Positions 1 through 64,000 of a stretch of DNA of 64,000 bases are shown piece after piece. Below the pieces are notes generated by a model. That model saw only the letters and a list, made by a program, of their open reading frames with translations. It did not search any database and had not been told where the DNA came from. Every line of letters begins with the position of its first letter. Within the stretch, counting starts at the first letter, position 1. The stretch comes from an uncultured Gammaproteobacteria bacterium (GTDB taxonomy: Bacteria > Patescibacteriota > Patescibacteriia > UBA9934): NCBI GenBank assembly GCA_964372415.1, contig CAYJQH010000003.1, forward strand, positions 24,923 through 88,922. Direction: 5' to 3'. The position numbers were made by a program, and so were the translations under genes.

Positions 1-1596
1 TCGTTGAGTGGCGAGCACGAGGTGTATGCCAGCAGCCCTAGCCATTTGGGCAATGCGTACAATAACTGCCTCAACTTCACGCTTGTTTTGAATCATCAAG
101 TCAGCCAACTCATCAATAACGATGATGATGCGCGGCATGCGTTCTTCACTTTTGGCGTTATAACTATCAATATCGCGTGCGCCAAACTTCGCAAGGTAAT
201 CCAAACGTCGATCCATTTCACGAACTGCCCACTTCAAGGCATTGATTGCTTCCTCGGCCTTAGTAATTGGTGGCACGAGAAGATGAGGGATGCCGGCATA
301 AATACCAAGCTCCACTCGCTTGGGGTCAACCATGATGAGCTTAAGATCATCTGGGCCATTTTGATACAAAAGTGAAACAATGATGCCATTCAAACAAACC
401 GATTTTCCGCTTCCCGTAGCACCGGCTACAAGCATGTGTGGCGCTTTATCGACAAACAGCATTGGCACGCCACCTGAAATGTCCTTACCAAGCGGTACGC
501 CGAATGTTCCCTTTCGCTTGGCAAACTCTTTTGACTCCAAAACTTCGCGCAGACTGACGCGAGCGACCGATTGATTAGGCACTTCAACGCCGACCAAAGC
601 CTTACCTGGAATCGGGGCTTCAATACGAATCGGGTGAGCAGCCAGAGCTAGAGCTAAATCGTTCTGTAAGGCCACAATACGCGACAGCTTAACGCCGTGG
701 GCTGGCCTGAATGAGTATTGAGTAACTGTGGGTCCAACCTTCACTTCAGCCATCTCGACGGTTATCCCAAACTGTTCGAGGGTGCGCATGATAATCTCTT
801 GACTGCGGTTAATATCGCCAGCCTTGCCTTGCGACCGACGGTTATCAAGAAGGTCTAGTGGCACCTCGATCTTACGCCGCTCGGTTGAAACCATGATTTC
901 TTCCTCGTTCTTAGCCGGCATAAAAGCGGCCGCCAGTCGACTCATGCGATTCGCCTTAATCTGACCATCTTCATCGATCGTGGTTTCTTCGATCACTTCT
1001 TCAGCTATAGCTACCGGTTCGACCTCGGCTGTCTCGGCTTCCGCATCTTCATTATTCTCCCTTCGGCCAAACAAGCGTCCCGGGAAGGCAAAAATTGAGG
1101 GCAGTGAAATATTGAAAAATAAGATAATTGATATTGCAAAAACTGCTAGAGCAATAATAAGTGCTGCCACAAAACCAACCGATTGCACAAGAAGCGCTGA
1201 GGTTAAAAGACCAACCTGGCCACCCGCTCTGCGTAAGGCTTCAAGATCGTTCGGATCACGAGCCAGAATTAGATTCAAAAGTCCATCAAGAGCCAAAATG
1301 CAAAAGAGAAGTGCAAGCCAACCGCGAAAACTCAAAATTCGCGCCTGAGGAATAACTGCACTACCACCCATCAAAATCAAAAGCACGGGCACTACTAAGC
1401 GCGAAATGCCAAGTATCGTGGCTAACTCGTTATCAAACCAATCACCAACCGAACCAGCCAAACCAAAAAACGAGAGGAGCATAATTGCCCCAAAAGCCAC
1501 TAAAAGAATGGCAAAAACACTTTTTCGTACTTCATCTGAGACCAATGCCTCGTCGTCGTCCCGCATCCCTGCCCGCCGTTTTCCTCGTTTGGCCAT
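1..1596 (-). CDS. ftsK: DNA translocase FtsK/SpoIIIE (N-terminal membrane part plus motor; C-terminus runs off the window start)
   Basis: Reverse-strand translation starts MAKRGKRRAG... at 1596 and reads in frame to position 1 (1596 nt, 532 codons) with no stop. It contains FtsK motor motifs (..LVLATQRPSVDV..) and an N-terminal hydrophobic domain. The six-frame track omits it because it is open-ended. Confidence 0.85.
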   Translation of the reverse strand, partial: MAKRGKRRAGMRDDDEALVSDEVRKSVFAILLVAFGAIMLLSFFGLAGSVGDWFDNELATILGISRLVVPVLLILMGGSAVIPQARILSFRGWLALLFCILALDGLLNLILARDPNDLEALRRAGGQVGLLTSALLVQSVGFVAALIIALAVFAISIILFFNISLPSIFAFPGRLFGRRENNEDAEAETAEVEPVAIAEEVIEETTIDEDGQIKANRMSRLAAAFMPAKNEEEIMVSTERRKIEVPLDLLDNRRSQGKAGDINRSQEIIMRTLEQFGITVEMAEVKVGPTVTQYSFRPAHGVKLSRIVALQNDLALALAAHPIRIEAPIPGKALVGVEVPNQSVARVSLREVLESKEFAKRKGTFGVPLGKDISGGVPMLFVDKAPHMLVAGATGSGKSVCLNGIIVSLLYQNGPDDLKLIMVDPKRVELGIYAGIPHLLVPPITKAEEAINALKWAVREMDRRLDYLAKFGARDIDSYNAKSEERMPRIIIVIDELADLMIQNKREVEAVIVRIAQMARAAGIHLVLATQR

Positions 1597-1653
1597 AGCA
1601 GGAGCATTGTAACAGAAAACCAGCCTGGTTAATCAATGGCTGGTTTCATTAAC

Positions 1654-2220
1654 TTATTTGGCCACTCGCTCCACGTATGCACCCGTATCTGTCGAAATCA
1701 TCACCACATCGCCTTCTTTGATAAAAATTGGCACACGAACCGCGAGCTGGTTATCAAGAATCGCTTCTTTAGTAACATTTCCTGAGGCAGTATCCCCTTT
1801 TACTGCGGGTTCTGTCTCAGCCACTGTGTAAGTAACTTTAAGGGGCAGCTCCATGGCAATTGCTCGATCGCCGTGCATAATAATCGTGACGTCGAGACCT
1901 TCCTTCAAATACTTGGCGTCATCGCCAACGACTTCTCGGCCAAGAGCAACCTGCTCATAGTTTTGGCCATCCATAAAGGTTAGCGTATTCTCATCACCAA
2001 AAATGTACTGCATCTTTTTGAACGTAACTTCCTCAAAAGTTAAGCTTTCAGCTGACTTGAAATTATTTTCAACCACCTTACCCGAAGAAAGTGATTTAAT
2101 GCGGGTGCGGACAAACGAACTGCCCTTGCCCGGCGAAACACGTTGAAAACTTACGACCACCCAGAGATCATTTTCGTAGTTGATGACCGTACCTTTGCGA
2201 ATATCATTCGGAGAAGCCAT
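1654..2220 (-). CDS. efp: Elongation factor P
   Basis: 188-aa ORF with KOW-like N-terminus and the conserved loop SPGKGSSFVRTR carrying the modifiable Lys. Full-length EF-P architecture. Confidence 0.9.
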   Translation of the reverse strand: MASPNDIRKGTVINYENDLWVVVSFQRVSPGKGSSFVRTRIKSLSSGKVVENNFKSAESLTFEEVTFKKMQYIFGDENTLTFMDGQNYEQVALGREVVGDDAKYLKEGLDVTIIMHGDRAIAMELPLKVTYTVAETEPAVKGDTASGNVTKEAILDNQLAVRVPIFIKEGDVVMISTDTGAYVERVAK

Positions 2221-2228
2221 AGCGGAAC

Positions 2229-3062
2229 CTAAGAAATAGGGTTAGAAACGAGGTGAACCTCACGAATATCGCGCACACCATACTTGAGCATGCATAGTCG
2301 GTCAATGCCAACGGAGTTACCGTAAACAGACTTGTCGATTTTACCGAGAGCTGACAAAAACTGCTCATCAATGGGATATACATGCTTTCCTTGAGCTCGG
2401 CGCGACTCAGCGTCTTTCATAAAACGTGCCCGCTGTTCGTCGGGGTTGGTCAGTTCCGCGAAGCCATTCGAGAGTTCAAGCCCATCGCCGTACGACTCAA
2501 AGCGCTCGGCATAGGTGCCGTCGGCTGAGATCTTGGACAAAGCGGCTTGCTCGACTGGAAAATGGGTCACAAAGAACCGCTTCGCTTCAACATGGGGGTC
2601 GCCAAACTCATCAACTTTGGCTTCTTGGTAGGCATACCGCGGCCAGGTGTCTGTGTTTTCAAGGACGAATTGATACAGCGCCTCTGTTTCCTTCATCAGG
2701 TCTTCGTACGAGCCCGGGGCGTACCATTCAAGCAACGTAAATTGCGGCCAGTTGTGCGGACCGAGCGCTTCGTCGTTTCGAAAAACCGGAGTAATCGTAA
2801 AAATCTTCTCCATTCCCGCCCCAAGAAGTTTTTTCATGGAGAATTCTGGCGAAGTAATGAGTCCTGCTGTAAATGAGCGAGTAGGATTATGTGTTTTAAC
2901 CGTCACTGCAAAGGGGTCGAGGTAGGGTTCCATGCCCGGCGTCGTCACGAGAAGCGGCACGTGAACCTTGATGTAGTCACGTGCTCTAAAAAATTCCTCA
3001 ACCTTGCTCGTTATCTCATTCCAACGTTCGGCGCGGAGCATCAGGTCATCTCTAGAAATCAT
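2229..3062 (-). CDS. epmA: EF-P lysyl (beta-lysine) ligase EpmA/PoxA, a truncated class II LysRS paralog
   Basis: 277-aa class-II aaRS catalytic-core-like sequence (FRNDEAL..., GLELSNGFAEL) with no anticodon-binding domain. Sits immediately upstream of efp on the same strand. Confidence 0.75.
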   Translation of the reverse strand: MISRDDLMLRAERWNEITSKVEEFFRARDYIKVHVPLLVTTPGMEPYLDPFAVTVKTHNPTRSFTAGLITSPEFSMKKLLGAGMEKIFTITPVFRNDEALGPHNWPQFTLLEWYAPGSYEDLMKETEALYQFVLENTDTWPRYAYQEAKVDEFGDPHVEAKRFFVTHFPVEQAALSKISADGTYAERFESYGDGLELSNGFAELTNPDEQRARFMKDAESRRAQGKHVYPIDEQFLSALGKIDKSVYGNSVGIDRLCMLKYGVRDIREVHLVSNPIS

Positions 3063-3101
3063 AGGGTTATCAAAAAACGGCTTGAACGCCGTTTTTTGGA
3101 C

Positions 3102-3326
3102 TTACATCGTTACGAAAGGTAGGAGTCCAATGATGCGGGCACGTTTTATTTCAGCGGCAATTTGACGCTGGTGGCTCGCACAGACACCGCTTCGCTTGCG
3201 CGGCACGATCTTACCGAACGACGAGACAAAACGGCGTAGAATGTCGGTGTTTTTGTAATCAATCGTCGTATCTTTATTGACGCAGAAATAACAGTAACGA
3301 TCTTTGGTTGATGGTTTATGTGGCAT
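3102..3326 (-). CDS. rpsR: 30S ribosomal protein S18
   Basis: 74-aa basic protein with CYFC...RRFVS...GKI.PRKRSG S18 signature. Part of the rpsF-ssb-rpsR order. Confidence 0.9.
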   Translation of the reverse strand: MPHKPSTKDRYCYFCVNKDTTIDYKNTDILRRFVSSFGKIVPRKRSGVCASHQRQIAAEIKRARIIGLLPFVTM

Positions 3327-3332
3327 AACGAA

Positions 3333-3785
3333 TTAAAAGGGAATATCTTCTAGTTTAATTTCTTCTTCAGGAGCCTGTGATGGAACATCAGCTACGGTTG
3401 GGGCACTGGTCTCGGGTTTATTAACCATTCCGCCCGGGCCCGGAGCGCCAAGCATGATCATATTTTCCGCTACGATTTCGGTGCGATACTTTTTTTGACC
3501 GTCCTGGCCCTCCCAATCACGCGTTTGAATACGGCCATCAATATACACTTTTTTGCCCTTGGTTAAGTATTGGCCGCAGATCTCAGCCAAACGTCCCCAA
3601 GCAACTACATTGTGATAATCTGCTTGCTCTTTGCGTTCGCCTGCAGCATCCTTATAAACCCGGTTGGTGGCGATAGAAAAGTTGGCCACCGATTGGCCGC
3701 TCGGCGTTTTGCGGATTTCCGGATCCCGCGTGAGGTTTCCGATGAGCATTGCTTTGTTTAATGACGCTGCCATAAATGAATTCAA
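3333..3785 (-). CDS. ssb: Single-stranded DNA-binding protein
   Basis: OB-fold SSB sequence (MLIGNLTRDPEIR...YHNVVAWGRLAE) with Gly/Pro-rich linker and acidic C-terminal tail ending DIPF. Confidence 0.9.
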   Translation of the reverse strand: MNSFMAASLNKAMLIGNLTRDPEIRKTPSGQSVANFSIATNRVYKDAAGERKEQADYHNVVAWGRLAEICGQYLTKGKKVYIDGRIQTRDWEGQDGQKKYRTEIVAENMIMLGAPGPGGMVNKPETSAPTVADVPSQAPEEEIKLEDIPF

Positions 3786-3859
3786 CTAGACGAAAGAAAT
3801 CAGCCACTAAGACCAGTTGCGGTGCGCTGGTCGCAAATGAGCCAAAGAATGAAGTCGCC

Positions 3860-4336
3860 TTATATGTTCTTCATGATATCTGAATCGAGAATTTGATCCA
3901 ACTTGTTTGCCAGCTCTTCAGTCGTTACCTTGGCGGCTGTCTCCATAGCCTGACGATGCGGCGCTGGACGCTCTTCCCGCTCTCCTGCGCGGCGACCCTC
4001 AGCTGTGAGCGGTGGGGTGTACTGCACCAAACGGAAGGCGGCAGTCGGCAGGCCTTCAGGGTGAGCAATTGTGAGGTGGCGAATTACCTCTTCACTTAAA
4101 CGCAGGTTTTGCTCAAGCTTGGGGAGGATTGCCGGCTCAGCGCTAATATAGAACAAAACATACGTGCCGTGACGTTGACGTTCAATAGGGTAAGCGATTT
4201 TGAGCTTGCCAAAATTCTGACTCTTTTCAATTTTGGCACCTGTGCTCTCAAGGAGCTTCTGCACTGTCCCGATTACGCCATCAATCTCAGTATCGGCGTA
4301 ATGCGACGGTAAAATTGTCATGATCTCGTAGATCAT
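3860..4336 (-). CDS. rpsF: 30S ribosomal protein S6, with C-terminal acidic/charged extension
   Basis: S6 core (MIYEIMTILPS...GKLKIAYPIERQRHGTYVLFY). Longest ORF starts at 4414, but the internal Met at 4336 fits the S6 N-terminus. Conserved rpsF-ssb-rpsR cluster. Confidence 0.8.
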   Translation of the reverse strand: MIYEIMTILPSHYADTEIDGVIGTVQKLLESTGAKIEKSQNFGKLKIAYPIERQRHGTYVLFYISAEPAILPKLEQNLRLSEEVIRHLTIAHPEGLPTAAFRLVQYTPPLTAEGRRAGEREERPAPHRQAMETAAKVTTEELANKLDQILDSDIMKNI

Positions 4337-4339
4337 AGG

Positions 4340-4440
4340 TGACTTGGCCCAGGCGCTAGGCCGGGCAGCCTCTGGCAAATGCCTGAAGCTATGGACAAGA
4401 ATAAGTGGCAACACTTTAATAAAAAATCATTTTTTAGTCA
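4340..4440 (-). promoter_or_regulatory. Candidate rpsF promoter (-35 TTGACT, AT-rich spacer, weak -10) just downstream of a long imperfect hairpin at 4446-4508
   Basis: Read on the minus strand: hairpin caaagcctcca...tggaggctttg, then TTGACTaaaaaatgattttttatTAAAGT upstream of rpsF. Pattern-based only. Confidence 0.35.
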
Positions 4441-4523
4441 ACTACAAAGCCTCCAACCGCTGCCCTGGTCTTCGCTTTGTTGAAAGTCAGGGTCGAGGTG
4501 GAGGCTTTGTATGGTTAAAACCA

Positions 4524-4766
4524 CTAGTAGACGTGTAGGGTAAATTGATACCTCACATGCGATTGTGTACCTATGAAGGTGTAGACGTGATCACCGGCCA
4601 CGGTTGGCGCAGTCATTCGATGGGTAAGACTACCCTGCGCATCGGTCCGTACAACAGTGAACGGATTCCCGTTTACAGCTACGGTTATCTCTTCGTTTGG
4701 CGGAAAGTCTTTACCGTAGAACGCCACCTCATTACCATGAGCCACGTACCAATTGTTCGGCATCAC
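4524..4766 (-). CDS. Small hypothetical protein (80 aa), possibly a detached C-terminal fragment of the upstream CHRD gene
   Basis: GTG-ATG start preceded by a G-rich RBS-like stretch. Different frame from the CHRD ORF. No recognisable motif. Confidence 0.3.
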   Translation of the reverse strand: MMPNNWYVAHGNEVAFYGKDFPPNEEITVAVNGNPFTVVRTDAQGSLTHRMTAPTVAGDHVYTFIGTQSHVRYQFTLHVY

Positions 4767-4789
4767 AACCGGATAATACCCCCCAACCT

Positions 4790-5617
4790 TTAATACTGCG
4801 TTTTGGATGATGCCACTTGTTTTACCAAGGCCCGTATAGTGAAAAGCGTATGCGCTTGTGAAAGCGTAACGTCGACGGCTGGTGAAACAAAGTGACCCGT
4901 GTCATCTGCTGTAACCACCATGGTTTTATTAAGTACGGTAATCTGCACTTCTTCGCGAGGTGCAAAACGATAGCCGTAAATAACAAGCTGGGCTGGCGGT
5001 AGAATAAAGTACCCCGAGAGAATCAGATGCGCGCCGCTGCCCGATCCGTCACTTGGCGCCCCGGGGGCTGGCATAATTTCTGTTACGAGACGCAATTGAC
5101 CACGAATTTCTCCGTCCGGATGCTCAAGCGAGTGAACGTTAATGTAAATTTTTCCTTCGCGCATGGCTTGAACAAGGTGCGCTGTGGTCTGAATGCCAGG
5201 ATTACATTCTGCGGTATTCGCCACAATCTCGTTCTCGGAAATAGTGCCCATGAAAGGCGCCGTAGGATCAACAGGGTTCTTTGCCTGATAAAGCGTAGCT
5301 ACGACCGGACCCACTTGGTCACTTGCTCCACAATGAAGATGGGCTGCGGTAATGTTGTCACCTTTTCTTACAATTAAGCGATAACCGAGTAGTTGTTCAT
5401 CACTACGAACCACCAAAGTTAATTTGCCTTAGGTATCTGTGAGGACTCTTGGAATCTCGTTATTGCCGGTAAGACCGGCGATGAAGACGTGCTTGATTTC
5501 TTCATTTTGCACGTCGGTGTCAGTTGCCGCGTTAGCTCGCTCCGAGATACCCAACGTGGACAACAACACGCCAACCATAACAATTGAGGCTAAACTTGAG
5601 AATGCGCGTGCCTGCAT
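4790..5617 (-). pseudogene. CHRD-domain secreted protein interrupted by one in-frame TAA (5429-5431)
   Basis: ORF 5429-5617 encodes a signal peptide and the start of a CHRD domain (..LTGNNEIPRV). ORF 4790-5416 continues in the same frame (AAHLHCG..., INVHSLEHPDGEIRGQL CHRD motifs). The two are separated only by TAA plus four sense codons. Confidence 0.55.
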
Positions 5618-5761
5618 AGCAAGTCCAGTTAAGAATAAGGCAACGAGTTGAACAATCGCCTCATAACGAGGCGCGCCGTCTCGTTACCCTTTAAACGTAA
5701 CTCGTAAACACAGGCTAAAACAATCAAAATACTCACAGTTTCTTTTAAAAAAAAGAAAACT

Positions 5762-6973
5762 TTGCTAAGATCAGATCCTTGTATGCAAGCCTTTGCCCTA
5801 CTAGGCGCCCACCCCGAACTCTCGCTCGCCGAAATTAAAGCGCTTACCAACGCTTCGCCAGCCTGGCGTCACGAACAACTGGCTATTTTTGATGATCTCG
5901 AAGGGGACTTAAAAAAACTCGGAGTTCGTCTCGGTGGTACGCAAAAATTAGGTTTAGTAATTGGCACTGTGACATCCCTCAACACGGCAGAGCTGGCAAC
6001 GTTTCTGGCCCAGGATTTGACGAGCGAGTACTCCGAAGGAAAGCTTCATTTTGGCTTAAGCGTCTACGGAAGCAATGAAGCACAGGTCGCTGAAGTTCGT
6101 GAGTCTGCCAGGCGTCTTGGCATGACTCTTAAAAGTACACTCAAAGAGGCTGGTCGTAGCGCTCGCTATGTTATTTCAAAAGAACCGACGCTCTCGGCTG
6201 TCGTCATCACTAGTAATCACCTGTTAAACAAAGGTGCCGAGTACTGTTTGCTAGTTCGCGAGAACGATATCGTCGTGATTCGAACGGTGAGTGTGCAAAA
6301 CGTCGATGACTGGGCACACCGTGACCTCAAACGCCCTCGTCGTAACGCCAAACAAGGCATGTTGCCACCCAAGCTGGCGCGCATGATGGTAAACATGACT
6401 GGTCTCACGGAGCCTGCTAACAAAACTCTCTACGATCCCTTCTGCGGGAGCGGTACGATTCTCATGGAAGGTGCCTTGGTTGGTTTTTCTAAACTCGTGG
6501 GAAGCGATATTAATGCTCAGGCGGTTACAGATACCGCTGCCAATTTGATTTGGTTAAAAACACAAGGCTATAGCGTACCAGAGCCTTTACTATTTACCGC
6601 CTCAGCCTCAGTCGCCGGAGACAATTTAGATCTTGTCGCAGAAAGTGTTGATGCCATAGTCACAGAAACGTATCTCGGCCGACCGCGTCGAGGTGATGAG
6701 AACGCAGAAGAGATCGAAGAAACCATCAACTACGTAACCAGGCTTTACGAAGAGAGCTTTACTGCCCTTAAGAAGGTGCTAAAACCATCTGGCATCATAG
6801 TTGTCGCCTCTCCGATTCATGTCCTCGACGGAAAAGAATATCTAGTTCCCGTAGATGAGATCATGAAAAAAATCGGTTATTCCCCACTACCGCTCGCACC
6901 TAAAGAATTAATTTATCGTCAAGAAAAACAATTAGTTGGCCGGAAAATTTCGCGTTTTAAATTATCGTCGTAA
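5762..6973 (+). CDS. THUMP-domain RNA methyltransferase, Trm11/TrmG10-like (tRNA guanine-N2 methyltransferase family)
   Basis: C-terminal Rossmann MTase with motif I LYDPFCGSGT preceded by PPKLARMMVNMTG (Trm11-like). The N-terminal half is THUMP-like. Likely true start at ATG 5783. Confidence 0.55.
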   Translation: MLRSDPCMQAFALLGAHPELSLAEIKALTNASPAWRHEQLAIFDDLEGDLKKLGVRLGGTQKLGLVIGTVTSLNTAELATFLAQDLTSEYSEGKLHFGLSVYGSNEAQVAEVRESARRLGMTLKSTLKEAGRSARYVISKEPTLSAVVITSNHLLNKGAEYCLLVRENDIVVIRTVSVQNVDDWAHRDLKRPRRNAKQGMLPPKLARMMVNMTGLTEPANKTLYDPFCGSGTILMEGALVGFSKLVGSDINAQAVTDTAANLIWLKTQGYSVPEPLLFTASASVAGDNLDLVAESVDAIVTETYLGRPRRGDENAEEIEETINYVTRLYEESFTALKKVLKPSGIIVVASPIHVLDGKEYLVPVDEIMKKIGYSPLPLAPKELIYRQEKQLVGRKISRFKLSS

Positions 6974-7028
6974 GCTTGACTTAGCGATTCTTTTTTTGTA
7001 CCTTTGAGACCGCTTCTCGAGGTGTCGC

Positions 7029-7892
7029 ATGGCCGCCGAAACCGAAGACGACAGAGATCTGCTGACCGTCTTCATGCGGCAGCGGGATAAACGACTGAAC
7101 GAAATCAGGAACAAGACACACACGGATCACCGGGAAAAAATTGAGGCTGAAGCACTCAAACACATTCCTTTCGTCATTCGTATAGCGAGAAAGCACAAGG
7201 AGCAGGGGCGTCAAGCGCAGCTGACCCTCATGGACCTCCTTCAGGAAGGTTACTTCGGCCTCTTGAAGGCGATCGAAAAGTTCGACGTGGGGCGAGGGGT
7301 CATTTTCATCACCTATGCTCAGTGGTGGATTAGAGCCACCATTTCACGAGCCATCGTCAACAGCCCCGGAAGACGAGGAATTAGGGTAACCGCAAGTCGC
7401 GCCGAAAAAATTCGAAACCTCGACCTTTCCATCAGGCGGATGACCGACATACTCGGCCGCCCGCCCACTGAAGATGAGGTCATTAACGAGTGGGTCAATA
7501 ATCACAACCTGACTCGTAAACAAGTAAGCGAGCTTCTAGCTGTAAGAGAGATGCATACACTGCGTCTCCACACGGGTAGTAGCGCGGACCCTGATGACGA
7601 TGGGCAGCATCTTGAAAACCTGCTCCAATCTCCGGAGCCAAATCCCGAGGAAGCAACACTCACCGTCAATTCTCAACTCTTGGTCCTCGAGGCCCTAAAT
7701 GGGATGGATGAGCGTTTGCGGGAGCTTCTCGTTCGTCGCTACGGACTTTTTGGCTACGAACCGCACTCGCTTCAGGAAATCGCAAACATCATGAACCTGT
7801 CGCGCGAACGTATTCGACAAATTCAAGACAAAGCTCTCGCCGAGCTTCGCCTGGAGCTCGGACAAAGATTCGAATCCAGAGCTGCCAAGTGA
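7029..7892 (+). CDS. RNA polymerase sigma factor, sigma-70 family (regions 2, 3, 4)
   Basis: Region 2 (LLQEGYFGLLKAIEKFD...FITYAQWWIRATISRAI) and region 4 HTH (LQEIANIMNLSRERIRQIQDKALAELR). Confidence 0.75.
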   Translation: MAAETEDDRDLLTVFMRQRDKRLNEIRNKTHTDHREKIEAEALKHIPFVIRIARKHKEQGRQAQLTLMDLLQEGYFGLLKAIEKFDVGRGVIFITYAQWWIRATISRAIVNSPGRRGIRVTASRAEKIRNLDLSIRRMTDILGRPPTEDEVINEWVNNHNLTRKQVSELLAVREMHTLRLHTGSSADPDDDGQHLENLLQSPEPNPEEATLTVNSQLLVLEALNGMDERLRELLVRRYGLFGYEPHSLQEIANIMNLSRERIRQIQDKALAELRLELGQRFESRAAK

Positions 7893-7947
7893 CCGCCTAC
7901 GCGAACTCGACATCCATAAACCACCCTGTGGCCGGAAGTCGGGTTTT

Positions 7948-9033
7948 TTAATTACCACCAATTCTAAAATGACAAACATCGCCATCTTGCATGACGTATT
8001 CCTTACCTTCAAGACGTAATTTACCCTTATCACGTACCCCAACTTCGCCGCCGTAAGCTACAAAATCATCATACGAAATGACTTCTGCTCGAATAAAATT
8101 CTTGGCAAAATCAGTATGAATCACACCTGCTGCCTCTGGCGCCTTAGTTCCCCGTTTTACAGTCCAGGCCCGAGTCTCTTTTTGACCAGTTGTAAGATAA
8201 GTGATGAGTTCCAGAAGTTCGTAACACTTTTTAATAACCTTATCGAGCCCCGATTCTTTAAGTCCAAGGGCGGTCATCATGTCATTAGCTTCATCTGTAC
8301 TAAGGCCAGCCAACTCCGCCTCAATTTTAACCGAAATTGGAATTGTTAAACGGTTGGGACCGAGTGGCGACAGCCAATTCACCTCAACTGCGGCCGTCTC
8401 ATCAACGTTGACCACATACAAAATAGGCTTGGTAGTCATTAGCTGAATGTCTTGCACCGCTTCCTGTTCTTCCTCGGTGAGTTCAACCGCCCGCGCTAAT
8501 TCACCTTTTTGTAAGGCCATCTGCCATTTTTTAAGAGCTGAAGCTTGTGGTCCAAGATCAGTGTTCTTACCACCTTTCATTTTAGACGCCACTGCTTCAG
8601 TCAACTTATCAACCGTGGCCAAATCAGCCATGGCAAGTTCAAGTTCAATGACCTCAACGTCACGCCTCGGGTCAACTGAGCCGTCAACGTGCGTAATATC
8701 TGAATTTTGAAAGTCACGCACCACATGAACGATCATGTCGACTTCACGAATATTCGCTAAAAACTTGTTACCTAAGCCCTCTCCTTTGTGCGCGCCCTTA
8801 ACGAGTCCGGCGATGTCGACAAATTCAATAGCGGTTTTTATTTTTTTCTCGCTCTTCGACATTTGCGCGAGGACATCAACACGATGATCAGGAACTTCGA
8901 CGACGCCAACATTTGGCTCAATCGTGCAAAACGGAAAATTGGCACAATCTACTTGTTTCTTAGTAAGAGCGGTAAATAAGGTTGACTTTCCAACGTTCGG
9001 AAGACCAACTATGCCGACGTTTAACATACGCAC
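7948..9033 (-). CDS. ychF: Ribosome-binding ATPase YchF
   Basis: N-terminal P-loop GIVGLPNVGKSTLF, the central alpha-helical insert, and C-terminal TGS domain (VIHTDFAKNFIRAEV). 361 aa. Confidence 0.9.
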   Translation of the reverse strand: MRMLNVGIVGLPNVGKSTLFTALTKKQVDCANFPFCTIEPNVGVVEVPDHRVDVLAQMSKSEKKIKTAIEFVDIAGLVKGAHKGEGLGNKFLANIREVDMIVHVVRDFQNSDITHVDGSVDPRRDVEVIELELAMADLATVDKLTEAVASKMKGGKNTDLGPQASALKKWQMALQKGELARAVELTEEEQEAVQDIQLMTTKPILYVVNVDETAAVEVNWLSPLGPNRLTIPISVKIEAELAGLSTDEANDMMTALGLKESGLDKVIKKCYELLELITYLTTGQKETRAWTVKRGTKAPEAAGVIHTDFAKNFIRAEVISYDDFVAYGGEVGVRDKGKLRLEGKEYVMQDGDVCHFRIGGN

Positions 9034-9120
9034 GACATTTTAGGTAAAATTCTAGCTTTTGGCCAATTATTTTGGTCTGAGAGGAGAAAACTTGAAAAAA
9101 CGTCTAATTTTGCTATATTT

Positions 9121-9741
9121 ATGAAGCTGGAGGTGATCTTGCGCGTAACTGCTTTTAAATTCGCCGTGGCTTTCCTGGTTGCCTGCGGCGGCTCCGTGCC
9201 GGAATATTATTTCGGGAAGCCAGAAACGTTCTACCCGATCAACATCTGGGTTGAAGACCATAAGGACATCGATCCTGAAACCGTGCGTCAAGGTTGCGAG
9301 ATGTGGTCTCCGGAAGGCTTAATCTGCGAGCTCGTATCGAACCGAGAAGAAACCAACCTCGAGTTTCAGGTAGACGAAAGTCCGTGCGTGGTTGAGCCCG
9401 GAGATAAGGTACCTATCATCGGTTCGAAAATCGAAATCGGTATAACTGTGCTGTACCCCCACTGCTTTCCAGCCGAATGGCAGGATGACAATACGGCCAT
9501 CCTCCGTGTAGTCTCGGCTCACGAAATTGGGCACCAGATCGGGATCGTCCTTCACGTTTGGCGTGACTGCAGGACGGTCGAAGAGCATGACTCTGAGTCA
9601 TACTCGATCTGTGGACCAGCTATCATGAACGAGCATACAGATCCGGAGCTCGTACAAATGACTGTGCCAGATCATCAGGCCTGGACCGCGAGAAGCATTT
9701 ACCACTCGGTGATCGATGAACCAATCGAGCACGAACTCTAA
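9121..9741 (+). CDS. Putative zincin-type metalloprotease lipoprotein
   Basis: Lipobox LVACGG after a hydrophobic signal. HEIGHQIGIVLH, a metzincin-like HExxHxxG(x3)H motif. Otherwise no recognisable family. Confidence 0.45.
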   Translation: MKLEVILRVTAFKFAVAFLVACGGSVPEYYFGKPETFYPINIWVEDHKDIDPETVRQGCEMWSPEGLICELVSNREETNLEFQVDESPCVVEPGDKVPIIGSKIEIGITVLYPHCFPAEWQDDNTAILRVVSAHEIGHQIGIVLHVWRDCRTVEEHDSESYSICGPAIMNEHTDPELVQMTVPDHQAWTARSIYHSVIDEPIEHEL

Positions 9742-9816
9742 CGCTTCGCCCATGAGAAGGGTGATAAACAAAAAAGGAAGAGTTCGCATCGGTCGGCCAG
9801 AAGTGGCGGGCCGATT

Positions 9817-10278
9817 TTGTTGCTTTTTTTTACTATTCGTGTAATCTTATCGGTCAACGTTCCTTCCTTCTTCGGAGAAGAAATGCGCTCGAACCTTTGC
9901 GCGATCGTCGCCTGCCTTCTCGTCGGCGTCAGATTCCCGCAGTCGGCCATGGCCGAAGACGAGTCTAAGCCAACCGCAACAAGCGTCGGCAAAGCCTTCG
10001 TCTACGCAAGTGGCGCTAGTCTACTCGGCACGCTTACCATGTATGCGCTTGCCGAAAACCATCTCGATGATCTACAGCAAGGGCGGTACAACAGTCGCGC
10101 CGAGTACGACCGGCTGAGTTCCGCCTACGCCAAGGAACGAGTCGCTGCCTATACGCTCCTTGGCACAACTCTCGCCTGCTTCGTGGTCGGTGATACTCTC
10201 ATCATCATCGATAACTTGGAACTCACCATGAGTCCAGGTAACACGACTCCTCTCCTCGGTCTTCGTGGAAACTTCTAA
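9817..10278 (+). CDS. Hypothetical secreted/membrane protein
   Basis: Internal Met (MRSNLCAIVACLLVG, about 9883) gives a signal-peptide-like N-terminus. No motif recognised. Confidence 0.35.
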   Translation: MLLFFTIRVILSVNVPSFFGEEMRSNLCAIVACLLVGVRFPQSAMAEDESKPTATSVGKAFVYASGASLLGTLTMYALAENHLDDLQQGRYNSRAEYDRLSSAYAKERVAAYTLLGTTLACFVVGDTLIIIDNLELTMSPGNTTPLLGLRGNF

Positions 10279-10284
10279 GGCCGA

Positions 10285-10320
10285 AAAAGCCCCCGACGAT
10301 TAGCCGGGGGCCTTATTATT
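10285..10320. terminator. Bidirectional intrinsic terminator between convergent genes
   Basis: aaaaaGCCCCCGacgattagCCGGGGGCcttattattt: GC stem with A-run on one side and T-run on the other. Confidence 0.65.
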
Positions 10321-12665
10321 TATGGAGTAGTTATTTCACCTACCGTCTCTTCAGGAATCTCTTCAACTGGCTCCGGGAGTTCGATTCCTCCTTGAGCTCC
10401 TGCCGTGAGACGCTCCAAGCGTTGTTTGACGGCTGTATTTTCCGGGTTTAGTTCAAGTACTTTTTGCACTTCTGAAATGGCTGCTTCTATTTCACCTTCT
10501 TCCTCGTAAATAACCGACAGATACCAATGGGCGTTTGAGAAGTTAGGTGCAATTTCAACCAGTCGCTCAAGTTCCGCCTTAGCTAAATCGTTCTTTCCTT
10601 GACGCAAGTACAAGAGCGCCAACTGGATACCAACCCCAAGATCGTTAGGCGCCGCATCACGAACCGCCGTCATGTCACGAACTGCTTCGGCGAGCTTACC
10701 TTGGCGCTCCTCAACGAATGAGTAGTAATAACGAGCAAGTACGTAATCACTCTTTAAACGAATTGCCTCCTGAAGCGCTGCTTCTGCTTTGGCCAGGGCC
10801 TCAGTTTGTAATCTACTGGCCTCTGCTGCAGCGGCCTCATCCTCAGCCTTTGTTTGTGGCGCTAGACTATCGGCCGTCACTATATAAGCACGAGCTAATT
10901 CAACTCTGAGACGTGGGTTAACTGGCCACAGGGCAATAGCTTGCTCATATGAAGCCACCGAAGCTTGGCTCGCATCTGAGGCAAGCGGTATCAATTCTCT
11001 AAATACTGTGCCACTCACTTCCCAGTTCCGAACATCGTTTGGCGAAATGGTCTTAGCGGCATTAGCTACGGCTACAGCATTACCAAGCAGTGACTGTAGA
11101 CGAGCACTGTCTGGCTCATCTTTTTGAGCTTCAACTGCGGCTTCCAAAAGAAGCGCAGCCGCGAGATTGCGGTAATAAACATCATCCTTAGGCGAAAGCG
11201 TAGCCGCCTTATTAAGTAACTCAATTGAAGCCAACGTTCCTCCGTCTTGAGTCTGCATGGCCTTGGCGTAAGCGACATTGGCCAAATATTTATTAGTCAC
11301 AACGTAGCCCACTACCGCGCTAGCTGTGATTGCGAGAACAAAGGCGGCATAGGTAGCTAGTTTAGCCCGCGGTGATTGACCAAGCGCTAAAATTTTAGCG
11401 GGCGGCAATAACTCAGCTAAAAGAATTCCTGTTAGGAGCCAAAACCAGACAACAAGAGTCATGTTAGTGGGATACACGACCGAAGCCACAACAAGCACTA
11501 ACCAAGCAATGAAAGGTGGCACGAGCGTTGCCGCAACGTTACTTGAGCGAGCCATAATCAAGCGGCGAATAGCCCCCACGAATATGACTCCAAGAAGCGC
11601 TGCAAAGGCAAGCACACCAACCAGGCCGTGAGTGGTTAATGAGGTCAGCGCCTGCCCTGCCCCACGATCAAAAATAACATCCCAAAGCGGCGATTTATTT
11701 ACGTTTTCACTAACGAACTTGCTGTACCCTAGGCCAAATGTTCCAGGACCGCTGCCCAAAAGAAAATTTCCATCCTTCCAGGTGCCCTTAGCAATCTCAA
11801 TCGTGGTCGCTTTGCCAGGTGCTGCTTCACGAGCAAAGCTCACACCCTGAAAGGGGCTTTGAAAAAGAAGAAAAGCTGCTGACAAGAAAAAAAGTGCAAC
11901 AAGGGGTACCAGTCTGCCTGGCGAAGCGTAATATTCGGCATAATAGAAAGCCAGAATACTGAGCGCAATACTAACTATTAGTCCGAGCCACCAGATCATC
12001 CGAGCATCAAGAACAACGAGGAGTAGACCGCCAACGATGAACAGACCAATCATTAAGGCAATTTGTAAGATTCGCCCTCGACTGCTTTCTGATTCTTCCC
12101 GCACGAGCCACCAGGCGCTAGCCCAAGAGAGGGCAGTCAGCAGAAAATAACCCAAACCAATCGGGGCGCCGACAGTGTTGGCAAAAATTCCGATGTTAAT
12201 TTTAAGAATTGGCAACAAAGCCAAGAGGGCCACCAGAAAGGCGCTGCCGAGCAAGGCCCAACCTAGACGTTTGCTCTCCTCCGCGCCGCGCAAGAGAAGC
12301 GGCATGACTAGGGCTAAAAGACCAAGTAAAGCGGTGGTCAAAAAACTGACATCTTCTTCGGTTTGACCCCCGAGCCAACTGATGTGGCTCTCTTGAGACA
12401 ACAATGACCCGAGCCCAACCACCCCTACCCAGACGAGTACCGCGATCATCGCGTAGCCGAATCGCGCCTCAATACGACGTTCAACTAAACTAGCCGCAAG
12501 CCAAGTAAGAACTACCACAGCCGTAGCCAAGAACAACCACAATTGTTTATTTATCTCAAGTGGTTCCCCGGTCCAAGGAAAGGCCACAAGTGGCAAGGTA
12601 ACTGCAAAGAAAATGAGCGCTCCCCGTGAGATATTGCGCAACGTTCCGTCTAAATTTTTTGACAT
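10320..12665 (-). CDS. Polytopic membrane protein with O-antigen-ligase/Wzy-like core and C-terminal TPR repeats
   Basis: About 12 predicted TM helices in the first 450 aa, a large periplasmic loop, then about 300 aa of TPR-like helical repeats (AELERLVEIAPNFSNAHWYLSVIYEEEGEIEAAI...). Confidence 0.55.
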   Translation of the reverse strand: MSKNLDGTLRNISRGALIFFAVTLPLVAFPWTGEPLEINKQLWLFLATAVVVLTWLAASLVERRIEARFGYAMIAVLVWVGVVGLGSLLSQESHISWLGGQTEEDVSFLTTALLGLLALVMPLLLRGAEESKRLGWALLGSAFLVALLALLPILKINIGIFANTVGAPIGLGYFLLTALSWASAWWLVREESESSRGRILQIALMIGLFIVGGLLLVVLDARMIWWLGLIVSIALSILAFYYAEYYASPGRLVPLVALFFLSAAFLLFQSPFQGVSFAREAAPGKATTIEIAKGTWKDGNFLLGSGPGTFGLGYSKFVSENVNKSPLWDVIFDRGAGQALTSLTTHGLVGVLAFAALLGVIFVGAIRRLIMARSSNVAATLVPPFIAWLVLVVASVVYPTNMTLVVWFWLLTGILLAELLPPAKILALGQSPRAKLATYAAFVLAITASAVVGYVVTNKYLANVAYAKAMQTQDGGTLASIELLNKAATLSPKDDVYYRNLAAALLLEAAVEAQKDEPDSARLQSLLGNAVAVANAAKTISPNDVRNWEVSGTVFRELIPLASDASQASVASYEQAIALWPVNPRLRVELARAYIVTADSLAPQTKAEDEAAAAEASRLQTEALAKAEAALQEAIRLKSDYVLARYYYSFVEERQGKLAEAVRDMTAVRDAAPNDLGVGIQLALLYLRQGKNDLAKAELERLVEIAPNFSNAHWYLSVIYEEEGEIEAAISEVQKVLELNPENTAVKQRLERLTAGAQGGIELPEPVEEIPEETVGEITTP

Positions 12666-12674
12666 AGAATGTCC

Positions 12675-15600
12675 TTATAGTGCCACAGCTGTATTTGTCT
12701 CGCTAGATTCACTCTGGATAGAATTCGTAAGTGCTTCTCCCGTCTCTAGAGGAGCTGTTAATTCGGGATCCGGAGTTGTCACGTTGGGCTCACTAGTTGC
12801 CGATTGAGATTCGGAAGTTACTAACTCTGGTTCATTTGTTGTTAATTCGGTTTCGTTCTGTACTGTCTCAGAATCTGTGGGTATTACCTCGGTTACAAGT
12901 ACGTCTTGTGCCTCTTGGACCTCTGTGGGCTCTTGAGCGAGCGGCTCGAAGTCTTTGTGGTAGGCAATAACAAGCCAGTCTACAAGAACCCCGCTCGCCC
13001 CACCTTCAGCATGAATAGTAAAGCCACCGTTTGAGCGATCGGTTACGTAAATCTGACCGGTAATACCCGAGGGGGTAACAAGGACACGATATGATGACCC
13101 GGGTGAGATGACGTCGTTAAACTTAGGATCAATTTGTTCGAACGATACGTTCACAAGTCCATTAACGAGCGTCGCGGTTCCCGACAGTTGCACCGTAGTC
13201 TCGCGGCTTGCCACAGCATACGTTTCAACCCTTTCATTTTGGAATGAATTGACTATCTGAATCAGACGCCCCTGCGTTTCAAGATCGCCATTTTCGGAAA
13301 TTTTCCAGAGCCCGTTACCGGCCACGATTGATGACACCCCAAGAATACTCCCGCCATTCATGGCAAGTGAGCCCGAGATATTCAGATTTGAAACATTACT
13401 CGATAGGTTAGAGACGATATTTTCGGCCATCGGTGTTTCAGCGATACTGCCATTTCCATCAAAGTAAGACGGACGAATGAAAGCCACAATTTTCCCTTCG
13501 TTTGAGGTCATTTCAGCCATGGCATAACCAAGAATTGGGCCGGGTTCGGTAGCTTTCATAGCATAACCGGGACGAGTTGAGGTGGTGAGTGGGTCACCAA
13601 CCGCAACCGAGCCATTTTCGTTTGTCACAAAGGTCGGCACGCGGCCAGCCAAAGCCACCGGATAATCACCAACTCGATTTTCACCGGCTAAAAATCCAGG
13701 ACGTGTCGAAATCACGCCAGCAATGCGATCGCTATATGGCTCATCGCCGGATTTTTTAACTTGTTCTTGGCCATCGCCAAAAACCACTAATTCGCCCGGT
13801 TTGAGAGTCTCCTTAGAAGGGAACATTTCAGCAAAGTCGTATGAACCCGTTCCCCAACCGGCCGCGTTCGTTCTCATGTAACCGACACCCGTTGGATCGT
13901 AGAAAATATAAGCATTAGTTTGGGTAATTCCATTTCCGGAGGGATAAAATTTGCCGCTTAAAACAAAGTCTCCAGTTTGAGTGATCGCCCCTACCTCAAC
14001 ACCGGCATTGTTGGTCACTGCCAAACGCGAATCGGCTGGTCCGATAACCTTATTTACCAGCCCCATGGTTACCGTTTGCGCCGAACTTCCATCCCAGGCC
14101 GAGCCACGGAACGTCAAAGCATTTGAATCTTGTAGTGGATTTGCGGCAGTCGCCTGAGCCACGGCCGTAAGCGCTACTTCATCCATAAGGAGTGCAACTT
14201 GACCATCGGTACTCAACACCTGTCCGGCATACCACTGGGGCGACACGTGAATCTTAATCAGACCTTGACCGGCAGATATAGACTCCAAGGCAAAACCGAT
14301 GATTGACGACGGACCATTGGCCCGTCCGGCATAACCTGGAACGAATGAGGAAGCCGTCACCGCATCACCAATATTGATTGGCCCATCAGCGGCTGAGGTG
14401 TAGGTAGAAATTTGACCCTGAAGACCAACAATCCGGTAGTTAGGATTATCTTCAAGCGATCCATCAGCGCCAGGAATATTGTTACCCACAAATCCCGGGT
14501 TCGGTGAAACTACACCGACAACGTCCCTATTCCCCGCCTCGCAACGCTTGACCGAATTAGCATTCAAACGATCACGACAAACCACATAAGAATCCTGAAG
14601 CGTTGGATCGTTGCTTCTGAAAAATTCAGCGTAGTCAGCGCCCGCGTTGTAGGTTGCACCGTCACCAAAAATGTCGCCGTCGTTTTCAAAACGGAACTCG
14701 GCATCCGGCGTGCCATCAGCATCCGAAACGATGAGTATGACTTCGTCACCATTTTGAGCCTCGTTGACGTTAATCACTAGAGCCTGCGAGGTAGCTGCCG
14801 TCGTGGCATCGGCTACGACGTCTTGAGTGATAACCAAACTCGATGACGTGGCAGCGGTGCTATCGTTACGAATCGACATCACATTGACATCGAAAGCCGT
14901 ATTATCCTGAAAGACATGAGCTATCGGTTGGTTGGCGGTCGCGCCAAGGTTGGTGTAAACCGTAAGGCCAAAGTCGATGTTCCCAGTGTTATCTATATGC
15001 ACTGCTCCACCAAGGGTTGAACTAACCGTTGACCCGGTATTACCGGAAGGATCAACAAAAATTGAGGAAGCGGTTCCGGAGTTGGCCAAATTAATAACGC
15101 TCACGCTCAAGGTACCGCTTGTGCCGCTATCTGCGAGCGATAACAGCGTGTTTGTGCCATCGGTGACGCTGAGCGTTCCCGTGCCGGCAATTTCGATGGT
15201 TGGCGAGGTATCGGCAAATACCAAATCAGAATCCCAACCAGTGCCGATTTCGATTGCATTCTCATCAGAACCGGTAGCCGTGATGTTGGCAATATTCAAC
15301 GCTCTAAACGTATCACCACCATCCCCTGAAGGCGTGAGCGAAGAGACGTTTATAGCGTTGGCAACTTGGCCAGAAACAGCTGTCCCAACTGCTTCGAGCA
15401 CAATGTCGAGACCGTCAAAACTATTGAAGCTAGCAAACCCGGAGTTGGTGATGGCTAAAAGATCATTGTTGGTTCCCGGTGACGCGGCGGCCACCACCTG
15501 GAGGTTTGAGTTAGAATCAGCATTTACTACAACGTCTCCTGAACCATTAGGAACTAAGAACAACGTTTCGTTTGTTCCAGTTGTAATATCGTTTGAAACA

Positions 15601-18600
15601 CCGCTAAGGGTAAGTGTGCCATCAGTGGTAATTGCATCTAGGCTCGCCGCGCCAGTCGCCCCGATAGACCAATCATTACCCCCGGTAATAGTAATTACCG
15701 TTCCGGCGTTTGAGTTACCAATCGTCAGTGTATCGGCCGTGGTCGAATTGGTGGCAACATTGATAGTGTTGCCCAAATCGGTGGTAACGCCACCAATATC
15801 GAGTGTCGTAGAATTTCCGGACGCATCAAGCAGGTTAAAGGTCGCTGAGGTGGAGGTAAAATCACCACCATTTAATGCCAAGTCACCGGTTGTCGTAACA
15901 TCGCCACTTGAGCCAACCACGTCAAAGTTTGTGAAATCAATGTTTGCTGTAGTACCAAGAAAAATGTTGTCACCGATATTGAGCGCATTAGTAAGCTCAG
16001 CATCAGAAACATCGATACCGTCAGTGATGCCACCAGCAGATGCCTGAACAATAATACCGTCCACCATGAGTTCGTTGGTGTCAGAATTCGTAAACACGGC
16101 CAGCGAATCAGGAACACCGGTACCTCCCCCATCATTCGCATTCTGAATAATCATGATGTTGTTACTTCCGGTATCAGCCGCCGCTGTATCGGTAAAAGCT
16201 ACAACAAACGCATTCAGGCTAACATCTGTCCCGTGCGTAACATCAATATTGAAGTTCTCCGAGGCAGCGCCATCGGTGACAAAGGTGAAATCAACGTCAT
16301 CATTTATGGCAAGCGTACCGAAAGAAGCGGCACCAGCAGCGCTGATCGACCAGTTGGCATCGGCAAGCGACACATTATCTAGGGCGTCTCCGATCGTGAT
16401 TGTATCGGCATCGGCATTTGTACCGAGTGTCAAGGTGTCGCAAGACGCTGAGTTACACAGCGAAACGCTCGTGGCGTTGGTGTCGCCAAGGGTTAAGGCT
16501 CCTCCAGCGTTTGTATCAAGACCAACACCCGCCGCCACGGTGATGGCACCGGCAGAGGAAACATCAAAATTATCAAAATTAAGTGTACCGGTGGTACCGA
16601 GAATTTCGTTTGCGCCTACAGACAAGGCAGTTCCAATCTCGTCGTCGGAAGCGTTGAAAGCGGTGGTAAGAGACGCCCCAGGATCGATGCCAAAAGTAAT
16701 ACCGTTCGCGACTATTTCGTTAGTATCTGCTGATTCAAGAATGATAAAGCCATCAGGAGTGCCGGTGGCTCCGCCATCATTAGCGTTATGCAGAGCTATA
16801 AAATAATTTGCTCCCGTGTCGGCGGCGGCGGTATCGGTCATGAGCATCGTGAGCGGCGTCATACTGACATCCGTGGCGTGCGTTACGGTAATCGCTAAAT
16901 TTTCTGACTGCGCACCATCGGTTGTAAAATTGAAGTTCACGTTGTCGTTCGCTGTGAGATCGCCACCAAAAGTGGCCAGGCCGGCACCAGTAATCGACCA
17001 ATCATCACCGCCCGTAATGGCCACAGTCGTGGCCGCATTGCTGTTACCGACAGTTAAAACATCTGCCGTAGTTGAGTTCGTGGCGATATTCACTGTGTTG
17101 CCAAGGTCAGTCGTCACGCCGCCGAAATCAAGAGTTGTCGAAGCGCCAGCTGCGTCCTGAAAGTCGAACGTGGCAACTGACGACGTAGCTATGGACCCAT
17201 CGCGGTAGCGTGTTGAAGCACCGCCGGCAGTGAATCCGACATCAGATAAAAACTCACCCGAAGCCGTAATCCGAGCCTTGGTAGTATCGGCTGCCGTGCC
17301 GGAATTGGTGGTTTCATCTGTAATAAGTGTAAAAACGTCATTGTTGGTGTTCCCGTTATCAAAATCGATGAATAAGGCTTGGGCGGTGGCCGTAGCTGAA
17401 CTTGAGAACATTTCAACGATGTTGCCGGTAGCCGCCCCAGAAGCCGTGAACTGGAACATGTTATCCGACCAAGCGCTGCTGCTTCTAATGTTGGCAATTG
17501 AACCGCTCGTCAAAGCATTAGTATCAATATCAAGCAGGTTGCCTGTTGTCAGAGCCGTTGCATCAAGCATGAAAACCTCGCCCGAGGTAGCAGTCGTATT
17601 AGTAAAATCTAGTGTCGCGTCATCTTTAAAAGTAAAGAAAGTAGCACCACCATCTTGAACCACAAAATCTCCAGTCGAAGTCAGGTTCACGACAGTATTA
17701 GCCGAAGAACCGTTAGTAACGGTAAACGTCTCGGCCCCGTCGAGAGCGATTGAGGTTGAGGCATCGAGGTCTAATGCGTCTTCAAACGAGTCGAAATCAA
17801 GACAATCCGTACACACCAAATCGCTCACCGTCGCTACACCGGCTGTAGTAATACTCCAGTCGTCACCACCTGTAATGGCGATAGTCGAGGCAGCATTGGA
17901 GTTACCGATGGTGATAACGTCAGCAGTCGTGACATTCGTCGCGATGTTTATAGTGTTGCCGAGGTCTGTAGTGACGCCGCCAATGTCGAGAGTTGTCGAG
18001 TTAGCCGCTGCGTCAAGAAAATTGAAGGTGGCAGAAGTCGAAGTAAAATCACCGCCGTTCAGTGCCAAATCGCCGGCTGAAGTAATGTTCCCACTCGCTC
18101 CTAGGACATCAAAATTGGTGTAATCAATATTACCTGTGGTACCAGCCAAATCATTCGCGCCAACCGACAGAGCGGTTACTATTTCAGCATCACTTGCGTC
18201 AATCGCCGCGGTCAAAGCGCCGGCTGCTACATCAAATAAAATACCTGTGGCCACTGCCTCATTGGTATCCAAGTGGCGCAACCCCAGGAGCGCGTCGGGT
18301 GTGCCGGTCGCTCCCCCATCGTCCTCGTTGTCGATGTTGAGCAGGATTACCGTTCCCGTATCGGCTGCGGCTGTGTTAGTCGAATTCAAACTTATGACAG
18401 AAATCGAAGAATCTACAGCGTGTGTGTGATCGATGGTTAAATTTTCAGCTCCCACGCCACTTGTTGCCAAAGTAATGTCTAAATCACCACTGAGCGATAA
18501 GTCGTCGTTGGTACCAAGTTGAACAACACCTGAAGAATCAATGGTTAACGTGCCGTCACTTGTAATGTCATCGCCGTTAATTGCCAAGTCACCGGTTGCT

Positions 18601-19304
18601 ACAATATCGCCCTCCTTGTCGACGCGGAAAATTGAGGTGCCACCATCGGCTACACCAAAAATCGTGTCGTTCGCTGCCGAATCAACAGCCGCTGGATTGA
18701 TGTAAAGGGAACCAGCCGAAACACCGGAACCTGACGGGTTACCGGTCACGACCAAGTTACCAGATGAATTGTAAGCCACGATGGCCGCTGCCGTCGCGCC
18801 GTCGTTATCGGCGTCAAGACCATCGAGGGTTTCGGAATTCAAGGCGTATGGCGCGGCGACGATTTGTTTTCGCGGACTTAAAACCTCGCCAGCAACAGTT
18901 ACCTGAAGAAACAAGGCTGCGTTATCGGCAAAAATTGCATCACTGATTGCGGCATAAGGTGTGGCAGCAGCGGTATCACCCAAATTTTCTGAAAACAAAC
19001 CGTCGGTCAAAGTCACGGTCCGTGCGGTCGCCGAAGCACACGTTGCAGATGAGTTCGACCACACACAAGAACCGCCCGACGAGGCCGTGTAGAACTCAAA
19101 GATCATGCTGACCGAAGCGCTTGAAAGCGGTATACCGTTGGCATTCAATAATCGACCTTGATAAGTAATTATGTTGGGCGCTGAGGCGGCCTGAACGATC
19201 GGCGTCACTCCGCTCACAGGACCCAAAGCAAAAATACAAAGCGTCGCCAGCAGAAATCTGGCGACTTTTGTCGCGCTGAATTTAGACTTGAGATGCGTTG
19301 TCAT
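12675..19304 (-). CDS. Giant (~2,200 aa) secreted repetitive surface protein
   Basis: Signal peptide ([28 protein letters not shown]). N-terminal module [16 protein letters not shown]...[13 protein letters not shown] resembles modules of phage-tail-fibre-like bacterial proteins. About 1,400 aa of Thr/Ser/Gly/Asp/Asn-rich beta-repeat units ([23 protein letters not shown]..Tx[14 protein letters not shown] recurs at least 3 times). Duplicated ~150-aa C-terminal domain (...[14 protein letters not shown] / ...[14 protein letters not shown]). Acidic Thr/Glu tail. The longest ORF begins at 19424. The Met before the signal peptide at 19304 is preferred. Confidence 0.7.
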
Positions 19305-21777
19305 GAAGTTCGTCGAGCGTCCGATGAAGACCCACGTTGACGGTGAGTGGTGCCGGCTCTGCTTGAGTGGTAGTGATTGGTTTGATGATCTTTTCCACAA
19401 AACCGGGTTTACTAACACTCGCATAATACTCGTTCGGACCGAGCAAGAACGAATAACGCCCGAGACGATCTGTTAAGGTCGACTCGATAAGCTTATTATA
19501 CCGCGGTTCAAAGAGCCTTATGACGGCGTTGCTCACAGGTTTATGCGTATTTTTATCGTAAACAATTCCCCAGCCTTTTGGCTTCTTCTTGTATACTAGT
19601 TTAAGCACCAGTAACAGCACTATAAATTGAATTCCGAGCATTGCTCCTGCAGCCAGGCTCGGGGCGATGATCAAGACGACTATTGAGATTCCCAGTCCCG
19701 ATAAGCCAAAAACAAGCTGGATTGTTTTTAAAAGTCGTTCGACAGCTAATTTTCGAGGTGCGTGAAATTGGGGCGCGTCAGACGGATCAAGTGGAATATT
19801 GGCTGTAACATTGGTTTTTTGCTCCGATACCTCAATATCTTCACCATGATAAACATCAAGATATTGACCGTCCGTTTTGATTTCGGCCAAATATTTACTG
19901 GGAAAGTTAAAACCTGGCTTTATTACCTCAAGGCGATACCTTCCTGGTTCAGCAAATACATAGAATCGACCTTCAGGGCTAGTAACGGTCGACTTCACAA
20001 GTCGATGTTCCGGCATACGGAACACGCGAATAGTGGCTAGACCTATCGGCACTTTAGTTACCGCGTTGTAAACTCGGCCAAAAGGGCGGCGTCGTTTTTT
20101 ACCGAAAAGTAAAGCTGGCGAAGTAAAAATGTAAAAAATAAAAGGCAGTAAATTTGAAACCGTCGCGAGGAGGGCAAGCGATACCAAGGCGATTGCGGCA
20201 GCCAATGGAAGGCCTATTCTGGCGATTGCCTGGGCAAGGGGGGCGTCAAGAATGTTACGTAGAAAAGGTGGCTCGAAGGGCGTTTCATCTGGTGTGATTA
20301 TAGGCACTAAAAGACGCTCAAGACGAACGTTAATAGTTAGAATGTTGTTTGTCACATTAACCTCAAGAGCAACATCCTCATAACCCGATTTGCTAACTAT
20401 GACTCGATAAGGACCGTTCGGCGTATACCAACCAATTAAACCATCGTCACCTGTTAAAACCGGATTTTCCTGATTAAAAACAAAGGCTTCCCAGGCTACA
20501 CCTGGCCCTTCTGAAAGATCATAAACGGTAACCACAGCTCCGGAAACAGGTACTACTTCGTCGTCAATAATCTCGTAAACAAGGCCAGAATCAGCGATAT
20601 CAATAAACACTGTGGCAGTCGCTTCTGTGTCATCAGCAAAATGCACAATGGTTCCAAGGGCGTCGTCAGAAACTGGGACGGGCACCAAACCCGAAAACAC
20701 GTTCGGCTCTTTAGTCGGTGAGAGTACGTATTGATCGTCACCTAAGACTACAACCACGCTTGTCGCCGCATCTTCAGAGTGAACAATAACTTCAACCTCA
20801 GCATAGGTTCCAGGCAGGACCTCTACCCCACCGTCGGCATCATCAAGGCGAAAGTCGTCAACTGCAATAATATCAATCTCGACCCGCGGTTCATCTATTA
20901 ATTCATTATCCGTTTCCTCATCTTTGGGCCCGTCTGGTGATGGCGTTGGGGTCGTTTCTGGAAGAGGAACTGATGGTGGCTGTGGCTCGGGAGTTGGTTC
21001 GGGTTCAGGAATCGGCTCGGGAGTTGGTTCGGGTGTAGGTTCCGGTTCAGGCTCAGGAATTGGTGTAGGCTCTGGCTCGGGAGTTGGTTCGGGTGTAGGT
21101 TCCGGTTCAGGCTCAGGCTCAGGTTCTGGTTCAGGTGACGGGGGTGTCGGATTCGACCCTCCTCCGCCTCCCCCACCGCCTCCGCCTGATGATGTTACAA
21201 CCACGCTCACCGAGTCACTACCAGCGCTCGTGTAAGGAAGGGGTATTGAGCCATCATTGCCTGAGGTTCCACCAAGCGTCAGGTAGTAAGTGCCGGGAGT
21301 TGAAGGATTCGTAATTCTATTAGCGCCAGAACCCGATGCCGCGGCGTTCGTACCAATTTCAACTGTTACCACACTACCGTTAGCCATCGCTCCCCCGTCC
21401 CCGGCACAAATGGTCAGAGTGAGGGTACCTGATGACATAGCTACCGAGGCCTGTTCAGCCCCAGCACACGTTGCTGCAGTTGTTAAATCAACCCCATCAT
21501 CAGTAATGTCGACATCATCCTCAACAATCGAGCTCGTCGTAAAACTACTTGGAAAAACTAGAGTTATTGTTTCACCCTCCGCCCAGGCGTCGACAAGCGT
21601 AAAGGTAAATTTGTGATTTGCAGTTTGTGACGTAACAAGAGAAGTTGGCTGATCAGAAAGGCTATCAACCGCAAGCGCCATCACCCACACAGGAACAATT
21701 AAAAACATGCTGACTAGCACTAAAAGTGTGGTCAGCGACTGACTAAAACAACGCTGCGCCCTCCGCCCGTCGTTCAC
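19282..21777 (-). CDS. Secreted/polytopic protein with Gly run, Pro-Glu-Thr linker and two CarboxypepD_reg-like beta-sandwich domains flanked by TM segments
   Basis: Signal peptide. G11 run followed by [18 protein letters not shown]... linker. Two TM blocks and two paralogous domains ([20 protein letters not shown]... / [21 protein letters not shown]...). Confidence 0.6.
20940..21180. repeat. Tandem ~63-nt DNA repeats encoding the Pro-Glu-Pro-Thr linker
   Basis: ggctcgggagttggttcgggtgtaggttccggttcaggctcagg... recurs in tandem at about 21016-21141 with flanking degenerate copies. Confidence 0.6.
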
Positions 21778-21788
21778 AATTGCTTACA

Positions 21789-22682
21789 CTATACGCGACG
21801 GAATTGTCGCCAAACAAATAATAAAATGACAACGATTAATCCGCCTACGAGCGCCAAAATACGCCAAGGAAATAGTACCACGTTTGTGGTCTTAAAAATT
21901 ACACTTTGGCCATCGGCTGAAAGCAATTCAAGAGTAGCCGTGTACGGACCAATGTAAATGCCTGAATTAGGTTGCCAATTAATCGTAAATACCCGACTCG
22001 TTCCGCCGGGAATTCGTCGCGGAATTTCAATCAATGGCAAGGCTGCTATATCTTTTCCCCACATGTTTGTAAGCACCACCTGTCCTACAGGCTGTGTGGT
22101 AGCTTGGCCTTGATTTGTTAGAACGGTGATGAATCTTATGGGAAAAGTGCTTGTAAACTTCGGTGTCGCCTCAAAAGACGAAATAGTTAGGTCGGCTTCC
22201 AAAACATCCCCGATGGTCATAAAAAACAAGGCTGCGACTCCTTGCCTAACCGATACGCCGCCGGTTACCTCTGCAGATTTATTTTCTTGTTGGGCAATTA
22301 AGGCCACCGTTACTACTCTGCCTGATGCTTCGCCTTCCGGGCTAATACTTAGATCAATAGCTCTAGTGCTATGTGGTGTAAGTTCAACCCGTTGAGTAGT
22401 CAGTTCAAACCAGTCTTTCATATCTTCCGGAAGTTCAGAAAATACGAGGTCGTCAGCGCTTGATCCGAATTCTACGAGTTGAAGCGATAAATTATACGTC
22501 TCTGTTTGATTGTTTTCGTTTATTAAATGCAAGGTTCTGACCAATTCCGTGCCAGGATCAATTACAACGTCAGTTGCATCTGGATCAAAACGAACTGCGC
22601 TCGCCGTAGTAGTCAAAAAGAAACTTGAGGTTATCCCAAGGATGCACAACAATACTCGAAATTTATTAGTAATTACCGACAA
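21789..22682 (-). CDS. Secreted protein with C-terminal TM anchor (two beta-rich domains), hypothetical
   Basis: N-terminal signal peptide. C-terminal hydrophobic helix plus RQFRRV stop-transfer. The architecture resembles DUF916-type surface-cluster proteins but that could not be confirmed. Confidence 0.5.
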   Translation of the reverse strand: MSVITNKFRVLLCILGITSSFFLTTTASAVRFDPDATDVVIDPGTELVRTLHLINENNQTETYNLSLQLVEFGSSADDLVFSELPEDMKDWFELTTQRVELTPHSTRAIDLSISPEGEASGRVVTVALIAQQENKSAEVTGGVSVRQGVAALFFMTIGDVLEADLTISSFEATPKFTSTFPIRFITVLTNQGQATTQPVGQVVLTNMWGKDIAALPLIEIPRRIPGGTSRVFTINWQPNSGIYIGPYTATLELLSADGQSVIFKTTNVVLFPWRILALVGGLIVVILLFVWRQFRRV

Positions 22683-23571
22683 AAATGAAGGTCAACGAAT
22701 GGGAGTATGAATTACTCTGAATGCCGGAATCAACAGCTGATTTGAGAGTTAAAAAATCACGCGACTTAAAGGATACCGCCGATCGACTGGCGATTTGCTG
22801 AAGCGAGGTGGTAAAAGCAGAGTCTTCTGTATCAAAAGTTGATGAGGCAAGCGTAGTATCTGATGATTTTGCGCCGTATTCTGTACTACCTAACGATACC
22901 GAGCCGTCTGTAACATCACTAATCACGGGTGTGCCAGCGGGTGCCCTGAGTTCGCCATCCTCAAGCACGAACATGCTGTAACCGCTAGGTACGTCAGATG
23001 TCACTTCCCAGCCGATGATTCCAGTACTAGCAGTAGTCGACGATAATGATGAGAGCGGCAGACTAGTACCCGAAAGCTCGTAGACGTAGTCGCTCACGCC
23101 ATCAATCGTTGGACTTGATGAGCCAGTTGTTAAAAAATCGACGATTAATGTTGAGCCGCCAATTGAGGTAATTTTGCCTGTGGCCGAAATTTGACTTAGT
23201 CCCTCGTCCTGGACAATTGCGATGTAATCTCCCGTCGAGTAACCGGAGGTCGAAGTTACGGTTACGGTCGTGCCGGTCAGGGCTGTGGCTCCAACCTGCG
23301 AGTTAAGATCCTGAGAAAACAAGCTGAAGAAGACAGTTGGATCATAAATACCTGAACGAAAACCAGAATCCAAACGATAAGATGCAGATGACGATATACC
23401 AGCAAGACCTGACTCAAGCGAATCTCTAAGTCTGTATGAGCTAGATGAGCTCGTATCTGAGCCGCCTGAATTAAGGGAATCCCACTGAATTTGGTAAGTC
23501 GTTGAAGTCATGCTAGCAAAACCGAAATTTGGAGCAAAAAAAAGCAAACCAACAACAAGCACCGTAGACAT
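22666..23571 (-). CDS. Ser/Thr-rich secreted protein, hypothetical
   Basis: Signal peptide MSTVLVVGLLFFAPNFGFASM. Low-complexity S/T-rich body. First gene of the minus-strand surface operon. Start chosen at Met 23571 rather than ORF start 23637. Confidence 0.45.
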   Translation of the reverse strand: MSTVLVVGLLFFAPNFGFASMTSTTYQIQWDSLNSGGSDTSSSSSYRLRDSLESGLAGISSSASYRLDSGFRSGIYDPTVFFSLFSQDLNSQVGATALTGTTVTVTSTSGYSTGDYIAIVQDEGLSQISATGKITSIGGSTLIVDFLTTGSSSPTIDGVSDYVYELSGTSLPLSSLSSTTASTGIIGWEVTSDVPSGYSMFVLEDGELRAPAGTPVISDVTDGSVSLGSTEYGAKSSDTTLASSTFDTEDSAFTTSLQQIASRSAVSFKSRDFLTLKSAVDSGIQSNSYSHSLTFIFVGNY

Positions 23572-23645
23572 CTTTTTGCCAATATTTACAGGCATAATCT
23601 GCTGAACACAATAAGTCGTCAACCGTCTGTTTAGCAAGCTTTTTT

Positions 23646-23654
23646 GTGGATAAC
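23646..23654. promoter_or_regulatory. Perfect DnaA box (TGTGGATAA) in the AT-rich region upstream of the surface operon
   Basis: Exact 9-mer match to the TTATCCACA complement. Near-matches follow (tgtccacac, taatccaca). Confidence 0.35.
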
Positions 23655-23927
23655 TTTTTAAAAATTTTTTAATTTAATTTGTCCACACTAGCGTAGACAA
23701 ATTCTTTTGCGTTCGTGAGTCGTAAAACATAAAATATTTTTCTTAAAATAGTTTGTTGCCCACATTTAATCCACAGTTTCACATAAAACGTCGCAGCTAA
23801 CGTTAGCATAATTTAAGCAATTAGCAGAAAACTATCAACAGAGTAACGTGGTCACAAACATAAACGTTATTTTTTTGACGATTTTGACGATAACAAATGA
23901 AAAAATCTCATTAAATTGATTAATACG

Positions 23928-23992
23928 AGGCGTGGGGTTGATTTTTTCGAGACGTACTTAATGGTACGCTAAGAAAAAATCGGGCCCCACAA
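23928..23992. repeat. Structured hairpin element, copy 1 of a 3-4 member family abutting tRNA genes
   Basis: Outer stem gtgggg/ccccac, a long stem gattttttc/gaaaaaatc, and inner hairpin cgagaCGTACttaatGGTACG. Related to 24221-24289 and 30478-30550 with compensatory changes. Confidence 0.4.
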
Positions 23993-24022
23993 CACAGTAG
24001 TAAGCAATTTAATCAGATTTTC

Positions 24023-24098
24023 TGGTGGACCTGAGCGGATTCGAACCGCTGACCTCCGCAATGCGAATGCGGCGCTCTACCAACTGAGCCACAGGCCC
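24023..24098 (-). tRNA. tRNA-Ala (anticodon CGC)
   Basis: 76-nt cloverleaf on the minus strand with G3:U70 Ala identity pair and anticodon loop TTCGCAT. T-loop GGTTCGAATCC. Encoded CCA. Confidence 0.85.
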
Positions 24099-24220
24099 GG
24101 GCTGGCTATTAGCTGCTAGCGATTAGCGAGCCATTAGCTTTTAGCAATTAACTAACCACACTGTTTCACATGAAGCGCGGTCCCATATAACCGTTGAAAT
24201 TGAATTAAATAACTTTTATA

Positions 24221-24289
24221 CAAGGCGCGGGAAGTCGAGGTTGAGGCGTAGTTAATACTACGGTGAGGCCGAGACAGGGACCCGCAACG
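24221..24289. repeat. Structured hairpin element, copy 2
   Basis: caaggcgcgggaagtcgaggttgaggCGTAGTtaatACTACGGTGAGGCCGAGacagggacccgc. Shares the 17-nt core ACTACGGTGAGGCCGAG with the copy at 30478-30550. Outer stem gcggg/cccgc. Confidence 0.45.
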
Positions 24290-24316
24290 AAGTATAAAAT
24301 TATTTAAATCGGTTTC

Positions 24317-24392
24317 TGGTGCCCCCACCCGGAGTTGAACCAGGATCAAGGGCTTAGGACGCCCCCGTTCTATCCAATTGAACTATGGGGAC
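24317..24392 (-). tRNA. tRNA-Arg (anticodon CCT)
   Basis: 76-nt cloverleaf on the minus strand. Anticodon loop GTCCTAA. T-arm CCTGG-TTCAACT-CCGGG. Encoded CCA. Confidence 0.75.
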
Positions 24393-24400
24393 AAAACACA

Positions 24401-24435
24401 CCCAAGTTTGGCCACCTTCGTCGTCGTTCGCTCCG
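24401..24435 (-). promoter_or_regulatory. Conserved ~35-nt leader block immediately 5' of tRNA-Arg(CCT)
   Basis: cccaagtttggccaccttcgtcgtcgttcgctccg matches ccaagtttggccatcttcgtcgtcgttcgctccg (30815-30848) 5' of tRNA-Arg(TCT). Weaker homology (cttactcg...ctag) extends about 60 nt further upstream in both copies. Confidence 0.4.
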
Positions 24436-24592
24436 CACGACATCAACGCAAATTTTTTACGCTTACTCGTGATCACTTACGCCTAGATTATGAGTCGTAA
24501 AACAATAATGTGATCTGTGTTATACTTTACAGTACGACCAGGCAGATTGTAATAAAAATTTACGAGCCGGTCAAAGAATAAAACAGTTGAAT

Positions 24593-25708
24593 ATGAGCAC
24601 GGAGCTTCTCGCGGTCATGGTGTCACTCGTTACTGCGATTCTCGTAGTACTAGTACTCATCAAAGTACGTCACACCTCTGCCCAAGTGTCGTCAAACGAT
24701 ACCATTCGTCATCTCTCAGAGCTCCGACAAGAACTTCAACGATTGCAACACGAGCATAGTCAGGAGATGCAGTCACAACTTACGCGAGTCAATGATCAGG
24801 TGTACCGGGGTTTAAGCGATTCCCAAAAGGCGATGCAGACGCAATTCGCTCACACCTCAAAAATTATTGAGGACATCACTCAAAAACTCACTACACTCGA
24901 TGCCACCAACAAACAAGTGCTGGATTTTTCCTCACAGCTTAAAAGTCTTCAAGACGTTCTCAAAAACCCAAAACAACGGGGAGTGCTAGGTGAGTATTGG
25001 CTCGAAACCCTGTTACAAAATATTTTGCCTCCAGCCTCGTACGCCATGCAGTATCGCCTTGGCAAACATGACACAACAAACAAAGATCTTATCGCTGATG
25101 CTGTAATCTTTGTTCGCGAGCTGATTGTGCCGATTGATGCCAAATTTAGTTTGGAAAATTACAATCGAGCAATCGGTGAACAGAATCCCGAAAGACGCGA
25201 AGAGCTTGAAAGGCAACTAAAAGCCGACGTAAAGATACGAATCGATGAAACATCAAAGTATATCCAACCACAACAGGGAACACTGGATTTTGCTTTCATG
25301 TTTATCCCCGCAGAAGGTGTTTATTACAATCTTTTGAACGCCGAGGTGGGCAGCGGAGTCAACAGTCAAAACTTGATTGAATACGCCTTCTCAAAAAAAG
25401 TAATGATCGTTTCTCCAACCTCACTTTTTGCATATCTACAAACCGTAATCTTGGGGTTAAATAATCTTCAAATCGAAAAAAACGCACAGGAAATTCAAAA
25501 AAATGTTGCAGAGCTTGGCAAGCATTTGCGTTCTTTTTTTGAATATCACAGTAAAGTGGGGAAGAATCTTGCAACGACAGTCAATCAATATAACGTCGCC
25601 TCAGGTGAATTTAAAAAAATCAGTAAGGACGTGGTAAGGATTACCGATGGCAATAAAGATGAAATTATCGAGATTGAGATTGTCGAAAAACCGACATTAA
25701 TTGAATAG
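24593..25708 (+). CDS. rmuC: DNA recombination protein RmuC
   Basis: N-terminal TM helix, long coiled coil, and C-terminal RmuC nuclease-like domain (DAVIFVRELIVPIDAKFSLENY...). ATG at 24593. The longest ORF begins TTG 24587. Confidence 0.8.
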   Translation: MSTELLAVMVSLVTAILVVLVLIKVRHTSAQVSSNDTIRHLSELRQELQRLQHEHSQEMQSQLTRVNDQVYRGLSDSQKAMQTQFAHTSKIIEDITQKLTTLDATNKQVLDFSSQLKSLQDVLKNPKQRGVLGEYWLETLLQNILPPASYAMQYRLGKHDTTNKDLIADAVIFVRELIVPIDAKFSLENYNRAIGEQNPERREELERQLKADVKIRIDETSKYIQPQQGTLDFAFMFIPAEGVYYNLLNAEVGSGVNSQNLIEYAFSKKVMIVSPTSLFAYLQTVILGLNNLQIEKNAQEIQKNVAELGKHLRSFFEYHSKVGKNLATTVNQYNVASGEFKKISKDVVRITDGNKDEIIEIEIVEKPTLIE

Positions 25709-25720
25709 GCGCAGAGATAA

Positions 25721-25757
25721 AAAAACGCCCCTTAGCATTTGTTCGGGGCGTTTTTTT
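25721..25757. terminator. Bidirectional intrinsic terminator between rmuC and rpsT
   Basis: aaaaaCGCCCCttagcatttgttcGGGGCGttttttt. Confidence 0.7.
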
Positions 25758-26022
25758 ACTTCGTTGCTTTGTTTAGACGAATGGCCGTGCGGCTTTTTAT
25801 ACGAGAGGCGGCATTTTTCTTAATAACTCCTTTAGTTACCGCTTTATCAAGAGTCTTGCCGAGGTCGCGGATAAGCGTTTTAGCTTCATCAAGCTTTTTA
25901 GCGTCGAGCAGTTTTCGGAAATTACGGCGCATGTAGGCAATGCTTTCATGTACCTTGATATTGCGCGCGGCTCTAACGTTACTTTGACGGAGAGCCTTTT
26001 TGGCATTTTGGAGAATTGGCAT
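25756..26022 (-). CDS. rpsT: 30S ribosomal protein S20
   Basis: 88-aa highly basic helical protein MPILQNAKKALRQSNVRAARN.. typical of S20. Confidence 0.9.
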   Translation of the reverse strand: MPILQNAKKALRQSNVRAARNIKVHESIAYMRRNFRKLLDAKKLDEAKTLIRDLGKTLDKAVTKGVIKKNAASRIKSRTAIRLNKATK

Positions 26023-26052
26023 AGCGTAATTGGCAATAAAGATAGCGCTAAC

Positions 26053-27027
26053 CTAGCGACGTGTCAAGATCGCAGCCACCAGGCGATCAACCGCCAGCTC
26101 AGGGGCCAAACCCGATTTTGCCGCTTTATCAAGGTCAAAAGCCAAGGCGTGGAGATCTAGTAGCTGCTCGCGTTGCCAACTGCGAGCCTCACCAAGAATC
26201 TTTTGCGCCACGTACGGATGCAGCCCAAGTGCCGTCGCGAGCTCGTTTTTGGTCACTCCAGCCTTACTGTCCATAACGTCCCGCGCCTCGAGAAGCAAAC
26301 GAATTTGCCTGACTAGCATACCGAATAGCTGGAACTCTCCGGTACCGGCACGCCGCTCATCAGATAATTTAGCCAGCGCTTTGGCATTACCCTTGGCGGA
26401 CAATGCATCAAGAAAAGCGAAAATGTTCTCCTCAACATCGCGTGCCACCAAGTCCTGAATCATCGCTTCATTCACTCCAGCGCCATTAGCGTAGGCGGCG
26501 AGCTTCTGCAGCTCGGCATCAAGTCGCCAAGTGTCGTAACTAACGCGTTCGGCCAGCTTGTTAAGTAGTGCTGGGGAGATAACTACTCCCTGAAGGCGCG
26601 TGCGTTCTGCCGCCCAGGAACTGAAGGCGCTTCCTTCGAGGGGAAGAAGAGGGTAAACATGAACATCTGGAGCGGCTGTGATAATTTTGTAAACTTCTTG
26701 CTTTACAAATTTTGCAGATTCGACGATTTCGACAAAAATCGCAATCGTTGAGCTTGGCACTGACAATAAAATTTCTTTCCACAGGGCGGCATCAGCCTTT
26801 TTAAGGCCCGAAAGGAGCCCCCGCACCACCACCATTCTTTTTTCCGCCAGAAATGGCGAGGACTGCAGAGCGCCAGTAACCATTCCTCGCTCGGTTTGTC
26901 CGTTTTCATAAGAAAAATCATCCAAATTCATGCCGGTTGGATCAAATTTCTCTTTAAATTTAAGCTTCATGTCGGCGACTCGTTCCTTAACCCGCAATGC
27001 ATCGCTGCCATAAATTAGAATCAACAT
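26053..27027 (-). CDS. holA: DNA polymerase III delta subunit
   Basis: 324-aa clamp-loader delta-like sequence (MLILIYGSDALRVKERV..., AAA+-like fold without a P-loop, C-terminal helical domain). Confidence 0.75.
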   Translation of the reverse strand: MLILIYGSDALRVKERVADMKLKFKEKFDPTGMNLDDFSYENGQTERGMVTGALQSSPFLAEKRMVVVRGLLSGLKKADAALWKEILLSVPSSTIAIFVEIVESAKFVKQEVYKIITAAPDVHVYPLLPLEGSAFSSWAAERTRLQGVVISPALLNKLAERVSYDTWRLDAELQKLAAYANGAGVNEAMIQDLVARDVEENIFAFLDALSAKGNAKALAKLSDERRAGTGEFQLFGMLVRQIRLLLEARDVMDSKAGVTKNELATALGLHPYVAQKILGEARSWQREQLLDLHALAFDLDKAAKSGLAPELAVDRLVAAILTRR

Positions 27028-27126
27028 AGCTTATGTATGTTACGGGGTATCGCTTGGCATAACAAGACAATATTGAGTACTGTAGTATCTGGCAATACTC
27101 GAGATTCTACCCGCCCAGGGGGCACA

Positions 27127-27690
27127 ATGAACCTCCATCCCATCATTTTGGTTCTTGGACCAACGGCCGTCGGCAAAAGAAGCATTCTCGAGCATGCTCT
27201 AGAACACAAGCCACGGCTGAAAGTGATACCAACCTTTACGACGCGTGCGCCACGCGAGGAGGAGAAAAAAGAATCGCTCTGGTACAAATTCGTCAGTCGA
27301 AAAGTCGCCAAGCGTCTCATCGAAAGCGGCCAAGCCATCAACTGGATCGAAGATGATGGAGATTGTTACGGCCAGGCGAAAGACGATATCGACCACGTGT
27401 TAAGGAACTACCTGGGAGTCCTCATCGTGAGCGAAGCGGCGATTGTAAATTTTAGGCGCGCCCACTATCGAGTGGTGACCGTAAACGTCACCGCCGAAGG
27501 GCAGCCCGAGCTCACTCGGGATCGTACCCCCTGCGAGGAGAAAGGACTTCGACAGGGAAGCGTGCGTTACGATCACAACATCATCAACGTCTTCGACCCG
27601 CAAGAACCCGGGGCCCACTTCGAGTGCGCGGTCCAAGAGTTCTGCAGCATTGTGCGCAAAAACATCATGCGCCACAGCCTCCCATCCTAG
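27127..27690 (+). CDS. Guanylate kinase-like P-loop protein (divergent)
   Basis: P-loop LGPTAVGKRS and FTTRAPREEE (compare Gmk TTRxPRxGE). The rest is divergent. Confidence 0.5.
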   Translation: MNLHPIILVLGPTAVGKRSILEHALEHKPRLKVIPTFTTRAPREEEKKESLWYKFVSRKVAKRLIESGQAINWIEDDGDCYGQAKDDIDHVLRNYLGVLIVSEAAIVNFRRAHYRVVTVNVTAEGQPELTRDRTPCEEKGLRQGSVRYDHNIINVFDPQEPGAHFECAVQEFCSIVRKNIMRHSLPS

Positions 27691-27710
27691 TGATGGGATT
27701 TAATTTTTAG

Positions 27711-30452
27711 TTATTTCATCTCTCCCCAACGTTTTGCGGAGACTATATCAACCACCAAGGGAACCGAAAGATCGATCACCGAACTCATAATCTTCGGAAC
27801 TTCTCGTTTTACCTTTGCTACATCCTTTTCCTTTACCTCAAAGACCAGCTCGTCATGTACCTGGAGAAGCATTGCGCCATCAATTTTTTCTTTCTTTATC
27901 CAATCGTCAATCAAAATCATTGCTTTTTTTAAAATATCAGCTTGTGTGCCCTGGACAGGCATATTAATAGCCATGCGTTCAGCAGCCGCAACGAGCTGGG
28001 GAACTCCAGAATTGATGTCCGGAAGGTAACGACGTCGGCCAAAGAGGGTTTCAACATATCCGTCAGTTCGAGCCTTGAGCTTCATGGCATCCATGTAAGC
28101 GCGAAGTGGTTCGTGGACCTCAAAATAACGCTCAATAAACTGTCGCGCTTCTTCAAATGGCATTTTCGTGGCACGAGCGAGTGATCGAGCACCAACGCCA
28201 TAGAGGATGCTGAAGTTAATTGCCTTAGCAGCGGCGCGTTGATCCTTTGTAACTTTGTCTTCTGGCACGCCCCAAACGTCGGCTGCCGTGCGACGGTGAA
28301 TATCGGCGCCGTCTTTAAAGGCCTGGATAAAGACCTTATCTTGAGCAATGTGAGCAGCCAAGCGCAGTTCGATTTGCGAGTAGTCGGCTGAGACAAGTTC
28401 GAATCCTTTTTCAGCCACAAAGGCATTACGAATTTCGCGCCCGAGGTCAGAACGAATGGGCAGGTTCTGCAAATTTGGATTAATTGACGACAAACGACCT
28501 GTGGCGGCAATCGTTTGATTGAAGGTTGTGTGAATGCGACCGTCAGAGGCGACAAGAGAGGGTAGAGGATCAGCGTAGGTTGACTTCAATTTAGCAATTT
28601 CTCGGTATTCTTCGATGAACTCAATGACTGGGTGCGCTTCAGCAAGCTTTTCGAGCTCAGGAGCGGCTGTCGAGAAACTATTTTTTGTCTTCTTAATGCC
28701 CTTTGTTGGGAGTCCGAGCTTCGTAAATAGAACCTCAGCCAGCTGAGAGGGAGAATTGATGTTAAATTCTTTGCCCGCAGCTTTGTAGATTTTCTTCGTC
28801 AGGATATCGAGGCTTTTGGCAAAGCTTTCCGAAAGTGTGCTGAGCTTCTTTTTATCAACGAGGATCCCTTTATGCTCCATGCTAAACAATACGGGGATGA
28901 GCGGCAGCTCAATTTTCTCGTAAAGTTCAGTCATTTTGTCTTTTTCCAGGCGCTCATTGAGCTTATCGGCCAAGCTTAAGATGAGTGGCGCCTGCTCAGC
29001 CGGGGACTCCGGGAGTGTCTGGTGAGCCCCGAGAACGTCGCTCACGACCGCCCCAAGATCGTATTCGCGATTGCCAGGTGAAATAAGGTATGAGGCAATC
29101 ATCGTGTCCTCGAACTTGATCTTACAAAGATCATCGGCACACTCCGCGTTGAGCGTGGCGAGGGCATGCATCGCTGCTTTGGCGTCGTGTGCGACAACAG
29201 AACGGCTCTTCGTGAGAAATTCGATGACGGGTTGAGCCGTTTTCTTGTCAGGGTGCTCAAGCAGGAAGGTGTTCGTGCCGTCGGAGACCGCGATGGCAGT
29301 AATATTGCCACCAAAAAGATCTCGCGACTTACTCACGACAACAAGGGAACAGCGTCGGGGGAGAATGTCGTCAAGCTTTTCAGCAAAAGCCGTCTTGGTT
29401 TTCTTCTTTTCCCTCACCTTCGTTCGGGACAAGCTTTCCTCTTTACTCTTTCCTCCTTCCTCTTCGGGCTTGGCTTCGTATTTTTTGAGCAACGCCTTAA
29501 ATTCGAGCTCTCGGAACAGGGAGACGAGATCTTTGACATGCGGCTCGCGAGTTGCCGCAAGCTTCATGTCGAACTCCTTAAGCGGAACATCACGAACAAT
29601 CGTCACGAGCTTTCGCATCTGAGCTGCATGCGCTTCCTGGCCGGTAAACTTTTTGACGAATTTTTCAGGCAACGACCCTTTTTTCAAGGCTTTAAAAATC
29701 TCCTCGACCGATCCGTAGTTAGCAAGAAGCTCAGCCGCTCCTTTTTCACCGATTCCTGGGACTCCTGGCAGGTTATCCGAGGTATCGCCAACCAGCGTTT
29801 TGAGCTCAATAAGTTGCTTTGGTGAAAGGTTGTAGCGTTCTTTGATAGCGGCTTCGTCGTAAATCTTTACTTCTGAGAGTCCGCGCACAAAAAAGACCAC
29901 CTTTGTGTCTGGACTCACAAGCTGCAGCGTATCGAGATCGCCGGTGACGATGATGGTATCGATATTGCCGTGTTTTTCATTCTTGGTAGCAACTGTACCG
30001 ATGATGTCATCAGCCTCGTATCCCTTAGCCGAGAGGGAAGGGATGCCATAGGCCGTCAAAATATTTTGGATAATTGGAATCTGAGCGTAAAGTTCATCGG
30101 CTTTTTTCTCACGCGTTGCCTTGTACTCTTTGTAATCGTCATGACGAAAGGTTGGCCCAGCTAAATCCCAGGCTACCACCATGTAGTCAGGCTTAAACGT
30201 TGCTCGCATCTTCTCGACGACGTTAGTAAAACCGTATGCCGCATTGACGACGAGCCCGCTCTTCGTGGTAAGGGGAGGGATTGCATGCCAAGCACGATGC
30301 AACAATGCATTTCCGTCTAAAACAATGTATCTTTTTTGATCAGGCATAGTTGCTGGCATTGTACTTGGACAGTTGCAATATTCCAATTTTTCTGCTACAT
30401 TACCTCGGCAAAACTTGTTGTTTTCGCTATACATGCAGGCAGTAATAAACAC
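27711..30452 (-). CDS. polA: DNA polymerase I
   Basis: 913 aa. N-terminal 5'-3' exonuclease (YIVLDGNALLHRAWHA...), central 3'-5' exo-like domain, C-terminal family A polymerase (..LLQVHDELVFEV..). Confidence 0.9.
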   Translation of the reverse strand: MFITACMYSENNKFCRGNVAEKLEYCNCPSTMPATMPDQKRYIVLDGNALLHRAWHAIPPLTTKSGLVVNAAYGFTNVVEKMRATFKPDYMVVAWDLAGPTFRHDDYKEYKATREKKADELYAQIPIIQNILTAYGIPSLSAKGYEADDIIGTVATKNEKHGNIDTIIVTGDLDTLQLVSPDTKVVFFVRGLSEVKIYDEAAIKERYNLSPKQLIELKTLVGDTSDNLPGVPGIGEKGAAELLANYGSVEEIFKALKKGSLPEKFVKKFTGQEAHAAQMRKLVTIVRDVPLKEFDMKLAATREPHVKDLVSLFRELEFKALLKKYEAKPEEEGGKSKEESLSRTKVREKKKTKTAFAEKLDDILPRRCSLVVVSKSRDLFGGNITAIAVSDGTNTFLLEHPDKKTAQPVIEFLTKSRSVVAHDAKAAMHALATLNAECADDLCKIKFEDTMIASYLISPGNREYDLGAVVSDVLGAHQTLPESPAEQAPLILSLADKLNERLEKDKMTELYEKIELPLIPVLFSMEHKGILVDKKKLSTLSESFAKSLDILTKKIYKAAGKEFNINSPSQLAEVLFTKLGLPTKGIKKTKNSFSTAAPELEKLAEAHPVIEFIEEYREIAKLKSTYADPLPSLVASDGRIHTTFNQTIAATGRLSSINPNLQNLPIRSDLGREIRNAFVAEKGFELVSADYSQIELRLAAHIAQDKVFIQAFKDGADIHRRTAADVWGVPEDKVTKDQRAAAKAINFSILYGVGARSLARATKMPFEEARQFIERYFEVHEPLRAYMDAMKLKARTDGYVETLFGRRRYLPDINSGVPQLVAAAERMAINMPVQGTQADILKKAMILIDDWIKKEKIDGAMLLQVHDELVFEVKEKDVAKVKREVPKIMSSVIDLSVPLVVDIVSAKRWGEMK

Positions 30453-30477
30453 GCGAGCGTATTAAAATGGCGAAATG

Positions 30478-30550
30478 CAAGGAATGTGGAAGACGGGGCC
30501 GAGACGTAGTAGAACTACGGTGAGGCCGAGTCGGCCCCATGACGCAGCAG
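30478..30550. repeat. Structured hairpin element, copy 3, immediately left of tRNA-His
   Basis: caaggaatgtggaagacGGGGCCGAgaCGTAGTagaACTACGGTGAGGCCGAGTCGGCCCCatgacg. Outer stem ggggccga/tcggcccc. Inner hairpin and 17-nt core identical to the copy at 24221-24289. Confidence 0.45.
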
Positions 30551-30578
30551 ATCGAAATTTTAATAGCAAGCGGTACAT

Positions 30579-30653
30579 GGCGGCTATAGCTCAATGGTAG
30601 AGCACCGGGTTGTGGTCCCGGCTACACGGGTTCGATCCCCGTTAGTCGCCCCA
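30579..30653 (+). tRNA. tRNA-His (anticodon GTG) with encoded G-1
   Basis: Extra 5' G pairing with C73 discriminator. Anticodon loop TTGTGGT. T-loop GGTTCGATCC. Encoded CCA. Confidence 0.85.
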
Positions 30654-30655
30654 GA

Positions 30656-30686
30656 AGAAACTCCCGAGCACGGGAGTTTTTTCTTT
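30656..30686. terminator. Bidirectional intrinsic terminator shared by convergent tRNA-His and tRNA-Arg(TCT)
   Basis: gaaACTCCCGagcaCGGGAGTtttttcttt. Confidence 0.65.
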
Positions 30687-30722
30687 GCAACATAAAACCC
30701 TCGCTTTCGCGAGAGTTGTATG

Positions 30723-30799
30723 TGGTACCCCGGGCAGGAATCGAACCTGCGACCTTGAGCTTAGAAGTCTCCTGCTCTATCCAACTGAGCTACCGGGGC
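30723..30799 (-). tRNA. tRNA-Arg (anticodon TCT); anticodon stem has two non-canonical pairs
   Basis: 77-nt cloverleaf on the minus strand. Good acceptor, D and T arms (GCAGG-TTCGATT-CCTGC). Anticodon loop CTTCTAA. The anticodon stem GGAGA/GCTCA forms only 3 Watson-Crick pairs. Confidence 0.65.
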
Positions 30800-30814
30800 G
30801 TACTGAAAACCTAT

Positions 30815-30848
30815 CCAAGTTTGGCCATCTTCGTCGTCGTTCGCTCCG
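30815..30848 (-). promoter_or_regulatory. Conserved leader block 5' of tRNA-Arg(TCT), paralogous to 24401-24435
   Basis: 34 of 35 nt identical to the block upstream of tRNA-Arg(CCT). Confidence 0.4.
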
Positions 30849-30913
30849 TCGGACTCACCGTACTTGTAAGTACGCCTCGTCCTTACTCGCTCACTCCTAG
30901 AATCTGACCAAAC

Positions 30914-30942
30914 TTAATAGGTTTTCTCATAAATTTGAGCAA
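30914..30942 (-). promoter_or_regulatory. Candidate sigma-70 promoter for tRNA-Arg(TCT): -35 TTGCTC, 17-nt spacer, -10 TATTAA
   Basis: Minus-strand read TTGCTCaaatttatgagaaaaccTATTAAg. Predicts a ~100-nt leader containing the conserved block. Confidence 0.4.
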
Positions 30943-30986
30943 ACAAGATACCAAATTTTTTACAAAAAATCAAGTCTAGTGTCGAA

Positions 30987-31925
30987 CTACGATCCACTAT
31001 CTACTTCCTTATTTTTATCATGAAACTCTTTGTACACCCGCTTTAGCTCTTTGTCTGTCACATGCGTGTAGACCTGGGTGGTGGTAATCGACGCATGACC
31101 AAGGAGTGACTGCACCGCTCGGATGTCGGCGCCGTTTCTTAAAAGGTCCGTCGCATAGGTGTGGCGAAGCGTATGGGGGGTGACGCGCTTGGTAATACCC
31201 GCTTCGCGAGCATAACGGTCAACAATGCGCTGCACCGAGCGAGGCGTGAGCGGCTGCGCTTCGGTTTGCGCGGCCTTTGCCCGATCGTGACGCACGAACA
31301 TAAACGGGGAAGTGTCGCGCCGCTTGTCGAGGTAAGTACGAACCGCTTTCTTCGCTCGATCTGACAAGAAAACTACCCGATGTTTTTGTCCTTTGCCCAC
31401 AACCGTGAACTCGTCCTGCTTTAAATTCACGTCCTCAACCTTGAGCGAAGCAAGTTCTGACACCCGAAGCCCAGTTGAAAACAACAATTCAAGAATTGCC
31501 TTGTCACGGATACCGACAATTGTCGGATCAGCTTCCGGAGCAGCAATCAAACGGAGGAGTTCTTCTGGTTCTAAGAAAGCCACTTGGCGCGTTCCTTGTT
31601 TGGCGAGCTCGATTTTTTCAGGCGCGAGCGTCTTAATGTCACGCTTGGAGAGATATTTAAGGAAAGTACGGAGAGCAATTAGGTGATAATTTTGGGTATT
31701 CTTTTTAATTTGACCCTCAAGGCGACCCGCGACATTGCGATTTAAAAACAGTCTGTATTTTCGAATAAGTTCTAAGTCAATTTCGGCTGGAGCAGGCAAT
31801 TTTGCCCACTTGGCAAATCGTTGAAGATAAAAATGATAATTCCGGACCGTCTTATCAGAGCGTCCGCGCTCAATTTCCAAGTATTCAAGGAATTCTTTAA
31901 TGAGTTCGTTTAAAGCTTTGGCCAT
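30987..31925 (-). CDS. Tyrosine site-specific recombinase, XerC/XerD-like integrase
   Basis: N-terminal SAM-like domain plus C-terminal catalytic domain with R...HTLRHTYATDLLRNGADIRAVQSLLGHASITTTQVYTHV (catalytic Tyr). 190 nt from tRNA-Arg(TCT). Confidence 0.8.
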   Translation of the reverse strand: MAKALNELIKEFLEYLEIERGRSDKTVRNYHFYLQRFAKWAKLPAPAEIDLELIRKYRLFLNRNVAGRLEGQIKKNTQNYHLIALRTFLKYLSKRDIKTLAPEKIELAKQGTRQVAFLEPEELLRLIAAPEADPTIVGIRDKAILELLFSTGLRVSELASLKVEDVNLKQDEFTVVGKGQKHRVVFLSDRAKKAVRTYLDKRRDTSPFMFVRHDRAKAAQTEAQPLTPRSVQRIVDRYAREAGITKRVTPHTLRHTYATDLLRNGADIRAVQSLLGHASITTTQVYTHVTDKELKRVYKEFHDKNKEVDSGS

Positions 31926-31934
31926 GTTGGATGT

Positions 31935-32213
31935 TTAAGCGACCTTGCGGCCACGGGCGATATCAGTAAAATTCTGGCGTTCGCGACCAATTTCGCGTTT
32001 AAAGTTAGCCAACTTGGTACGCAACTCACTGGCTTGATCACGTAAAGCCTGAGCCTTATCCAAATCTTCCTCGGTCGAAATTTGCTTATTTAGCTGAGCC
32101 AGCTCGACTTCGAGTTCTGCGTAGCGGGTCTCAAGCTGTAAAACACTCGGGTCACCAAAAGTATGAGCGATCTCTGTGCCGTGCATTCTGCCTTCGGATT
32201 TATGGTCCTGCAT
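31935..32213 (-). CDS. Hypothetical coiled-coil protein (92 aa)
   Basis: Heptad-rich (LQLETRYAELEVELAQLNKQ...). Co-oriented with and 10 nt upstream of the recombinase gene. Confidence 0.35.
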   Translation of the reverse strand: MQDHKSEGRMHGTEIAHTFGDPSVLQLETRYAELEVELAQLNKQISTEEDLDKAQALRDQASELRTKLANFKREIGRERQNFTDIARGRKVA

Positions 32214-32353
32214 AGATGCTTATGACTTATTCCTCCATGCGTCGTACATTATACCAAGTCTTCAGGCTCGGCGGGCGATGCTATTGTGCGTGGTCGCCGC
32301 TCCCTCCTTAGTCGGAGGCTATACCTTTAAATACCTGTGCATCGCCTAAGGGG

Positions 32354-32968
32354 TTGAAAGAACGGCAGTTGGGCAGTACTCTTGTAACCAACGAGAATCA
32401 ATTTCATTTCTACTGTATGAATAGAGAAGTCATGGGTGGGCCAGAAGGTAAAGAAATTCCTAACAAAGAACTGTCCGAGCAGCTCAAAGGCGACCTAGCG
32501 CAGGCAGAAGACAGTGTAAATAATTTTGAACAAGAATTTACCGCCATGAAGCACGTGGGAGAAGTGGCTGGCGAGAAAGGGGATCTAGCCAGTAAGGAAG
32601 TTCTCAATCGCTCTGCTGATGAAGGCAAAAAGGGATGGGATGAAGATTATCGGAAAGCCAAAGAAACGCGCAGCCGTTTGGTGGCCATGGAAAAAACTCT
32701 AGAGGCTTGGCCAGAAGTGAGCAATCAAGCAGTTGTCGAGCTTGCTAATTATGCGCTTTCACGAGGAGATACAGAATTTCTTAAAGAAAATGCTGACCTT
32801 ATCAAGAGTGCCGCCCTGGACCGCGCTGAACGTCTAGGGAAGGAGATGAGCGACGCACCTATGCCGACTTTCAAGAATAAGGAGGATATCAGTAAATATA
32901 TCGAAGATGGGCGAAACAACAGCCAATTTATGGCTAGGTTTGTAGAAATTCTCAAAGCCATAGAATAA
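32354..32968 (+). CDS. Hypothetical protein (about 180-200 aa, charged/helical)
   Basis: ORF only. Probable start at internal Met (MNREVMGG... or MGGPEGKE). No motif recognised. Confidence 0.35.
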   Translation: MKERQLGSTLVTNENQFHFYCMNREVMGGPEGKEIPNKELSEQLKGDLAQAEDSVNNFEQEFTAMKHVGEVAGEKGDLASKEVLNRSADEGKKGWDEDYRKAKETRSRLVAMEKTLEAWPEVSNQAVVELANYALSRGDTEFLKENADLIKSAALDRAERLGKEMSDAPMPTFKNKEDISKYIEDGRNNSQFMARFVEILKAIE

Positions 32969-33080
32969 ATTGACAGAGTAAGGTTTTTTCGCTATTGTCA
33001 GTCCATAAATCACTGCCGGTTCTCTTGGTTCCAGGCTTGAGCCCCTTGAACTCGGTTAACTCGGACGAAATTTTGTAACT

Positions 33081-33353
33081 ATGCTCGATAAGGGAAAGAA
33101 AGAGAAGGTTATCAAGAAATTCCGCACGCACGATAAGGACACGGGTTCACCGCAGGTTCAGATCGCGCTCCTCTCGGCTCAGATCCAAAAGCTGACCGAT
33201 CACCTAAAGACCCACCGTAATGACGTGAGCTCACGTCGCGGTCTCATTAAGATGGTCTCGGAACGTCGTGGGTTACTCAAGTACCTCGAGCGCGAAAACC
33301 CCAAGGTCTTCGCCAAGGTAGCGGAAGAACTCAAGCTCAAAATCAAGGAATAA
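33081..33353 (+). CDS. rpsO: 30S ribosomal protein S15
   Basis: 90 aa, TGSPQVQIALLSAQIQKLTDHLKTHRNDVSSRRGLIKMVSERRGLLKYL. Confidence 0.9.
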   Translation: MLDKGKKEKVIKKFRTHDKDTGSPQVQIALLSAQIQKLTDHLKTHRNDVSSRRGLIKMVSERRGLLKYLERENPKVFAKVAEELKLKIKE

Positions 33354-33431
33354 TTACCCCCGCACTTTTCCCTGGCTGTGATTGTCACAGCTAGGGGATG
33401 GTGCGGGACTTTTCAAAATTTTTAAAACCAT

Positions 33432-34109
33432 ATGCTCGATTTTAGCAATCGGCGCGTCGGTGTTTTCATCGACGTCCAAAACATGTATTACAGTGCACGA
33501 AATATTTACGGCAGTAAGGTTAATTTCGGAAAGATCGTTGAAAAAACATCAGAAAACAATAAGCTTATCCGCGCCATTGCCTATACCGTCTCCACCAAAT
33601 CCGGTGACGAGACTCCCTTTTTTGAAGCCCTCCATAACCTCGGTATTGAAGTTAACACCAAAGAACTTCTCGAATACACCTCGGGCCATAAAAAAGGTGA
33701 TTGGGATGTTGGTATCACAATTGATGTCATTCGCACGCTCGACATGCTTGATGAGGTGGTAATTGTATCTGGTGATGGCGACTTTGTGCCGCTTGGTGAG
33801 TACGTAAAAAATCGTGGCCGACTATTTCATGTTGCCTCATTCCGCGAATCGACCTCAAGCAAACTCGTTGAAGCTGCCGACATCTATACCAATCTTTCCG
33901 ACGATCTCCCCAGCTTTTTAATTCGTGATCCTAAGTATCGTTCACCACAATTCCGTCGCTCGTCCGTTGATACCTTCGAAGATGTGATCGCTGAACAAGC
34001 CCAAAGTGGGGCTATCGAAACACCGGCTCGGGAGACACCCTCCCAACCAACCTCATCTAATGGGGGAGGAACGGAGACCAAGCCGCGCCGTCGTCCTGTG
34101 AAAAAATAG
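33432..34109 (+). CDS. NYN/LabA-like (PIN-related) domain protein with C-terminal basic tail
   Basis: VGVFIDVQNMYYS...IVSGDGDF (NYN catalytic Asp cluster), followed by a low-complexity PRRRPVKK tail. Inserted between rpsO and pnp. Confidence 0.7.
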   Translation: MLDFSNRRVGVFIDVQNMYYSARNIYGSKVNFGKIVEKTSENNKLIRAIAYTVSTKSGDETPFFEALHNLGIEVNTKELLEYTSGHKKGDWDVGITIDVIRTLDMLDEVVIVSGDGDFVPLGEYVKNRGRLFHVASFRESTSSKLVEAADIYTNLSDDLPSFLIRDPKYRSPQFRRSSVDTFEDVIAEQAQSGAIETPARETPSQPTSSNGGGTETKPRRRPVKK

Positions 34110-34191
34110 AATGGGTAACGTCGAGGCTCCGAGGCAATCCAGAGATAAATTAAGGGATCTCTTCGGAACCTTCCGTCACCTATCCTTAATC

Positions 34192-34251
34192 GGTCAACCA
34201 GAGACAGCGAGGTTTTGAGCACAGCTCAAGATCTTAAGCCTCTGGTCGACC
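34192..34251 (+). promoter_or_regulatory. Long stem-loop in the pnp 5' leader (candidate RNase III / autoregulatory hairpin)
   Basis: GGTCAACCAGAG...(36-nt loop)...CTCTGGTCGACC, a 12-bp stem with one G:U, ending 6 nt before the pnp start codon. Confidence 0.45.
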
Positions 34252-34257
34252 TCTGTT

Positions 34258-36480
34258 ATGCAAGTGAAACAATATTCTATTGAATTCGGAGGCAAACCTC
34301 TGACTATTGAGGTTGGCAAGTTCGCTCCTGGAGCAAACGGTAGCTGCACTGTGCGCTATGGCGATACCGTCGTCTTGGCTACCGCCGTGCTCTCTAAAGA
34401 CAAGCGTCCTGGGCTAGATTTCTTCCCTCTCATGGTGGAGTTTGAAGAAAAACTTTACGCCGCTGGTCGTATTAAAGGCTCCCGTTTCATAAAACGAGAG
34501 GGTCGCCCAACCGACGAAGCCATTTTGGTTGCTCGGTACATTGACCGCGCCATCCGACCGCTATTTGATCATCGAATTACGAACGATGTCCAAATCATAG
34601 TCACCGTACTTGCTTTCGACGGCAAAAACGACGCTGACGTGCCCGGCCTAATTGCTGCCTCGTGCGCGCTCCATATTTCTGATATTCCCTGGGACGGTCC
34701 GATTGCCGTAGCGCGCGTTAACAAACTTGATGGCAAGTTTTTCCTAAACGGCACCTACGCTGAACGAACTCTGGCTCGTTTTGATGTGGAGGTTGCTGGG
34801 ACCTCGGAAAAAGTACTCATGCTCGAAGCTGGTTGTGATGAAGCCCCGGAAGATGAAATTATCGAGGCCATCGCCTTTGGTCGTGACAGTCTTAAGCCAG
34901 TAACTGAGCTCATTAAAAAAATTCGTGATGAGATGGGCAAGACAAAACGCGATCTAGTCACACCAAAAACCGATGAAGACAAGGTTATCGCCGATAAGAA
35001 ATCAGATCTTCACGCACTTGTTGAACCATTTGTTCAAAAACAAGTCGAAGAGTTGTTCTTTGGCGCCCCCAAGGCCAGCAAAATGGAACGTGCTTTAGCC
35101 AAAGACGAGGTCAAGGCTCGAACAGCAGCTTTTCTTAAGGAGCAGGGTCAAGATAACGAAGGGATAAAACTTGGCATGAGTCTCGTCGCCGACATCATTG
35201 AAGAAGAAATTGGGCGAAAAATCTTAAATGAAAAACGTCGAGTTGACGGTCGTGGCATTGACGATATTCGCTCACTCCATGCTGAAGTTGCACTCTTGCC
35301 GTGCGTCCACGGCAGTGGCTACTTTATGCGCGGCGAAACAAATATCCTCTCGATCTGTACCCTGGGTGCCCCTGGCGATAAACAAACCTTGGATGGCATG
35401 GAACTTGTAGGCGAACGACGCTTCATGCATCACTACAATTTTCCACCGTTTGCGGTTGGCGAAGCCAAACCGCTGCGTGGCGCTGGTCGCCGTGAGATTG
35501 GTCACGGAGCGCTCGCAGAAAAAGCAGTGCAGTACATGATTCCAGACGCTGAGACCTTCCCATATGCGATTCGCGTTGTGTCTGAAACCTTAAATTCGAA
35601 TGGTTCAAGCTCCATGGGCTCAACCTGTGGCACAAGTTTAGCGCTCATGGACGCTGGCGTACCAATTAAGGCTCCGGTTGCCGGTATTGCTATGGGCCTC
35701 GCGAGTGATGGCAAGCGTTATCAGGTTATTACCGATCTCCAGGACCTAGAAGATGGTGAGGGAGGTATGGATTTTAAGATTACAGGCACCGAAAAGGGTA
35801 TTACTGCCATTCAATTAGACACCAAAACTGACGGTCTGCCGCACGATGTAGTAGTTGAAACCGTCACCCGCGCGCGTACAGCACGTCTTAAAATCTTGGA
35901 CGTAATGAAGCAAGCTATCGCGGTGCCGCGAACTGAACTTTCACCAAACGCACCGCGCATCGTTAAGTTGCGAATTAATCCCGACAAAATTCGCGAAGTA
36001 ATTGGTCCGGGCGGTAAAATGATTAACGACATCATCGCGAAGACCGGCGTGACAACTATCGACATCGAACAGGACGGTCTCGTTCTCATTACCTCGGTAA
36101 ATGCAGAGGCGGCCAAAGCTGCGTTTGATTGGATTAATAATCTGACACGTGAAGTAGCGGTTGGCGAGGAATTCACGGGTAAAGTAGTACGACTCATGGA
36201 TTTCGGCGCTTTTGTCGAAATTTTGCCCGGCAAAGATGGTCTCGTACATATCTCAGAACTTGCTCCTTGGCGTGTTGCACAAGTCACCGACGTGGTAAAC
36301 CTCGGCGACACAGTTAACGTTAAAGTTATCGAAATTGATGAAAAGGGGAGGGTAAATTTATCAATGAAACAAGCTAGCAAAGAAAATAGTTATACTGACG
36401 AGATGAAAAGCAAGGCCATGACTGGCCCGGCCATCGGGCGCCCGCCAAGGAGCGGTGGCCGTCCCTCACGTGACCGCTAA
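34258..36480 (+). CDS. pnp: Polynucleotide phosphorylase
   Basis: 740 aa. Two RNase PH domains, KH (..IGPGGKMINDII..) and S1 (..GKVVRLMDFGAFVEILPGKDGLVHISEL..), plus a C-terminal basic tail. Confidence 0.9.
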   Translation: MQVKQYSIEFGGKPLTIEVGKFAPGANGSCTVRYGDTVVLATAVLSKDKRPGLDFFPLMVEFEEKLYAAGRIKGSRFIKREGRPTDEAILVARYIDRAIRPLFDHRITNDVQIIVTVLAFDGKNDADVPGLIAASCALHISDIPWDGPIAVARVNKLDGKFFLNGTYAERTLARFDVEVAGTSEKVLMLEAGCDEAPEDEIIEAIAFGRDSLKPVTELIKKIRDEMGKTKRDLVTPKTDEDKVIADKKSDLHALVEPFVQKQVEELFFGAPKASKMERALAKDEVKARTAAFLKEQGQDNEGIKLGMSLVADIIEEEIGRKILNEKRRVDGRGIDDIRSLHAEVALLPCVHGSGYFMRGETNILSICTLGAPGDKQTLDGMELVGERRFMHHYNFPPFAVGEAKPLRGAGRREIGHGALAEKAVQYMIPDAETFPYAIRVVSETLNSNGSSSMGSTCGTSLALMDAGVPIKAPVAGIAMGLASDGKRYQVITDLQDLEDGEGGMDFKITGTEKGITAIQLDTKTDGLPHDVVVETVTRARTARLKILDVMKQAIAVPRTELSPNAPRIVKLRINPDKIREVIGPGGKMINDIIAKTGVTTIDIEQDGLVLITSVNAEAAKAAFDWINNLTREVAVGEEFTGKVVRLMDFGAFVEILPGKDGLVHISELAPWRVAQVTDVVNLGDTVNVKVIEIDEKGRVNLSMKQASKENSYTDEMKSKAMTGPAIGRPPRSGGRPSRDR

Positions 36481-36494
36481 CAATTCGTTCGTCC

Positions 36495-37724
36495 ATGATT
36501 GACTATCGTTTGTCTATTCCGCTTCAAGATATTACCCCCGCCACGGCTCGTCTGTGGCGGGTGGTTCGTGTCACAAGTCTGATCGGGCTCGGCGTTCTTA
36601 TTGGTATCTTATGTTTTCGCCTAATCACTTTTTGGCCCCGAATAAATAACTGGCCAGAGGGAGCGACAACTGCTATCTACCTTCAAAAAACATCAGAAAA
36701 CTTAATGGTTAGCGGCGATGTCCTAGCCGATAGACTGATCAATCAAAAAATACCCTCATCGATCTTTGAAGAATTAGCTCATTCCGAGCGTGGCATAACC
36801 CTTTTCTTTGATCAACAAGGACAAGTCTTGGGCTTTGCGACTGATCGCAAGCTATCGGCCCGGGAATTGGCGGTTTATGATCTTTGGGGACTTACAATTC
36901 AAACTCACGGCCGTTTAACTATTGTGAGTCAATCGGAGACCGAAAGGTTGTCGCGTGTCTCGTTCGCTTGGTCGTCGATCTGGCCGCAGAACGACGGTTT
37001 CGTGGCTATTAAAAGCGATAAGGTACATATCAGCCCCATAAGTCTCACCCCATTTTACATAACTGTGCGCGGAGATTTTGCTGACTATCTCGCAGACTCT
37101 CACCTAGACCTTCCAGAACAAACAAGCCTTTCAGCTGCCTGGAGCACACCTAAAGTACTAGCCCCCAAGTTAATACCCATGATTCCGAGCAGTTTCCCTG
37201 GTCTTCAGGAACTGCGCCAAATTATGATTGAGCATGGCTTCTCGATGCTTTTAGGGTCAGACACGCAAGGCACAAGCTTTTCTCTCTATATTAGAACGGA
37301 GATCGATCCAGAAAACCTAGCAAAAGCCGTATCTGAACTTCTTCAAATCAGTAATTTGTCTACACAGGACTGGACATTTGACGGAAATAACTATCTCGAG
37401 CTTCGTGGGCAAGAGGTAACAGTTGAATTAGCTCATGACACCAACCTCGATCGGGTAGTGGCTGAGGCTCAAAATGGGCAGATCGTACGCGCAAGCCAAG
37501 CTAATAATACCCTAATAATCAGCAATAGAATTTTGGATATTTCGCAAACTTCAGAGAAAAAATATGGCTTATGCTCAAAACAGGCTCAAGGATTCATTCA
37601 ACCCTTGTCGCTCGCCAAGATTCTCCCTTTACAAAACGTTTACGGACCGAACGACTTCTCCAGTCTAGTTCTAGGATTAACTGAAATTTCCTGGTCAAAA
37701 ACGAAAATTTGGTTTTGTTGGTGA
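36495..37724 (+). CDS. Hypothetical membrane-anchored protein (409 aa)
   Basis: Single N-terminal TM helix. No conserved motif recognised. The stop overlaps the first DnaA box of the downstream cluster. Confidence 0.45.
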   Translation: MIDYRLSIPLQDITPATARLWRVVRVTSLIGLGVLIGILCFRLITFWPRINNWPEGATTAIYLQKTSENLMVSGDVLADRLINQKIPSSIFEELAHSERGITLFFDQQGQVLGFATDRKLSARELAVYDLWGLTIQTHGRLTIVSQSETERLSRVSFAWSSIWPQNDGFVAIKSDKVHISPISLTPFYITVRGDFADYLADSHLDLPEQTSLSAAWSTPKVLAPKLIPMIPSSFPGLQELRQIMIEHGFSMLLGSDTQGTSFSLYIRTEIDPENLAKAVSELLQISNLSTQDWTFDGNNYLELRGQEVTVELAHDTNLDRVVAEAQNGQIVRASQANNTLIISNRILDISQTSEKKYGLCSKQAQGFIQPLSLAKILPLQNVYGPNDFSSLVLGLTEISWSKTKIWFCW

Positions 37725-37726
37725 TG

Positions 37727-37798
37727 TGTGGATAAATCCTGGATAACATCATACTTATCCACAAATAACCAAATGCTTGTTCGGATGATTTATCCACA
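37727..37798. promoter_or_regulatory. DnaA-box cluster: three perfect plus one near-perfect TTATCCACA boxes in 72 nt
   Basis: TGTGGATAA (37727-37735), ccTGGATAA (37738-37746, 7/9), TTATCCACA (37755-37763), TTATCCACA (37790-37798). First two inverted, last two direct. Followed by an AT-rich stretch and a ~530-nt ORF-free gap. Confidence 0.6.
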
Positions 37799-38328
37799 TG
37801 TACTGTATTTAGATAATGTTTATAAGGGCTAGATGAGTGTTTACAAAATGTGTTCAGTCTATGGTATAGTATTTTTTGCAAACGTTCTTTACACAATCCC
37901 GTCATGCCTCAAGCGAAAGCTAGAGGTTATGACTTAGGGGAAGTTTCCCGAAGACCCCACAATCATTCTTCGGGAAATACCTCACTGCTGTACTGTCCTA
38001 GACACCACCCATAACCACGTGGGCTTACTTGCTGAGCCCTTGAACGTGTTGTGCAAGCAAGGCGCACCCCGGGATGGTAGAGCAGGTCTGTCACTCGTCT
38101 GACATGCGTCCAGAGACCCGAGAGACGTTGAGTTTTTTCGAAATTCGCAATAAATTAAAGAATTTCGCAAAAACCCAACGCCTCCCTGTGGATCTGACCT
38201 CATGTCGTCCCACAGGGGACGTTATCGCCCAGGATTTTTGCATCCGCCTGTAAGCGCTACGCCCCCTTTTCTCTTTTTCGTCCCTCTGCTACTGTCCAAC
38301 ATAACCCTGACTCACGTTCATTGATGTT

Positions 38329-38703
38329 ATGAAAGAAAAATTTTTAGAAGAAATGAAAAATTCTCTTCTTGAAGAGAAAAAACGCCTGGAAACAGAGCTG
38401 TCACGCTTTACACACCGCAATCCCAAGGCTGCTGGCACTGATTTTGATGCTGATTATCCAAATTTTGGTGAGTCGGAGGACGAAAACGCGGCCGAAGTCG
38501 CCCAGTTTGGCGACAATCTGTCCCTAGAACAAGAACTTGAATCTGCCTTAAAAGACGTTGAATCAGCCATGAAGGCGGTTGATAACGGCTCGTACGGTAC
38601 TTGTAAGTACTGTAAGCAAAAAATTTCTGAAGAGCGTCTCCGGGCTAGACCGACATCAACATCTTGCGTTGTGTGCAAAAAAACGCTTACGCAGGAGGTT
38701 TAA
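38329..38703 (+). CDS. DksA/TraR-family C4 zinc-finger protein
   Basis: Coiled-coil N-terminus and C-terminal CxxC-(17)-CxxC finger (CKYCKQKI...CVVCKK). Confidence 0.7.
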   Translation: MKEKFLEEMKNSLLEEKKRLETELSRFTHRNPKAAGTDFDADYPNFGESEDENAAEVAQFGDNLSLEQELESALKDVESAMKAVDNGSYGTCKYCKQKISEERLRARPTSTSCVVCKKTLTQEV

Positions 38704-39131
38704 CGCTGCTCGCCATTGGCCTTATTGATGCCTGGCTTAAGGTCTACGCCTTGCAACATTTCCCCGAGGAGCAGACTGCTCCACTGGCAGCTTTTTTTTC
38801 GCTAGCTGTTCATAAAAATCCTGGGATTATATTCGATATTCCGCTCCCTTTTTGGTTCACTGCACCCATTACTCTGATTCTAATAATAATTCTTTTAGCC
38901 ATGACTCGGCGGGGAATCGTTCAAAAAGAAGCGCTCCTTTTTTTAGGTGCCTGGTCGGCCATCGTTGGTGCCACAAATAATTTTTTCGACCGCTTGATCA
39001 ACGGCTTCACCACTGATTACCTCATTTTTTTCCGACTTTCTGCAATCAACTTGTCGGATGTGCTTATCTGCCTTGGCATCGCCTTACTCCTTTGTTACCG
39101 TCCAACTAACTCCCGCGCACAGCAAAACTAA
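38664..39131 (+). CDS. lspA: Lipoprotein signal peptidase II
   Basis: Four TM helices with LspA motifs (VHKNPGIIF; TNNFFDRLINGFTTDYL; AINLSDVLICLG). The true start is uncertain. TTG 38664 overlaps the upstream gene, and a CTG at 38706 follows a GGAGG. Confidence 0.7.
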   Translation: MRCVQKNAYAGGLTLLAIGLIDAWLKVYALQHFPEEQTAPLAAFFSLAVHKNPGIIFDIPLPFWFTAPITLILIIILLAMTRRGIVQKEALLFLGAWSAIVGATNNFFDRLINGFTTDYLIFFRLSAINLSDVLICLGIALLLCYRPTNSRAQQN

Positions 39132-39159
39132 TAATTCTACTCCCACAAACCATTTGGTT

Positions 39160-40683
39160 ATGGGATTTTCTTGTGTTTTTGCCTCAGCACTCATTGGCTT
39201 ACAGGCAATTCCGGTAAGGGTTGAAGCAGATATTTCTCACGGGTTACCGAGATTTCACCTGGTTGGCCTGCCAGATACAGCAGTAAGCGAAGCCAAAGAC
39301 AGAGTTCGTTCGGCAATAAAAAATTGCGAATTACCTTATCCGCGAACAATCATCACCGTTAACTTAGCCCCCGCCGATGTCAAAAAACAAGGTCCATCGT
39401 ACGATTTGGCAATCGCTGTGGCCATCCTGGCCGCTCAAGGCAACTTTCCGCCAGATAAACTAGCCACCACCCTATTTTTAGCCGAACTTGCACTCGACGG
39501 CAGTTTGCGGCCCATCCGCGGCATACTCCTAGCCGCACTAATGGCTAAAGAACAAGGCTTCAGGCGGTTAGTTGTCGCCCCTCAAAATGCCACTGAGGCG
39601 GCGCTTGTCTTGGGACTTGAAATTTATACTGCTACGAATCTCCGAGAGGTGATTATGGCTGACTGCGGTGGCCCCGCACTTAAGCTTCAAGTACCAACTA
39701 AACTGAACGCTCTAGCCAAAACGCCAGGCGATGACATGGCCAATATTCAAGGACAAGAACACGCCAAACGAGCCCTAGAAATCGCGGCCGCTGGTGGTCA
39801 CAACGTGCTCATGATTGGCCCGCCAGGAAGTGGCAAAACGCTCTTAGCTCGTAGTTTGCCCTCACTATTGCCGCCACTTTCTTTTGCCGAGATCCTAGAA
39901 ATTACAGCCGTTCATTCGGTAGCGAGAATGCTTCACTCAGAGGAAGCGCTCTTAACCACCCGGCCGTTTCGGGCGCCTCACCACACAGCAAGTGGTATCG
40001 CTTTAGTGGGTGGCGGCTCGTTTGCTAAGCCGGGTGAGATCAGTCTAGCCCACCGTGGAGTACTATTTCTTGACGAATTACCTGAGTTTTCGCGTCATGT
40101 TCTAGAAAGTCTTCGCCAGCCGCTTGAAGACGGGGTAGTAACCGTCTCGCGAGCTCATGGGAGCTACGTGTATCCAGCTCGTTTCATGCTCATTGGAGCC
40201 ATGAATCCTTGTCCTTGCGGTAAATTGACGGATCCCAAACAAAATTGCACCTGCACACCCTTTCAAATAGATAAGTATCAACATAAAATTTCTGGTCCGC
40301 TTCTTGATCGTATTGATCTTGTCCTCCAGGTGCCGCGTGTTGAGATCGAAAAATTAATCAAAGCAGCTCCGAGTGAACCGTCAACGATTATTCGTGAGCG
40401 GATTGTCGCTGCTCGAGAAATCGAAACGCGACGCGGCGTAGACCTAGGCGTCATGACCAATGCCGAACTTAAAAGTCCACATTTAAAAACGGTTTGTGAA
40501 CTCGACGAAGCAGGACGCGGACTCCTCCGCCAAGCCATCGACCGCTTGCATCTCTCAGCTCGTGCCTACACACGAATCCTCAAGGTGGCGCGCACGATCG
40601 CTGACCTCTCACTTGAGCCTAAGATACTGCCCTCACATATTGCTGAGGCTATTCAGTACAGAGGAACCCTTACCCCTACCTAA
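39160..40683 (+). CDS. comM: Mg-chelatase-like AAA+ ATPase YifB/ComM
   Basis: N-terminal Lon-like ChlI domain (IPVRVEADISHGLPRFHLVGLPDTAV). Walker A GPPGSGKT. Walker B LFLDELPEF. C-terminal helical domain. Start at internal ATG 39160. Confidence 0.85.
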   Translation: MGFSCVFASALIGLQAIPVRVEADISHGLPRFHLVGLPDTAVSEAKDRVRSAIKNCELPYPRTIITVNLAPADVKKQGPSYDLAIAVAILAAQGNFPPDKLATTLFLAELALDGSLRPIRGILLAALMAKEQGFRRLVVAPQNATEAALVLGLEIYTATNLREVIMADCGGPALKLQVPTKLNALAKTPGDDMANIQGQEHAKRALEIAAAGGHNVLMIGPPGSGKTLLARSLPSLLPPLSFAEILEITAVHSVARMLHSEEALLTTRPFRAPHHTASGIALVGGGSFAKPGEISLAHRGVLFLDELPEFSRHVLESLRQPLEDGVVTVSRAHGSYVYPARFMLIGAMNPCPCGKLTDPKQNCTCTPFQIDKYQHKISGPLLDRIDLVLQVPRVEIEKLIKAAPSEPSTIIRERIVAAREIETRRGVDLGVMTNAELKSPHLKTVCELDEAGRGLLRQAIDRLHLSARAYTRILKVARTIADLSLEPKILPSHIAEAIQYRGTLTPT

Positions 40684-40773
40684 ACCGAGACCTAAAATAG
40701 GTCTAAGATGACATTACGGCTATTAATATTTTGAAAACCTAATCACCTGACAAAGATCGCGATCTTGGAAAGC

Positions 40774-42138
40774 TTAGTACCCAAGGTACGAACCAGGATT
40801 CTGGAAACTACCATTGGCAATAACTTCAAAGTGCAGGTGTGTACCTGTTGATTTACCGGTAGAACCGCAGCGGCCAAGTGGCGTGCCGGCCGAAACCGAG
40901 TCGCCAACTCTAACGTACAGCGAATGAAAATGACCGTAACGAGTCACAAGACCATTTCCGTGATTAATTTCAACAGCAATTCCATAACCACCTTTAGAAC
41001 CAGCAAACTGCACAATGCCGTCTGTGGCGGCATAGTTGTCATTGGTTGAGGAGCCGTCAGAGTGACCATTACAGTCAATGTCCCAGCCGGTGTGGAACCA
41101 GCTTAATTTACGCACAATATATTTTAGATCGGTCGGCCAGATCATTCTTGCACCCTTGGCGAGGCTCGCGTTTGAGCCAGAAGTTGTAGGAGCGGTGGTA
41201 AAAATATCACGCACGGCAACGGTTCTCGTGGTTGGCGCTGGCGCCTTAAGTTCACCTCCGGGAATAATCAGTTCTTGGCCAATCTTTAGCGCATCGGCGC
41301 TTTCTAAATTGTTGTAAGCCAAAACCTCATCAGCGGCAACGTCATATTTACTAGCCAGTCCAGAAAGCGTGTCACCACTTTTTACCGTATGCTCTACACC
41401 ATCAACCGGTAGAATTGCGAGTTCCATGCCTGGTTTAATGAGCGAACGGACAGTAAAATTATTAGCCCAAAGAACTGTATTCAGTGATAAACCGAACTTA
41501 CGAGCGATAGTCGATAACGTATCACCCTCTTCAACCTTGTAGGTTATTGTTTCGCTTCTTGGCGTCGCAGGTTCCGGTACCGCACGTTCGCTGCCGGGAG
41601 TTGATAACGCTAGGCCTCCAGCACCTAAAGCAATTGAGGAGGTGGTGGTAATAGGCGCTATTGCTCCTGGCGACACCTTAAGAAAACCGACACCAGAAGC
41701 GATGGTAGAAGAAACGGGAGGTTCGAACGACTCGGCCGTCTCTTCGATTACCTCCACTTCTTCTTCGCTCACTATGTTGTAAAGCAAGCTTTGCTGACCA
41801 AATGAGTCAGCTGCAGCTCTGACTTCTGTTAATTGAATATTTACAACTCCAGCAGCAACCGCAATCGCAACGATGGTGGCGTGTACCGTGTAACGGTTGG
41901 TAAGCAGAAACATTAGGCGGTTTTTAGCTGGTCTATAAAACTGCCCAAGCTGTCGTTTAATACCAAAAAACAATCCGTAAATTGGCAAAACAATAAATCT
42001 AAGTAAAACTTTTCCAAACGGTAAAAAAACTCGCTCTAGGCTCTTTACTACAAACAAAAACACGGCCTTGAGAGCTACAAGTCCGCGAATCAGTGCCAAA
42101 CCGGCACGCACAATAATTGGATGTGGTTGTTTATCCAC
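40774..42138 (-). CDS. LysM-domain M23 family peptidoglycan endopeptidase
   Basis: N-terminal TM segments. Two LysM repeats (YKVEEGDTLSTIARKFG...; HTVKSGDTLSGLASKYD...). C-terminal M23 (HTGWDID...GNGLVTRYGHF...GSTGKSTGTHLHFEV). Confidence 0.8.
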   Translation of the reverse strand: MDKQPHPIIVRAGLALIRGLVALKAVFLFVVKSLERVFLPFGKVLLRFIVLPIYGLFFGIKRQLGQFYRPAKNRLMFLLTNRYTVHATIVAIAVAAGVVNIQLTEVRAAADSFGQQSLLYNIVSEEEVEVIEETAESFEPPVSSTIASGVGFLKVSPGAIAPITTTSSIALGAGGLALSTPGSERAVPEPATPRSETITYKVEEGDTLSTIARKFGLSLNTVLWANNFTVRSLIKPGMELAILPVDGVEHTVKSGDTLSGLASKYDVAADEVLAYNNLESADALKIGQELIIPGGELKAPAPTTRTVAVRDIFTTAPTTSGSNASLAKGARMIWPTDLKYIVRKLSWFHTGWDIDCNGHSDGSSTNDNYAATDGIVQFAGSKGGYGIAVEINHGNGLVTRYGHFHSLYVRVGDSVSAGTPLGRCGSTGKSTGTHLHFEVIANGSFQNPGSYLGY

Positions 42139-42316
42139 GCTATTTCAGAGTACCAGAAAATATCCTTTACGACAACTCTGTTTGGGCTAGCAAATTGACG
42201 ACTCGTCGTTTTTTCACTATCCTTGGCCTCCTTACTCAACCATTCTCATTACCCAAGACATCCGAGATGTTCAAGGCTTTACAACGAACATCTTCGAGGT
42301 CTAGATTGTCTCTAAA

Positions 42317-43612
42317 ATGTTTATGTCTCATAAACTTGAACAGGTGAGCGACACGCAAATCAAACTTACCATTACCGTGCCAGCCGAACAGGTGGCTCGT
42401 GCTATGGAGCATGCCGCTGAACACCTCTCGACAGAGGTCAACATCCCGGGCTTCCGTCCTGGCAAGGCCTCTTATGAAACCATGAAGCAACGTTTTGGCG
42501 AGATGAAAATTCTCGAAACAGCTTCTGAAGAGTTGATTCGAAGTTCATTCGTAGCCGCAATGCTTGAAGAAGATCTAGAAACCGTTGGCCAGCCTTACTT
42601 TAGTGTCCAAAAAATGGCCCCAGGTAATGATTTGGTTTTCACCGCCGAAATCGCCCTCATGCCGCACGCTATTAAGCTTGCTGATTACAATACGCTTTCT
42701 GTAGCCGCCCAGCCGACGGAACCGACGCCTGAGATAATCGATCGCGCCAAACAGGATCTCCTACGCATGCGCACCAACGAAATTCGCGCCGCCAAAGATT
42801 ACGCTCTGCAAAAAGGTGACAAGGTGGTAATAAATATGACCATGAAGAAGGACGGAGTTGTCCTTGAAGGAGGGGAAGCACAAAATCATGGTGTTTACAC
42901 AGCTGAAAATTACTATATCGAGGGTTTTGTAGAAAAAATATTAGGAGCTAAAGAAGGGGATGAGCTAAATTTTTCTCTTCCTTTCCCCAAAGAGCATTAC
43001 CAAAAGCACGTGGCTGGCAAAGACGTTGACTTCACAGTCAAAGTAAACGAAATTTTTATTCTCGAAACACCGGCTTTCGACGACAAATTCGCCTCCGGTC
43101 TCGGTTTTAAGACCTCCGCTGAACTCGAGACGCAACTCAAGAAAAATTTGGGTGACGAAAAAGCTGCCGAAGAGACTCGCCGCCAAGAAAAAGAGTTGCT
43201 GGAGCTCCTCGCGAGCAAATCAACCTTCTCTGAAATCAGTGATCTCCTCGTGAATACCGAAATCGAGAAGATGATTCACGAACTTCGTCAATGGGTGACA
43301 GAAAATGGCATGGAGTTTAACGACTACTTGAAGTCGATCAACAAAACCGTGCCACAAATCAAACTCGATTTAGCTCCGCAAGCCATGACGCGCCTCAAAG
43401 TCGCTCTCGTCCTCGATGAAGTGGCCAAGCGCGAGAACATCGCTGCTTCAAGTGATGAAATCGAGGCCGAAATCGACAAAATCGCCAAGCAAGTCGAAAA
43501 AGATCCGCAGGCCAAAGAGTTTGTCTTCAGTCCGCAATACCGCGAACGCATCGAAACCCAACTCAAAAATCGAAAAACCGTTGAGTTCCTCAAGAGTAAA
43601 ATGGTGAAGTAA
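42317..43612 (+). CDS. tig: Trigger factor
   Basis: 431 aa. N-terminal ribosome-binding domain (GFRPGKAS signature), PPIase-like middle, C-terminal arms. Confidence 0.85.
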   Translation: MFMSHKLEQVSDTQIKLTITVPAEQVARAMEHAAEHLSTEVNIPGFRPGKASYETMKQRFGEMKILETASEELIRSSFVAAMLEEDLETVGQPYFSVQKMAPGNDLVFTAEIALMPHAIKLADYNTLSVAAQPTEPTPEIIDRAKQDLLRMRTNEIRAAKDYALQKGDKVVINMTMKKDGVVLEGGEAQNHGVYTAENYYIEGFVEKILGAKEGDELNFSLPFPKEHYQKHVAGKDVDFTVKVNEIFILETPAFDDKFASGLGFKTSAELETQLKKNLGDEKAAEETRRQEKELLELLASKSTFSEISDLLVNTEIEKMIHELRQWVTENGMEFNDYLKSINKTVPQIKLDLAPQAMTRLKVALVLDEVAKRENIAASSDEIEAEIDKIAKQVEKDPQAKEFVFSPQYRERIETQLKNRKTVEFLKSKMVK

Positions 43613-43658
43613 TAAAGTGAGAGCGGCCAACCGGCCGTCTTTGCTACACTGTGTTCAT

Positions 43659-44510
43659 ATGCTTTTTGGCGCACACGTTTCGGCAGCCGGGGGAGTGTGG
43701 AATGCTCCCGCTCACGGCAAGTTTTTGGGGTGTGAAATTATCCAATTCTTTACTCGGCCACCTCATAGTTTTGCGGCCAAGCCGATTACCGACAGTGATG
43801 CGGAAAAATTCAAAACGTCGATGAAAGAAAATGGCATCAAGAGCGCCTACGTTCACGCCCCGTACCTTATTAACCTCGCCTCAGCGAACAATAAAGTTCG
43901 TTTTGGCTCGATCAAAATGCTTCGCGACGAACTTGAACGTTGCTCAAAGCTCGGCATCAAAGCCATGATGTTCCATCCGGGCTCCGCCAAGGATGTGGGG
44001 CAAGAAAAAGGTGTTGAACTTGTTGTCGACGGCCTCAACCGCATCATGGATGGTTATGACGGGAGCTGTCAGTTCTTAATTGAGATCTCCGCAGGTGCCG
44101 GGGCTGTCATGGGTGACACTTTTGAGGAGCTTGCCCTGTTCTTAGACGGCGCAGAACGGGGAAAAGAGATCGGCATTTGCTTCGATACGCAGCATGCCTT
44201 CGCTTCTGGTTACGATCTTCGTAAAAAAGAAGATGTCGAGGCGACATTTAAGGCTTTTGACCAAGCAGTCGGCCTCAAAAAGCTCGTCGCCAGCCACTGC
44301 AATGACTCTAAAGTCGAATTCAACGCCCACAAAGATCGCCACGAACACTTAGGCCAAGGCCACATTGGCCAAGATGGCTTCAAACACATCGTCAATCACA
44401 AAAAACTTTCGCACATCGATCTCATTTTAGAGACGCCGTACGAAAAAGAGGGTCAAAAAGACGACCCTCGTATTCCAGATCTCGAACTCTTGAAGTCATT
44501 CCGTAAATAA
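43659..44510 (+). CDS. nfo: Endonuclease IV (AP endonuclease family 2)
   Basis: TIM-barrel Nfo motifs (MLFGAHVSAAGG; HAPYLINLAS; FHPGS; HCNDSK...). Start at Met 43659 within the longer ORF. Confidence 0.85.
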   Translation: MLFGAHVSAAGGVWNAPAHGKFLGCEIIQFFTRPPHSFAAKPITDSDAEKFKTSMKENGIKSAYVHAPYLINLASANNKVRFGSIKMLRDELERCSKLGIKAMMFHPGSAKDVGQEKGVELVVDGLNRIMDGYDGSCQFLIEISAGAGAVMGDTFEELALFLDGAERGKEIGICFDTQHAFASGYDLRKKEDVEATFKAFDQAVGLKKLVASHCNDSKVEFNAHKDRHEHLGQGHIGQDGFKHIVNHKKLSHIDLILETPYEKEGQKDDPRIPDLELLKSFRK

Positions 44511-44600
44511 GCCCACTCCGAGTGAATACGAGGAGTTAGGTTGGTTCGGCTGTCGTAGAAACTAACCCCTCACTTTCGTTCGGGGAGGAAAACCGCAGTT

Positions 44601-44849
44601 ATGATATTGGTTTTCCACTGCAAACCGAACGCCAAAAACTCACAAATCATCTCGTCCCTGGACGGGCGGACGTTTGTCGCCACACTTCACGCTCCACCTC
44701 GTGACGGTTTGGCCAATGAGGAACTTGTAAACCTTGTGGCTGACAAACTAAATATTCCAAAAAGCTTCGTTGTCCTCGTTCGAGGGCATTCCAGCAAGGT
44801 AAAACATCTCGAAATCCCGGACGGAACCTCACTCGCACCGTTAAAATAA
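44601..44849 (+). CDS. DUF167 (YggU-like) small protein
   Basis: 82 aa. VKPNAKNSQI...GELKVAVTAPP-like pattern (ours: HCKPNAKNSQIISSLDGRTFVATLHAPPRDGLANEELV). Confidence 0.55.
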   Translation: MILVFHCKPNAKNSQIISSLDGRTFVATLHAPPRDGLANEELVNLVADKLNIPKSFVVLVRGHSSKVKHLEIPDGTSLAPLK

Positions 44850-44885
44850 ACACCTCGGTTAGAAGCGCACTTGAGGGGCGCTTAA

Positions 44886-45599
44886 TCACTCGAGGTGACG
44901 CGACCACACTTCCTGGCACTCCGGCTCCTTGTTATTAAGTAGGTCATACATGGCCTGGGCGAAGCGGGAAGGGTCGTTTTTATGCCGACAGCGTTCTGGC
45001 GGTGAGATGGATCGGTTGTTCGGCCACCACTTTTCAACGAGCAAGCACTCCTCACGATAGATCGGAAACTCACGGTTCCAGATCTCAAGGCAACTGCGCT
45101 CAAGCTCGTCCGTTGCGAACGGTTCCTGGAAAAACTCCTGCTTTTCCCATTGCAGGTAGTGCATGTACTCGTGCCAGAGCGAGCGTTCCAGAGAGCGGTA
45201 AGCGAAGCCATCGCCCTCTTGCGCGCTCTTCAGGGTGCTTTGATTAAGCACAATCGTCGGTCGCAGGCTCTTATCATGCGACGTGCCGAACCCCACCTTC
45301 TTACCTTGGCTCGTGTAAAGAACGAAGCTTCCACCTAGGCCGACCGTGAGAGGCTTAACAACCAGGTAAATGCGCCCCTGCCGTCTATTCTTGTTGAAAT
45401 CATCCGACACCCGTTTGTCAGGATGATTCTTAATGAGGCGGACCAGGAATTTACTAGCCTTCACCTCGTCAATCGTTGAGCCCGTAAGGCAAGCTTTGCG
45501 ACCCGGCGCCGTGAACAGAATGACCCCGAGAATTCCGACGATAGCAGTCACACGCAACCAAGTTGACGACCCGGAATTCCGTGACGAATTTTTTGCCAC
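44886..45599 (-). CDS. Putative membrane-anchored zinc metallopeptidase (HExxH)
   Basis: N-terminal TM helix. Single HEYMH motif (SLWHEYMHYLQW). No further family assignment possible. Confidence 0.4.
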   Translation of the reverse strand: MAKNSSRNSGSSTWLRVTAIVGILGVILFTAPGRKACLTGSTIDEVKASKFLVRLIKNHPDKRVSDDFNKNRRQGRIYLVVKPLTVGLGGSFVLYTSQGKKVGFGTSHDKSLRPTIVLNQSTLKSAQEGDGFAYRSLERSLWHEYMHYLQWEKQEFFQEPFATDELERSCLEIWNREFPIYREECLLVEKWWPNNRSISPPERCRHKNDPSRFAQAMYDLLNNKEPECQEVWSRHLE

Positions 45600-45680
45600 G
45601 AACCCTCCCAGCTTATTGGTTAGGCTGTTATTTCATACCCAAAATTATAAGAAGTACACAAATATTAAGTCCCAACGTTT

Positions 45681-46010
45681 CTATGGCTGATCAACTCCGC
45701 CCTTTGAACAAGGGTTGCAGCGGGCCACGCGCCAGGAACCCATGGCGTACCCCTTCAAAATACCGTGTTTAAGGATGGCGAGGCGGGTGTACTCGGAGCA
45801 GCTGGGGTAAAAGCGACAAAAACCGTACGGATACATGGCTTTAAACGGCCCGTGATCGGGAGAAAAGGTAATTTGATACAGAACCACCGGAATCGTCGCC
45901 AGGCGCCGGATGCATCGTCCGTAGGGACGGGTCGCCGACCCGTCCCTACCTGTGTTGGATGATCCCGGCACGCGCCAAAACCCTTTCCAGACGCTGTTTT
46001 TTTTGTTCAT
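45681..46010 (-). CDS. yidD: Membrane protein insertion efficiency factor YidD
   Basis: LYQITFSP...CRFYPSCSEYTRLAILKHGILKGYAMGSWRVARCNPCSKGGVDQP hallmark. Overlaps the 3' end of rnpA as in the canonical rpmH-rnpA-yidD cluster. Start uncertain. Confidence 0.75.
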   Translation of the reverse strand: MNKKNSVWKGFWRVPGSSNTGRDGSATRPYGRCIRRLATIPVVLYQITFSPDHGPFKAMYPYGFCRFYPSCSEYTRLAILKHGILKGYAMGSWRVARCNPCSKGGVDQP

Positions 46011-46293
46011 ACGGAAGATCGAGGGCGGGCTTGCCGATAAGCAACATAACATCAAAGCCCGGTTTAAGCTTAGGAAGTATTTTGTGCACGATTTCCCGGT
46101 ACTGACGCTTCATTTTATTGCGATCAACAGCATTTTTACTCACTTTCGTGCCCGCAATAACGGCAAAACGAGAGTGTTCAAGCCCGTTTGTGGCATATTT
46201 AACCCCACAGGCCGCATCAAACACCCCTCGCTTATGAGCAAGAACCTTCGAAATATCAGTATCTTTCTGCAAACGATGTTTGGCCGGGAGCAT
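45946..46293 (-). CDS. rnpA: Ribonuclease P protein component
   Basis: RNase P protein RNR-motif-like region (..KVSKNAVDRNKMKRQYREIV..). Start at internal Met (MLPAKHRL). Confidence 0.8.
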   Translation of the reverse strand: MLPAKHRLQKDTDISKVLAHKRGVFDAACGVKYATNGLEHSRFAVIAGTKVSKNAVDRNKMKRQYREIVHKILPKLKPGFDVMLLIGKPALDLPYEQKKQRLERVLARAGIIQHR

Positions 46294-46469
46294 ATGCATT
46301 GTTATGAGCTGACCTCCCCCTACTTCCTCCTTCAACAAGTAGGGGACGCTATGACATTGTCATTGTGCATCGCGTCTCCCCTTGTGAAAGAGGGGGAATT
46401 AAAGAGGGGGTTGGTCCCATTGTACCAATGACAATGAAAAATCCTGGATTTTACACCAGGATTTTTCAT

Positions 46470-46622
46470 CTAGCGAGGTCTCGCGGTTACCGTCAGTCGC
46501 TTGCGACCCCTGGCGCGACGACGCTTGAGAGTGCTGCGTCCGCCTTTGGAGCGCATTCGCTTCCGAAAGCCGTGAACACGGGCGCGACGACGCTTTTTTG
46601 GTTGATATGTGCGCTTGGGCAT
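46470..46622 (-). CDS. rpmH: 50S ribosomal protein L34
   Basis: Hand translation gives [50 protein letters not shown] (50 aa). Absent from the ORF track (under 60 aa). The annotated plus-strand ORF 46365-46688 is its antisense. Confidence 0.85.
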
Positions 46623-46836
46623 ACTGCGAATAGTCTACATTTTTTGCAAAAATTGGTCAAACTCAAACAATATTCACACCACTTATGAGGTTATCCACAC
46701 TTTTACCCACCTTATACACACCGTTCACCTATTTAAAGAGCATTGTTACCTGTGGACAGATCCGCTATGATGTGGCACATCTCTATATGGGGGTACGTCG
46801 ATCTCCCGAGATTGAAAATATGGTATTCGCGCGTTT
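46623..46836. promoter_or_regulatory. rpmH/dnaA divergent control region with DnaA boxes (oriC left part / dnaA promoter)
   Basis: Perfect TTATCCACA at 46691-46699, plus TGTGGACAG (46751-46759) and TGTGGCACA (46771-46779) near-matches. Confidence 0.5.
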
Positions 46837-48225
46837 ATGAACACGCATGAGCTTTGGCAGGCCGTACTTGGTCAGATCGAACTTAAAATTAGTCGGGCGC
46901 ACTTTTCTACCTGGTTCAAAAAAACCTTCATTTGCGAATACCGAACCGGCACCATTATCGTGGCTGTGCCGAATTCGATTGCCCAATCCTGGCTTGAAAA
47001 GAAGTATTATCGTGACATTCTCGAGGCCTTTCAAAATATCATTAATCAACCGGTTCGAAGTTTGACTTACCGCGTTGAAACTAAGTCAAATGGTCCGCAA
47101 CCGATTATTTTAGAGAGCCCTAAACTCACTCCGTCAACACCAGAAGACTACGGTTTTACGCCTACAAATGGGGCCGATGTAGCACCACCCTCGGGAAATA
47201 TCACCCTAAACAATACTTATAACTTTCAAACCTTCGTGGTGGGCAAACAAAACGAGCTCGCCCACGCCGCCTCGCAAGCCGTAGCCGCACAACCAGGAGG
47301 CACCTATAATCCGCTATTTATTTACGGAGGTGTCGGCCTTGGTAAAACCCACCTTTTACATGCTATAGCTAACGAAATACGCCATCGCTGGCAAAGTGTT
47401 CGTATTATGTACGTAACTTGTGAGCACTTTACGAATGATTTTATTCACTCTGTACGTACCGGAAGAGGTAAGGAATTTAAGGATCGCTACCGTAACGTTG
47501 ACCTCTTACTGATTGATGACATTCAATTTATTACCGGAAAAGAGGGTACTCAGGAAGAATTTTTCCATACTTTCAACACCCTACACCAAGACAATAAACA
47601 GATCGTTATTTCTTCAGATCGACCCCCAAAATCAATTGCTGGCCTAGAAAAACGCCTTCAATCGCGTTTGGAGTGGGGGATGTTGGTCGACGTCGGCACA
47701 CCTGACCTTGAAACCCGTATCGCCATTCTTCAAAAGAAGTGTTTAGAACGCGGTTTAGATCTTGATCGCGATTCTCTTCAGTACGTAGCCTCAACGATCG
47801 CTTCAAATATCCGTGAACTTGAGGGTGCTTTAAATAAAATAATCGCCGTTCATCAATTCAGAAATATTTTACCGTCTCTTGAAACAATCAAGCCAATTCT
47901 CGCAAGTTTCGAGGCTGAAAATGTTAAAAAAACCGTCACCCCTAAGCAAGTAATTCATATCGTGGCTGAATATTTTGATATTTCAATCGAAGAGGTGCTC
48001 GGTAAAAGCCGTGAAAAACGTTTGGCTTTCCCTCGACAGATAATTATGTATCTATTACGTGAGGAAATGAAGAGTTCATACCCCACAATCGGCACCGAAC
48101 TTGGTGGCCGTGATCACACGACCGCCATGCATGCCCACAGTAAAATTGCTTTACTTGTCGAGAGCGATGACAAGCTACAAAAAGATCTCGAACTGATCAA
48201 GCAACGTCTTTATGTAGGAGGTTAG
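46837..48225 (+). CDS. dnaA: Chromosomal replication initiator protein DnaA
   Basis: N-terminal domain I. AAA+ with Walker A GGVGLGKTHLLHA. Box VII. C-terminal DNA-binding domain IV (..IGTELGGRDHTTAMHA..). Confidence 0.95.
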   Translation: MNTHELWQAVLGQIELKISRAHFSTWFKKTFICEYRTGTIIVAVPNSIAQSWLEKKYYRDILEAFQNIINQPVRSLTYRVETKSNGPQPIILESPKLTPSTPEDYGFTPTNGADVAPPSGNITLNNTYNFQTFVVGKQNELAHAASQAVAAQPGGTYNPLFIYGGVGLGKTHLLHAIANEIRHRWQSVRIMYVTCEHFTNDFIHSVRTGRGKEFKDRYRNVDLLLIDDIQFITGKEGTQEEFFHTFNTLHQDNKQIVISSDRPPKSIAGLEKRLQSRLEWGMLVDVGTPDLETRIAILQKKCLERGLDLDRDSLQYVASTIASNIRELEGALNKIIAVHQFRNILPSLETIKPILASFEAENVKKTVTPKQVIHIVAEYFDISIEEVLGKSREKRLAFPRQIIMYLLREEMKSSYPTIGTELGGRDHTTAMHAHSKIALLVESDDKLQKDLELIKQRLYVGG

Positions 48226-48228
48226 GGA

Positions 48229-48476
48229 TAACGTGAGGACAAATCCGTGGACAAAGGGAGGTATAACTAGGAGGATAATTTAGTGGATAAGCTGCGTATA
48301 AAATCGACTAACACCATCCGTTCGTAGTTATCCCGTTTTAAGTAGACACCTGTGTCACTATTAATCCCCATGGGCGCCAGCAGAAAACCACGGTAAGATA
48401 CGGTCGCTCGTAGTTACCCCCGCGATCCATAAGCTTACTGTTACTACTATTTATTAATATTAATAATCAGTTTCCT
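48229..48476. other. Candidate oriC (dnaA-dnaN intergenic): DnaA-box-like sites plus AT-rich unwinding element
   Basis: TTATCCACT complement at 48282-48290 (8/9), CGTGGACAA (48246-48254), gttatccc, and a 35-nt stretch of more than 85% AT (ttactactatttattaatattaataatcag) just before dnaN. Confidence 0.5.
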
Positions 48477-49613
48477 GTGAAGCTCTCTTGCACCAAAGAG
48501 AACCTTAATCAAGGTCTCTCCGTTGTGAGTCACGTAAGCGCCAAAAACGCCAACCTACCTATTTTGAATAATGTATTACTTAGAGCCGATGTTGGTGGAC
48601 TAAAACTCACAGCGACAAATCTAGATATTACTGTGACCTGTCAGGTTAGGGGAAAGATCGACCAACCCGGAGAATACTCCGTACCCTCCAGGCTTCTTTC
48701 TGATTACGTAAGTTTGTTGCCTGACGAGCGAGTTGATCTAGATCTTCTAGATAACGCTCTAGCGGTCGTTTGCGCAAGTTCAAAAACAAAAATCAACGGA
48801 CTTCCAGCTGGTGAATTCCCTCTTGTTCCGCAGATTACCGGCGGAACAAAGTACGAAGTGCCGGTTGTGCACCTTGATGATGCACTGGGCCGTGTTTTAT
48901 TCGCGGTCGCGACGAGCGAGGCCCGTCAGGTGTTAACTGGAGTTCATCTAGCGTTCTCAGGCGAGAAAAAATCAGTCATTGTGGCGGCCACGGATAGTTA
49001 TCGTTTGGCTGAATCCCAAGTACCACTCGTCGGCGAGGTAGTTATGGGGGAGCGAAAAGTTATTGTGCCCTCACGAACTCTGTCTGAACTTCGTAGAATC
49101 ATTAGTGTTTTAAAAAATTCAGCTGAAATTCCAGAAAAAATTGAAATTGAAGTAGCCGAAAATCAAATTGCTTTCCGTTACGGTAACGCTGAAATCTCCT
49201 CACGCACTATTGATGGCGTTTATCCCGATTACCAACAGATCGTACCTAAAACGTCGAACACCGAGGTTGTAGTGCCACGCCAAGCCTTGGTACAGGCCAT
49301 CCGTCGAACCAGTTTGTTCTCCAAACAGGGACTTTTTGATGTTAAGCTTGAGCTTAAAGAAGGAGGTAAAGAAATTACTTTATTAGCCAACGATTTAGGC
49401 CGCGGTGAGAATACGGTGCTACTCGAAGCTGAAATTAAAGGCAAAGACAACGCGGTCATGCTTAATTATCGATATGTGCTCGACGGTTTAAACGCGATGA
49501 CGTCAGAACAGGTGGTTATAAAGCTTATCGACGGAGTAAATCCTTGTGTTATCGCCCCCAAAGAGAACGCTGAGCAAGGATACTTGTACATTGTGATGCC
49601 CATTCGGTCATAA
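48477..49613 (+). CDS. dnaN: DNA polymerase III beta sliding clamp
   Basis: GTG start. 378 aa. Three-domain clamp (MKLSCTKENLNQGLSVVSHV...). Confidence 0.9.
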   Translation: MKLSCTKENLNQGLSVVSHVSAKNANLPILNNVLLRADVGGLKLTATNLDITVTCQVRGKIDQPGEYSVPSRLLSDYVSLLPDERVDLDLLDNALAVVCASSKTKINGLPAGEFPLVPQITGGTKYEVPVVHLDDALGRVLFAVATSEARQVLTGVHLAFSGEKKSVIVAATDSYRLAESQVPLVGEVVMGERKVIVPSRTLSELRRIISVLKNSAEIPEKIEIEVAENQIAFRYGNAEISSRTIDGVYPDYQQIVPKTSNTEVVVPRQALVQAIRRTSLFSKQGLFDVKLELKEGGKEITLLANDLGRGENTVLLEAEIKGKDNAVMLNYRYVLDGLNAMTSEQVVIKLIDGVNPCVIAPKENAEQGYLYIVMPIRS

Positions 49614-49696
49614 ACCAAGAGCTAAGACTCTAGTGGCTTAGGACACAGTCCTGATTTCTTCTAGAACGTCTAGAGTTTTGAATCTTGTGTATTGTT

Positions 49697-52579
49697 TTAG
49701 TTAAGAACTGGAATTCCACCCCCAGGCGGAGGGTCCTTAACAATTATAGTTATTGGTGCACCCTCGATACTTGAACCTTCTTTCGTTGTTCCGATTGGAG
49801 TCAGAGTGTACTGCGCTACTTCAGGCAACGACCAGATGAAGGTACTAACAGCGCTTGGCTGTGTTGTTTCACCTACAATTGAACTTGCGCCAGTCCAAAG
49901 GTTTTTGGCAATGATACTCATAGCGGCAAACGAGCCAGCATTTGGAATTTCAACAACCACGGTGTAAGCAGGCGAAGTTTTTTCTATCGTTTGGTTGTTG
50001 AAGGGGTTGGTGATACGGAAATCAGCGTTATTACCCGGTTCCGTAACCTGAATTTTTACACTGTCGGTATTGCTATTATCAACATCGTCATAGACGGTAG
50101 CCGAAAGCGTGTGATCACCGACTCCGACCCACGAAGGTAGCACGATGTTTGCGCTTTTAATTGAGCCTGAGATGGCAATTGACGTGCCGTCAATGAAGTA
50201 TTCAACGCGACTGAAGCTTCGTTCAACATCGATCTCTACTTCAACTGTAAAACTTCGCCCTACGTTTTCATTGGTCGCTGGTTTTTCGATATTAATATCA
50301 GGTTCATTTCGTTTTACGTGAACATCATCTTCTTCGGTTGGGGGGGTGCAGGTTACATAAGGTACCTCGCCTTCCTTAAGGTTGGCGTTGTGGTTGGTAA
50401 TGAAATTCTGTACCCCAGTTTCCCAGGCGGTGTAGTGCGGATCGCTGGCCGGATTTGAGGGTGTTGGGCCAAGTGGGTTGGCGCGGTCAACATAATGAAG
50501 AATGTTGTGGTACTCGCCGCATTGAATAGTCTGCTTATAACGCTCTGGTGTACGCTCGGTGGCAAGTTTGCCACTCGCTGTGTCGATGGTTAGGGTGGTG
50601 GCCGGTAGAAGGCCGTCAATAACTGCTTTACCAGTGCTTTTAATCTGCGCTGAGGGGAAGTTTTCAATCGCCGTACCTTTAAGCGAACGACTCATGTATT
50701 CGTTCCAGATGGGGGCCGCAATTTTTGAGCCATCAGCGCCGCGATTCATGGCGGTGCCGTCGTGATTACCCACCCAAACCCCAGCCACGAGCGATGGCGT
50801 GTAGCCCATTGTCCAAGCATCTTTGTAGCTATTCGTGGTGCCGGTTTTGGCTGCTACGGGACGTGAACCCAAGGTTAAATAGTTGTTATTACCAAAAACA
50901 TAGGCGCGGGCGCCGTTGTCCGAGAGCACGTTAGACACCGTAGCGGCCAAGTTGGTGTCTATGGCCTGATTGCCCTTATGTTCTTCTTCTTTCCATTCCT
51001 CAAGAATATCGCCGCCCGATTTTTCAACTTTGAGGATCGCTATTGGTTCACGATAAACGCCACCCGAGGCAAAAACTCCGTAGGCCGCGGTGTGGTCAAG
51101 GAGTTCTACTTCAGCTCCGCCAAGAACCATAGAAAGTCCGACTTGCGAGGGGTCATTAAGAGTTGAGTAGCCGAGTCTTTGGGCAAACTTCAGGGCAGGT
51201 TCAATACCCACAAGATAGAGGGTTTTAACTGCCGGAATGTTGAGCGATCCCTGAAGAGCTTTACGTATACTAACAACCCCATGTTCCTGAAGATCGTAGT
51301 TATTTGGGGTGTAAGGGCCTGTGGCTGTGGGGAAAGTGGTCAACGTATCCCAAAGCAAAGTGTTAGGAGTGTAGCCGCGCTCAAAAGCTGCCGCGTAAAC
51401 AATCGGCTTAATACTTGAGCCCGGTTGGAGCGGCCGCAGAGTAACGTTAACTTGGCCTGCAATCTCGTCATTCCAGTAATCGGGTGAGCCGACCATGGCC
51501 AGAATTTGTCCAGTTTTAGGATCGATTGACACAAGGCCAGCATCATCAAACGCGTAGCTTTCGCTATAAGCCGTTACCCCATTAGTTATTGCCTCTTCGG
51601 CAATTTTTTGTTGGTCATAATCAAGGGTAGTTATGACGCGCAGACCACCGGTTTCTACCAGGCGCGGGTCATACTTTTCTTCGAGGAGCTCCTTAACCCA
51701 CAGGACAAAATGGGGCGCTTCAATATTGTTTATTGAAACGTCGAGGGTGGTGTCTTCGGTTTTTGCCACTTCGACCTCGGACTGTGTCGCGTAACCTTCT
51801 TCGATCATGCCGTCCAGAATCCAATCCCGGCGTTCCTTGAGAAGATCTGGATTGTTGATGAGCGTTGTTGGCCGGTTAGGAATTGCCGCGAGAGTTGCGG
51901 CCTCGGCGAGCGTGACGTCACGCACTGATTTATCAAAATAAGCCTGGGCCGCCGCCTCAACACCATAGTTGGTGCCGCCATAAGGAATTTCGTTCAAGTA
52001 AAGCTGAAGAATTTCGTCTTTTTCAAATTTTTTCTCTAGGGCTACAGCTATCATTATTTCCTTAACCTTACGAGCAATTGTTTGCTCGTCAGTTAGAATT
52101 GCTTTTTTTACTAACTGTTGGGTGATGGTCGAGGCGCCTTGGCCAGTTGGATCAAGATGAATTACGTTTGAGAGGAGAGCGCGCAAAATACCTTTGATAC
52201 TTATGCCGCTATGCTCATAGAATGAACGATCTTCGGCGGTGATAGCTGCTTTTTCAACTGCGTTAGGAATTTCTTCAATGGTTACCAGTGTGCGCTTTTG
52301 TTCAGGGGCGATTTCGTAAAGCAGGTGCTCGCCAGAGCGATCGTAAATTTTGGTTGATTGGGATACCTCACGGGCCAAAATTTCGTCAGGGTCTGGCAGG
52401 CTTTGTGAATACCAAGCAAAAAGTCCAAGAAGCACAATGGCACCAAGTAGTGTGGCCGCGAGGACGGCTAAAATAATGTTTTTTAGCAACCCGGTTTTTT
52501 TGAGCTTAAGAAACAAGGCGTGAAAATCAGGGAGTTTAAACGTAAAGCGCGAAAAACGCCCCTGGGAATAACGATGCAT
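49697..52579 (-). CDS. Class A penicillin-binding protein (PBP1A-type) with extra C-terminal domain
   Basis: N-terminal TM. GT51 motifs (EDRSFYEHSGISIKG; ..TITQQLVK..). Transpeptidase SxxK (SSIKP), SLN, KTGT. About 250-aa Thr/Val-rich C-terminal beta domain. Confidence 0.85.
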   Translation of the reverse strand: MHRYSQGRFSRFTFKLPDFHALFLKLKKTGLLKNIILAVLAATLLGAIVLLGLFAWYSQSLPDPDEILAREVSQSTKIYDRSGEHLLYEIAPEQKRTLVTIEEIPNAVEKAAITAEDRSFYEHSGISIKGILRALLSNVIHLDPTGQGASTITQQLVKKAILTDEQTIARKVKEIMIAVALEKKFEKDEILQLYLNEIPYGGTNYGVEAAAQAYFDKSVRDVTLAEAATLAAIPNRPTTLINNPDLLKERRDWILDGMIEEGYATQSEVEVAKTEDTTLDVSINNIEAPHFVLWVKELLEEKYDPRLVETGGLRVITTLDYDQQKIAEEAITNGVTAYSESYAFDDAGLVSIDPKTGQILAMVGSPDYWNDEIAGQVNVTLRPLQPGSSIKPIVYAAAFERGYTPNTLLWDTLTTFPTATGPYTPNNYDLQEHGVVSIRKALQGSLNIPAVKTLYLVGIEPALKFAQRLGYSTLNDPSQVGLSMVLGGAEVELLDHTAAYGVFASGGVYREPIAILKVEKSGGDILEEWKEEEHKGNQAIDTNLAATVSNVLSDNGARAYVFGNNNYLTLGSRPVAAKTGTTNSYKDAWTMGYTPSLVAGVWVGNHDGTAMNRGADGSKIAAPIWNEYMSRSLKGTAIENFPSAQIKSTGKAVIDGLLPATTLTIDTASGKLATERTPERYKQTIQCGEYHNILHYVDRANPLGPTPSNPASDPHYTAWETGVQNFITNHNANLKEGEVPYVTCTPPTEEDDVHVKRNEPDINIEKPATNENVGRSFTVEVEIDVERSFSRVEYFIDGTSIAISGSIKSANIVLPSWVGVGDHTLSATVYDDVDNSNTDSVKIQVTEPGNNADFRITNPFNNQTIEKTSPAYTVVVEIPNAGSFAAMSIIAKNLWTGASSIVGETTQPSAVSTFIWSLPEVAQYTLTPIGTTKEGSSIEGAPITIIVKDPPPGGGIPVLN

Positions 52580-52675
52580 ACTTGGCCTATGATACGGTAT
52601 TTATAGATTGACGAAAAGGGCTATGAATGCTATGCTGTTGGCCATAAATTCCAGGAGGAAACTCCTGGTTTTTGT

Positions 52676-53203
52676 ATGCCAACCCTCTTTATTCGGTTCA
52701 AAAACTTTATTCTCAAGTCACCGCTTGATAGTGCTATTTTAGCCACTTTTTTAGTGGCGATTTTTTACGTCCTCGTGCCTTTCGGGCAGGCAGCGGATGC
52801 TGAGTCGCAGACAAGTGAAGACCGAGCCGTAAAGCTTACGGTTGAGGCGATGCTCAATAATTCAGAGCCATATGGTCAGCTACCAATCGCGGGGATGCGC
52901 GAGCCGTATTCGGTTATGACTGTAACCGCCTCGGCTTACAACAGTGTGCCGTGGCAGACTGACTCAACGCCATTTATTACCGCTTCTGGAACTACGGTGC
53001 GCCATGGTGTTATCGCCGCTAACTTTTTGCCCATCGGTACCAGGTTGATGATCCCAGATATTTATGGCGATCAAATTTTTGTTGTTGAGGATCGTATGAA
53101 CAAACGCTACACCCGAAACATTGATGTTTGGATGGAGGAGATTCCTGAGGCCAAGAGCTTCGGTCGCAGGTCCGTAAAGATTTACATCTTCCCTAACGAG
53201 TAA
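52676..53203 (+). CDS. 3D-domain (MltA/YuiC-like) cell-wall protein
   Basis: Signal/TM N-terminus. 3D-domain acidic signature (TASAY..., VIAANFLPIGTRLMIPDIYG...VVEDRMNKRYTRNIDVWM). Confidence 0.6.
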   Translation: MPTLFIRFKNFILKSPLDSAILATFLVAIFYVLVPFGQAADAESQTSEDRAVKLTVEAMLNNSEPYGQLPIAGMREPYSVMTVTASAYNSVPWQTDSTPFITASGTTVRHGVIAANFLPIGTRLMIPDIYGDQIFVVEDRMNKRYTRNIDVWMEEIPEAKSFGRRSVKIYIFPNE

Positions 53204-53241
53204 AGAAGTGCTAACCTCCCAAGGCAGCACTTCTTTATTTT

Positions 53242-53832
53242 ATGAAAAAACTTTTTTTGGGCCTCGGTGCCACGCTTCTTCTCGGGGCGGGATGTTTGTC
53301 GAATATTGGTTTGGGCAGCAAGGATGTTGAAGGTTCCTGGTACTTAGCCTTTAATCTTCCGGAGGGCTGGATCATGGTTGAGCCATACAATAGTGGCGAC
53401 ATTACTGATCCTGGCTTTAAGCTCAATCAAGAGGTTACGCAGTCAATGAATGCCATTATTTTGCAGGGCACAAATAAGGCGATCTATGGTTCTACAGGTG
53501 CCTTGGGCGACGGTATCTCGGAGCTTATTGATGCCGGTAAAGTTGAAGTCAACGGACCAATTATTGAAATCACACTTCTTGACGAGCGGCGAGTAATCCC
53601 AAGTGAGGCCGAAGACATAGGCGACGGTTTTTCTCGGGTTAAACTGTGCGAAGACGGCGATGAATGCCAAATTGGTGGTCAGTTGAATTACGATTACTAT
53701 CTTGAAACCGCCAAGGCCAAATACAAATTCGATGTGAGCGGTCTTAAACGAAGTGAGGCAGAAGATATTATAACTTCAGCTAAAGAAGTGACCACTTACA
53801 CCGGTCCGCAGGCTGAAATAGAAGTTGAGTAA
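53242..53832 (+). CDS. Hypothetical lipoprotein
   Basis: Lipobox LLGAGC. Acidic mature protein. No motif. Confidence 0.45.
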   Translation: MKKLFLGLGATLLLGAGCLSNIGLGSKDVEGSWYLAFNLPEGWIMVEPYNSGDITDPGFKLNQEVTQSMNAIILQGTNKAIYGSTGALGDGISELIDAGKVEVNGPIIEITLLDERRVIPSEAEDIGDGFSRVKLCEDGDECQIGGQLNYDYYLETAKAKYKFDVSGLKRSEAEDIITSAKEVTTYTGPQAEIEVE

Positions 53833-53843
53833 GAAGTAAAAAA

Positions 53844-53872
53844 ATCGGGCCTTGAGCCCGGTTTTGTTTACA
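53844..53872. terminator. Intrinsic terminator after the lipoprotein gene
   Basis: aaaaaatCGGGCCttgaGCCCGGttttgttt. Confidence 0.65.
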
Positions 53873-53998
53873 CAAAAACCTCAGTATTCGTGACGAGTTT
53901 GGGCGAACGGGTGAATTTCTCCAAGGCGACCTATGAAGGTCGGTGAGGAGAAATTCGGGTCCCGTAAGACCAAAATCGGCCGAATAATGAGGTTTTCA

Positions 53999-54075
53999 TG
54001 GAGGCCACGACCAGGATTGAACTGGTGTATAGCGGTTTTGCAGACCGCCGCGTTAACCAACTTCGCCACGTGGCC
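53999..54075 (-). tRNA. tRNA-Cys (anticodon GCA)
   Basis: 77-nt cloverleaf on the minus strand. Anticodon arm GCGGT-CTGCAAA-ACCGC. T-arm ACCAG-TTCAATC-CTGGT. U73 discriminator. Encoded CCA. Confidence 0.8.
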
Positions 54076-54117
54076 ACGATGAGCGCAGGTTAGCAAGAAA
54101 AAACTATGCCATCAAGC

Positions 54118-54540
54118 TTACCCCTCAAGTAAAATCCTCACTATGTGCCCTACCTCCATGGAGGCTAGGTTTTTAGGAATAACCTCGTCAATCTTTTTTG
54201 CTAAATCAGAGTGCAGGTGTTCGATGAATATATTTTTGTTGACTTCTGGCACGCAAACGATAACGGTTTCAAACCGGTCGCTTTTTAAAAGCTCTTGTAA
54301 TCGTTCCTCTAGCTTGTGATACAGCTCAATTAAGCGATGGTCTTTCATGTTATCAAAACTGGGCTGACCGACAGCTCTCGCAGAGGTAACACGTTCTCGC
54401 TTGCTGTTGGCAGGTGTAGTAATCTCATCGATTTCTTCTACTTCGCGCTCGATTGCCGAGAGCAGGCGAGCACTTTCGTTGTTAGTGACGGCAATGAGCG
54501 TCTTTTTGGCGAATGGGCGATAGTGATCGGATATTCGCAT
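54118..54540 (-). CDS. Hypothetical protein (140 aa), possibly host-attachment / eRF1-like fold
   Basis: ORF only. Weak resemblance of the N-terminus (KTLIAVTNNESARLL) to the host-attachment-protein family. Confidence 0.4.
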   Translation of the reverse strand: MRISDHYRPFAKKTLIAVTNNESARLLSAIEREVEEIDEITTPANSKRERVTSARAVGQPSFDNMKDHRLIELYHKLEERLQELLKSDRFETVIVCVPEVNKNIFIEHLHSDLAKKIDEVIPKNLASMEVGHIVRILLEG

Positions 54541-54655
54541 ACGCCGAACATTGTACCCCGCGTGCTACAATTTGCCTATTGTGGCTTTCGCATTTAGTCC
54601 ATTTTGGTTTCACGGCACTGGTCACAAATGCGAAACCCTCATATAATTTTGTCCT

Positions 54656-55348
54656 ATGCGAGGAGGCAAGCTCCGTGATTTACTCACGGGGAATATTCGA
54701 GAAATCGTTTTTGGTTTTGAGGACAGTTTAGTTTCAACTTTAGGCGCGGCGAGCGGCATTGCTGTCGGGAGCGGCGACACTTTTACAGTTCTTCTTGCAG
54801 GTACAGTGCTCGTGGCGGTTGAAGCGGTTTCAATGGCCGCGGGGAGCTATCTGTCGTCAAAATCAAGTAGCGAACTTTATGAGGAAAGAGCCCGTCAGGA
54901 CGCAACTCGTATTCTTCATGCCCGGGTATCAGACGAAGAAACCTTAAAAGCTTTTTTTGCTCGAAAAAAATTCACCAAAGACGAAACTCAAGCCGCTCTT
55001 CAGGCCATCGCTCGGGAACGCAAGCTTTGGCTTACTGAGGTTCGTCGCCAGGAATATCGTTTTGCGCCAGCTGTAAGCGCATACCCGGCCATGTCAGGGT
55101 TGGTTATGGGTGTTGCTTATGTAGCCGGGGGGTCGCTTGTCATGCTGCCGTACATTTTGTTGCCTCTCAATCAGGCCCTTCCCGTGGCCGGTACTCTCGC
55201 GATCATGACTCTCTTTGGACTTGGTATTTGGAAGGCCAATCTTACGGGCAGTTCGCGCCTCCGGAGCGGTACCGAAATGGTCGTGGTGTCACTTGTCGCC
55301 GCTCTTCTTGGTATCATTATCGGACGTTATGTTTCTACATCGCTTTAA
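54656..55348 (+). CDS. VIT1/CCC1-family membrane protein (putative iron/manganese transporter)
   Basis: EIVFGFEDSLVSTLGAASG signature. Cytoplasmic helical insert. Three C-terminal TM helices. Confidence 0.65.
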   Translation: MRGGKLRDLLTGNIREIVFGFEDSLVSTLGAASGIAVGSGDTFTVLLAGTVLVAVEAVSMAAGSYLSSKSSSELYEERARQDATRILHARVSDEETLKAFFARKKFTKDETQAALQAIARERKLWLTEVRRQEYRFAPAVSAYPAMSGLVMGVAYVAGGSLVMLPYILLPLNQALPVAGTLAIMTLFGLGIWKANLTGSSRLRSGTEMVVVSLVAALLGIIIGRYVSTSL

Positions 55349-56327
55349 AAGTAAACAAGCTCCGGATTTTCCCAAGAATCTTGACTGGCTTAATAGTGAG
55401 CCTATTAATTTAAAAGCGCTTCGCGGCAAGAAAGCAGTGCTCATTGATTTTTGGACCTATTCTTGTGTTAATTGCCAACGAACTTTTCCGCAACTTTTGC
55501 GGTGGCATAAGATTTATGCCGCTAAAGGACTCGTGATAATTGGTGTTCACACTCCTGAATTTGCCTTCGAAAAAAAACTGACTAACGTCGAGCTCGCTCT
55601 TAAAGAGAACGGAATTACTTATCCTATAGTCCTCGACCCTGACTATAAGATTTGGCATTTATATAATAATCAATACTGGCCGCACCATTATTTAATAAAC
55701 CGGCAAGGTAATATAGTTTATGATCACGCGGGAGAAGGGGGGTATGCGGAAACGGAAGTTGAAATTCAAAAAGCACTCAAAGAATTGGGGGCGGAAGATC
55801 TCCCGGCTATTGGCCCGGATAACTCACTCGGAGGTAAGGTTTGTTATCGTACCTCGCCCGAGCTTTACCTTGGGTTCCTTCGTGGCAAATTAGGCAATCG
55901 CAAAGAATTTTTGCCGGACACCGAGGAATCTTTTGAAGATAGTCAGCACCACGAAGATGATTTGCCGTATTTACACGGCCACTTTAAAGTGGCGGCCGAA
56001 TTTATTGAGCACACAAGAAAGCTCTCGGCGCCAACCGAATACTTGGTGTTAAAATATTCAGCTTTCAGTGTTAATTTAGTTATGGCTACCTCGGACGATC
56101 GGTCAGCCGTTCTCGAAGTCGAGCTTGATGGTTTGCCGCTTCCGAAGGACCTAGCCGGGGACGATGTACGAATTGGCAAAGACGGCAAAGCTACGATAAC
56201 CGTCAAAGAATCCAGAATGTATCAAATAGTGAACGCCAAAGTTTATCATCGCGGAACCTTGAAACTAAAAACTGCCTCGGGCAACCTACGAATGTATGCG
56301 TTTACCTTTGGTGGCTGCGAGGAATAG
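55329..56327 (+). CDS. Thioredoxin-fold redoxin (TlpA/ResA-like, CVNC active site) with uncharacterised ~180-aa C-terminal domain
   Basis: LIDFWTYSCVNCQRTFP...GVHTPEF. Confidence 0.55.
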   Translation: MFLHRFKSKQAPDFPKNLDWLNSEPINLKALRGKKAVLIDFWTYSCVNCQRTFPQLLRWHKIYAAKGLVIIGVHTPEFAFEKKLTNVELALKENGITYPIVLDPDYKIWHLYNNQYWPHHYLINRQGNIVYDHAGEGGYAETEVEIQKALKELGAEDLPAIGPDNSLGGKVCYRTSPELYLGFLRGKLGNRKEFLPDTEESFEDSQHHEDDLPYLHGHFKVAAEFIEHTRKLSAPTEYLVLKYSAFSVNLVMATSDDRSAVLEVELDGLPLPKDLAGDDVRIGKDGKATITVKESRMYQIVNAKVYHRGTLKLKTASGNLRMYAFTFGGCEE

Positions 56328-57474
56328 AACAAAATACTACCTAGACTCGGCGTCCGCAACCCCGGTTGCGGCTAAGGTATTCCAAAAAATGGAACCTTAT
56401 TTTTCATTGCATTTTGCTAATCCTTCAAGTATTCACCGGCTAGGACTCGTCGCTCGTGAGGCTGTAAATGAGGCACGCAGGCAAGTGGCCAGGCTAATTG
56501 CGGCCCGACCCGATGAGATTGTTTTTACAAGTGGCGCCACGGAATCAGTAAATTTGGCCCTAGTTGGGGCCGCTCGAGCCCTGAAAGGGCAGGGGAACCA
56601 CATTGTGACCGTTGCCACGGAACACGCGGCTACCCTCGAAGTCTTGAAACGTGAAGGTTTTACCGTGACTTTTGTGCCAGTCGGGCCAGAAGGCGAGATC
56701 AGAGCTGAGCAAGTGCTTTCTAGAGTTCGCGCGGATACTATTTTGGTTTCTGTCATGTACGTTAATAACGAGCTAGGGGTGGTGGCGCCACTTTCAGAAA
56801 TTGGCAAAGGCCTCGCGCGCCACCGCAAAGATCATCGAACTTTATTCCCCTTATTTCACAGTGATGCTACTCAGGCGGTTGGCTTGAGATCTGTTGATGT
56901 TGAAAAACTTCATCTCGATCTTATGAGTTTTGCCGCGAGTAAAATGTACGGCCCCAAGGGAGTGGGCGCTCTTTATGTACGTCGGGGAGTCAGACTCACG
57001 TCGTTAATTGTAGGCGGTAATCAGGAGCAGAGTTTGCGAGCTGGTACAGAAAATGTTTCGGGAATTGTAGGTTTTGGTGAGGCGGCTCGTTTAGCCTGGC
57101 GTCATCGAGCGCGTAACGCCGAACACTTGGGTCGAGTAAGATCGGCATTCCTTAAAACACTTAAAAAATTTGTGCCAAATATTCGCCTAAATGGTGAGGC
57201 TCCAGAAACCGTGCCGTCAATTATTAACCTGAGTTTTCCCGGACTCGACGGCGAGGAATTACTACTTCGTTTAGATGCGCGTGGTGTCTGCGCCTCAGCC
57301 GCTTCGGCTTGTAAAACATCGGATCATCCAAGTCATGTGCTAAGAGCGATCGGTCGCACGGAAGATGAGGTCAAGGGAAGTTTGCGTTTTTCATTTTTAA
57401 CCACCATGTCAGTACCTCAGGCTAAGCGTGCCGCTAAAATTGTTGGTCGTGTAGTTCGTGCCATGAAGGGTTGA
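56296..57474 (+). CDS. Cysteine desulfurase (class V aminotransferase, NifS/IscS-like)
   Basis: YLDSASATPV N-terminus. PLP-lysine region (SFAASKMYGPKGVGALYV). Active-site Cys loop (SAASACKTS). Confidence 0.8.
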   Translation: MRLPLVAARNRTKYYLDSASATPVAAKVFQKMEPYFSLHFANPSSIHRLGLVAREAVNEARRQVARLIAARPDEIVFTSGATESVNLALVGAARALKGQGNHIVTVATEHAATLEVLKREGFTVTFVPVGPEGEIRAEQVLSRVRADTILVSVMYVNNELGVVAPLSEIGKGLARHRKDHRTLFPLFHSDATQAVGLRSVDVEKLHLDLMSFAASKMYGPKGVGALYVRRGVRLTSLIVGGNQEQSLRAGTENVSGIVGFGEAARLAWRHRARNAEHLGRVRSAFLKTLKKFVPNIRLNGEAPETVPSIINLSFPGLDGEELLLRLDARGVCASAASACKTSDHPSHVLRAIGRTEDEVKGSLRFSFLTTMSVPQAKRAAKIVGRVVRAMKG

Positions 57475-57512
57475 AATTTGAAGGGTCAAGCGGCTATACT
57501 TTTCAGGCTATG

Positions 57513-57773
57513 AAAATTCGCATCGTGGTTGACCCGGATTTGTGCATTGGGGCGGCGAGTTGTGTGACGGTGGCGTCAGAGTCTTTTGTACTAAACGTAG
57601 AAAACAAGGCCGAGGTCTTAGATCACGGCGAGGCCGAGGGCGGACCAAGCTATGATCGAGTAGTAACTGTAACTGAAGCCGAAAAAGATCAGATAATAGA
57701 AGCCGCCAAGTCTTGCCCCACGCTTGCTATTAGTATTTTTGATGAGCAAGGGAATAAGCTTTACCCGCTATGA
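57513..57773 (+). CDS. Small ferredoxin-like protein (single Cys cluster)
   Basis: CIGAASC...and a distal CP. Translationally coupled to the downstream oxidoreductase gene (4-nt overlap). Confidence 0.5.
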   Translation, partial: KIRIVVDPDLCIGAASCVTVASESFVLNVENKAEVLDHGEAEGGPSYDRVVTVTEAEKDQIIEAAKSCPTLAISIFDEQGNKLYPL

Positions 57774-58936
57774 ATATTCTGATCCTCGGGGGAGGTATTG
57801 CTGGTACCACTGCGGCGGAAGAGGTTCGTAAGCGGCTTCCGGAGGCGAGCATCACAATCCTTGAGGGCGAAGAACATCGCTTGTACTCTAGAGTTCTTTT
57901 GCCACACTATCTGAAAGGCAAGGTAACTCGTGAAAGAGTTTTTTTACGAGCCGCTGAATGGTATCAAGCGCAGCGTATCGAGCTTTTGACTGGGGTCAGA
58001 GGCTTGCATATTGATGCTCTTAATTTTTTTGTAGCGGCAACTGATGGTCGCGAGCATCCTTATGACAGGTTGCTCATAGCCTCAGGTGGCGAGCCTAATT
58101 TATTTACCCAGGATTTGCGAGGCGTATCGTATTTGCACTCCCTCGATGACGCTGATCATCTTCTAGAATTAATTCGCGAATTACTAAGTAAACCAAAAGA
58201 AGAGCAGCGGGCCGTAGTTTATGGCGGAGGTTTTATGGCTTGCGAATATGCAAATATTTTTGCTCATTACAACATTTCAACCGCCATACTCATGCGTGAA
58301 ACCGGTTTTTGGTCAAAGATTCTAAGTTGGGAAAGTCAGGAGGTGCTCAGAGCGCACGCCGAAAAAGTTGGAGTAATGGTTGTCCCAAAGGTGGTACCGG
58401 AGCTGATTGGTAATAATGAGCTTACGGGTGTCGCTTTTGACGGTCGAGAAGTCAAGGCGGGAATTCTGGGGGTCGGCATTAGCTCAGCGCGTGATGAACT
58501 TTTGGCTGCAACAGCTGGTTTGAGTGCCGCGCACGGCATCGAAGTTCAGGAGGACTTATCTACCAAGGTTAAAGGCATCTGGGCGGCAGGGGATGTGGCG
58601 ATGGTCAATGACACGGTGGTTAAGCGACATGTACGTTACGGTAATTGGTTGAATGCTCAAGTACAGGGTCGAGTGGCTGGTCAAAATATGGCCGGCGACC
58701 CGGCTGCTTTTAGGTTGGTGTCCCAATACTCCACCAATTTACTTGGTTTGAATGTGGTATTCCTTGGCGATACCAACCGCCGGGCCGCACATGAGGTACG
58801 TTTGGCTCGCCTTGAGCCCGGAGCTAGCGAAGAACATTTTATTCGTGACGGCAGGTTAGTTGGCGTGGCGCTTATTGGCGAAGTAAGCAAACGTGGTACC
58901 CTAGTTTCTAGGATCGGCCATATCTATGAACCTTGA
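57770..58936 (+). CDS. FAD-dependent pyridine nucleotide-disulfide oxidoreductase (ferredoxin/rubredoxin reductase-like)
   Basis: Dinucleotide motifs ILILGGGIAGTTAAEE (FAD) and VVYGGGFMACEYA (NAD). Confidence 0.75.
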   Translation: MNILILGGGIAGTTAAEEVRKRLPEASITILEGEEHRLYSRVLLPHYLKGKVTRERVFLRAAEWYQAQRIELLTGVRGLHIDALNFFVAATDGREHPYDRLLIASGGEPNLFTQDLRGVSYLHSLDDADHLLELIRELLSKPKEEQRAVVYGGGFMACEYANIFAHYNISTAILMRETGFWSKILSWESQEVLRAHAEKVGVMVVPKVVPELIGNNELTGVAFDGREVKAGILGVGISSARDELLAATAGLSAAHGIEVQEDLSTKVKGIWAAGDVAMVNDTVVKRHVRYGNWLNAQVQGRVAGQNMAGDPAAFRLVSQYSTNLLGLNVVFLGDTNRRAAHEVRLARLEPGASEEHFIRDGRLVGVALIGEVSKRGTLVSRIGHIYEP

Positions 58937-59996
58937 TGACGACAAGATTTACGAAAAATACGACCCAGACGACGTTGGTTTTGGTATCGCAAACCTCCCG
59001 GAACAAATCCGTTTGGCTTGGCACGATACTCGAGAGCTCGAGGTGCCTCGTTTAACCAACAAAGTGAAAAATATCGTGCTCGTTGGCATGGGGGGTTCTG
59101 GACTTGGAGCCCATCTTTTAGAAACGGTGTTCGGCTCGCGGCTTAAGGTACCGTTTGTGGCAGTGCGTGATTATGAGCTTCCCGGTTGGGTCGATAATAA
59201 ATCACTCGTTATACTCTCAAGTTTTTCTGGTAATACTGAAGAAGTTTTAGCAATTGCTCTTGAAGCCAAGCGCCGCCGAGCCACAATTTTTACGATTGCC
59301 GCGGGCGGTCAACTAGCGGCCACAAAAAACGTCGCTGCTAGTTATCAATTTGTTCCCGGTGAATTAGCTAAACAGCCACGTTTTGGCGTCGGCTTTTCTT
59401 TTGCTGGCGTGGTGGGGCTTTTGGAGCGTGCAGGACTGCTTAAAGTTTCAACCTCAGAAATGAAGGCCATGATGACCGCCATGCACGAAGTGATTGATGT
59501 CTGTGCGGCAGACATTAAAACAAGTGAAAATCCAGCCAAAACTGTGGCCGCGGAGCTCGTGGGATACTCGGTTCTTGTGCTTGCTGCTCAGCATCTAGTT
59601 GGTGTAGCCCATGTCATGGCTAATAGTTTAAACGAAACAGCTAAACAATTTGCTACCTTTTTTGCGCTTCCCGAAATGAATCATCACTTGCTTGAGGGTC
59701 TGACATACCCCAAGTTTTTTGCTCCCCAAACAAAAGCGCTGCTTCTTGGCTCTACACTCTACAACTCTCGTCTGACACGACGCTCTTCTTTGACACTCGA
59801 AATGGTTGAGCGCCAAGGGGCTTCAGTTATTGAGTACGTGGCGGCTGGTAAAACTCCACTTGAGGAAATGGGAGAAGTTTTCCAGTTTGGAAGTTATGTA
59901 AGTTGGTACCTGGCGCTTCTTAATAAAGAAAATACTTTAGCCATCCCCTTTGTTGAAGAATTTAAGGAACGTTTACAAAAATCACCAAAAAAATAA
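58926..59996 (+). CDS. Bifunctional phosphoglucose/phosphomannose isomerase (SIS-domain, archaeal-type PGI/PMI)
   Basis: IVLVGMGGSGLGAHLL and tandem SIS-domain architecture. Confidence 0.7.
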   Translation: MNLDDDKIYEKYDPDDVGFGIANLPEQIRLAWHDTRELEVPRLTNKVKNIVLVGMGGSGLGAHLLETVFGSRLKVPFVAVRDYELPGWVDNKSLVILSSFSGNTEEVLAIALEAKRRRATIFTIAAGGQLAATKNVAASYQFVPGELAKQPRFGVGFSFAGVVGLLERAGLLKVSTSEMKAMMTAMHEVIDVCAADIKTSENPAKTVAAELVGYSVLVLAAQHLVGVAHVMANSLNETAKQFATFFALPEMNHHLLEGLTYPKFFAPQTKALLLGSTLYNSRLTRRSSLTLEMVERQGASVIEYVAAGKTPLEEMGEVFQFGSYVSWYLALLNKENTLAIPFVEEFKERLQKSPKK

Positions 59997-60011
59997 ACAC
60001 GCAGCTCAGGC

Positions 60012-60821
60012 TTAATGACGTTTTTGCATAAGCTGCGTGAAGATGTAGAAAACGATCTGGCGGTAGATTTCGCTCCAGGAAGAGGCGGTAGCACTGATGC
60101 TTTCCTCATCCCCCGAAGACCAGTCGTCCGTTTCGTCGAGCCCCTCGTCTTCGTCAGACCGGAGGTGGATGAGATGAGGTACAACGCCTTTCAAGCAACG
60201 CAGCTTCCAGTGATCGTTGTCGATGAAGATGTCGATGTTCCGGTCCGCGGCGACTTCTGATTTGTCGTGGTTCATGCCGACCCCGACAAATTCGACAAAC
60301 AATCCCTTAGACTTGAGCCACTTTTCGGCGATAGGTGACGACAGCGGCGAGCGGTTGCTCACGATGAGGAGTTTAACGCCGAGGGTTTGGCGAAGGCGAC
60401 GCAGGTAGAGCGCGGCATCGCGGTAGTCAGAGGCTTGGAGCCCGACCTCCTCAACCTCATACACTTGGCGTTTGACTTCCTGGTACTGGCGCAGCCTCAG
60501 GGTTTTGACTCCTCGCTTGATGTCTTCGCGCACCAAGCGTTCGTGGAGACGTGCCTCTTCAAGGCCCTTGATGCCATAAAGCTCTTCAGCCTTTTTGCGC
60601 TTGAGCTCGTTACTCGAGTACACCGTCTTGTCGAAGTCCACGCCCACAAGCACGGTGCGCTCGCTCGTGGCGAGCCAATTCCTAACCTCCCGCTCGACCA
60701 AGTCAAAGACCTCAGTGCAAAGCGGAATAGGCTGCAACTTGGGTTGCATTAATCCTCCTTCCGCCGAGCGGTTTGTGAATGATCTTGGACTTACGGTAAG
60801 GTCTTTATCTACTTGCGTCAA
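60012..60821 (-). CDS. HAD-superfamily hydrolase, 5'(3')-deoxyribonucleotidase-like
   Basis: Motif I VGVDFDKTV (DxDxT). Motif III/IV region (..IFIDNDHW..). Acidic C-terminal extension. Confidence 0.5.
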   Translation of the reverse strand: MTQVDKDLTVSPRSFTNRSAEGGLMQPKLQPIPLCTEVFDLVEREVRNWLATSERTVLVGVDFDKTVYSSNELKRKKAEELYGIKGLEEARLHERLVREDIKRGVKTLRLRQYQEVKRQVYEVEEVGLQASDYRDAALYLRRLRQTLGVKLLIVSNRSPLSSPIAEKWLKSKGLFVEFVGVGMNHDKSEVAADRNIDIFIDNDHWKLRCLKGVVPHLIHLRSDEDEGLDETDDWSSGDEESISATASSWSEIYRQIVFYIFTQLMQKRH

Positions 60822-60852
60822 GTGGTTTTTTTAGCTACCATCTTGGCTGCTT

Positions 60853-60942
60853 TGGAAAGGTGGCAGAGTGGTCGAATGCGCATGACTCGAAATCATGTAT
60901 GTCTGTAAGGGCATCGAGGGTTCGAATCCCTCCCTTTCCGCC
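60853..60942 (+). tRNA. tRNA-Ser (anticodon CGA), class II with long variable arm
   Basis: Anticodon arm CATGA-CTCGAAA-TCATG. 18-nt variable arm. T-arm GAGGG-TTCGAAT-CCCTC. G73. Encoded CCA. Confidence 0.85.
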
Positions 60943-61081
60943 AAGTTTTACATTCAGCGAAATTAAAAGAGGTTGGCGATTTAGCGTCGTGAGCAAGTCA
61001 GTGACTTTATCCGTTGGGGCCATGGACCGTAAGCAGTTTTGGTGGTAAAAATTGCTAAGGTCCACGATGTTTTCGCTATGA

Positions 61082-61927
61082 ATGATTGAAACAAATGTGC
61101 AATTTTTAAAAACTCAGGAGTGGAAAATTTTGTTAAGTGTCATCATTGGATTGTCTATAATATTCGCTTTTAGGCTGCTTATAAGTACAACAACGAATTC
61201 AGCCCAGCAGTCTAGTTCGATAAAAAACGCTGAAGAAAAAGTTAATTGGCAGCTTCGTGAAGGCGGGTTTTGGGTTGCGCAAGAAACTCCACCACCCTGT
61301 CCAGATCCGCTCCAGCTAGTCACACCAGTTGATGTATCGCTACAAACAGCTATTTTATATCCCGGTCAGGTGCGGGGCGGAGCCTATAAACCCCATGGTG
61401 GCTTCCGTTTTCCCGAATTAGATGAAAATCGGCTTACCGTTACCATCCCAATGGATGCAGAGGTCATACGCGGATCTCGAGCGTATCGCAATGGGGAAAA
61501 TCAGTACTCCTTTGAATTTATTGCGCCATGCGGAATTTGGTACTCGTTTGGTCATTTGCTAGAGTTAACACCGAAGTTTCAGGCATTGGCCGACAGTTTG
61601 CCGCTCATCAATGATGATGCCGAGGGGTTTCACACCACCCAGATTTTTTCATTGACCGAGCCGGTTCCGGTCACTGCCGGTGAGATCATTGCCACAAAGG
61701 TTGGTTACGCTATTTCTCACAACGTCTTTTTCGATTTTGGCGTATTGGATTTACGACAAACAAACGGATTTATTATTCGGTCTGAATGGGAAGAAAAATA
61801 CAGCGACCAGTTTGATCATTATGGGGTGTGTTGGCTGGATCTATTCTCGCCAGCTGATTCGGCAAAAATTAAAGCCTTACCCGGAGGTGATTTTGAGACC
61901 GGTAAGACAAGTGATTATTGTAATTAA
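61082..61927 (+). CDS. Hypothetical membrane-anchored protein (281 aa)
   Basis: N-terminal TM helix. Cys-containing extracytoplasmic domain. No motif. Confidence 0.4.
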   Translation: MIETNVQFLKTQEWKILLSVIIGLSIIFAFRLLISTTTNSAQQSSSIKNAEEKVNWQLREGGFWVAQETPPPCPDPLQLVTPVDVSLQTAILYPGQVRGGAYKPHGGFRFPELDENRLTVTIPMDAEVIRGSRAYRNGENQYSFEFIAPCGIWYSFGHLLELTPKFQALADSLPLINDDAEGFHTTQIFSLTEPVPVTAGEIIATKVGYAISHNVFFDFGVLDLRQTNGFIIRSEWEEKYSDQFDHYGVCWLDLFSPADSAKIKALPGGDFETGKTSDYCN

Positions 61928-62023
61928 AATTTTCTAGCAACGTAAAGAATTTTTACGTTAATCAAGCTCATTTTTAATAATTAAGTTATTGCATTTAGAT
62001 CGTGAGCCGATAATTTTTTATCG

Positions 62024-62920
62024 GTGTATAATGTTCGGGTTATGCCTGAGGCAAAAATTCGTAAGGCAATTATTCCGGTGGCTGGCATGGGAACGCGTTT
62101 TCTGCCTGCTACTAAAGCGCAGCCCAAAGAAATGCTGCCAATTGTTGATAAGCCGGTCATTCAATATATTGTTGAAGAAGCGGTCGCTGCGGGTATTGAA
62201 GAGGTCATTTTCGTGACAGCCATCGGCAAGCGTGCGCTTGAAGATCATTTTGACCGAAATTTTGAGCTCGAGTACCGCTTGGCTCAGAAGAAAAAAGATA
62301 AAGAACTAGAAGCTATTGAACGCATTGGCCGATTGGCTAAATTTGCCTTTGTAAGACAAGCCAAACCCATGGGTGATGGGCACGCTATTCTAGCCGCTGC
62401 TCCGTTTGTTGGCACGGACGAACCAGTGGCTGTGCTTTTTGGCGACGACATCATTACAAGCGAAGTGCCAGCTATCGGCCAGCTTATTGCTACTTACGAA
62501 AAGTACCATGACCCAGTGGTGGCTATTCAGGCGGTGCCCAAGGCAAAAGTTGGTAGCTACGGTGTGATTGGTGGCGTAAAGCTCGATGATGACACTTGGC
62601 AAATTGATGAGTTCGTTGAAAAGCCCGCGCCAGCCAAAGCGCCATCTAGTTTGGCGGTGGTTGGCAGATATGTGATCACGCCTGAAATTTTGCGTATTTT
62701 AGAAAAACAAAAACCCGGCAAAGATGGTGAAATTCGTTTAGCGGACGCCTTCGGTACCCACCTTGATAGGGGACACACTATGTACGGCTGCAAGTTCCAC
62801 GGTTTCCGGTATGATTGTGGTAACAAGTTTCAGTTTATTGTGGCTCAAATTGAGCTTGGCCTGAGACATCCAGAAGTAAAAAAAGATTTAAAAGCCTACC
62901 TTAAGGGTTTTTGCGAGTAG
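62024..62920 (+). CDS. galU: UTP--glucose-1-phosphate uridylyltransferase
   Basis: AIIPVAGMGTRFLPATKAQPKEMLPIVDKPVIQYIVEEA. Likely ATG start at 62042, 9 nt after a TGtATAAT -10-like element (62025-62032), suggesting a very short leader. Confidence 0.85.
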   Translation: MYNVRVMPEAKIRKAIIPVAGMGTRFLPATKAQPKEMLPIVDKPVIQYIVEEAVAAGIEEVIFVTAIGKRALEDHFDRNFELEYRLAQKKKDKELEAIERIGRLAKFAFVRQAKPMGDGHAILAAAPFVGTDEPVAVLFGDDIITSEVPAIGQLIATYEKYHDPVVAIQAVPKAKVGSYGVIGGVKLDDDTWQIDEFVEKPAPAKAPSSLAVVGRYVITPEILRILEKQKPGKDGEIRLADAFGTHLDRGHTMYGCKFHGFRYDCGNKFQFIVAQIELGLRHPEVKKDLKAYLKGFCE

Positions 62921-62923
62921 CCT

Positions 62924-64000
62924 ATGTTGCCTTTGCGTTCGATTTCACGTTTCTTACCGATTGCACTACTCCTGGCTCTCGGGGCAGGTTGTTTTGGCGG
63001 TGGCTCCGCGGCCAGTGTTGAGGAGATCGAGCTTAACTACTGGCGGGTCTACGATAATGAAGAAGCCTTCGAGGAAATTATTAAAGCCTACGAAACGCTG
63101 CACCCTAATGTCAAAATTAATTATCGTCGTTTGAGATCAGATGAGTATGAAGACGAACTTATCCGGGCCATTGCTGAAGGAAAGGGGCCGGATATTTTTT
63201 CCGTTCACAACACCAAAATCGGCGAGTTTGAGTCTTTGATGTTACCACTGCCGCCGTCGGTGCGCGTTGCTTATCTTGAAACCAAAGGCACGCTTCGCAA
63301 AGAGACGGTTCTTGTGGAGCGTGTTCAGGCCACTCTAAGTCAAAAAGCTTTAAGCGAACGTTATGTTGACGTTGTTTTAAGCGACGTGCTTCGCAGCTAC
63401 CGCCCCGACCCAGAAGTTGATCCGCAATTGCGTGTTTTCGGGTTGCCTCTCTCGGTTGATACGCTCGTCATGTTGTACAACAAAGATCTGACGAATGCCG
63501 CCGGTGTATCTACGGTGCCAACTACTTGGGACGAGTTTCAAGAAGCCGTGCGCAAGCTCACCGTGTATGGTGATGACGGCACTATCAGTCAATCCGGAGG
63601 AGCGATCGGCACTACGGGTAACGTGGAGCGATCGTCGGACATCGTCTCTCTTCTCATGATGCAAAACGGGGTCCAAATGACAGATAGTCGTGGTCGAGTG
63701 TCATTCCACGAAGTGCCTCGGGGCACGCCACGAGGTATTTTTCCCGGTATTGATGCCGTGCGTTTTTACACCGATTTTGCCAACCCGGTTAAGGATGTTT
63801 ATACCTGGAATGAAACTTTCCCCAGTTCATTTGAGGCCTTCGCCAACGGTCAAACCGCATTTTTCTTTGGCTACAGCTATCATCTCCCACTCCTTAAGGC
63901 TGCTTCACCGCAATTAAATATTGCGGTCGCAAAGGTGCCCCAAATAGCCGGTGGCAAACAAGTGAATTTTGCTAATTATTGGGTCGAAGCTGTGTCGCGC
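62924..64000 (+). CDS. Extracellular solute-binding lipoprotein (ABC transporter substrate-binding, family 1), 3' end outside window
   Basis: Lipobox LALGAGC. Pattern typical of sugar-binding SBPs (..IFSVHNTKIGEF.., ..WDEFQEAVRKLT..). Open to the window end, in frame. Confidence 0.6.
   Translation, partial: MLPLRSISRFLPIALLLALGAGCFGGGSAASVEEIELNYWRVYDNEEAFEEIIKAYETLHPNVKINYRRLRSDEYEDELIRAIAEGKGPDIFSVHNTKIGEFESLMLPLPPSVRVAYLETKGTLRKETVLVERVQATLSQKALSERYVDVVLSDVLRSYRPDPEVDPQLRVFGLPLSVDTLVMLYNKDLTNAAGVSTVPTTWDEFQEAVRKLTVYGDDGTISQSGGAIGTTGNVERSSDIVSLLMMQNGVQMTDSRGRVSFHEVPRGTPRGIFPGIDAVRFYTDFANPVKDVYTWNETFPSSFEAFANGQTAFFFGYSYHLPLLKAASPQLNIAVAKVPQIAGGKQVNFANYWVEAVSR

Follow-up and report, generated by a model that had tools for sequence, protein, structure and literature searches.

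Rod-shaped hairpin elements at the flanks of tRNA and rRNA genes in a clade of Patescibacteria

Stable RNAs are bordered at their mature ends by structured RNA in the leaders and trailers of pre-tRNAs and pre-rRNAs and in the RNase III stems of rRNA, which are co-transcribed with the stable RNA and in which the 5' flank pairs with the 3' flank. The RNase III signals of phage T7 (R1.1 type) are hairpins of about 60 nt in which two helices are separated by a conserved internal loop; they serve in the processing of polycistronic RNA and are not mirrored. Other hairpins of intergenic DNA are intrinsic bidirectional terminators, which are flanked by runs of A and U, and the ERIC/IRU, REPIN/BIME and MITE-like repeats, which are imperfect palindromes often found in transcripts and can affect RNA stability or termination. 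The termini of these repeats are conserved, a genome holds many copies that resemble one another, and the repeats have no particular association with the ends of tRNA genes. Here, we describe elements that recall each of these systems in part. They were found in a window of 64,000 nucleotides, i.e., the whole stretch of DNA that was analysed, and to our knowledge, and as far as we could find in the literature, they form a family without earlier description: Rfam, the scan of which had been proposed before, holds no matching family, and the literature search returned no paper describing these hairpins. The family is restricted to one Uhrbacteria-like clade of the Patescibacteria, the ultra-small bacteria of the candidate phyla radiation.

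The window harbors six copies, E1 to E6, of which E5 and E6 are located on the minus strand. According to the folds of the window copies, each element is a rod hairpin of about 115-130 nt, with about 125 nt being typical of the family, and all full copies fold as a single rod with z values of -5.2 to -9.6. A first-pass annotation had reported three copies of 65-75 nt, which is only the inner part of the rod, as the A+T-rich outer stem ends a few bases from the tRNA, and both minus-strand copies had gone unnoticed. At the base of the element GAAAAC pairs with GUUUUC. The rod further comprises the A+T-rich outer stem, in which UUUAAA is often present, an asymmetric loop with (U/A)AGGAG on the 5' side versus CGA-CRACG on the 3' side, one or two stems that vary and include purine mismatches, a symmetric loop of GAGR versus NNGA, in which tandem G.A is accompanied by a G.U or G-C pair, and an invariant apical stem CGUA/UACG that closes a variable loop. 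The elements contain 20 bp or more of double-stranded RNA that is nearly perfect. The stems noted before (gcggg/cccgc, ggggccga/tcggcccc, gtgggg/ccccac, and cgtagt..actacg) are all found in the three reported copies, which do exist at the coordinates given for them, and the 17-mer ACTACGGTGAGGCCGAG is indeed identical in 24257-24273 and 30514-30530, the two closest copies being 71% identical (about 70% had been given). For the 8-bp stem ggggccga/tcggcccc of the copy at 30478, homology prefers GGCC/GGCC plus GAC/GUC instead. The inner-stem swap described for the copy at 23928 is correct as a C-G to G-C change at the fifth pair, but the stem reads cgtact/ggtacg and not agtacg, with a U.G wobble as the sixth pair. 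Likewise, the sequence said to follow the inner hairpin in all three copies, GGTGAGGCCGAG, is present in two, whereas the first copy has GCTAAGAAAAAA.

A covariance model was built from four window copies and used to search the window and relatives, together with one metagenome scan, the pattern of which fixed part of the core sequence and held no tRNA sequence. In this search, of a kind that the first-pass annotation had proposed, further copies were detected both in the window, where the four-copy model finds an unseen fifth copy at E ~1e-10, and in other species, with E values down to 2e-12. Covariance model and metagenome scan together gave 49 copies in relatives, and the element recurs far beyond chance. 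In an alignment of 37 distinct sequences, which was fitted to the model, 88.7% of the cells are paired and 20 of 23 pairs show changes on both sides. None of 500 shuffles reached the observed pairing values, and slid controls gave a pairing of only 28-39%. Therefore, the proposal that covariation marks a structure under selection holds on this larger set. The conservation of the core in the copies located 5' of tRNA genes is inflated, because most of them came from the scan that fixes part of this core.

The association with tRNA genes suspected earlier turned out to be very tight. About 45 of the 49 copies have a stable-RNA gene 17-43 nt past the 3' end of the covariance-model (CM) match, namely 42 annotated tRNAs, the 3' end of a 23S rRNA, a tRNA cut by the contig end and a decayed tRNA remnant. 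ARAGORN places each of the three copies first reported left of a tRNA; as a rule, "left of the tRNA on the plus strand" has to be replaced, since it is the 3' end of the element that always faces the gene, on either side and either strand, at about 21-25 nt from the acceptor stem and with equal spacing on both sides. Among the 49 copies, none has the 5' end as its sole gene-facing end. There are also copies without a tRNA (L004, L046); those in L046 are an inverted pair, the members of which face each other without a tRNA between them. A tyrosine recombinase gene neighbouring the elements is a conserved Xer-like chromosomal gene that is also found in L004.

A-type copies share the strand of the tRNA and lie 5' of it, the base of the hairpin being about 3-11 nt, typically about 5 nt, before tRNA +1. 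One of them is E3 (30457..30567, plus strand; fold -45.1 kcal/mol, z -5.7; CM 74-82 bits), which encloses the reported copy 30478-30550 and is located directly 5' of tRNA-His(GTG) (30580..30653, plus strand; ARAGORN). It had been called a 5' flank, which is correct for the position, but it is more than a flank, since it is presumably transcribed as a 5' leader. Its sense fold is better than the antisense fold by 10.9 kcal/mol. A weaker promoter-like site from the consensus scan, TTGCAA-17-TACATT (30373..30401, plus strand), lies upstream of E3 and is uncertain because it is inside the longest polA ORF. Downstream, tRNA-His(GTG) has a simple terminator hairpin by sequence reading (CTCCCG-AGCA-CGGGAG plus a T run, ~30661-30683), and the consensus scan places a simple terminator-like hairpin (30696..30717, minus strand) downstream of tRNA-Arg(TCT) (30723..30799, minus strand; ARAGORN). 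Directly 5' of the latter is E5 (30805..30926, minus strand), which was found by a model blind to it (42 bits, E 1.4e-10; 73.6 bits with R2) and folds with -56.7 kcal/mol as sense versus -36.5 kcal/mol as antisense RNA, with three versus zero G.U pairs. Just upstream is a promoter-like consensus match, TTGATT-17-TATCTT (30945..30973, minus strand), with a predicted start about 10 nt before the E5 hairpin base. The third copy of this type, E6 (~24393..24505, minus strand; CM 22.5 bits, E 0.009), is degenerate and lies in the 5' leader of tRNA-Arg(CCT) (24317..24392, minus strand; ARAGORN), which has elements on both sides (E2, E6). The 3' arms of E6 and E5 match at 91% identity, as direct repeat D6 (24393-24435 and 30806-30848), and E6 has lost its 5' outer arm, apical core and single-hairpin fold. 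A promoter-like consensus match upstream (TTGACC-17-TACAAT, 10/12; 24546..24574, minus strand) predicts a leader of about 147 nt for tRNA-Arg(CCT).

Throughout the family, consensus matches to TTGxxx-17-TAxxxT with the -10 end 24-45 nt before the CM start are present at 10 of 20 A copies, and at three more such a site lies farther upstream (68-96 nt). In L107 the element is the spacer separating two co-oriented tRNAs. For A copies, the fold of the sense RNA is on average 15.5 kcal/mol better, with 52 versus 6 G.U pairs. When just the outer stems are folded, on which neither the scan pattern nor the G.A core has an influence, the sense strand is better in 18 of 19 copies (p = 2e-4). Since the sense RNA folds that much better, the A copies are structured pre-tRNA leaders, selected in their folded form as seen from position and strand-specific folding, and they are presumably transcribed, because they lie on the tRNA strand and mostly behind a sigma-70-like promoter. 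The hairpin would then fold as sense RNA in the leader and presumably be released by RNase P.

The released leader hairpin might itself be the product, an abundant and stable small RNA that acts in trans, with the purine loops and tandem G.A titrating an RNA-binding protein or the ribosome. The hairpin contains Shine-Dalgarno-like purine loops (AGGAG, GAGG, GGUGA), it is highly stable, the predicted start lies a few bases before its base, and the unpaired purines AGGAG, GAGUAA, and GGA are conserved outside the scan pattern. Moreover, the leaders of many different tRNAs (E5, L083, L091, L093, L095, L099, L102) have almost all of their sequence in common, outer stems included. However, these features are compatible with a role in cis too, no partner is known, and the copies facing tRNA 3' ends, for which an independent small RNA had also been considered, lack a consistent promoter and would not be a source of the RNA, yet keep the motifs. 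We therefore regard a trans-acting product as unlikely.

These latter copies, the B-type, are the mirror image of the A-type and adjoin the CCA end of the tRNA. E1 (23902..24021, plus strand; fold -47.3 kcal/mol, z -9.6; CM 87-95 bits) encloses the reported copy 23928-23992, and its 3' end adjoins the CCA end of tRNA-Ala(CGC) (24023..24098, minus strand; ARAGORN, Rfam tRNA 71.3 bits); its sense strand is opposite to the tRNA. E2 (24200..24312, plus strand; fold -41 kcal/mol, z -6.5; CM 72-80 bits) encloses 24221-24289 and adjoins the CCA end of tRNA-Arg(CCT). E4 (53875..53996, plus strand; fold -61.6 kcal/mol, z -8.6) adjoins that of tRNA-Cys(GCA) (53999..54075, minus strand; ARAGORN); it had been noted as a possible degenerate relative, but is a full member with a rod fold and 67-82 CM bits, although it belonged to the model seed, and its architecture matches an independent copy in L006. 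Because B copies adjoin the CCA end, the 3' trailer of the tRNA transcript would contain their reverse complement, a hairpin with the same helices and pyrimidine-rich loops replacing the purine-rich ones. The consensus scan found no promoter pattern like that of the A copies, and there is no strand preference among B copies (10 of 15 copies, p = 0.14; G.U pairs 34 versus 19).

B copies are probably 3'-trailer or terminator hairpins. That the whole family consists of ordinary bidirectional intrinsic terminators that are merely long is very improbable, even though the hairpin is bordered by A and U runs (GAAAAC...GUUUUC), B copies separate the tRNA from the next co-oriented gene, and U-rich runs follow several of them on the tRNA strand (E1, E4, L001, L002a, L005, L104). 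The U run is short (about 4 nt), takes part in pairing itself and adjoins a stem rich in A+T. A terminator scan found no terminator at E1, E2, and E4, whereas both tRNA-Arg(TCT) and the gene upstream of E4 have simple terminators that it does detect, and the U content after the hairpin shows no clear difference between A and B copies. The internal loops conserved across species are unnecessary for termination. A copies cannot terminate efficiently, since they are located between promoter and tRNA, and one B-type copy at the 3' end of the 23S rRNA lies inside an rRNA operon, in the 23S-5S spacer, and cannot be a terminator because 5S follows.

In the window as well as in L001, L002, and L005, the element is found at the flanks of tRNA-Ala and tRNA-Arg(CCT), with stems that differ and are compensated, and GAGA is kept in the Ala copies and GAGG in the Arg copies. 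E1 has orthologues beside tRNA-Ala in L002 and L005, the apical hairpin being identical in L005, and E2 has orthologues in L001 and L002. From such sequence comparisons the family appears ancient and without recent mobility. The elements could alternatively be selfish palindromic repeats (MITE-, REPIN-, or ERIC-like) inserting beside tRNA genes without host function, related to the REP/MITE-like origin considered before, as they are dispersed, palindromic, intergenic and patchy in the clade, with no element beside the same tRNAs in L003, L004, and L007. The tRNA-less copies in L004 and L046 also fit this, as does the copy at tRNA-Arg(CCT) of L001, which is closer to E5 than to its positional counterpart E2. 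However, copies within one genome are only 53-71% identical with unrelated outer stems, and orthologous tRNA flanks hold the element, with compensatory changes, in species with RmuC proteins 58-77% identical. The flanks that were read contain no sequence like a target-site duplication and are inverted, pairing A and U runs, and in the window no transposase or RAYT gene is adjacent to the copies. Hence, a selfish origin is disfavored and to be considered quite unlikely.

At about 55%, we slightly favor the explanation that the elements are lineage-specific rod hairpin modules of about 125 nt in stable-RNA transcription units that act in cis, which is close to the "structured terminator/processing signal" suggested in the first-pass annotation. 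The module would form a self-contained, long double-stranded flank insulating a highly transcribed stable-RNA gene from its neighbours. At 3' ends it would act as a weak or bidirectional terminator, and near the mature ends it could offer an entry point to a double-strand-specific nuclease, for instance RNase III, or, alternatively, to a clade-specific factor that recognizes the CGUA/UACG stem together with the G.A loops, which are conserved. A purely RNA-level role in cis does not explain the mirror polarity and the purines of the B copies, in which unpaired AGG, GAG, GA, and CGA-C are conserved as in A copies, despite being pyrimidine mismatches in the tRNA transcript. Both would suit a polar element at the DNA level, i.e., a hairpin, cruciform or duplex boxes to which a protein binds or into which a translocating machine runs, and which might serve as barrier, as marker, or as inverted recombination sites that move, invert or lose tRNA cassettes. 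The polarity is symmetric about the gene, independent of its strand and equally spaced, and B copies conserve the bases of A on the non-tRNA strand without RNA strand preference. Read as DNA, both the TTTAAA boxes and the invariant CGTA...TACG stem are palindromes, the inverted pair of L046 has no tRNA in between, and close relatives differ in how tRNA-His and tRNA-Arg(TCT) are ordered and oriented. However, a duplex site would not give rise to the strong, strand-specific RNA signature of the A copies in G.U pairs and sense folding, and no candidate protein was found. Single-strand folding is favored over sequence recognition, because the outer stems are wholly different between copies but still complementary. 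In all its forms we therefore judge an element acting as DNA to be improbable compared with the cis-acting RNA module.

Among known systems, the elements are best classed with the structured flanks of stable-RNA genes, with which they share the location next to mature ends, the co-transcription presumed for A copies and, in one case, the 23S-5S spacer. They differ in that the flank is a self-contained hairpin, usually on one side of the gene only, and that one family with conserved purine loops serves many tRNAs, mirrored on two sides. Size (about 120-130 nt), imperfect palindromy and intergenic location are shared with the ERIC and REPIN repeats, from which high divergence, compensated stems, fixed orthologous tRNA flanks and strict polarity and spacing set the elements apart. 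B copies resemble intrinsic bidirectional terminators as A run/U run hairpins downstream of tRNA genes, but the elements are 5-10 times longer, their base is rich in A+T, their internal loops are conserved and their U run is short and paired, and the same element is also found between promoter and tRNA. With the T7 signals they share the arrangement of helix, conserved loop and helix without sequence similarity.

The window contains six copies of an element that adjoins five of its six tRNA genes, namely E1 (tRNA-Ala), E2 and E6 (both at tRNA-Arg(CCT), which is flanked on both sides), E3 (tRNA-His), E4 (tRNA-Cys) and E5 (tRNA-Arg(TCT)). The first-pass annotation had reported three hairpins of 65-75 nt (23928-23992, 24221-24289, and 30478-30550) and had suspected a further relative left of tRNA-Cys. 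All four are present, the stems quoted for them are correct and so is the shared 17-mer, with the two closest copies being 71% identical. The inner stem of the first copy actually reads cgtact/ggtacg and not agtacg as noted, and GGTGAGGCCGAG, which had been taken as common to all three copies, is present in two only. Moreover, the noted length covers just the inner part; with the flanks included, each of these copies folds as a rod-like hairpin of 115-130 nt. The full rods in the window have folding z values of -5.2 to -9.6, and their A+T-rich outer stem stops a few bases short of the tRNA. A covariance model (R1), built from an alignment (A1) of the four plus-strand window copies, detected an unseen fifth copy, E5, on the minus strand (30824-30908, 42 bits, E 1.4e-10, the E value being rough owing to a shortened calibration), the full hairpin of which spans 30805-30926 on the minus strand directly 5' of tRNA-Arg(TCT). 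The decayed sixth copy, E6, lies 5' of tRNA-Arg(CCT), and its 3' arm corresponds to a 43-nt repeat (24393-24435). Within these 64 kb the six copies share 53-71% identity, and their outer stems are unrelated.

The folding of the element is under selection. Among 45 matches, representing 37 distinct sequences, standard pairs occupy 88.7% of the cells, and 20 of the 23 pairs show changes on both sides (178 cells); fitting the alignment behind these counts to the model biases it towards structure, yet the size of the effect is very large. None of 500 shuffles matched the observed values, and when the partner was slid by 1-3 columns, pairing fell to 28-39% and the covariation score dropped from 0.50 to approximately 0.06. 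The apical stem CGUA/UACG is invariant and palindromic, and the conserved unpaired bases are AGGAG, GAGR, NNGA, and CGA-C. When seven copies were aligned with MAFFT (A3), the outer helices of those from two relatives, L001 and L002, came out misaligned, and this alignment was not used for the model; instead, the models were iterated, with R1 derived from A1 and R2 from A4. Both A4 and R2 include a partial match within a coding region at 43878-43907 on the minus strand (GCCAAAACGAAC...GTTCGCTGAGGC, 20-25 bits), which is probably a chance resemblance to the element core.

The position of the element follows a strict rule. Over all loci, ARAGORN and Rfam together placed a stable-RNA gene 17-43 nt, mostly 17-25 nt, past the 3' end of the match in approximately 45 of 49 copies. 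Three of these cases came from Rfam, namely a 23S rRNA 3' end within a 23S-5S spacer, a tRNA truncated where its contig ends and the remnant of a decayed tRNA. It is always the same end that faces the gene. Copies that face the 5' end of a tRNA lie on the strand of this tRNA (A-type, 21 copies at no fewer than 12 tRNA species), and copies that face the 3' end lie on the opposite one (B-type, about 15 copies). On both sides the acceptor stem is approximately 21-25 nt away if the four bases NCCA are counted. In 18 of the 21 A-type copies, 19-25 nt separate the end of the covariance model match from the tRNA, and in the remaining three the gap is 31 or 43 nt. Spacers between co-oriented tRNAs often contain a B-type and then an A-type copy, back to back. 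In the metagenomic locus L097 (9864-10404) the 23S-5S rRNA spacer holds a copy whose 3' end points towards the 3' end of the 23S rRNA, 28 nt off, and therefore the element family extends beyond tRNA genes. The convergent tRNA-His and tRNA-Arg(TCT) genes, the only tRNAs of the window that have an A-type leader alone, carry short canonical terminator hairpins back to back (30655-30720) in place of a B-type copy.

The two types differ in the strand on which they fold. For the A-type copies, the fold of the sense RNA is on average 15.5 kcal/mol better than that of the opposite strand, and G.U pairs number 52 vs 6; in the B-type copies the difference between sense and antisense is 6.9 kcal/mol, with 34 G.U pairs vs 19. 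With the outer stems alone, a test that neither the purine core nor the scan pattern can influence, the sense strand was better in 18 of 19 A-type copies (p = 2e-4) and in 10 of 15 B-type copies (p = 0.14). Promoter-like sites of the form TTGxxx-17-TAxxxT, which are consensus matches only, were found in 10 of the 20 A-type copies scanned with the end of the -10 box 24-45 nt before the model start, and in three further ones farther upstream (68-96 nt); the closer sites place the predicted start a few bases ahead of the hairpin base. The same scan gave no comparable pattern for the B-type copies. Like the 5' leader of a pre-tRNA, the A-type copies lie on the strand of the tRNA, directly upstream of +1 and, in most cases, downstream of a promoter-like site. 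Taken together, the strand-biased folding and the promoter-like sites argue on sequence grounds that the A-type copies are transcribed 5' leaders selected as RNA. The B-type copies appear to be without transcription of their own; the tRNA transcript would contain their reverse complement, in which the helices are identical and the loops pyrimidine-rich. A promoter embedded in the tRNA-proximal arm (-35 CGACAA, -10 in the A+T stem) was rejected, because neither E5 nor L083, a locus with an A-type copy, has an acceptable -10 at the right spacing, and good promoters are located upstream of the hairpins instead. A leader-trailer processing stem formed between the A- and B-type copies of one unit was dismissed as well, since the flanking copies share no stem sequences (E6/E2 in the window, A/B1 of L104, A/B of L085). 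Neither ARAGORN nor Rfam revealed an opposite-strand tRNA that could represent an antisense mirror gene at the B-flanked tRNAs, and no small ORF is present at usable spacing behind the AGGAG box. The three bases before the tRNA +1 are very often UAC in A-type copies (CAGUAC|G, CCUUAC|G, CUGUAC|G), as in L083, L091, L093, L086, L089, L092, and L102 as well as in the window at 30800-30806, which may reflect a leader sequence that this clade prefers at its RNase P site.

The relatives were examined as loci with short flanks. In L001 and L002, contigs that are syntenic around RmuC (77 and 67% RmuC identity, respectively), the element adjoins the same tRNA-Ala and tRNA-Arg(CCT) genes, and its stems differ from those of the window yet stay paired, including a conserved G.U that became G-C in L002. 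The orthologous tRNA-Ala and tRNA-Arg flanks carry the element in L001, L002, and L005, and L006 has it as well; it is missing at these flanks in L003, L004, and L007, which have other hairpins beside the same tRNAs. Of 80 further Patescibacteria loci only the nearest, L004-L007 and L046, gave covariance model matches, and the roughly 75 more distant ones gave none; the element family is confined to one clade. A single metagenome scan with a pattern taken solely from the element core yielded 26 loci with 35 copies; this pattern fixes part of the core and was the source of most A-type copies. Groundwater assemblies from Hainich H41 contributed many of the copies. The possibility that the element is a selfish palindromic repeat is disfavoured, as the copies within one genome have diverged, the outer stems are unrelated yet compensated, and orthologous positions are occupied across species. 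Some distant Patescibacteria lineages have unrelated long hairpins adjoining tRNAs. In the Uhrbacteria locus L007 (8300-8950) an unrelated repeat of about 130 nt takes the place of the element at tRNA-Ala and tRNA-Arg(CCT) and ends in a hairpin, CCATGAACC-CTAC-GTGGTTCATGG, directly against the CCA end of each of the two tRNAs; this is an analogous solution that uses another sequence. L046 has an inverted element pair upstream of RmuC (9775-9965), face to face and approximately 17 nt apart, with no tRNA between, at the position where relatives carry tRNA-Arg(CCT), which suggests that the tRNA was lost from between its flanks. L004 contains a lone copy without a tRNA. These two cases indicate that an element can persist when its tRNA is lost. 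In L108 (10829-10960) a B-type copy precedes TGGAG and a stretch that resembles the antisense of the 3' half of tRNA-Gly; this looks like a decayed tRNA gene that kept its flank.

The window itself is a bacterial chromosome segment with a G+C content of about 48%, and besides the six tRNA genes it encodes RmuC, HolA, Gmk, PolA, and a Xer-like recombinase. The RmuC homologs are nearly all from Patescibacteria, with the closest named ones belonging to Candidatus Uhrbacteria. Ten element-flanking proteins, out of about 49 long ORFs, were run through Pfam; no transposase was among them, and one is the Xer-like recombinase, which is conserved in synteny. A partly palindromic motif, (T)GT-CGTAAA-AC(A), is located approximately 20 nt upstream of a TATACT -10 box before RmuC, a DNA-recombination gene, in the window and five relatives, and a second copy lies upstream of the adjacent minus-strand gene (window 24492-24506 and 23718-23732; L001 ~5945 and ~6996; L002 ~9915; L004 ~9880; L005 ~9838; L007 ~9047); it looks like a putative operator of a conserved regulator. 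Five TTAGC pentamers are found upstream of tRNA-Ala at 24105-24160 (attagc tgc tagc gattagc ... attagc ttttagc). The minus-strand ORF 19282-21777 contains a tandem repeat with a 12-nt period at 20972-21141, comprising 11 overlapping GGYTCNGG-type units, that probably encodes a low-complexity linker, and the 2249-aa ORF beside it (12675-19424, minus strand) has internal repeats of 216 and 50 nt.

Bacteria of the candidate phyla radiation possess tiny genomes in which few regulators are known, and to our knowledge almost nothing is known about how their stable RNAs are made and processed. Here, one conserved structured module of about 125 nt is found on most of the tRNA genes examined (five of six in the window) and in one rRNA spacer. 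We infer a cis action of the module on the precursor RNA. At both ends it could provide a long double-stranded entry site or a docking platform near the mature termini, and at 3' ends it could serve as a trailer hairpin and as a weak or bidirectional terminator that separates the tRNA from the gene after it. The terminator part of this mechanism is weak, because scanning detected no terminator at the elements, the U content does not tell the two types apart and one B-type copy lies inside an rRNA operon. Intrinsic terminators have a short G+C-rich stem with a loop of 3-8 nt followed by at least five U, whereas the base of the element stem is A+T-rich and its U run of about 4 nt is itself paired. 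The scan gave nothing at E1, E2, and E4, though it detected simple terminators nearby, and counts of U after the hairpin revealed no clear difference between the types that would identify the B-type copies as terminators. The B-type copies conserve the same unpaired purines as the A-type copies, but on the non-tRNA strand. Mirror polarity with purine loops kept on the non-transcribed side is predicted by no standard leader, trailer, terminator or mobile-repeat model; the two features fit a reader that acts at the DNA level or is specific for a single strand better than a simple trailer, and we keep such a reader as an alternative. A wider reading, to which we assign a chance of roughly one in five, is that of a new kind of polar boundary module for stable-RNA genes, a hairpin of conserved structure oriented by the gene and not by transcription, which a clade-specific factor would read on both flanks as single-stranded nucleic acid or as a cruciform. 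This factor might dock the maturation machinery of pre-tRNA and pre-rRNA, block approaching machines, or let tRNA genes invert or be swapped as cassettes between copies in inverted orientation. A module that directs processing, insulation or the binding of a factor would represent a clade-wide feature of tRNA biogenesis without a described counterpart; it would also give Rfam a new RNA family and help as a marker in the annotation of these genomes. The mirror polarity and the purine loops conserved on the non-transcribed side thus pose a concrete, testable puzzle.

A literature search found no description of such elements. The Rfam scan that the first-pass annotation had proposed, run over the whole window at the gathering threshold, returned the six tRNAs only, and sensitive scans with Rfam 15 over 23600-24600 and 30440-30960 gave nothing credible up to E = 10. 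Palindromes of the REP, REPIN or MITE type have near-identical copies with conserved termini, which differs from the divergence and the unrelated outer stems seen here, and no flanking direct repeats are evident in the flanks read by eye. Integron attC sites carry RYYYAAC ... GTTRRRY boxes and are arrayed by an integrase, whereas the elements have GAAAAC/GUUUUC bases without, by reading, a complementary GTTRRRY/RYYYAAC pair, and are dispersed beside tRNAs. In kink-turns of the L7Ae type, a 3-nt bulge and then tandem sheared G.A/A.G pairs separate two helices; the element has a conserved tandem G.A (GAGR vs NNGA), but in a symmetric 4x4 loop without the 3-nt bulge. By-eye comparison with attC, kink-turn, sarcin-ricin/loop E, and tetraloop-receptor motifs gave no clear fit. 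An RNase III substrate needs about 20 bp or more of nearly uninterrupted RNA duplex, a helix length that the outer stems reach. We conclude that the elements, as structured hairpin modules at the flanks of stable-RNA genes, form a genuine and undescribed family specific to one clade. The idea of structured flanks of stable RNAs is known already, and the family is a variant of it that shows a mirror polarity.

Follow-up and report, generated by a model that had tools for sequence, protein, structure and literature searches.

The cluster of DnaA boxes at 37727-37798 of the window, by which is meant the whole 64-kb stretch of DNA analysed here, appears to be the control region that lies upstream of a conserved, structured and independent noncoding RNA gene of about 400 nt, a reading that comparative sequence analysis favours at a probability of roughly 0.55. 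It is a tentative proposal, close to an even bet though short of one, that this RNA represents a new class of large RNAs (about 350-440 nt) in Uhrbacteria-like bacteria, with its promoter wired to DnaA and with a role as a riboregulator or ribonucleoprotein scaffold that is coupled to replication or to the cell cycle; if true, such a regulator or scaffold would operate in ultra-small bacteria with reduced genomes.

Bacteria have few large structured RNAs that occur throughout a lineage and lack a known function, and OLE, ROOL and raiA each started a line of research; in the Patescibacteria (CPR), next to nothing is known of either cell-cycle control or RNA biology. The RNA described here comes with a built-in clue, namely a DnaA-box module whose spacing to the RNA promoter is conserved. 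To our knowledge, no large noncoding RNA has been described as a DnaA target, and none was found in the literature searched; a search of the literature on CPR/Patescibacteria noncoding RNAs and DnaA boxes likewise yielded no description of such an RNA.

The intergenic gap and its predicted RNA

The gap is preceded in the window by rpsO, an NYN nuclease gene, the PNPase gene and the orphan gene X (36495-37724, plus strand), and is followed by a gene for a DksA/TraR-type zinc-finger protein (dksA; 38329-38703, plus strand; Pfam PF01258, E = 3e-8), lspA, comM, an M23 peptidase gene on the minus strand and the trigger factor gene, with dnaA (46837-48225) and dnaN (48477-49613), both confirmed, further along. 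Gene X encodes a fast-evolving protein of 409 aa that is homologous between loci at just 25-50% identity; a homologue search returned gene X itself as the sole match, an exact look-up of it retrieved no contig, and neither profile searches against Pfam and the PDB nor a single-sequence AlphaFold model (pLDDT 39.5) was informative. The gap itself (37725-38328) had been described as free of credible ORFs, and this holds: stop codons occur in all six frames, in the window and in 13 relatives alike, and no conserved ORF was found. The companion statement that the genome is otherwise tightly packed does not hold throughout the window, which contains several other gaps of 500-950 nt.

Related loci were gathered through dksA or comM, and none through the boxes. 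A comM-based scan, the matches of which came mostly from unrelated phyla at approximately 50% identity, contributed two useful loci only, the syntenic L007 (from a Candidatus Uhrbacteria MAG) and the more distant L049; metagenome contigs searched with aligned DksA sequences supplied L082-L134, and exact look-ups of DksA homologues supplied L135-L138. Source names place the loci in Candidatus Uhrbacteria/Patescibacteria. Because of collection through dksA, the adjacency of RNA and dksA is a biased observation, whereas the adjacency of boxes and RNA is not. A shared layout of gene X, boxes, promoter, RNA and dksA was recognized in 21 Patescibacteria loci, mostly of Candidatus Uhrbacteria, and alignment resolves it into a fixed order: the boxes come first and are followed by roughly 40 nt of AT-rich spacer, the promoter, about 350-440 nt with conserved blocks, a GC stem, then CTTTTCTTTT, a spacer of 50-600 nt and dksA.

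Comparative evidence indicates that the gap is filled by a conserved structured noncoding RNA gene, the expression of which is predicted from promoter and terminator motifs. From motifs and alignment we infer its promoter, its start and its 3' end, which place the RNA at about 37878-38278 on the plus strand (about 400 nt); among Uhrbacteria-like loci its length ranges from approximately 350 to 440 nt. Folds gave z-scores of -5.0 and -6.1, the latter for the window RNA as a single sequence, and RNAalifold on 11 sequences returned 68 consensus pairs in five main helices, with compensatory changes in 39 of the 68. In a MAFFT alignment made from sequence only, 90.8% of cells were paired, compared with 77.6% after shuffling and 41-55% with slid partners, and the covariation score was 0.449 versus 0.216; on four of five measures, none of 500 shuffles reached the observed value. 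An initial suggestion that an unassigned noncoding RNA was plausible here has thus turned out to describe the main content of the gap.

Since an nhmmer profile of the RNA fell short of the distant groups, covariance models were needed; these were built for the present analysis, and their E-values are rough. The first, R1, covers H2/H3 and was seeded with group A; it recovered six unseeded loci (L093, L110, L091, L094, L098 and L096) at E-values of 4e-8 to 2e-4 and gave a single marginal match in 972 kb of unrelated loci. In its model alignment both sides have changed in 28 of 33 pairs, a count biased towards the structure, as the alignment is fitted to the model. The second, R2, covers H4/H5 and matched at the expected place in L100, L097, L110, L096 and L095. 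Pair counts were taken from the MAFFT alignment (A3), because a model alignment (A7) includes reverse-strand matches of the hairpin-rich domain. The RNA is assigned to the plus strand on account of the direction of the promoter and U-tract, an invariant U-G pair in H2, and R2 scores of 76-125 bits on the plus strand as opposed to 16-42 bits on the minus strand.

Read from its 5' end in the window, the predicted RNA opens with the motif GUUCUUU (37884-37890; GUUCCUU in group B), which is unpaired in the fold and lies 5-18 nt past the predicted start in most loci. When targets complementary to the 5' GUUCYUU were sought near start codons, recurrent matches appeared only inside the conserved NYN/rpsO and comM coding regions and were therefore uninformative. 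A lineage-specific hairpin (37901-37933 in the fold of the window RNA) precedes helix H1 (37938-37983), the loop of which is the site of variable insertions; H1 contains tttcccgaag/cttcgggaaa, a strong hairpin that had been pointed out earlier and is both real and conserved. In the H2/H3 domain (37985-38085), H2 (37985-37999 with 38071-38085) closes a linker, which is G-poor, A/C-rich and single-stranded, and the hairpin H3, which is loosely aligned in the window. A tmRNA-like tag ORF in the A-rich linker was considered and rejected, as members differ in length by amounts that are not divisible by three.

The 3' part comprises a long irregular hairpin, H4 (38122-38184; compensatory changes in 16 of 21 pairs), a further hairpin in the fold of the window RNA (38183-38216) and the terminator-like element H5 (38214-38278), in which the stem AGGGGACG (38214-38221) with CGCCCCCT (38260-38267) is followed by the U-tract TTTTCTCTTTTT (38267-38278), all on the plus strand. 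The H5 stem shows covariation, and group A has kept the T-tract; in the window the H5 loop measures 38 nt, and a terminator scan made no plus-strand call inside the gap. When group B was folded alone, the same layout emerged, with a 5' tail bearing GUUCCUU, H1, and H2 around an A-rich linker and H3, followed by H4, again long, and by a terminator hairpin composed of a long GC stem and U8; in L049 the H2, linker and H3 arrangement was recognized by eye.

Gene callers place spurious ORFs on the RNA in one relative (L136), and in another (L135) they set the start of dksA too far upstream, within the RNA.

DnaA boxes and the predicted RNA promoter

The window contains five perfect DnaA boxes (TTATCCACA/TGTGGATAA) where 0.41 are expected, and none of 100 shuffles of the window reached five. 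The initial annotation had arrived at the same tally by eye, which proves complete, and had located four boxes within 72 nt, three perfect and one matching at 7 of 9 positions, which the present analysis bears out (37727-37798). The other two perfect boxes lie at 23645 on the minus strand and at 46691 on the plus strand. The 9-mer of the cluster also occurs in the dnaA promoter of this genome, and domain IV of its DnaA retains the GGRDHTT..HA..KI recognition motif associated with canonical box recognition.

Box 1 (37727-37735) is perfect, lies on the minus strand and reads TGTGGATAA on the plus strand. It had been said to overlap the upstream stop codon, which is incorrect: the TGA of gene X occupies 37722-37724, and box 1 begins after a further 2 nt and is merely adjacent, unlike the first box of several relatives, which does overlap the gene X stop or ORF end. 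A perfect or 1-mismatch box holds the position of box 1 in 20 related loci. The weak box (37738-37746, minus strand, CCTGGATAA, 7/9) likewise has counterparts in several relatives, where a site with two mismatches follows box 1 at 11 nt. Box 2 (37755-37763) and box 3 (37790-37798) are perfect copies of TTATCCACA on the plus strand, and between box 3 and the promoter runs an AT-rich spacer (37799-37839) with two 2-mismatch box-like sites starting at 37808 and 37817; the length of this spacer is conserved within lineages, but its sequence is not.

Across the relatives, wherever a locus includes sufficient upstream DNA, perfect or 1-mismatch boxes occur several hundred nt upstream of dksA. The 21 loci (215 kb) contain 40 perfect boxes, of which 36 lie no more than 200 nt ahead of the RNA promoter, an enrichment of approximately 450-fold. 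The first box lies between -47 and +15 nt from the gene X stop in 17 of 18 loci examined, the exception being L049 (+89), and the boxes remain perfect where the neighbouring protein X falls to 25-30% identity. This pattern of conservation argues for genuine boxes that are maintained by selection.

The predicted RNA promoter (37840-37870, plus strand) consists of a -35 element, TTTACA (37840-37845), a 19-nt spacer and an extended -10 element, TGgTATAGT (37862-37870). Although its -35 is weak and its spacer long, it aligns with TTGACn-17-TGnTATAnT, a sigma-70-type promoter, in 20 relatives. A consensus promoter scan of 37300-38800 made no call, and its strict form missed the RNA promoter because of the 19-nt spacer.

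Measured from the start of the -35, the boxes begin at -113, -85 and -50 in the window, at -111, -82 and -47 in L135, at -102, -84 and -49 in L082, at -122/-123 and -91/-92 in eight group A loci, where the intervening sequence is unconserved, and at about -135 and -115 in group B (L094 and L110). Box 2 keeps both its orientation and its offset in L135 and L082, the two nearest relatives, and box 3 has counterparts at -47 to -50 in these two and in L097; in most other Uhrbacteria (group A) loci its place is taken by a conserved degenerate TTGAACAC. Box orientation varies between lineages, and common descent in the absence of indels could explain part of the fixed spacing.

A second promoter candidate, an extended -10 element TGcTACTGT (38287-38295, plus strand) read from the sequence, stands between the RNA and dksA, and TGnTAGnCT or TTGATT-17-TATAAT is found in the same interval in L007, L086, L089, L087, L088, L049 and L097; dksA is thus probably served by a promoter of its own, separate from that of the RNA. 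In L093, an opposite-strand 23S_rRNA_IVP gene (E = 5e-31) is inserted between the RNA and dksA, and the boxes are still found beside the RNA promoter, which shows that the RNA does not depend on dksA in one lineage or more. The earlier idea that the boxes control a dksA/lspA/comM promoter gives way on these grounds, together with the conserved offsets, to one in which they serve the promoter of the RNA.

In the mechanism that we propose, two or three high-affinity DnaA boxes at lineage-fixed distances from the sigma-70-type promoter would anchor DnaA, and the weaker box-like sites that occupy part of the interval between the strong boxes and the -35, among them those starting at 37808 and 37817 in the window, would be covered by cooperative extension of DnaA. 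Such an extension would tie the output of the RNA promoter to the DnaA (replication-initiation) status of the cell, by activation or by repression. The exposed 5' motif and the G-poor linker would be the parts through which the RNA works in trans; a trans-acting regulatory or protein-binding RNA is its most likely role, although this is a guess. Binding of DnaA, transcription of the RNA and modulation of its promoter by DnaA are all predictions of this model.

Alternative readings of the boxes and the RNA

Pure titration is a serious rival, if on balance an improbable one: the cluster would be a DnaA reservoir, comparable to the clusters of B. subtilis or to datA/DARS in E. coli, that buffers or recycles DnaA; it would lie beside an RNA gene by chance and would have no effect on the RNA promoter. 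Its appeal lies in three to four boxes outside oriC that are conserved across deep divergence, a conservation that titration explains equally well, and in the distance of the strongest boxes from the -35, which is 85-123 nt across the loci and exceeds typical operator positions. Distances of this order are far for simple repression or class-I activation. The site also lies only about 10.5 kb from oriC, and 9 kb from dnaA, in the window. That proximity, however, is not a conserved property: in L135, L137 and L138, dnaA is absent from the 10-kb flanks of the cluster, and the 9-kb distance seen here is therefore not conserved. Titration would also leave unexplained why the offsets to the -35 are fixed though the spacer sequence differs and why the boxes accompany the RNA promoter when the neighbourhood changes, as in L093, and two or three strong boxes would make for a small capacity. 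Titration and regulation may nevertheless coexist.

Decidedly less probable is that the RNA is a long cis-acting leader, akin to an attenuator or riboswitch, of the dksA-lspA-comM operon, through which DnaA would control the operon. In all loci examined the RNA does precede dksA and share its orientation, its terminator-like end could serve as an expression platform, and in the window only a weak candidate promoter separates the two. However, the adjacency is biased by the collection of loci through dksA, the spacing between RNA and dksA ranges from about 50 to about 600 nt, and separate promoters (TTGATT-17-TATAAT, TTGACA-17-TACTAT and similar) precede dksA in several loci. A bona fide gene on the opposite strand interrupts the arrangement in L093, and a length of about 400 nt with five helices far exceeds known leaders.

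We give little credence to the view that the boxes serve mainly as a DnaA roadblock that halts read-through from gene X into the RNA gene. The narrow placement of the first box at the gene X stop in 17 of 18 loci, and the lack of a canonical terminator between gene X and the boxes in most loci, would suit such a function, but tight packing may be mere genome compaction, a terminator-like hairpin lies before the boxes in L049 and after them in L083-L085, and box orientation differs between lineages. DnaA roadblocks are reportedly orientation-dependent, according to work on asnC/mioC in E. coli.

It is equally hard to credit that the RNA is an extremely divergent housekeeping RNA, be it SRP RNA, RNase P RNA, tmRNA or 6S RNA. 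A size of about 400 nt would fit RNase P RNA and tmRNA, the strong promoter and high conservation would be in keeping with a housekeeping function, and the segment 38055-38085 loosely resembles 4.5S RNA. This last likeness, which had been singled out as SRP-like, is accounted for by the segment being the 3' strand of the covarying helix H2; the initial annotation was right to reject an SRP-RNA call, and no SRP model matches. At gathering thresholds, Rfam 15 gave no match in the window, and at E-values of up to 10 none of its 4227 families matched the gap beyond microRNA-type noise. Nor did the nine related loci scanned show a recurring match at the RNA position, with no match in L007 and L049 at E-values of up to 1 and, in seven further loci scanned at E-values of up to 10, no recurrent weak match. 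Although the RNase P RNAs of CPR bacteria are diverged, they are detected with RF00010 at lowered thresholds (PMC8172020), and no such match was obtained here. ARAGORN found no tmRNA, and the GGAAGCAGC helix-8 motif, P4-type motifs, a 5'/3' closing stem and a tRNA-like end were absent on reading the sequences. Given the lack of an Rfam match and of P4-type and helix-8 motifs, the RNA is treated as an undescribed family.

The DnaA-box cluster is not oriC. The global minimum of the cumulative GC skew in the window falls at 48839, in the dnaA-dnaN region, so the initial placement of the origin context at dnaA/dnaN rather than at the cluster stands, and the skew at third codon positions (on the plus strand) shifts by about +0.2 at approximately 49 kb in genes of both orientations, with no such shift at 37.7 kb. 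Over 8-kb flanks, the skew at the dnaA-dnaN spacer runs from -0.052 on the left to +0.057 on the right, whereas at the cluster it runs from +0.007 to -0.065, the wrong direction for an origin; in five relatives (L135, L137, L138, L007 and L049) there is no skew minimum at the equivalent cluster. The dnaA-dnaN spacer moreover holds several degenerate boxes together with a run of TAC/TAT trinucleotides and a block of AT-rich DNA (48436-48470). The earlier description of the cluster as a real, non-random DnaA-box site separate from oriC is upheld. That the site is nonetheless a second origin or, as had been proposed, one half of a bipartite one is barely credible: the cluster is followed by AT-rich DNA and has more perfect boxes than the dnaA-flanking regions, but that AT-rich DNA aligns with the conserved -35/-10 promoter, no skew switch accompanies it, and closeness to dnaA is not conserved. 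Origin finders that count boxes could take this site for oriC.

Comparison with known systems

Among the systems that the locus calls to mind, oriC shares the succession of DnaA boxes and AT-rich DNA, but the cluster lacks a GC-skew switch and does not lie beside dnaA in relatives, and its AT-rich part is a predicted promoter; the signals of a true origin are found in the dnaA-dnaN spacer instead. The DnaA-box clusters (DBCs) of B. subtilis and the datA, DARS1 and DARS2 sites of E. coli are closer parallels, in that each consists of a few high-affinity boxes grouped in an intergenic region outside oriC and conserved among relatives. The present cluster differs from them in having just two to four boxes and no recognizable IHF or other accessory site, and in that its distance from a promoter is fixed, its orientation varies by lineage and its closeness to oriC is not conserved. 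Promoters regulated by DnaA, such as those of dnaA and nrdAB in E. coli and of dnaA and sda in B. subtilis, resemble the locus in the grouping of consensus boxes upstream of a sigma-70-type promoter and in the combination of strong boxes with weaker neighbouring sites. Here, however, the regulated gene would be a large structured noncoding RNA instead of a protein gene, a distance of 85-123 nt separates the strong boxes from the -35 downstream of them, and regulation is predicted.

With respect to the RNA, the 3' strand of H2 (GGAUGGUAGAGCAGG) is superficially like the 3' strand of helix 5 in bacterial SRP (4.5S) RNA, but the RNA has neither a helix-8 motif nor an Rfam SRP match, and it carries three further domains that SRP RNA lacks. 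The H2-linker-H3 domain recalls 6S RNA in its sequence of stem, large internal loop and stem; this loop is, however, almost wholly one-sided (about 20-30 nt versus 2-5 nt), and the RNA is twice as long and is not matched by the 6S model. The nearest likeness in kind is to OLE, ROOL, GOLLD and the raiA motif, which also measure several hundred nt, contain several covarying helices, are restricted to one lineage, possess their own promoter and terminator and have a biochemical function that is not known. From these the RNA is set apart by the lack of any sequence or structure match in the Rfam scans, by its occurrence in Patescibacteria and by its upstream DnaA-box module, which is unique to it.

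Likely origin of replication and a second group of DnaA boxes

The origin of replication proper likely comprises the dnaA-dnaN spacer (48226-48476) together with the dnaA promoter region (46625-46836), the latter of which carries a perfect DnaA box (46691) as well as one with a single mismatch (46712). Degenerate boxes (GGGATAAC, GTGGACAA, AGTGGATAA at 48282, and TTATCCCGT) occur in the spacer and are followed downstream by a run of TAC/TAT trinucleotides plus an AT-rich block (48436-48470), and the minimum of the cumulative GC-skew falls at 48839.

A small second group of DnaA boxes is found at 23645-23775, consisting of a perfect box at 23645 (minus strand) and two plus-strand boxes with one mismatch each, at 23679 and 23767. 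These boxes are set in an AT-rich spacer, flanked on one side by the start of a minus-strand orphan gene (22666-23637), which is without a Pfam match, and on the other by a minus-strand tRNA-Ala gene; the group is possibly another DnaA-controlled promoter.

Genes flanking the predicted RNA

Located between the PNPase gene and the DnaA-box cluster that precedes the predicted structured RNA, gene X is an orphan reading frame belonging to a syntenic family of 410-480 aa (36495-37724 in the window, 3226-4515 and 7041-8279 in the related loci L007 and L135, respectively, and present in other loci too). The family is fast-evolving, with 25-50% identity where DksA retains 65-78%. An N-terminal helix is predicted in the product; profile searches against Pfam and the PDB gave no match, and a single-sequence AlphaFold model (pLDDT 39.5) was unusable.

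On the other side of the RNA, related locus L093 has an insertion separating the RNA from dksA, namely a 23S_rRNA_IVP gene (four-helix-bundle) encoded on the opposite strand (1999-2292, minus strand), and the RNA-dksA adjacency is therefore breakable. Two public gene calls overlap the RNA in related loci, namely a 92-aa call covering its promoter and 5' part (L136, 2427-2705) and a DksA call whose start has been extended to give 169 aa, running into the RNA 3' end (L135, 8729-9238); both look like annotation artefacts that arose because the RNA went unrecognised.

The Logan contig ERR4904390_49266 is an independent assembly whose dksA product is identical to that of the window, and its DksA, LspA, and M23 proteins all match their window counterparts at 100% identity. 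Its first position corresponds to window ~37969, and the contig thus breaks off inside the RNA gene, in the loop region of helix H1 (37938-37983).

Repeats elsewhere in the window

A 2249-aa reading frame (12675-19424, minus strand) contains 216-nt repeats, and a separate small reading frame bears tandem, GGn-rich 12-nt repeats (20972-21141, plus strand). Finally, a 43-nt direct repeat occurs in two copies (24393-24435 and 30806-30848; 91% identity), each directly 5' of one of the two tRNA-Arg genes encoded on the minus strand (anticodons CCT and TCT), for which the repeat may serve as a common promoter or leader element.
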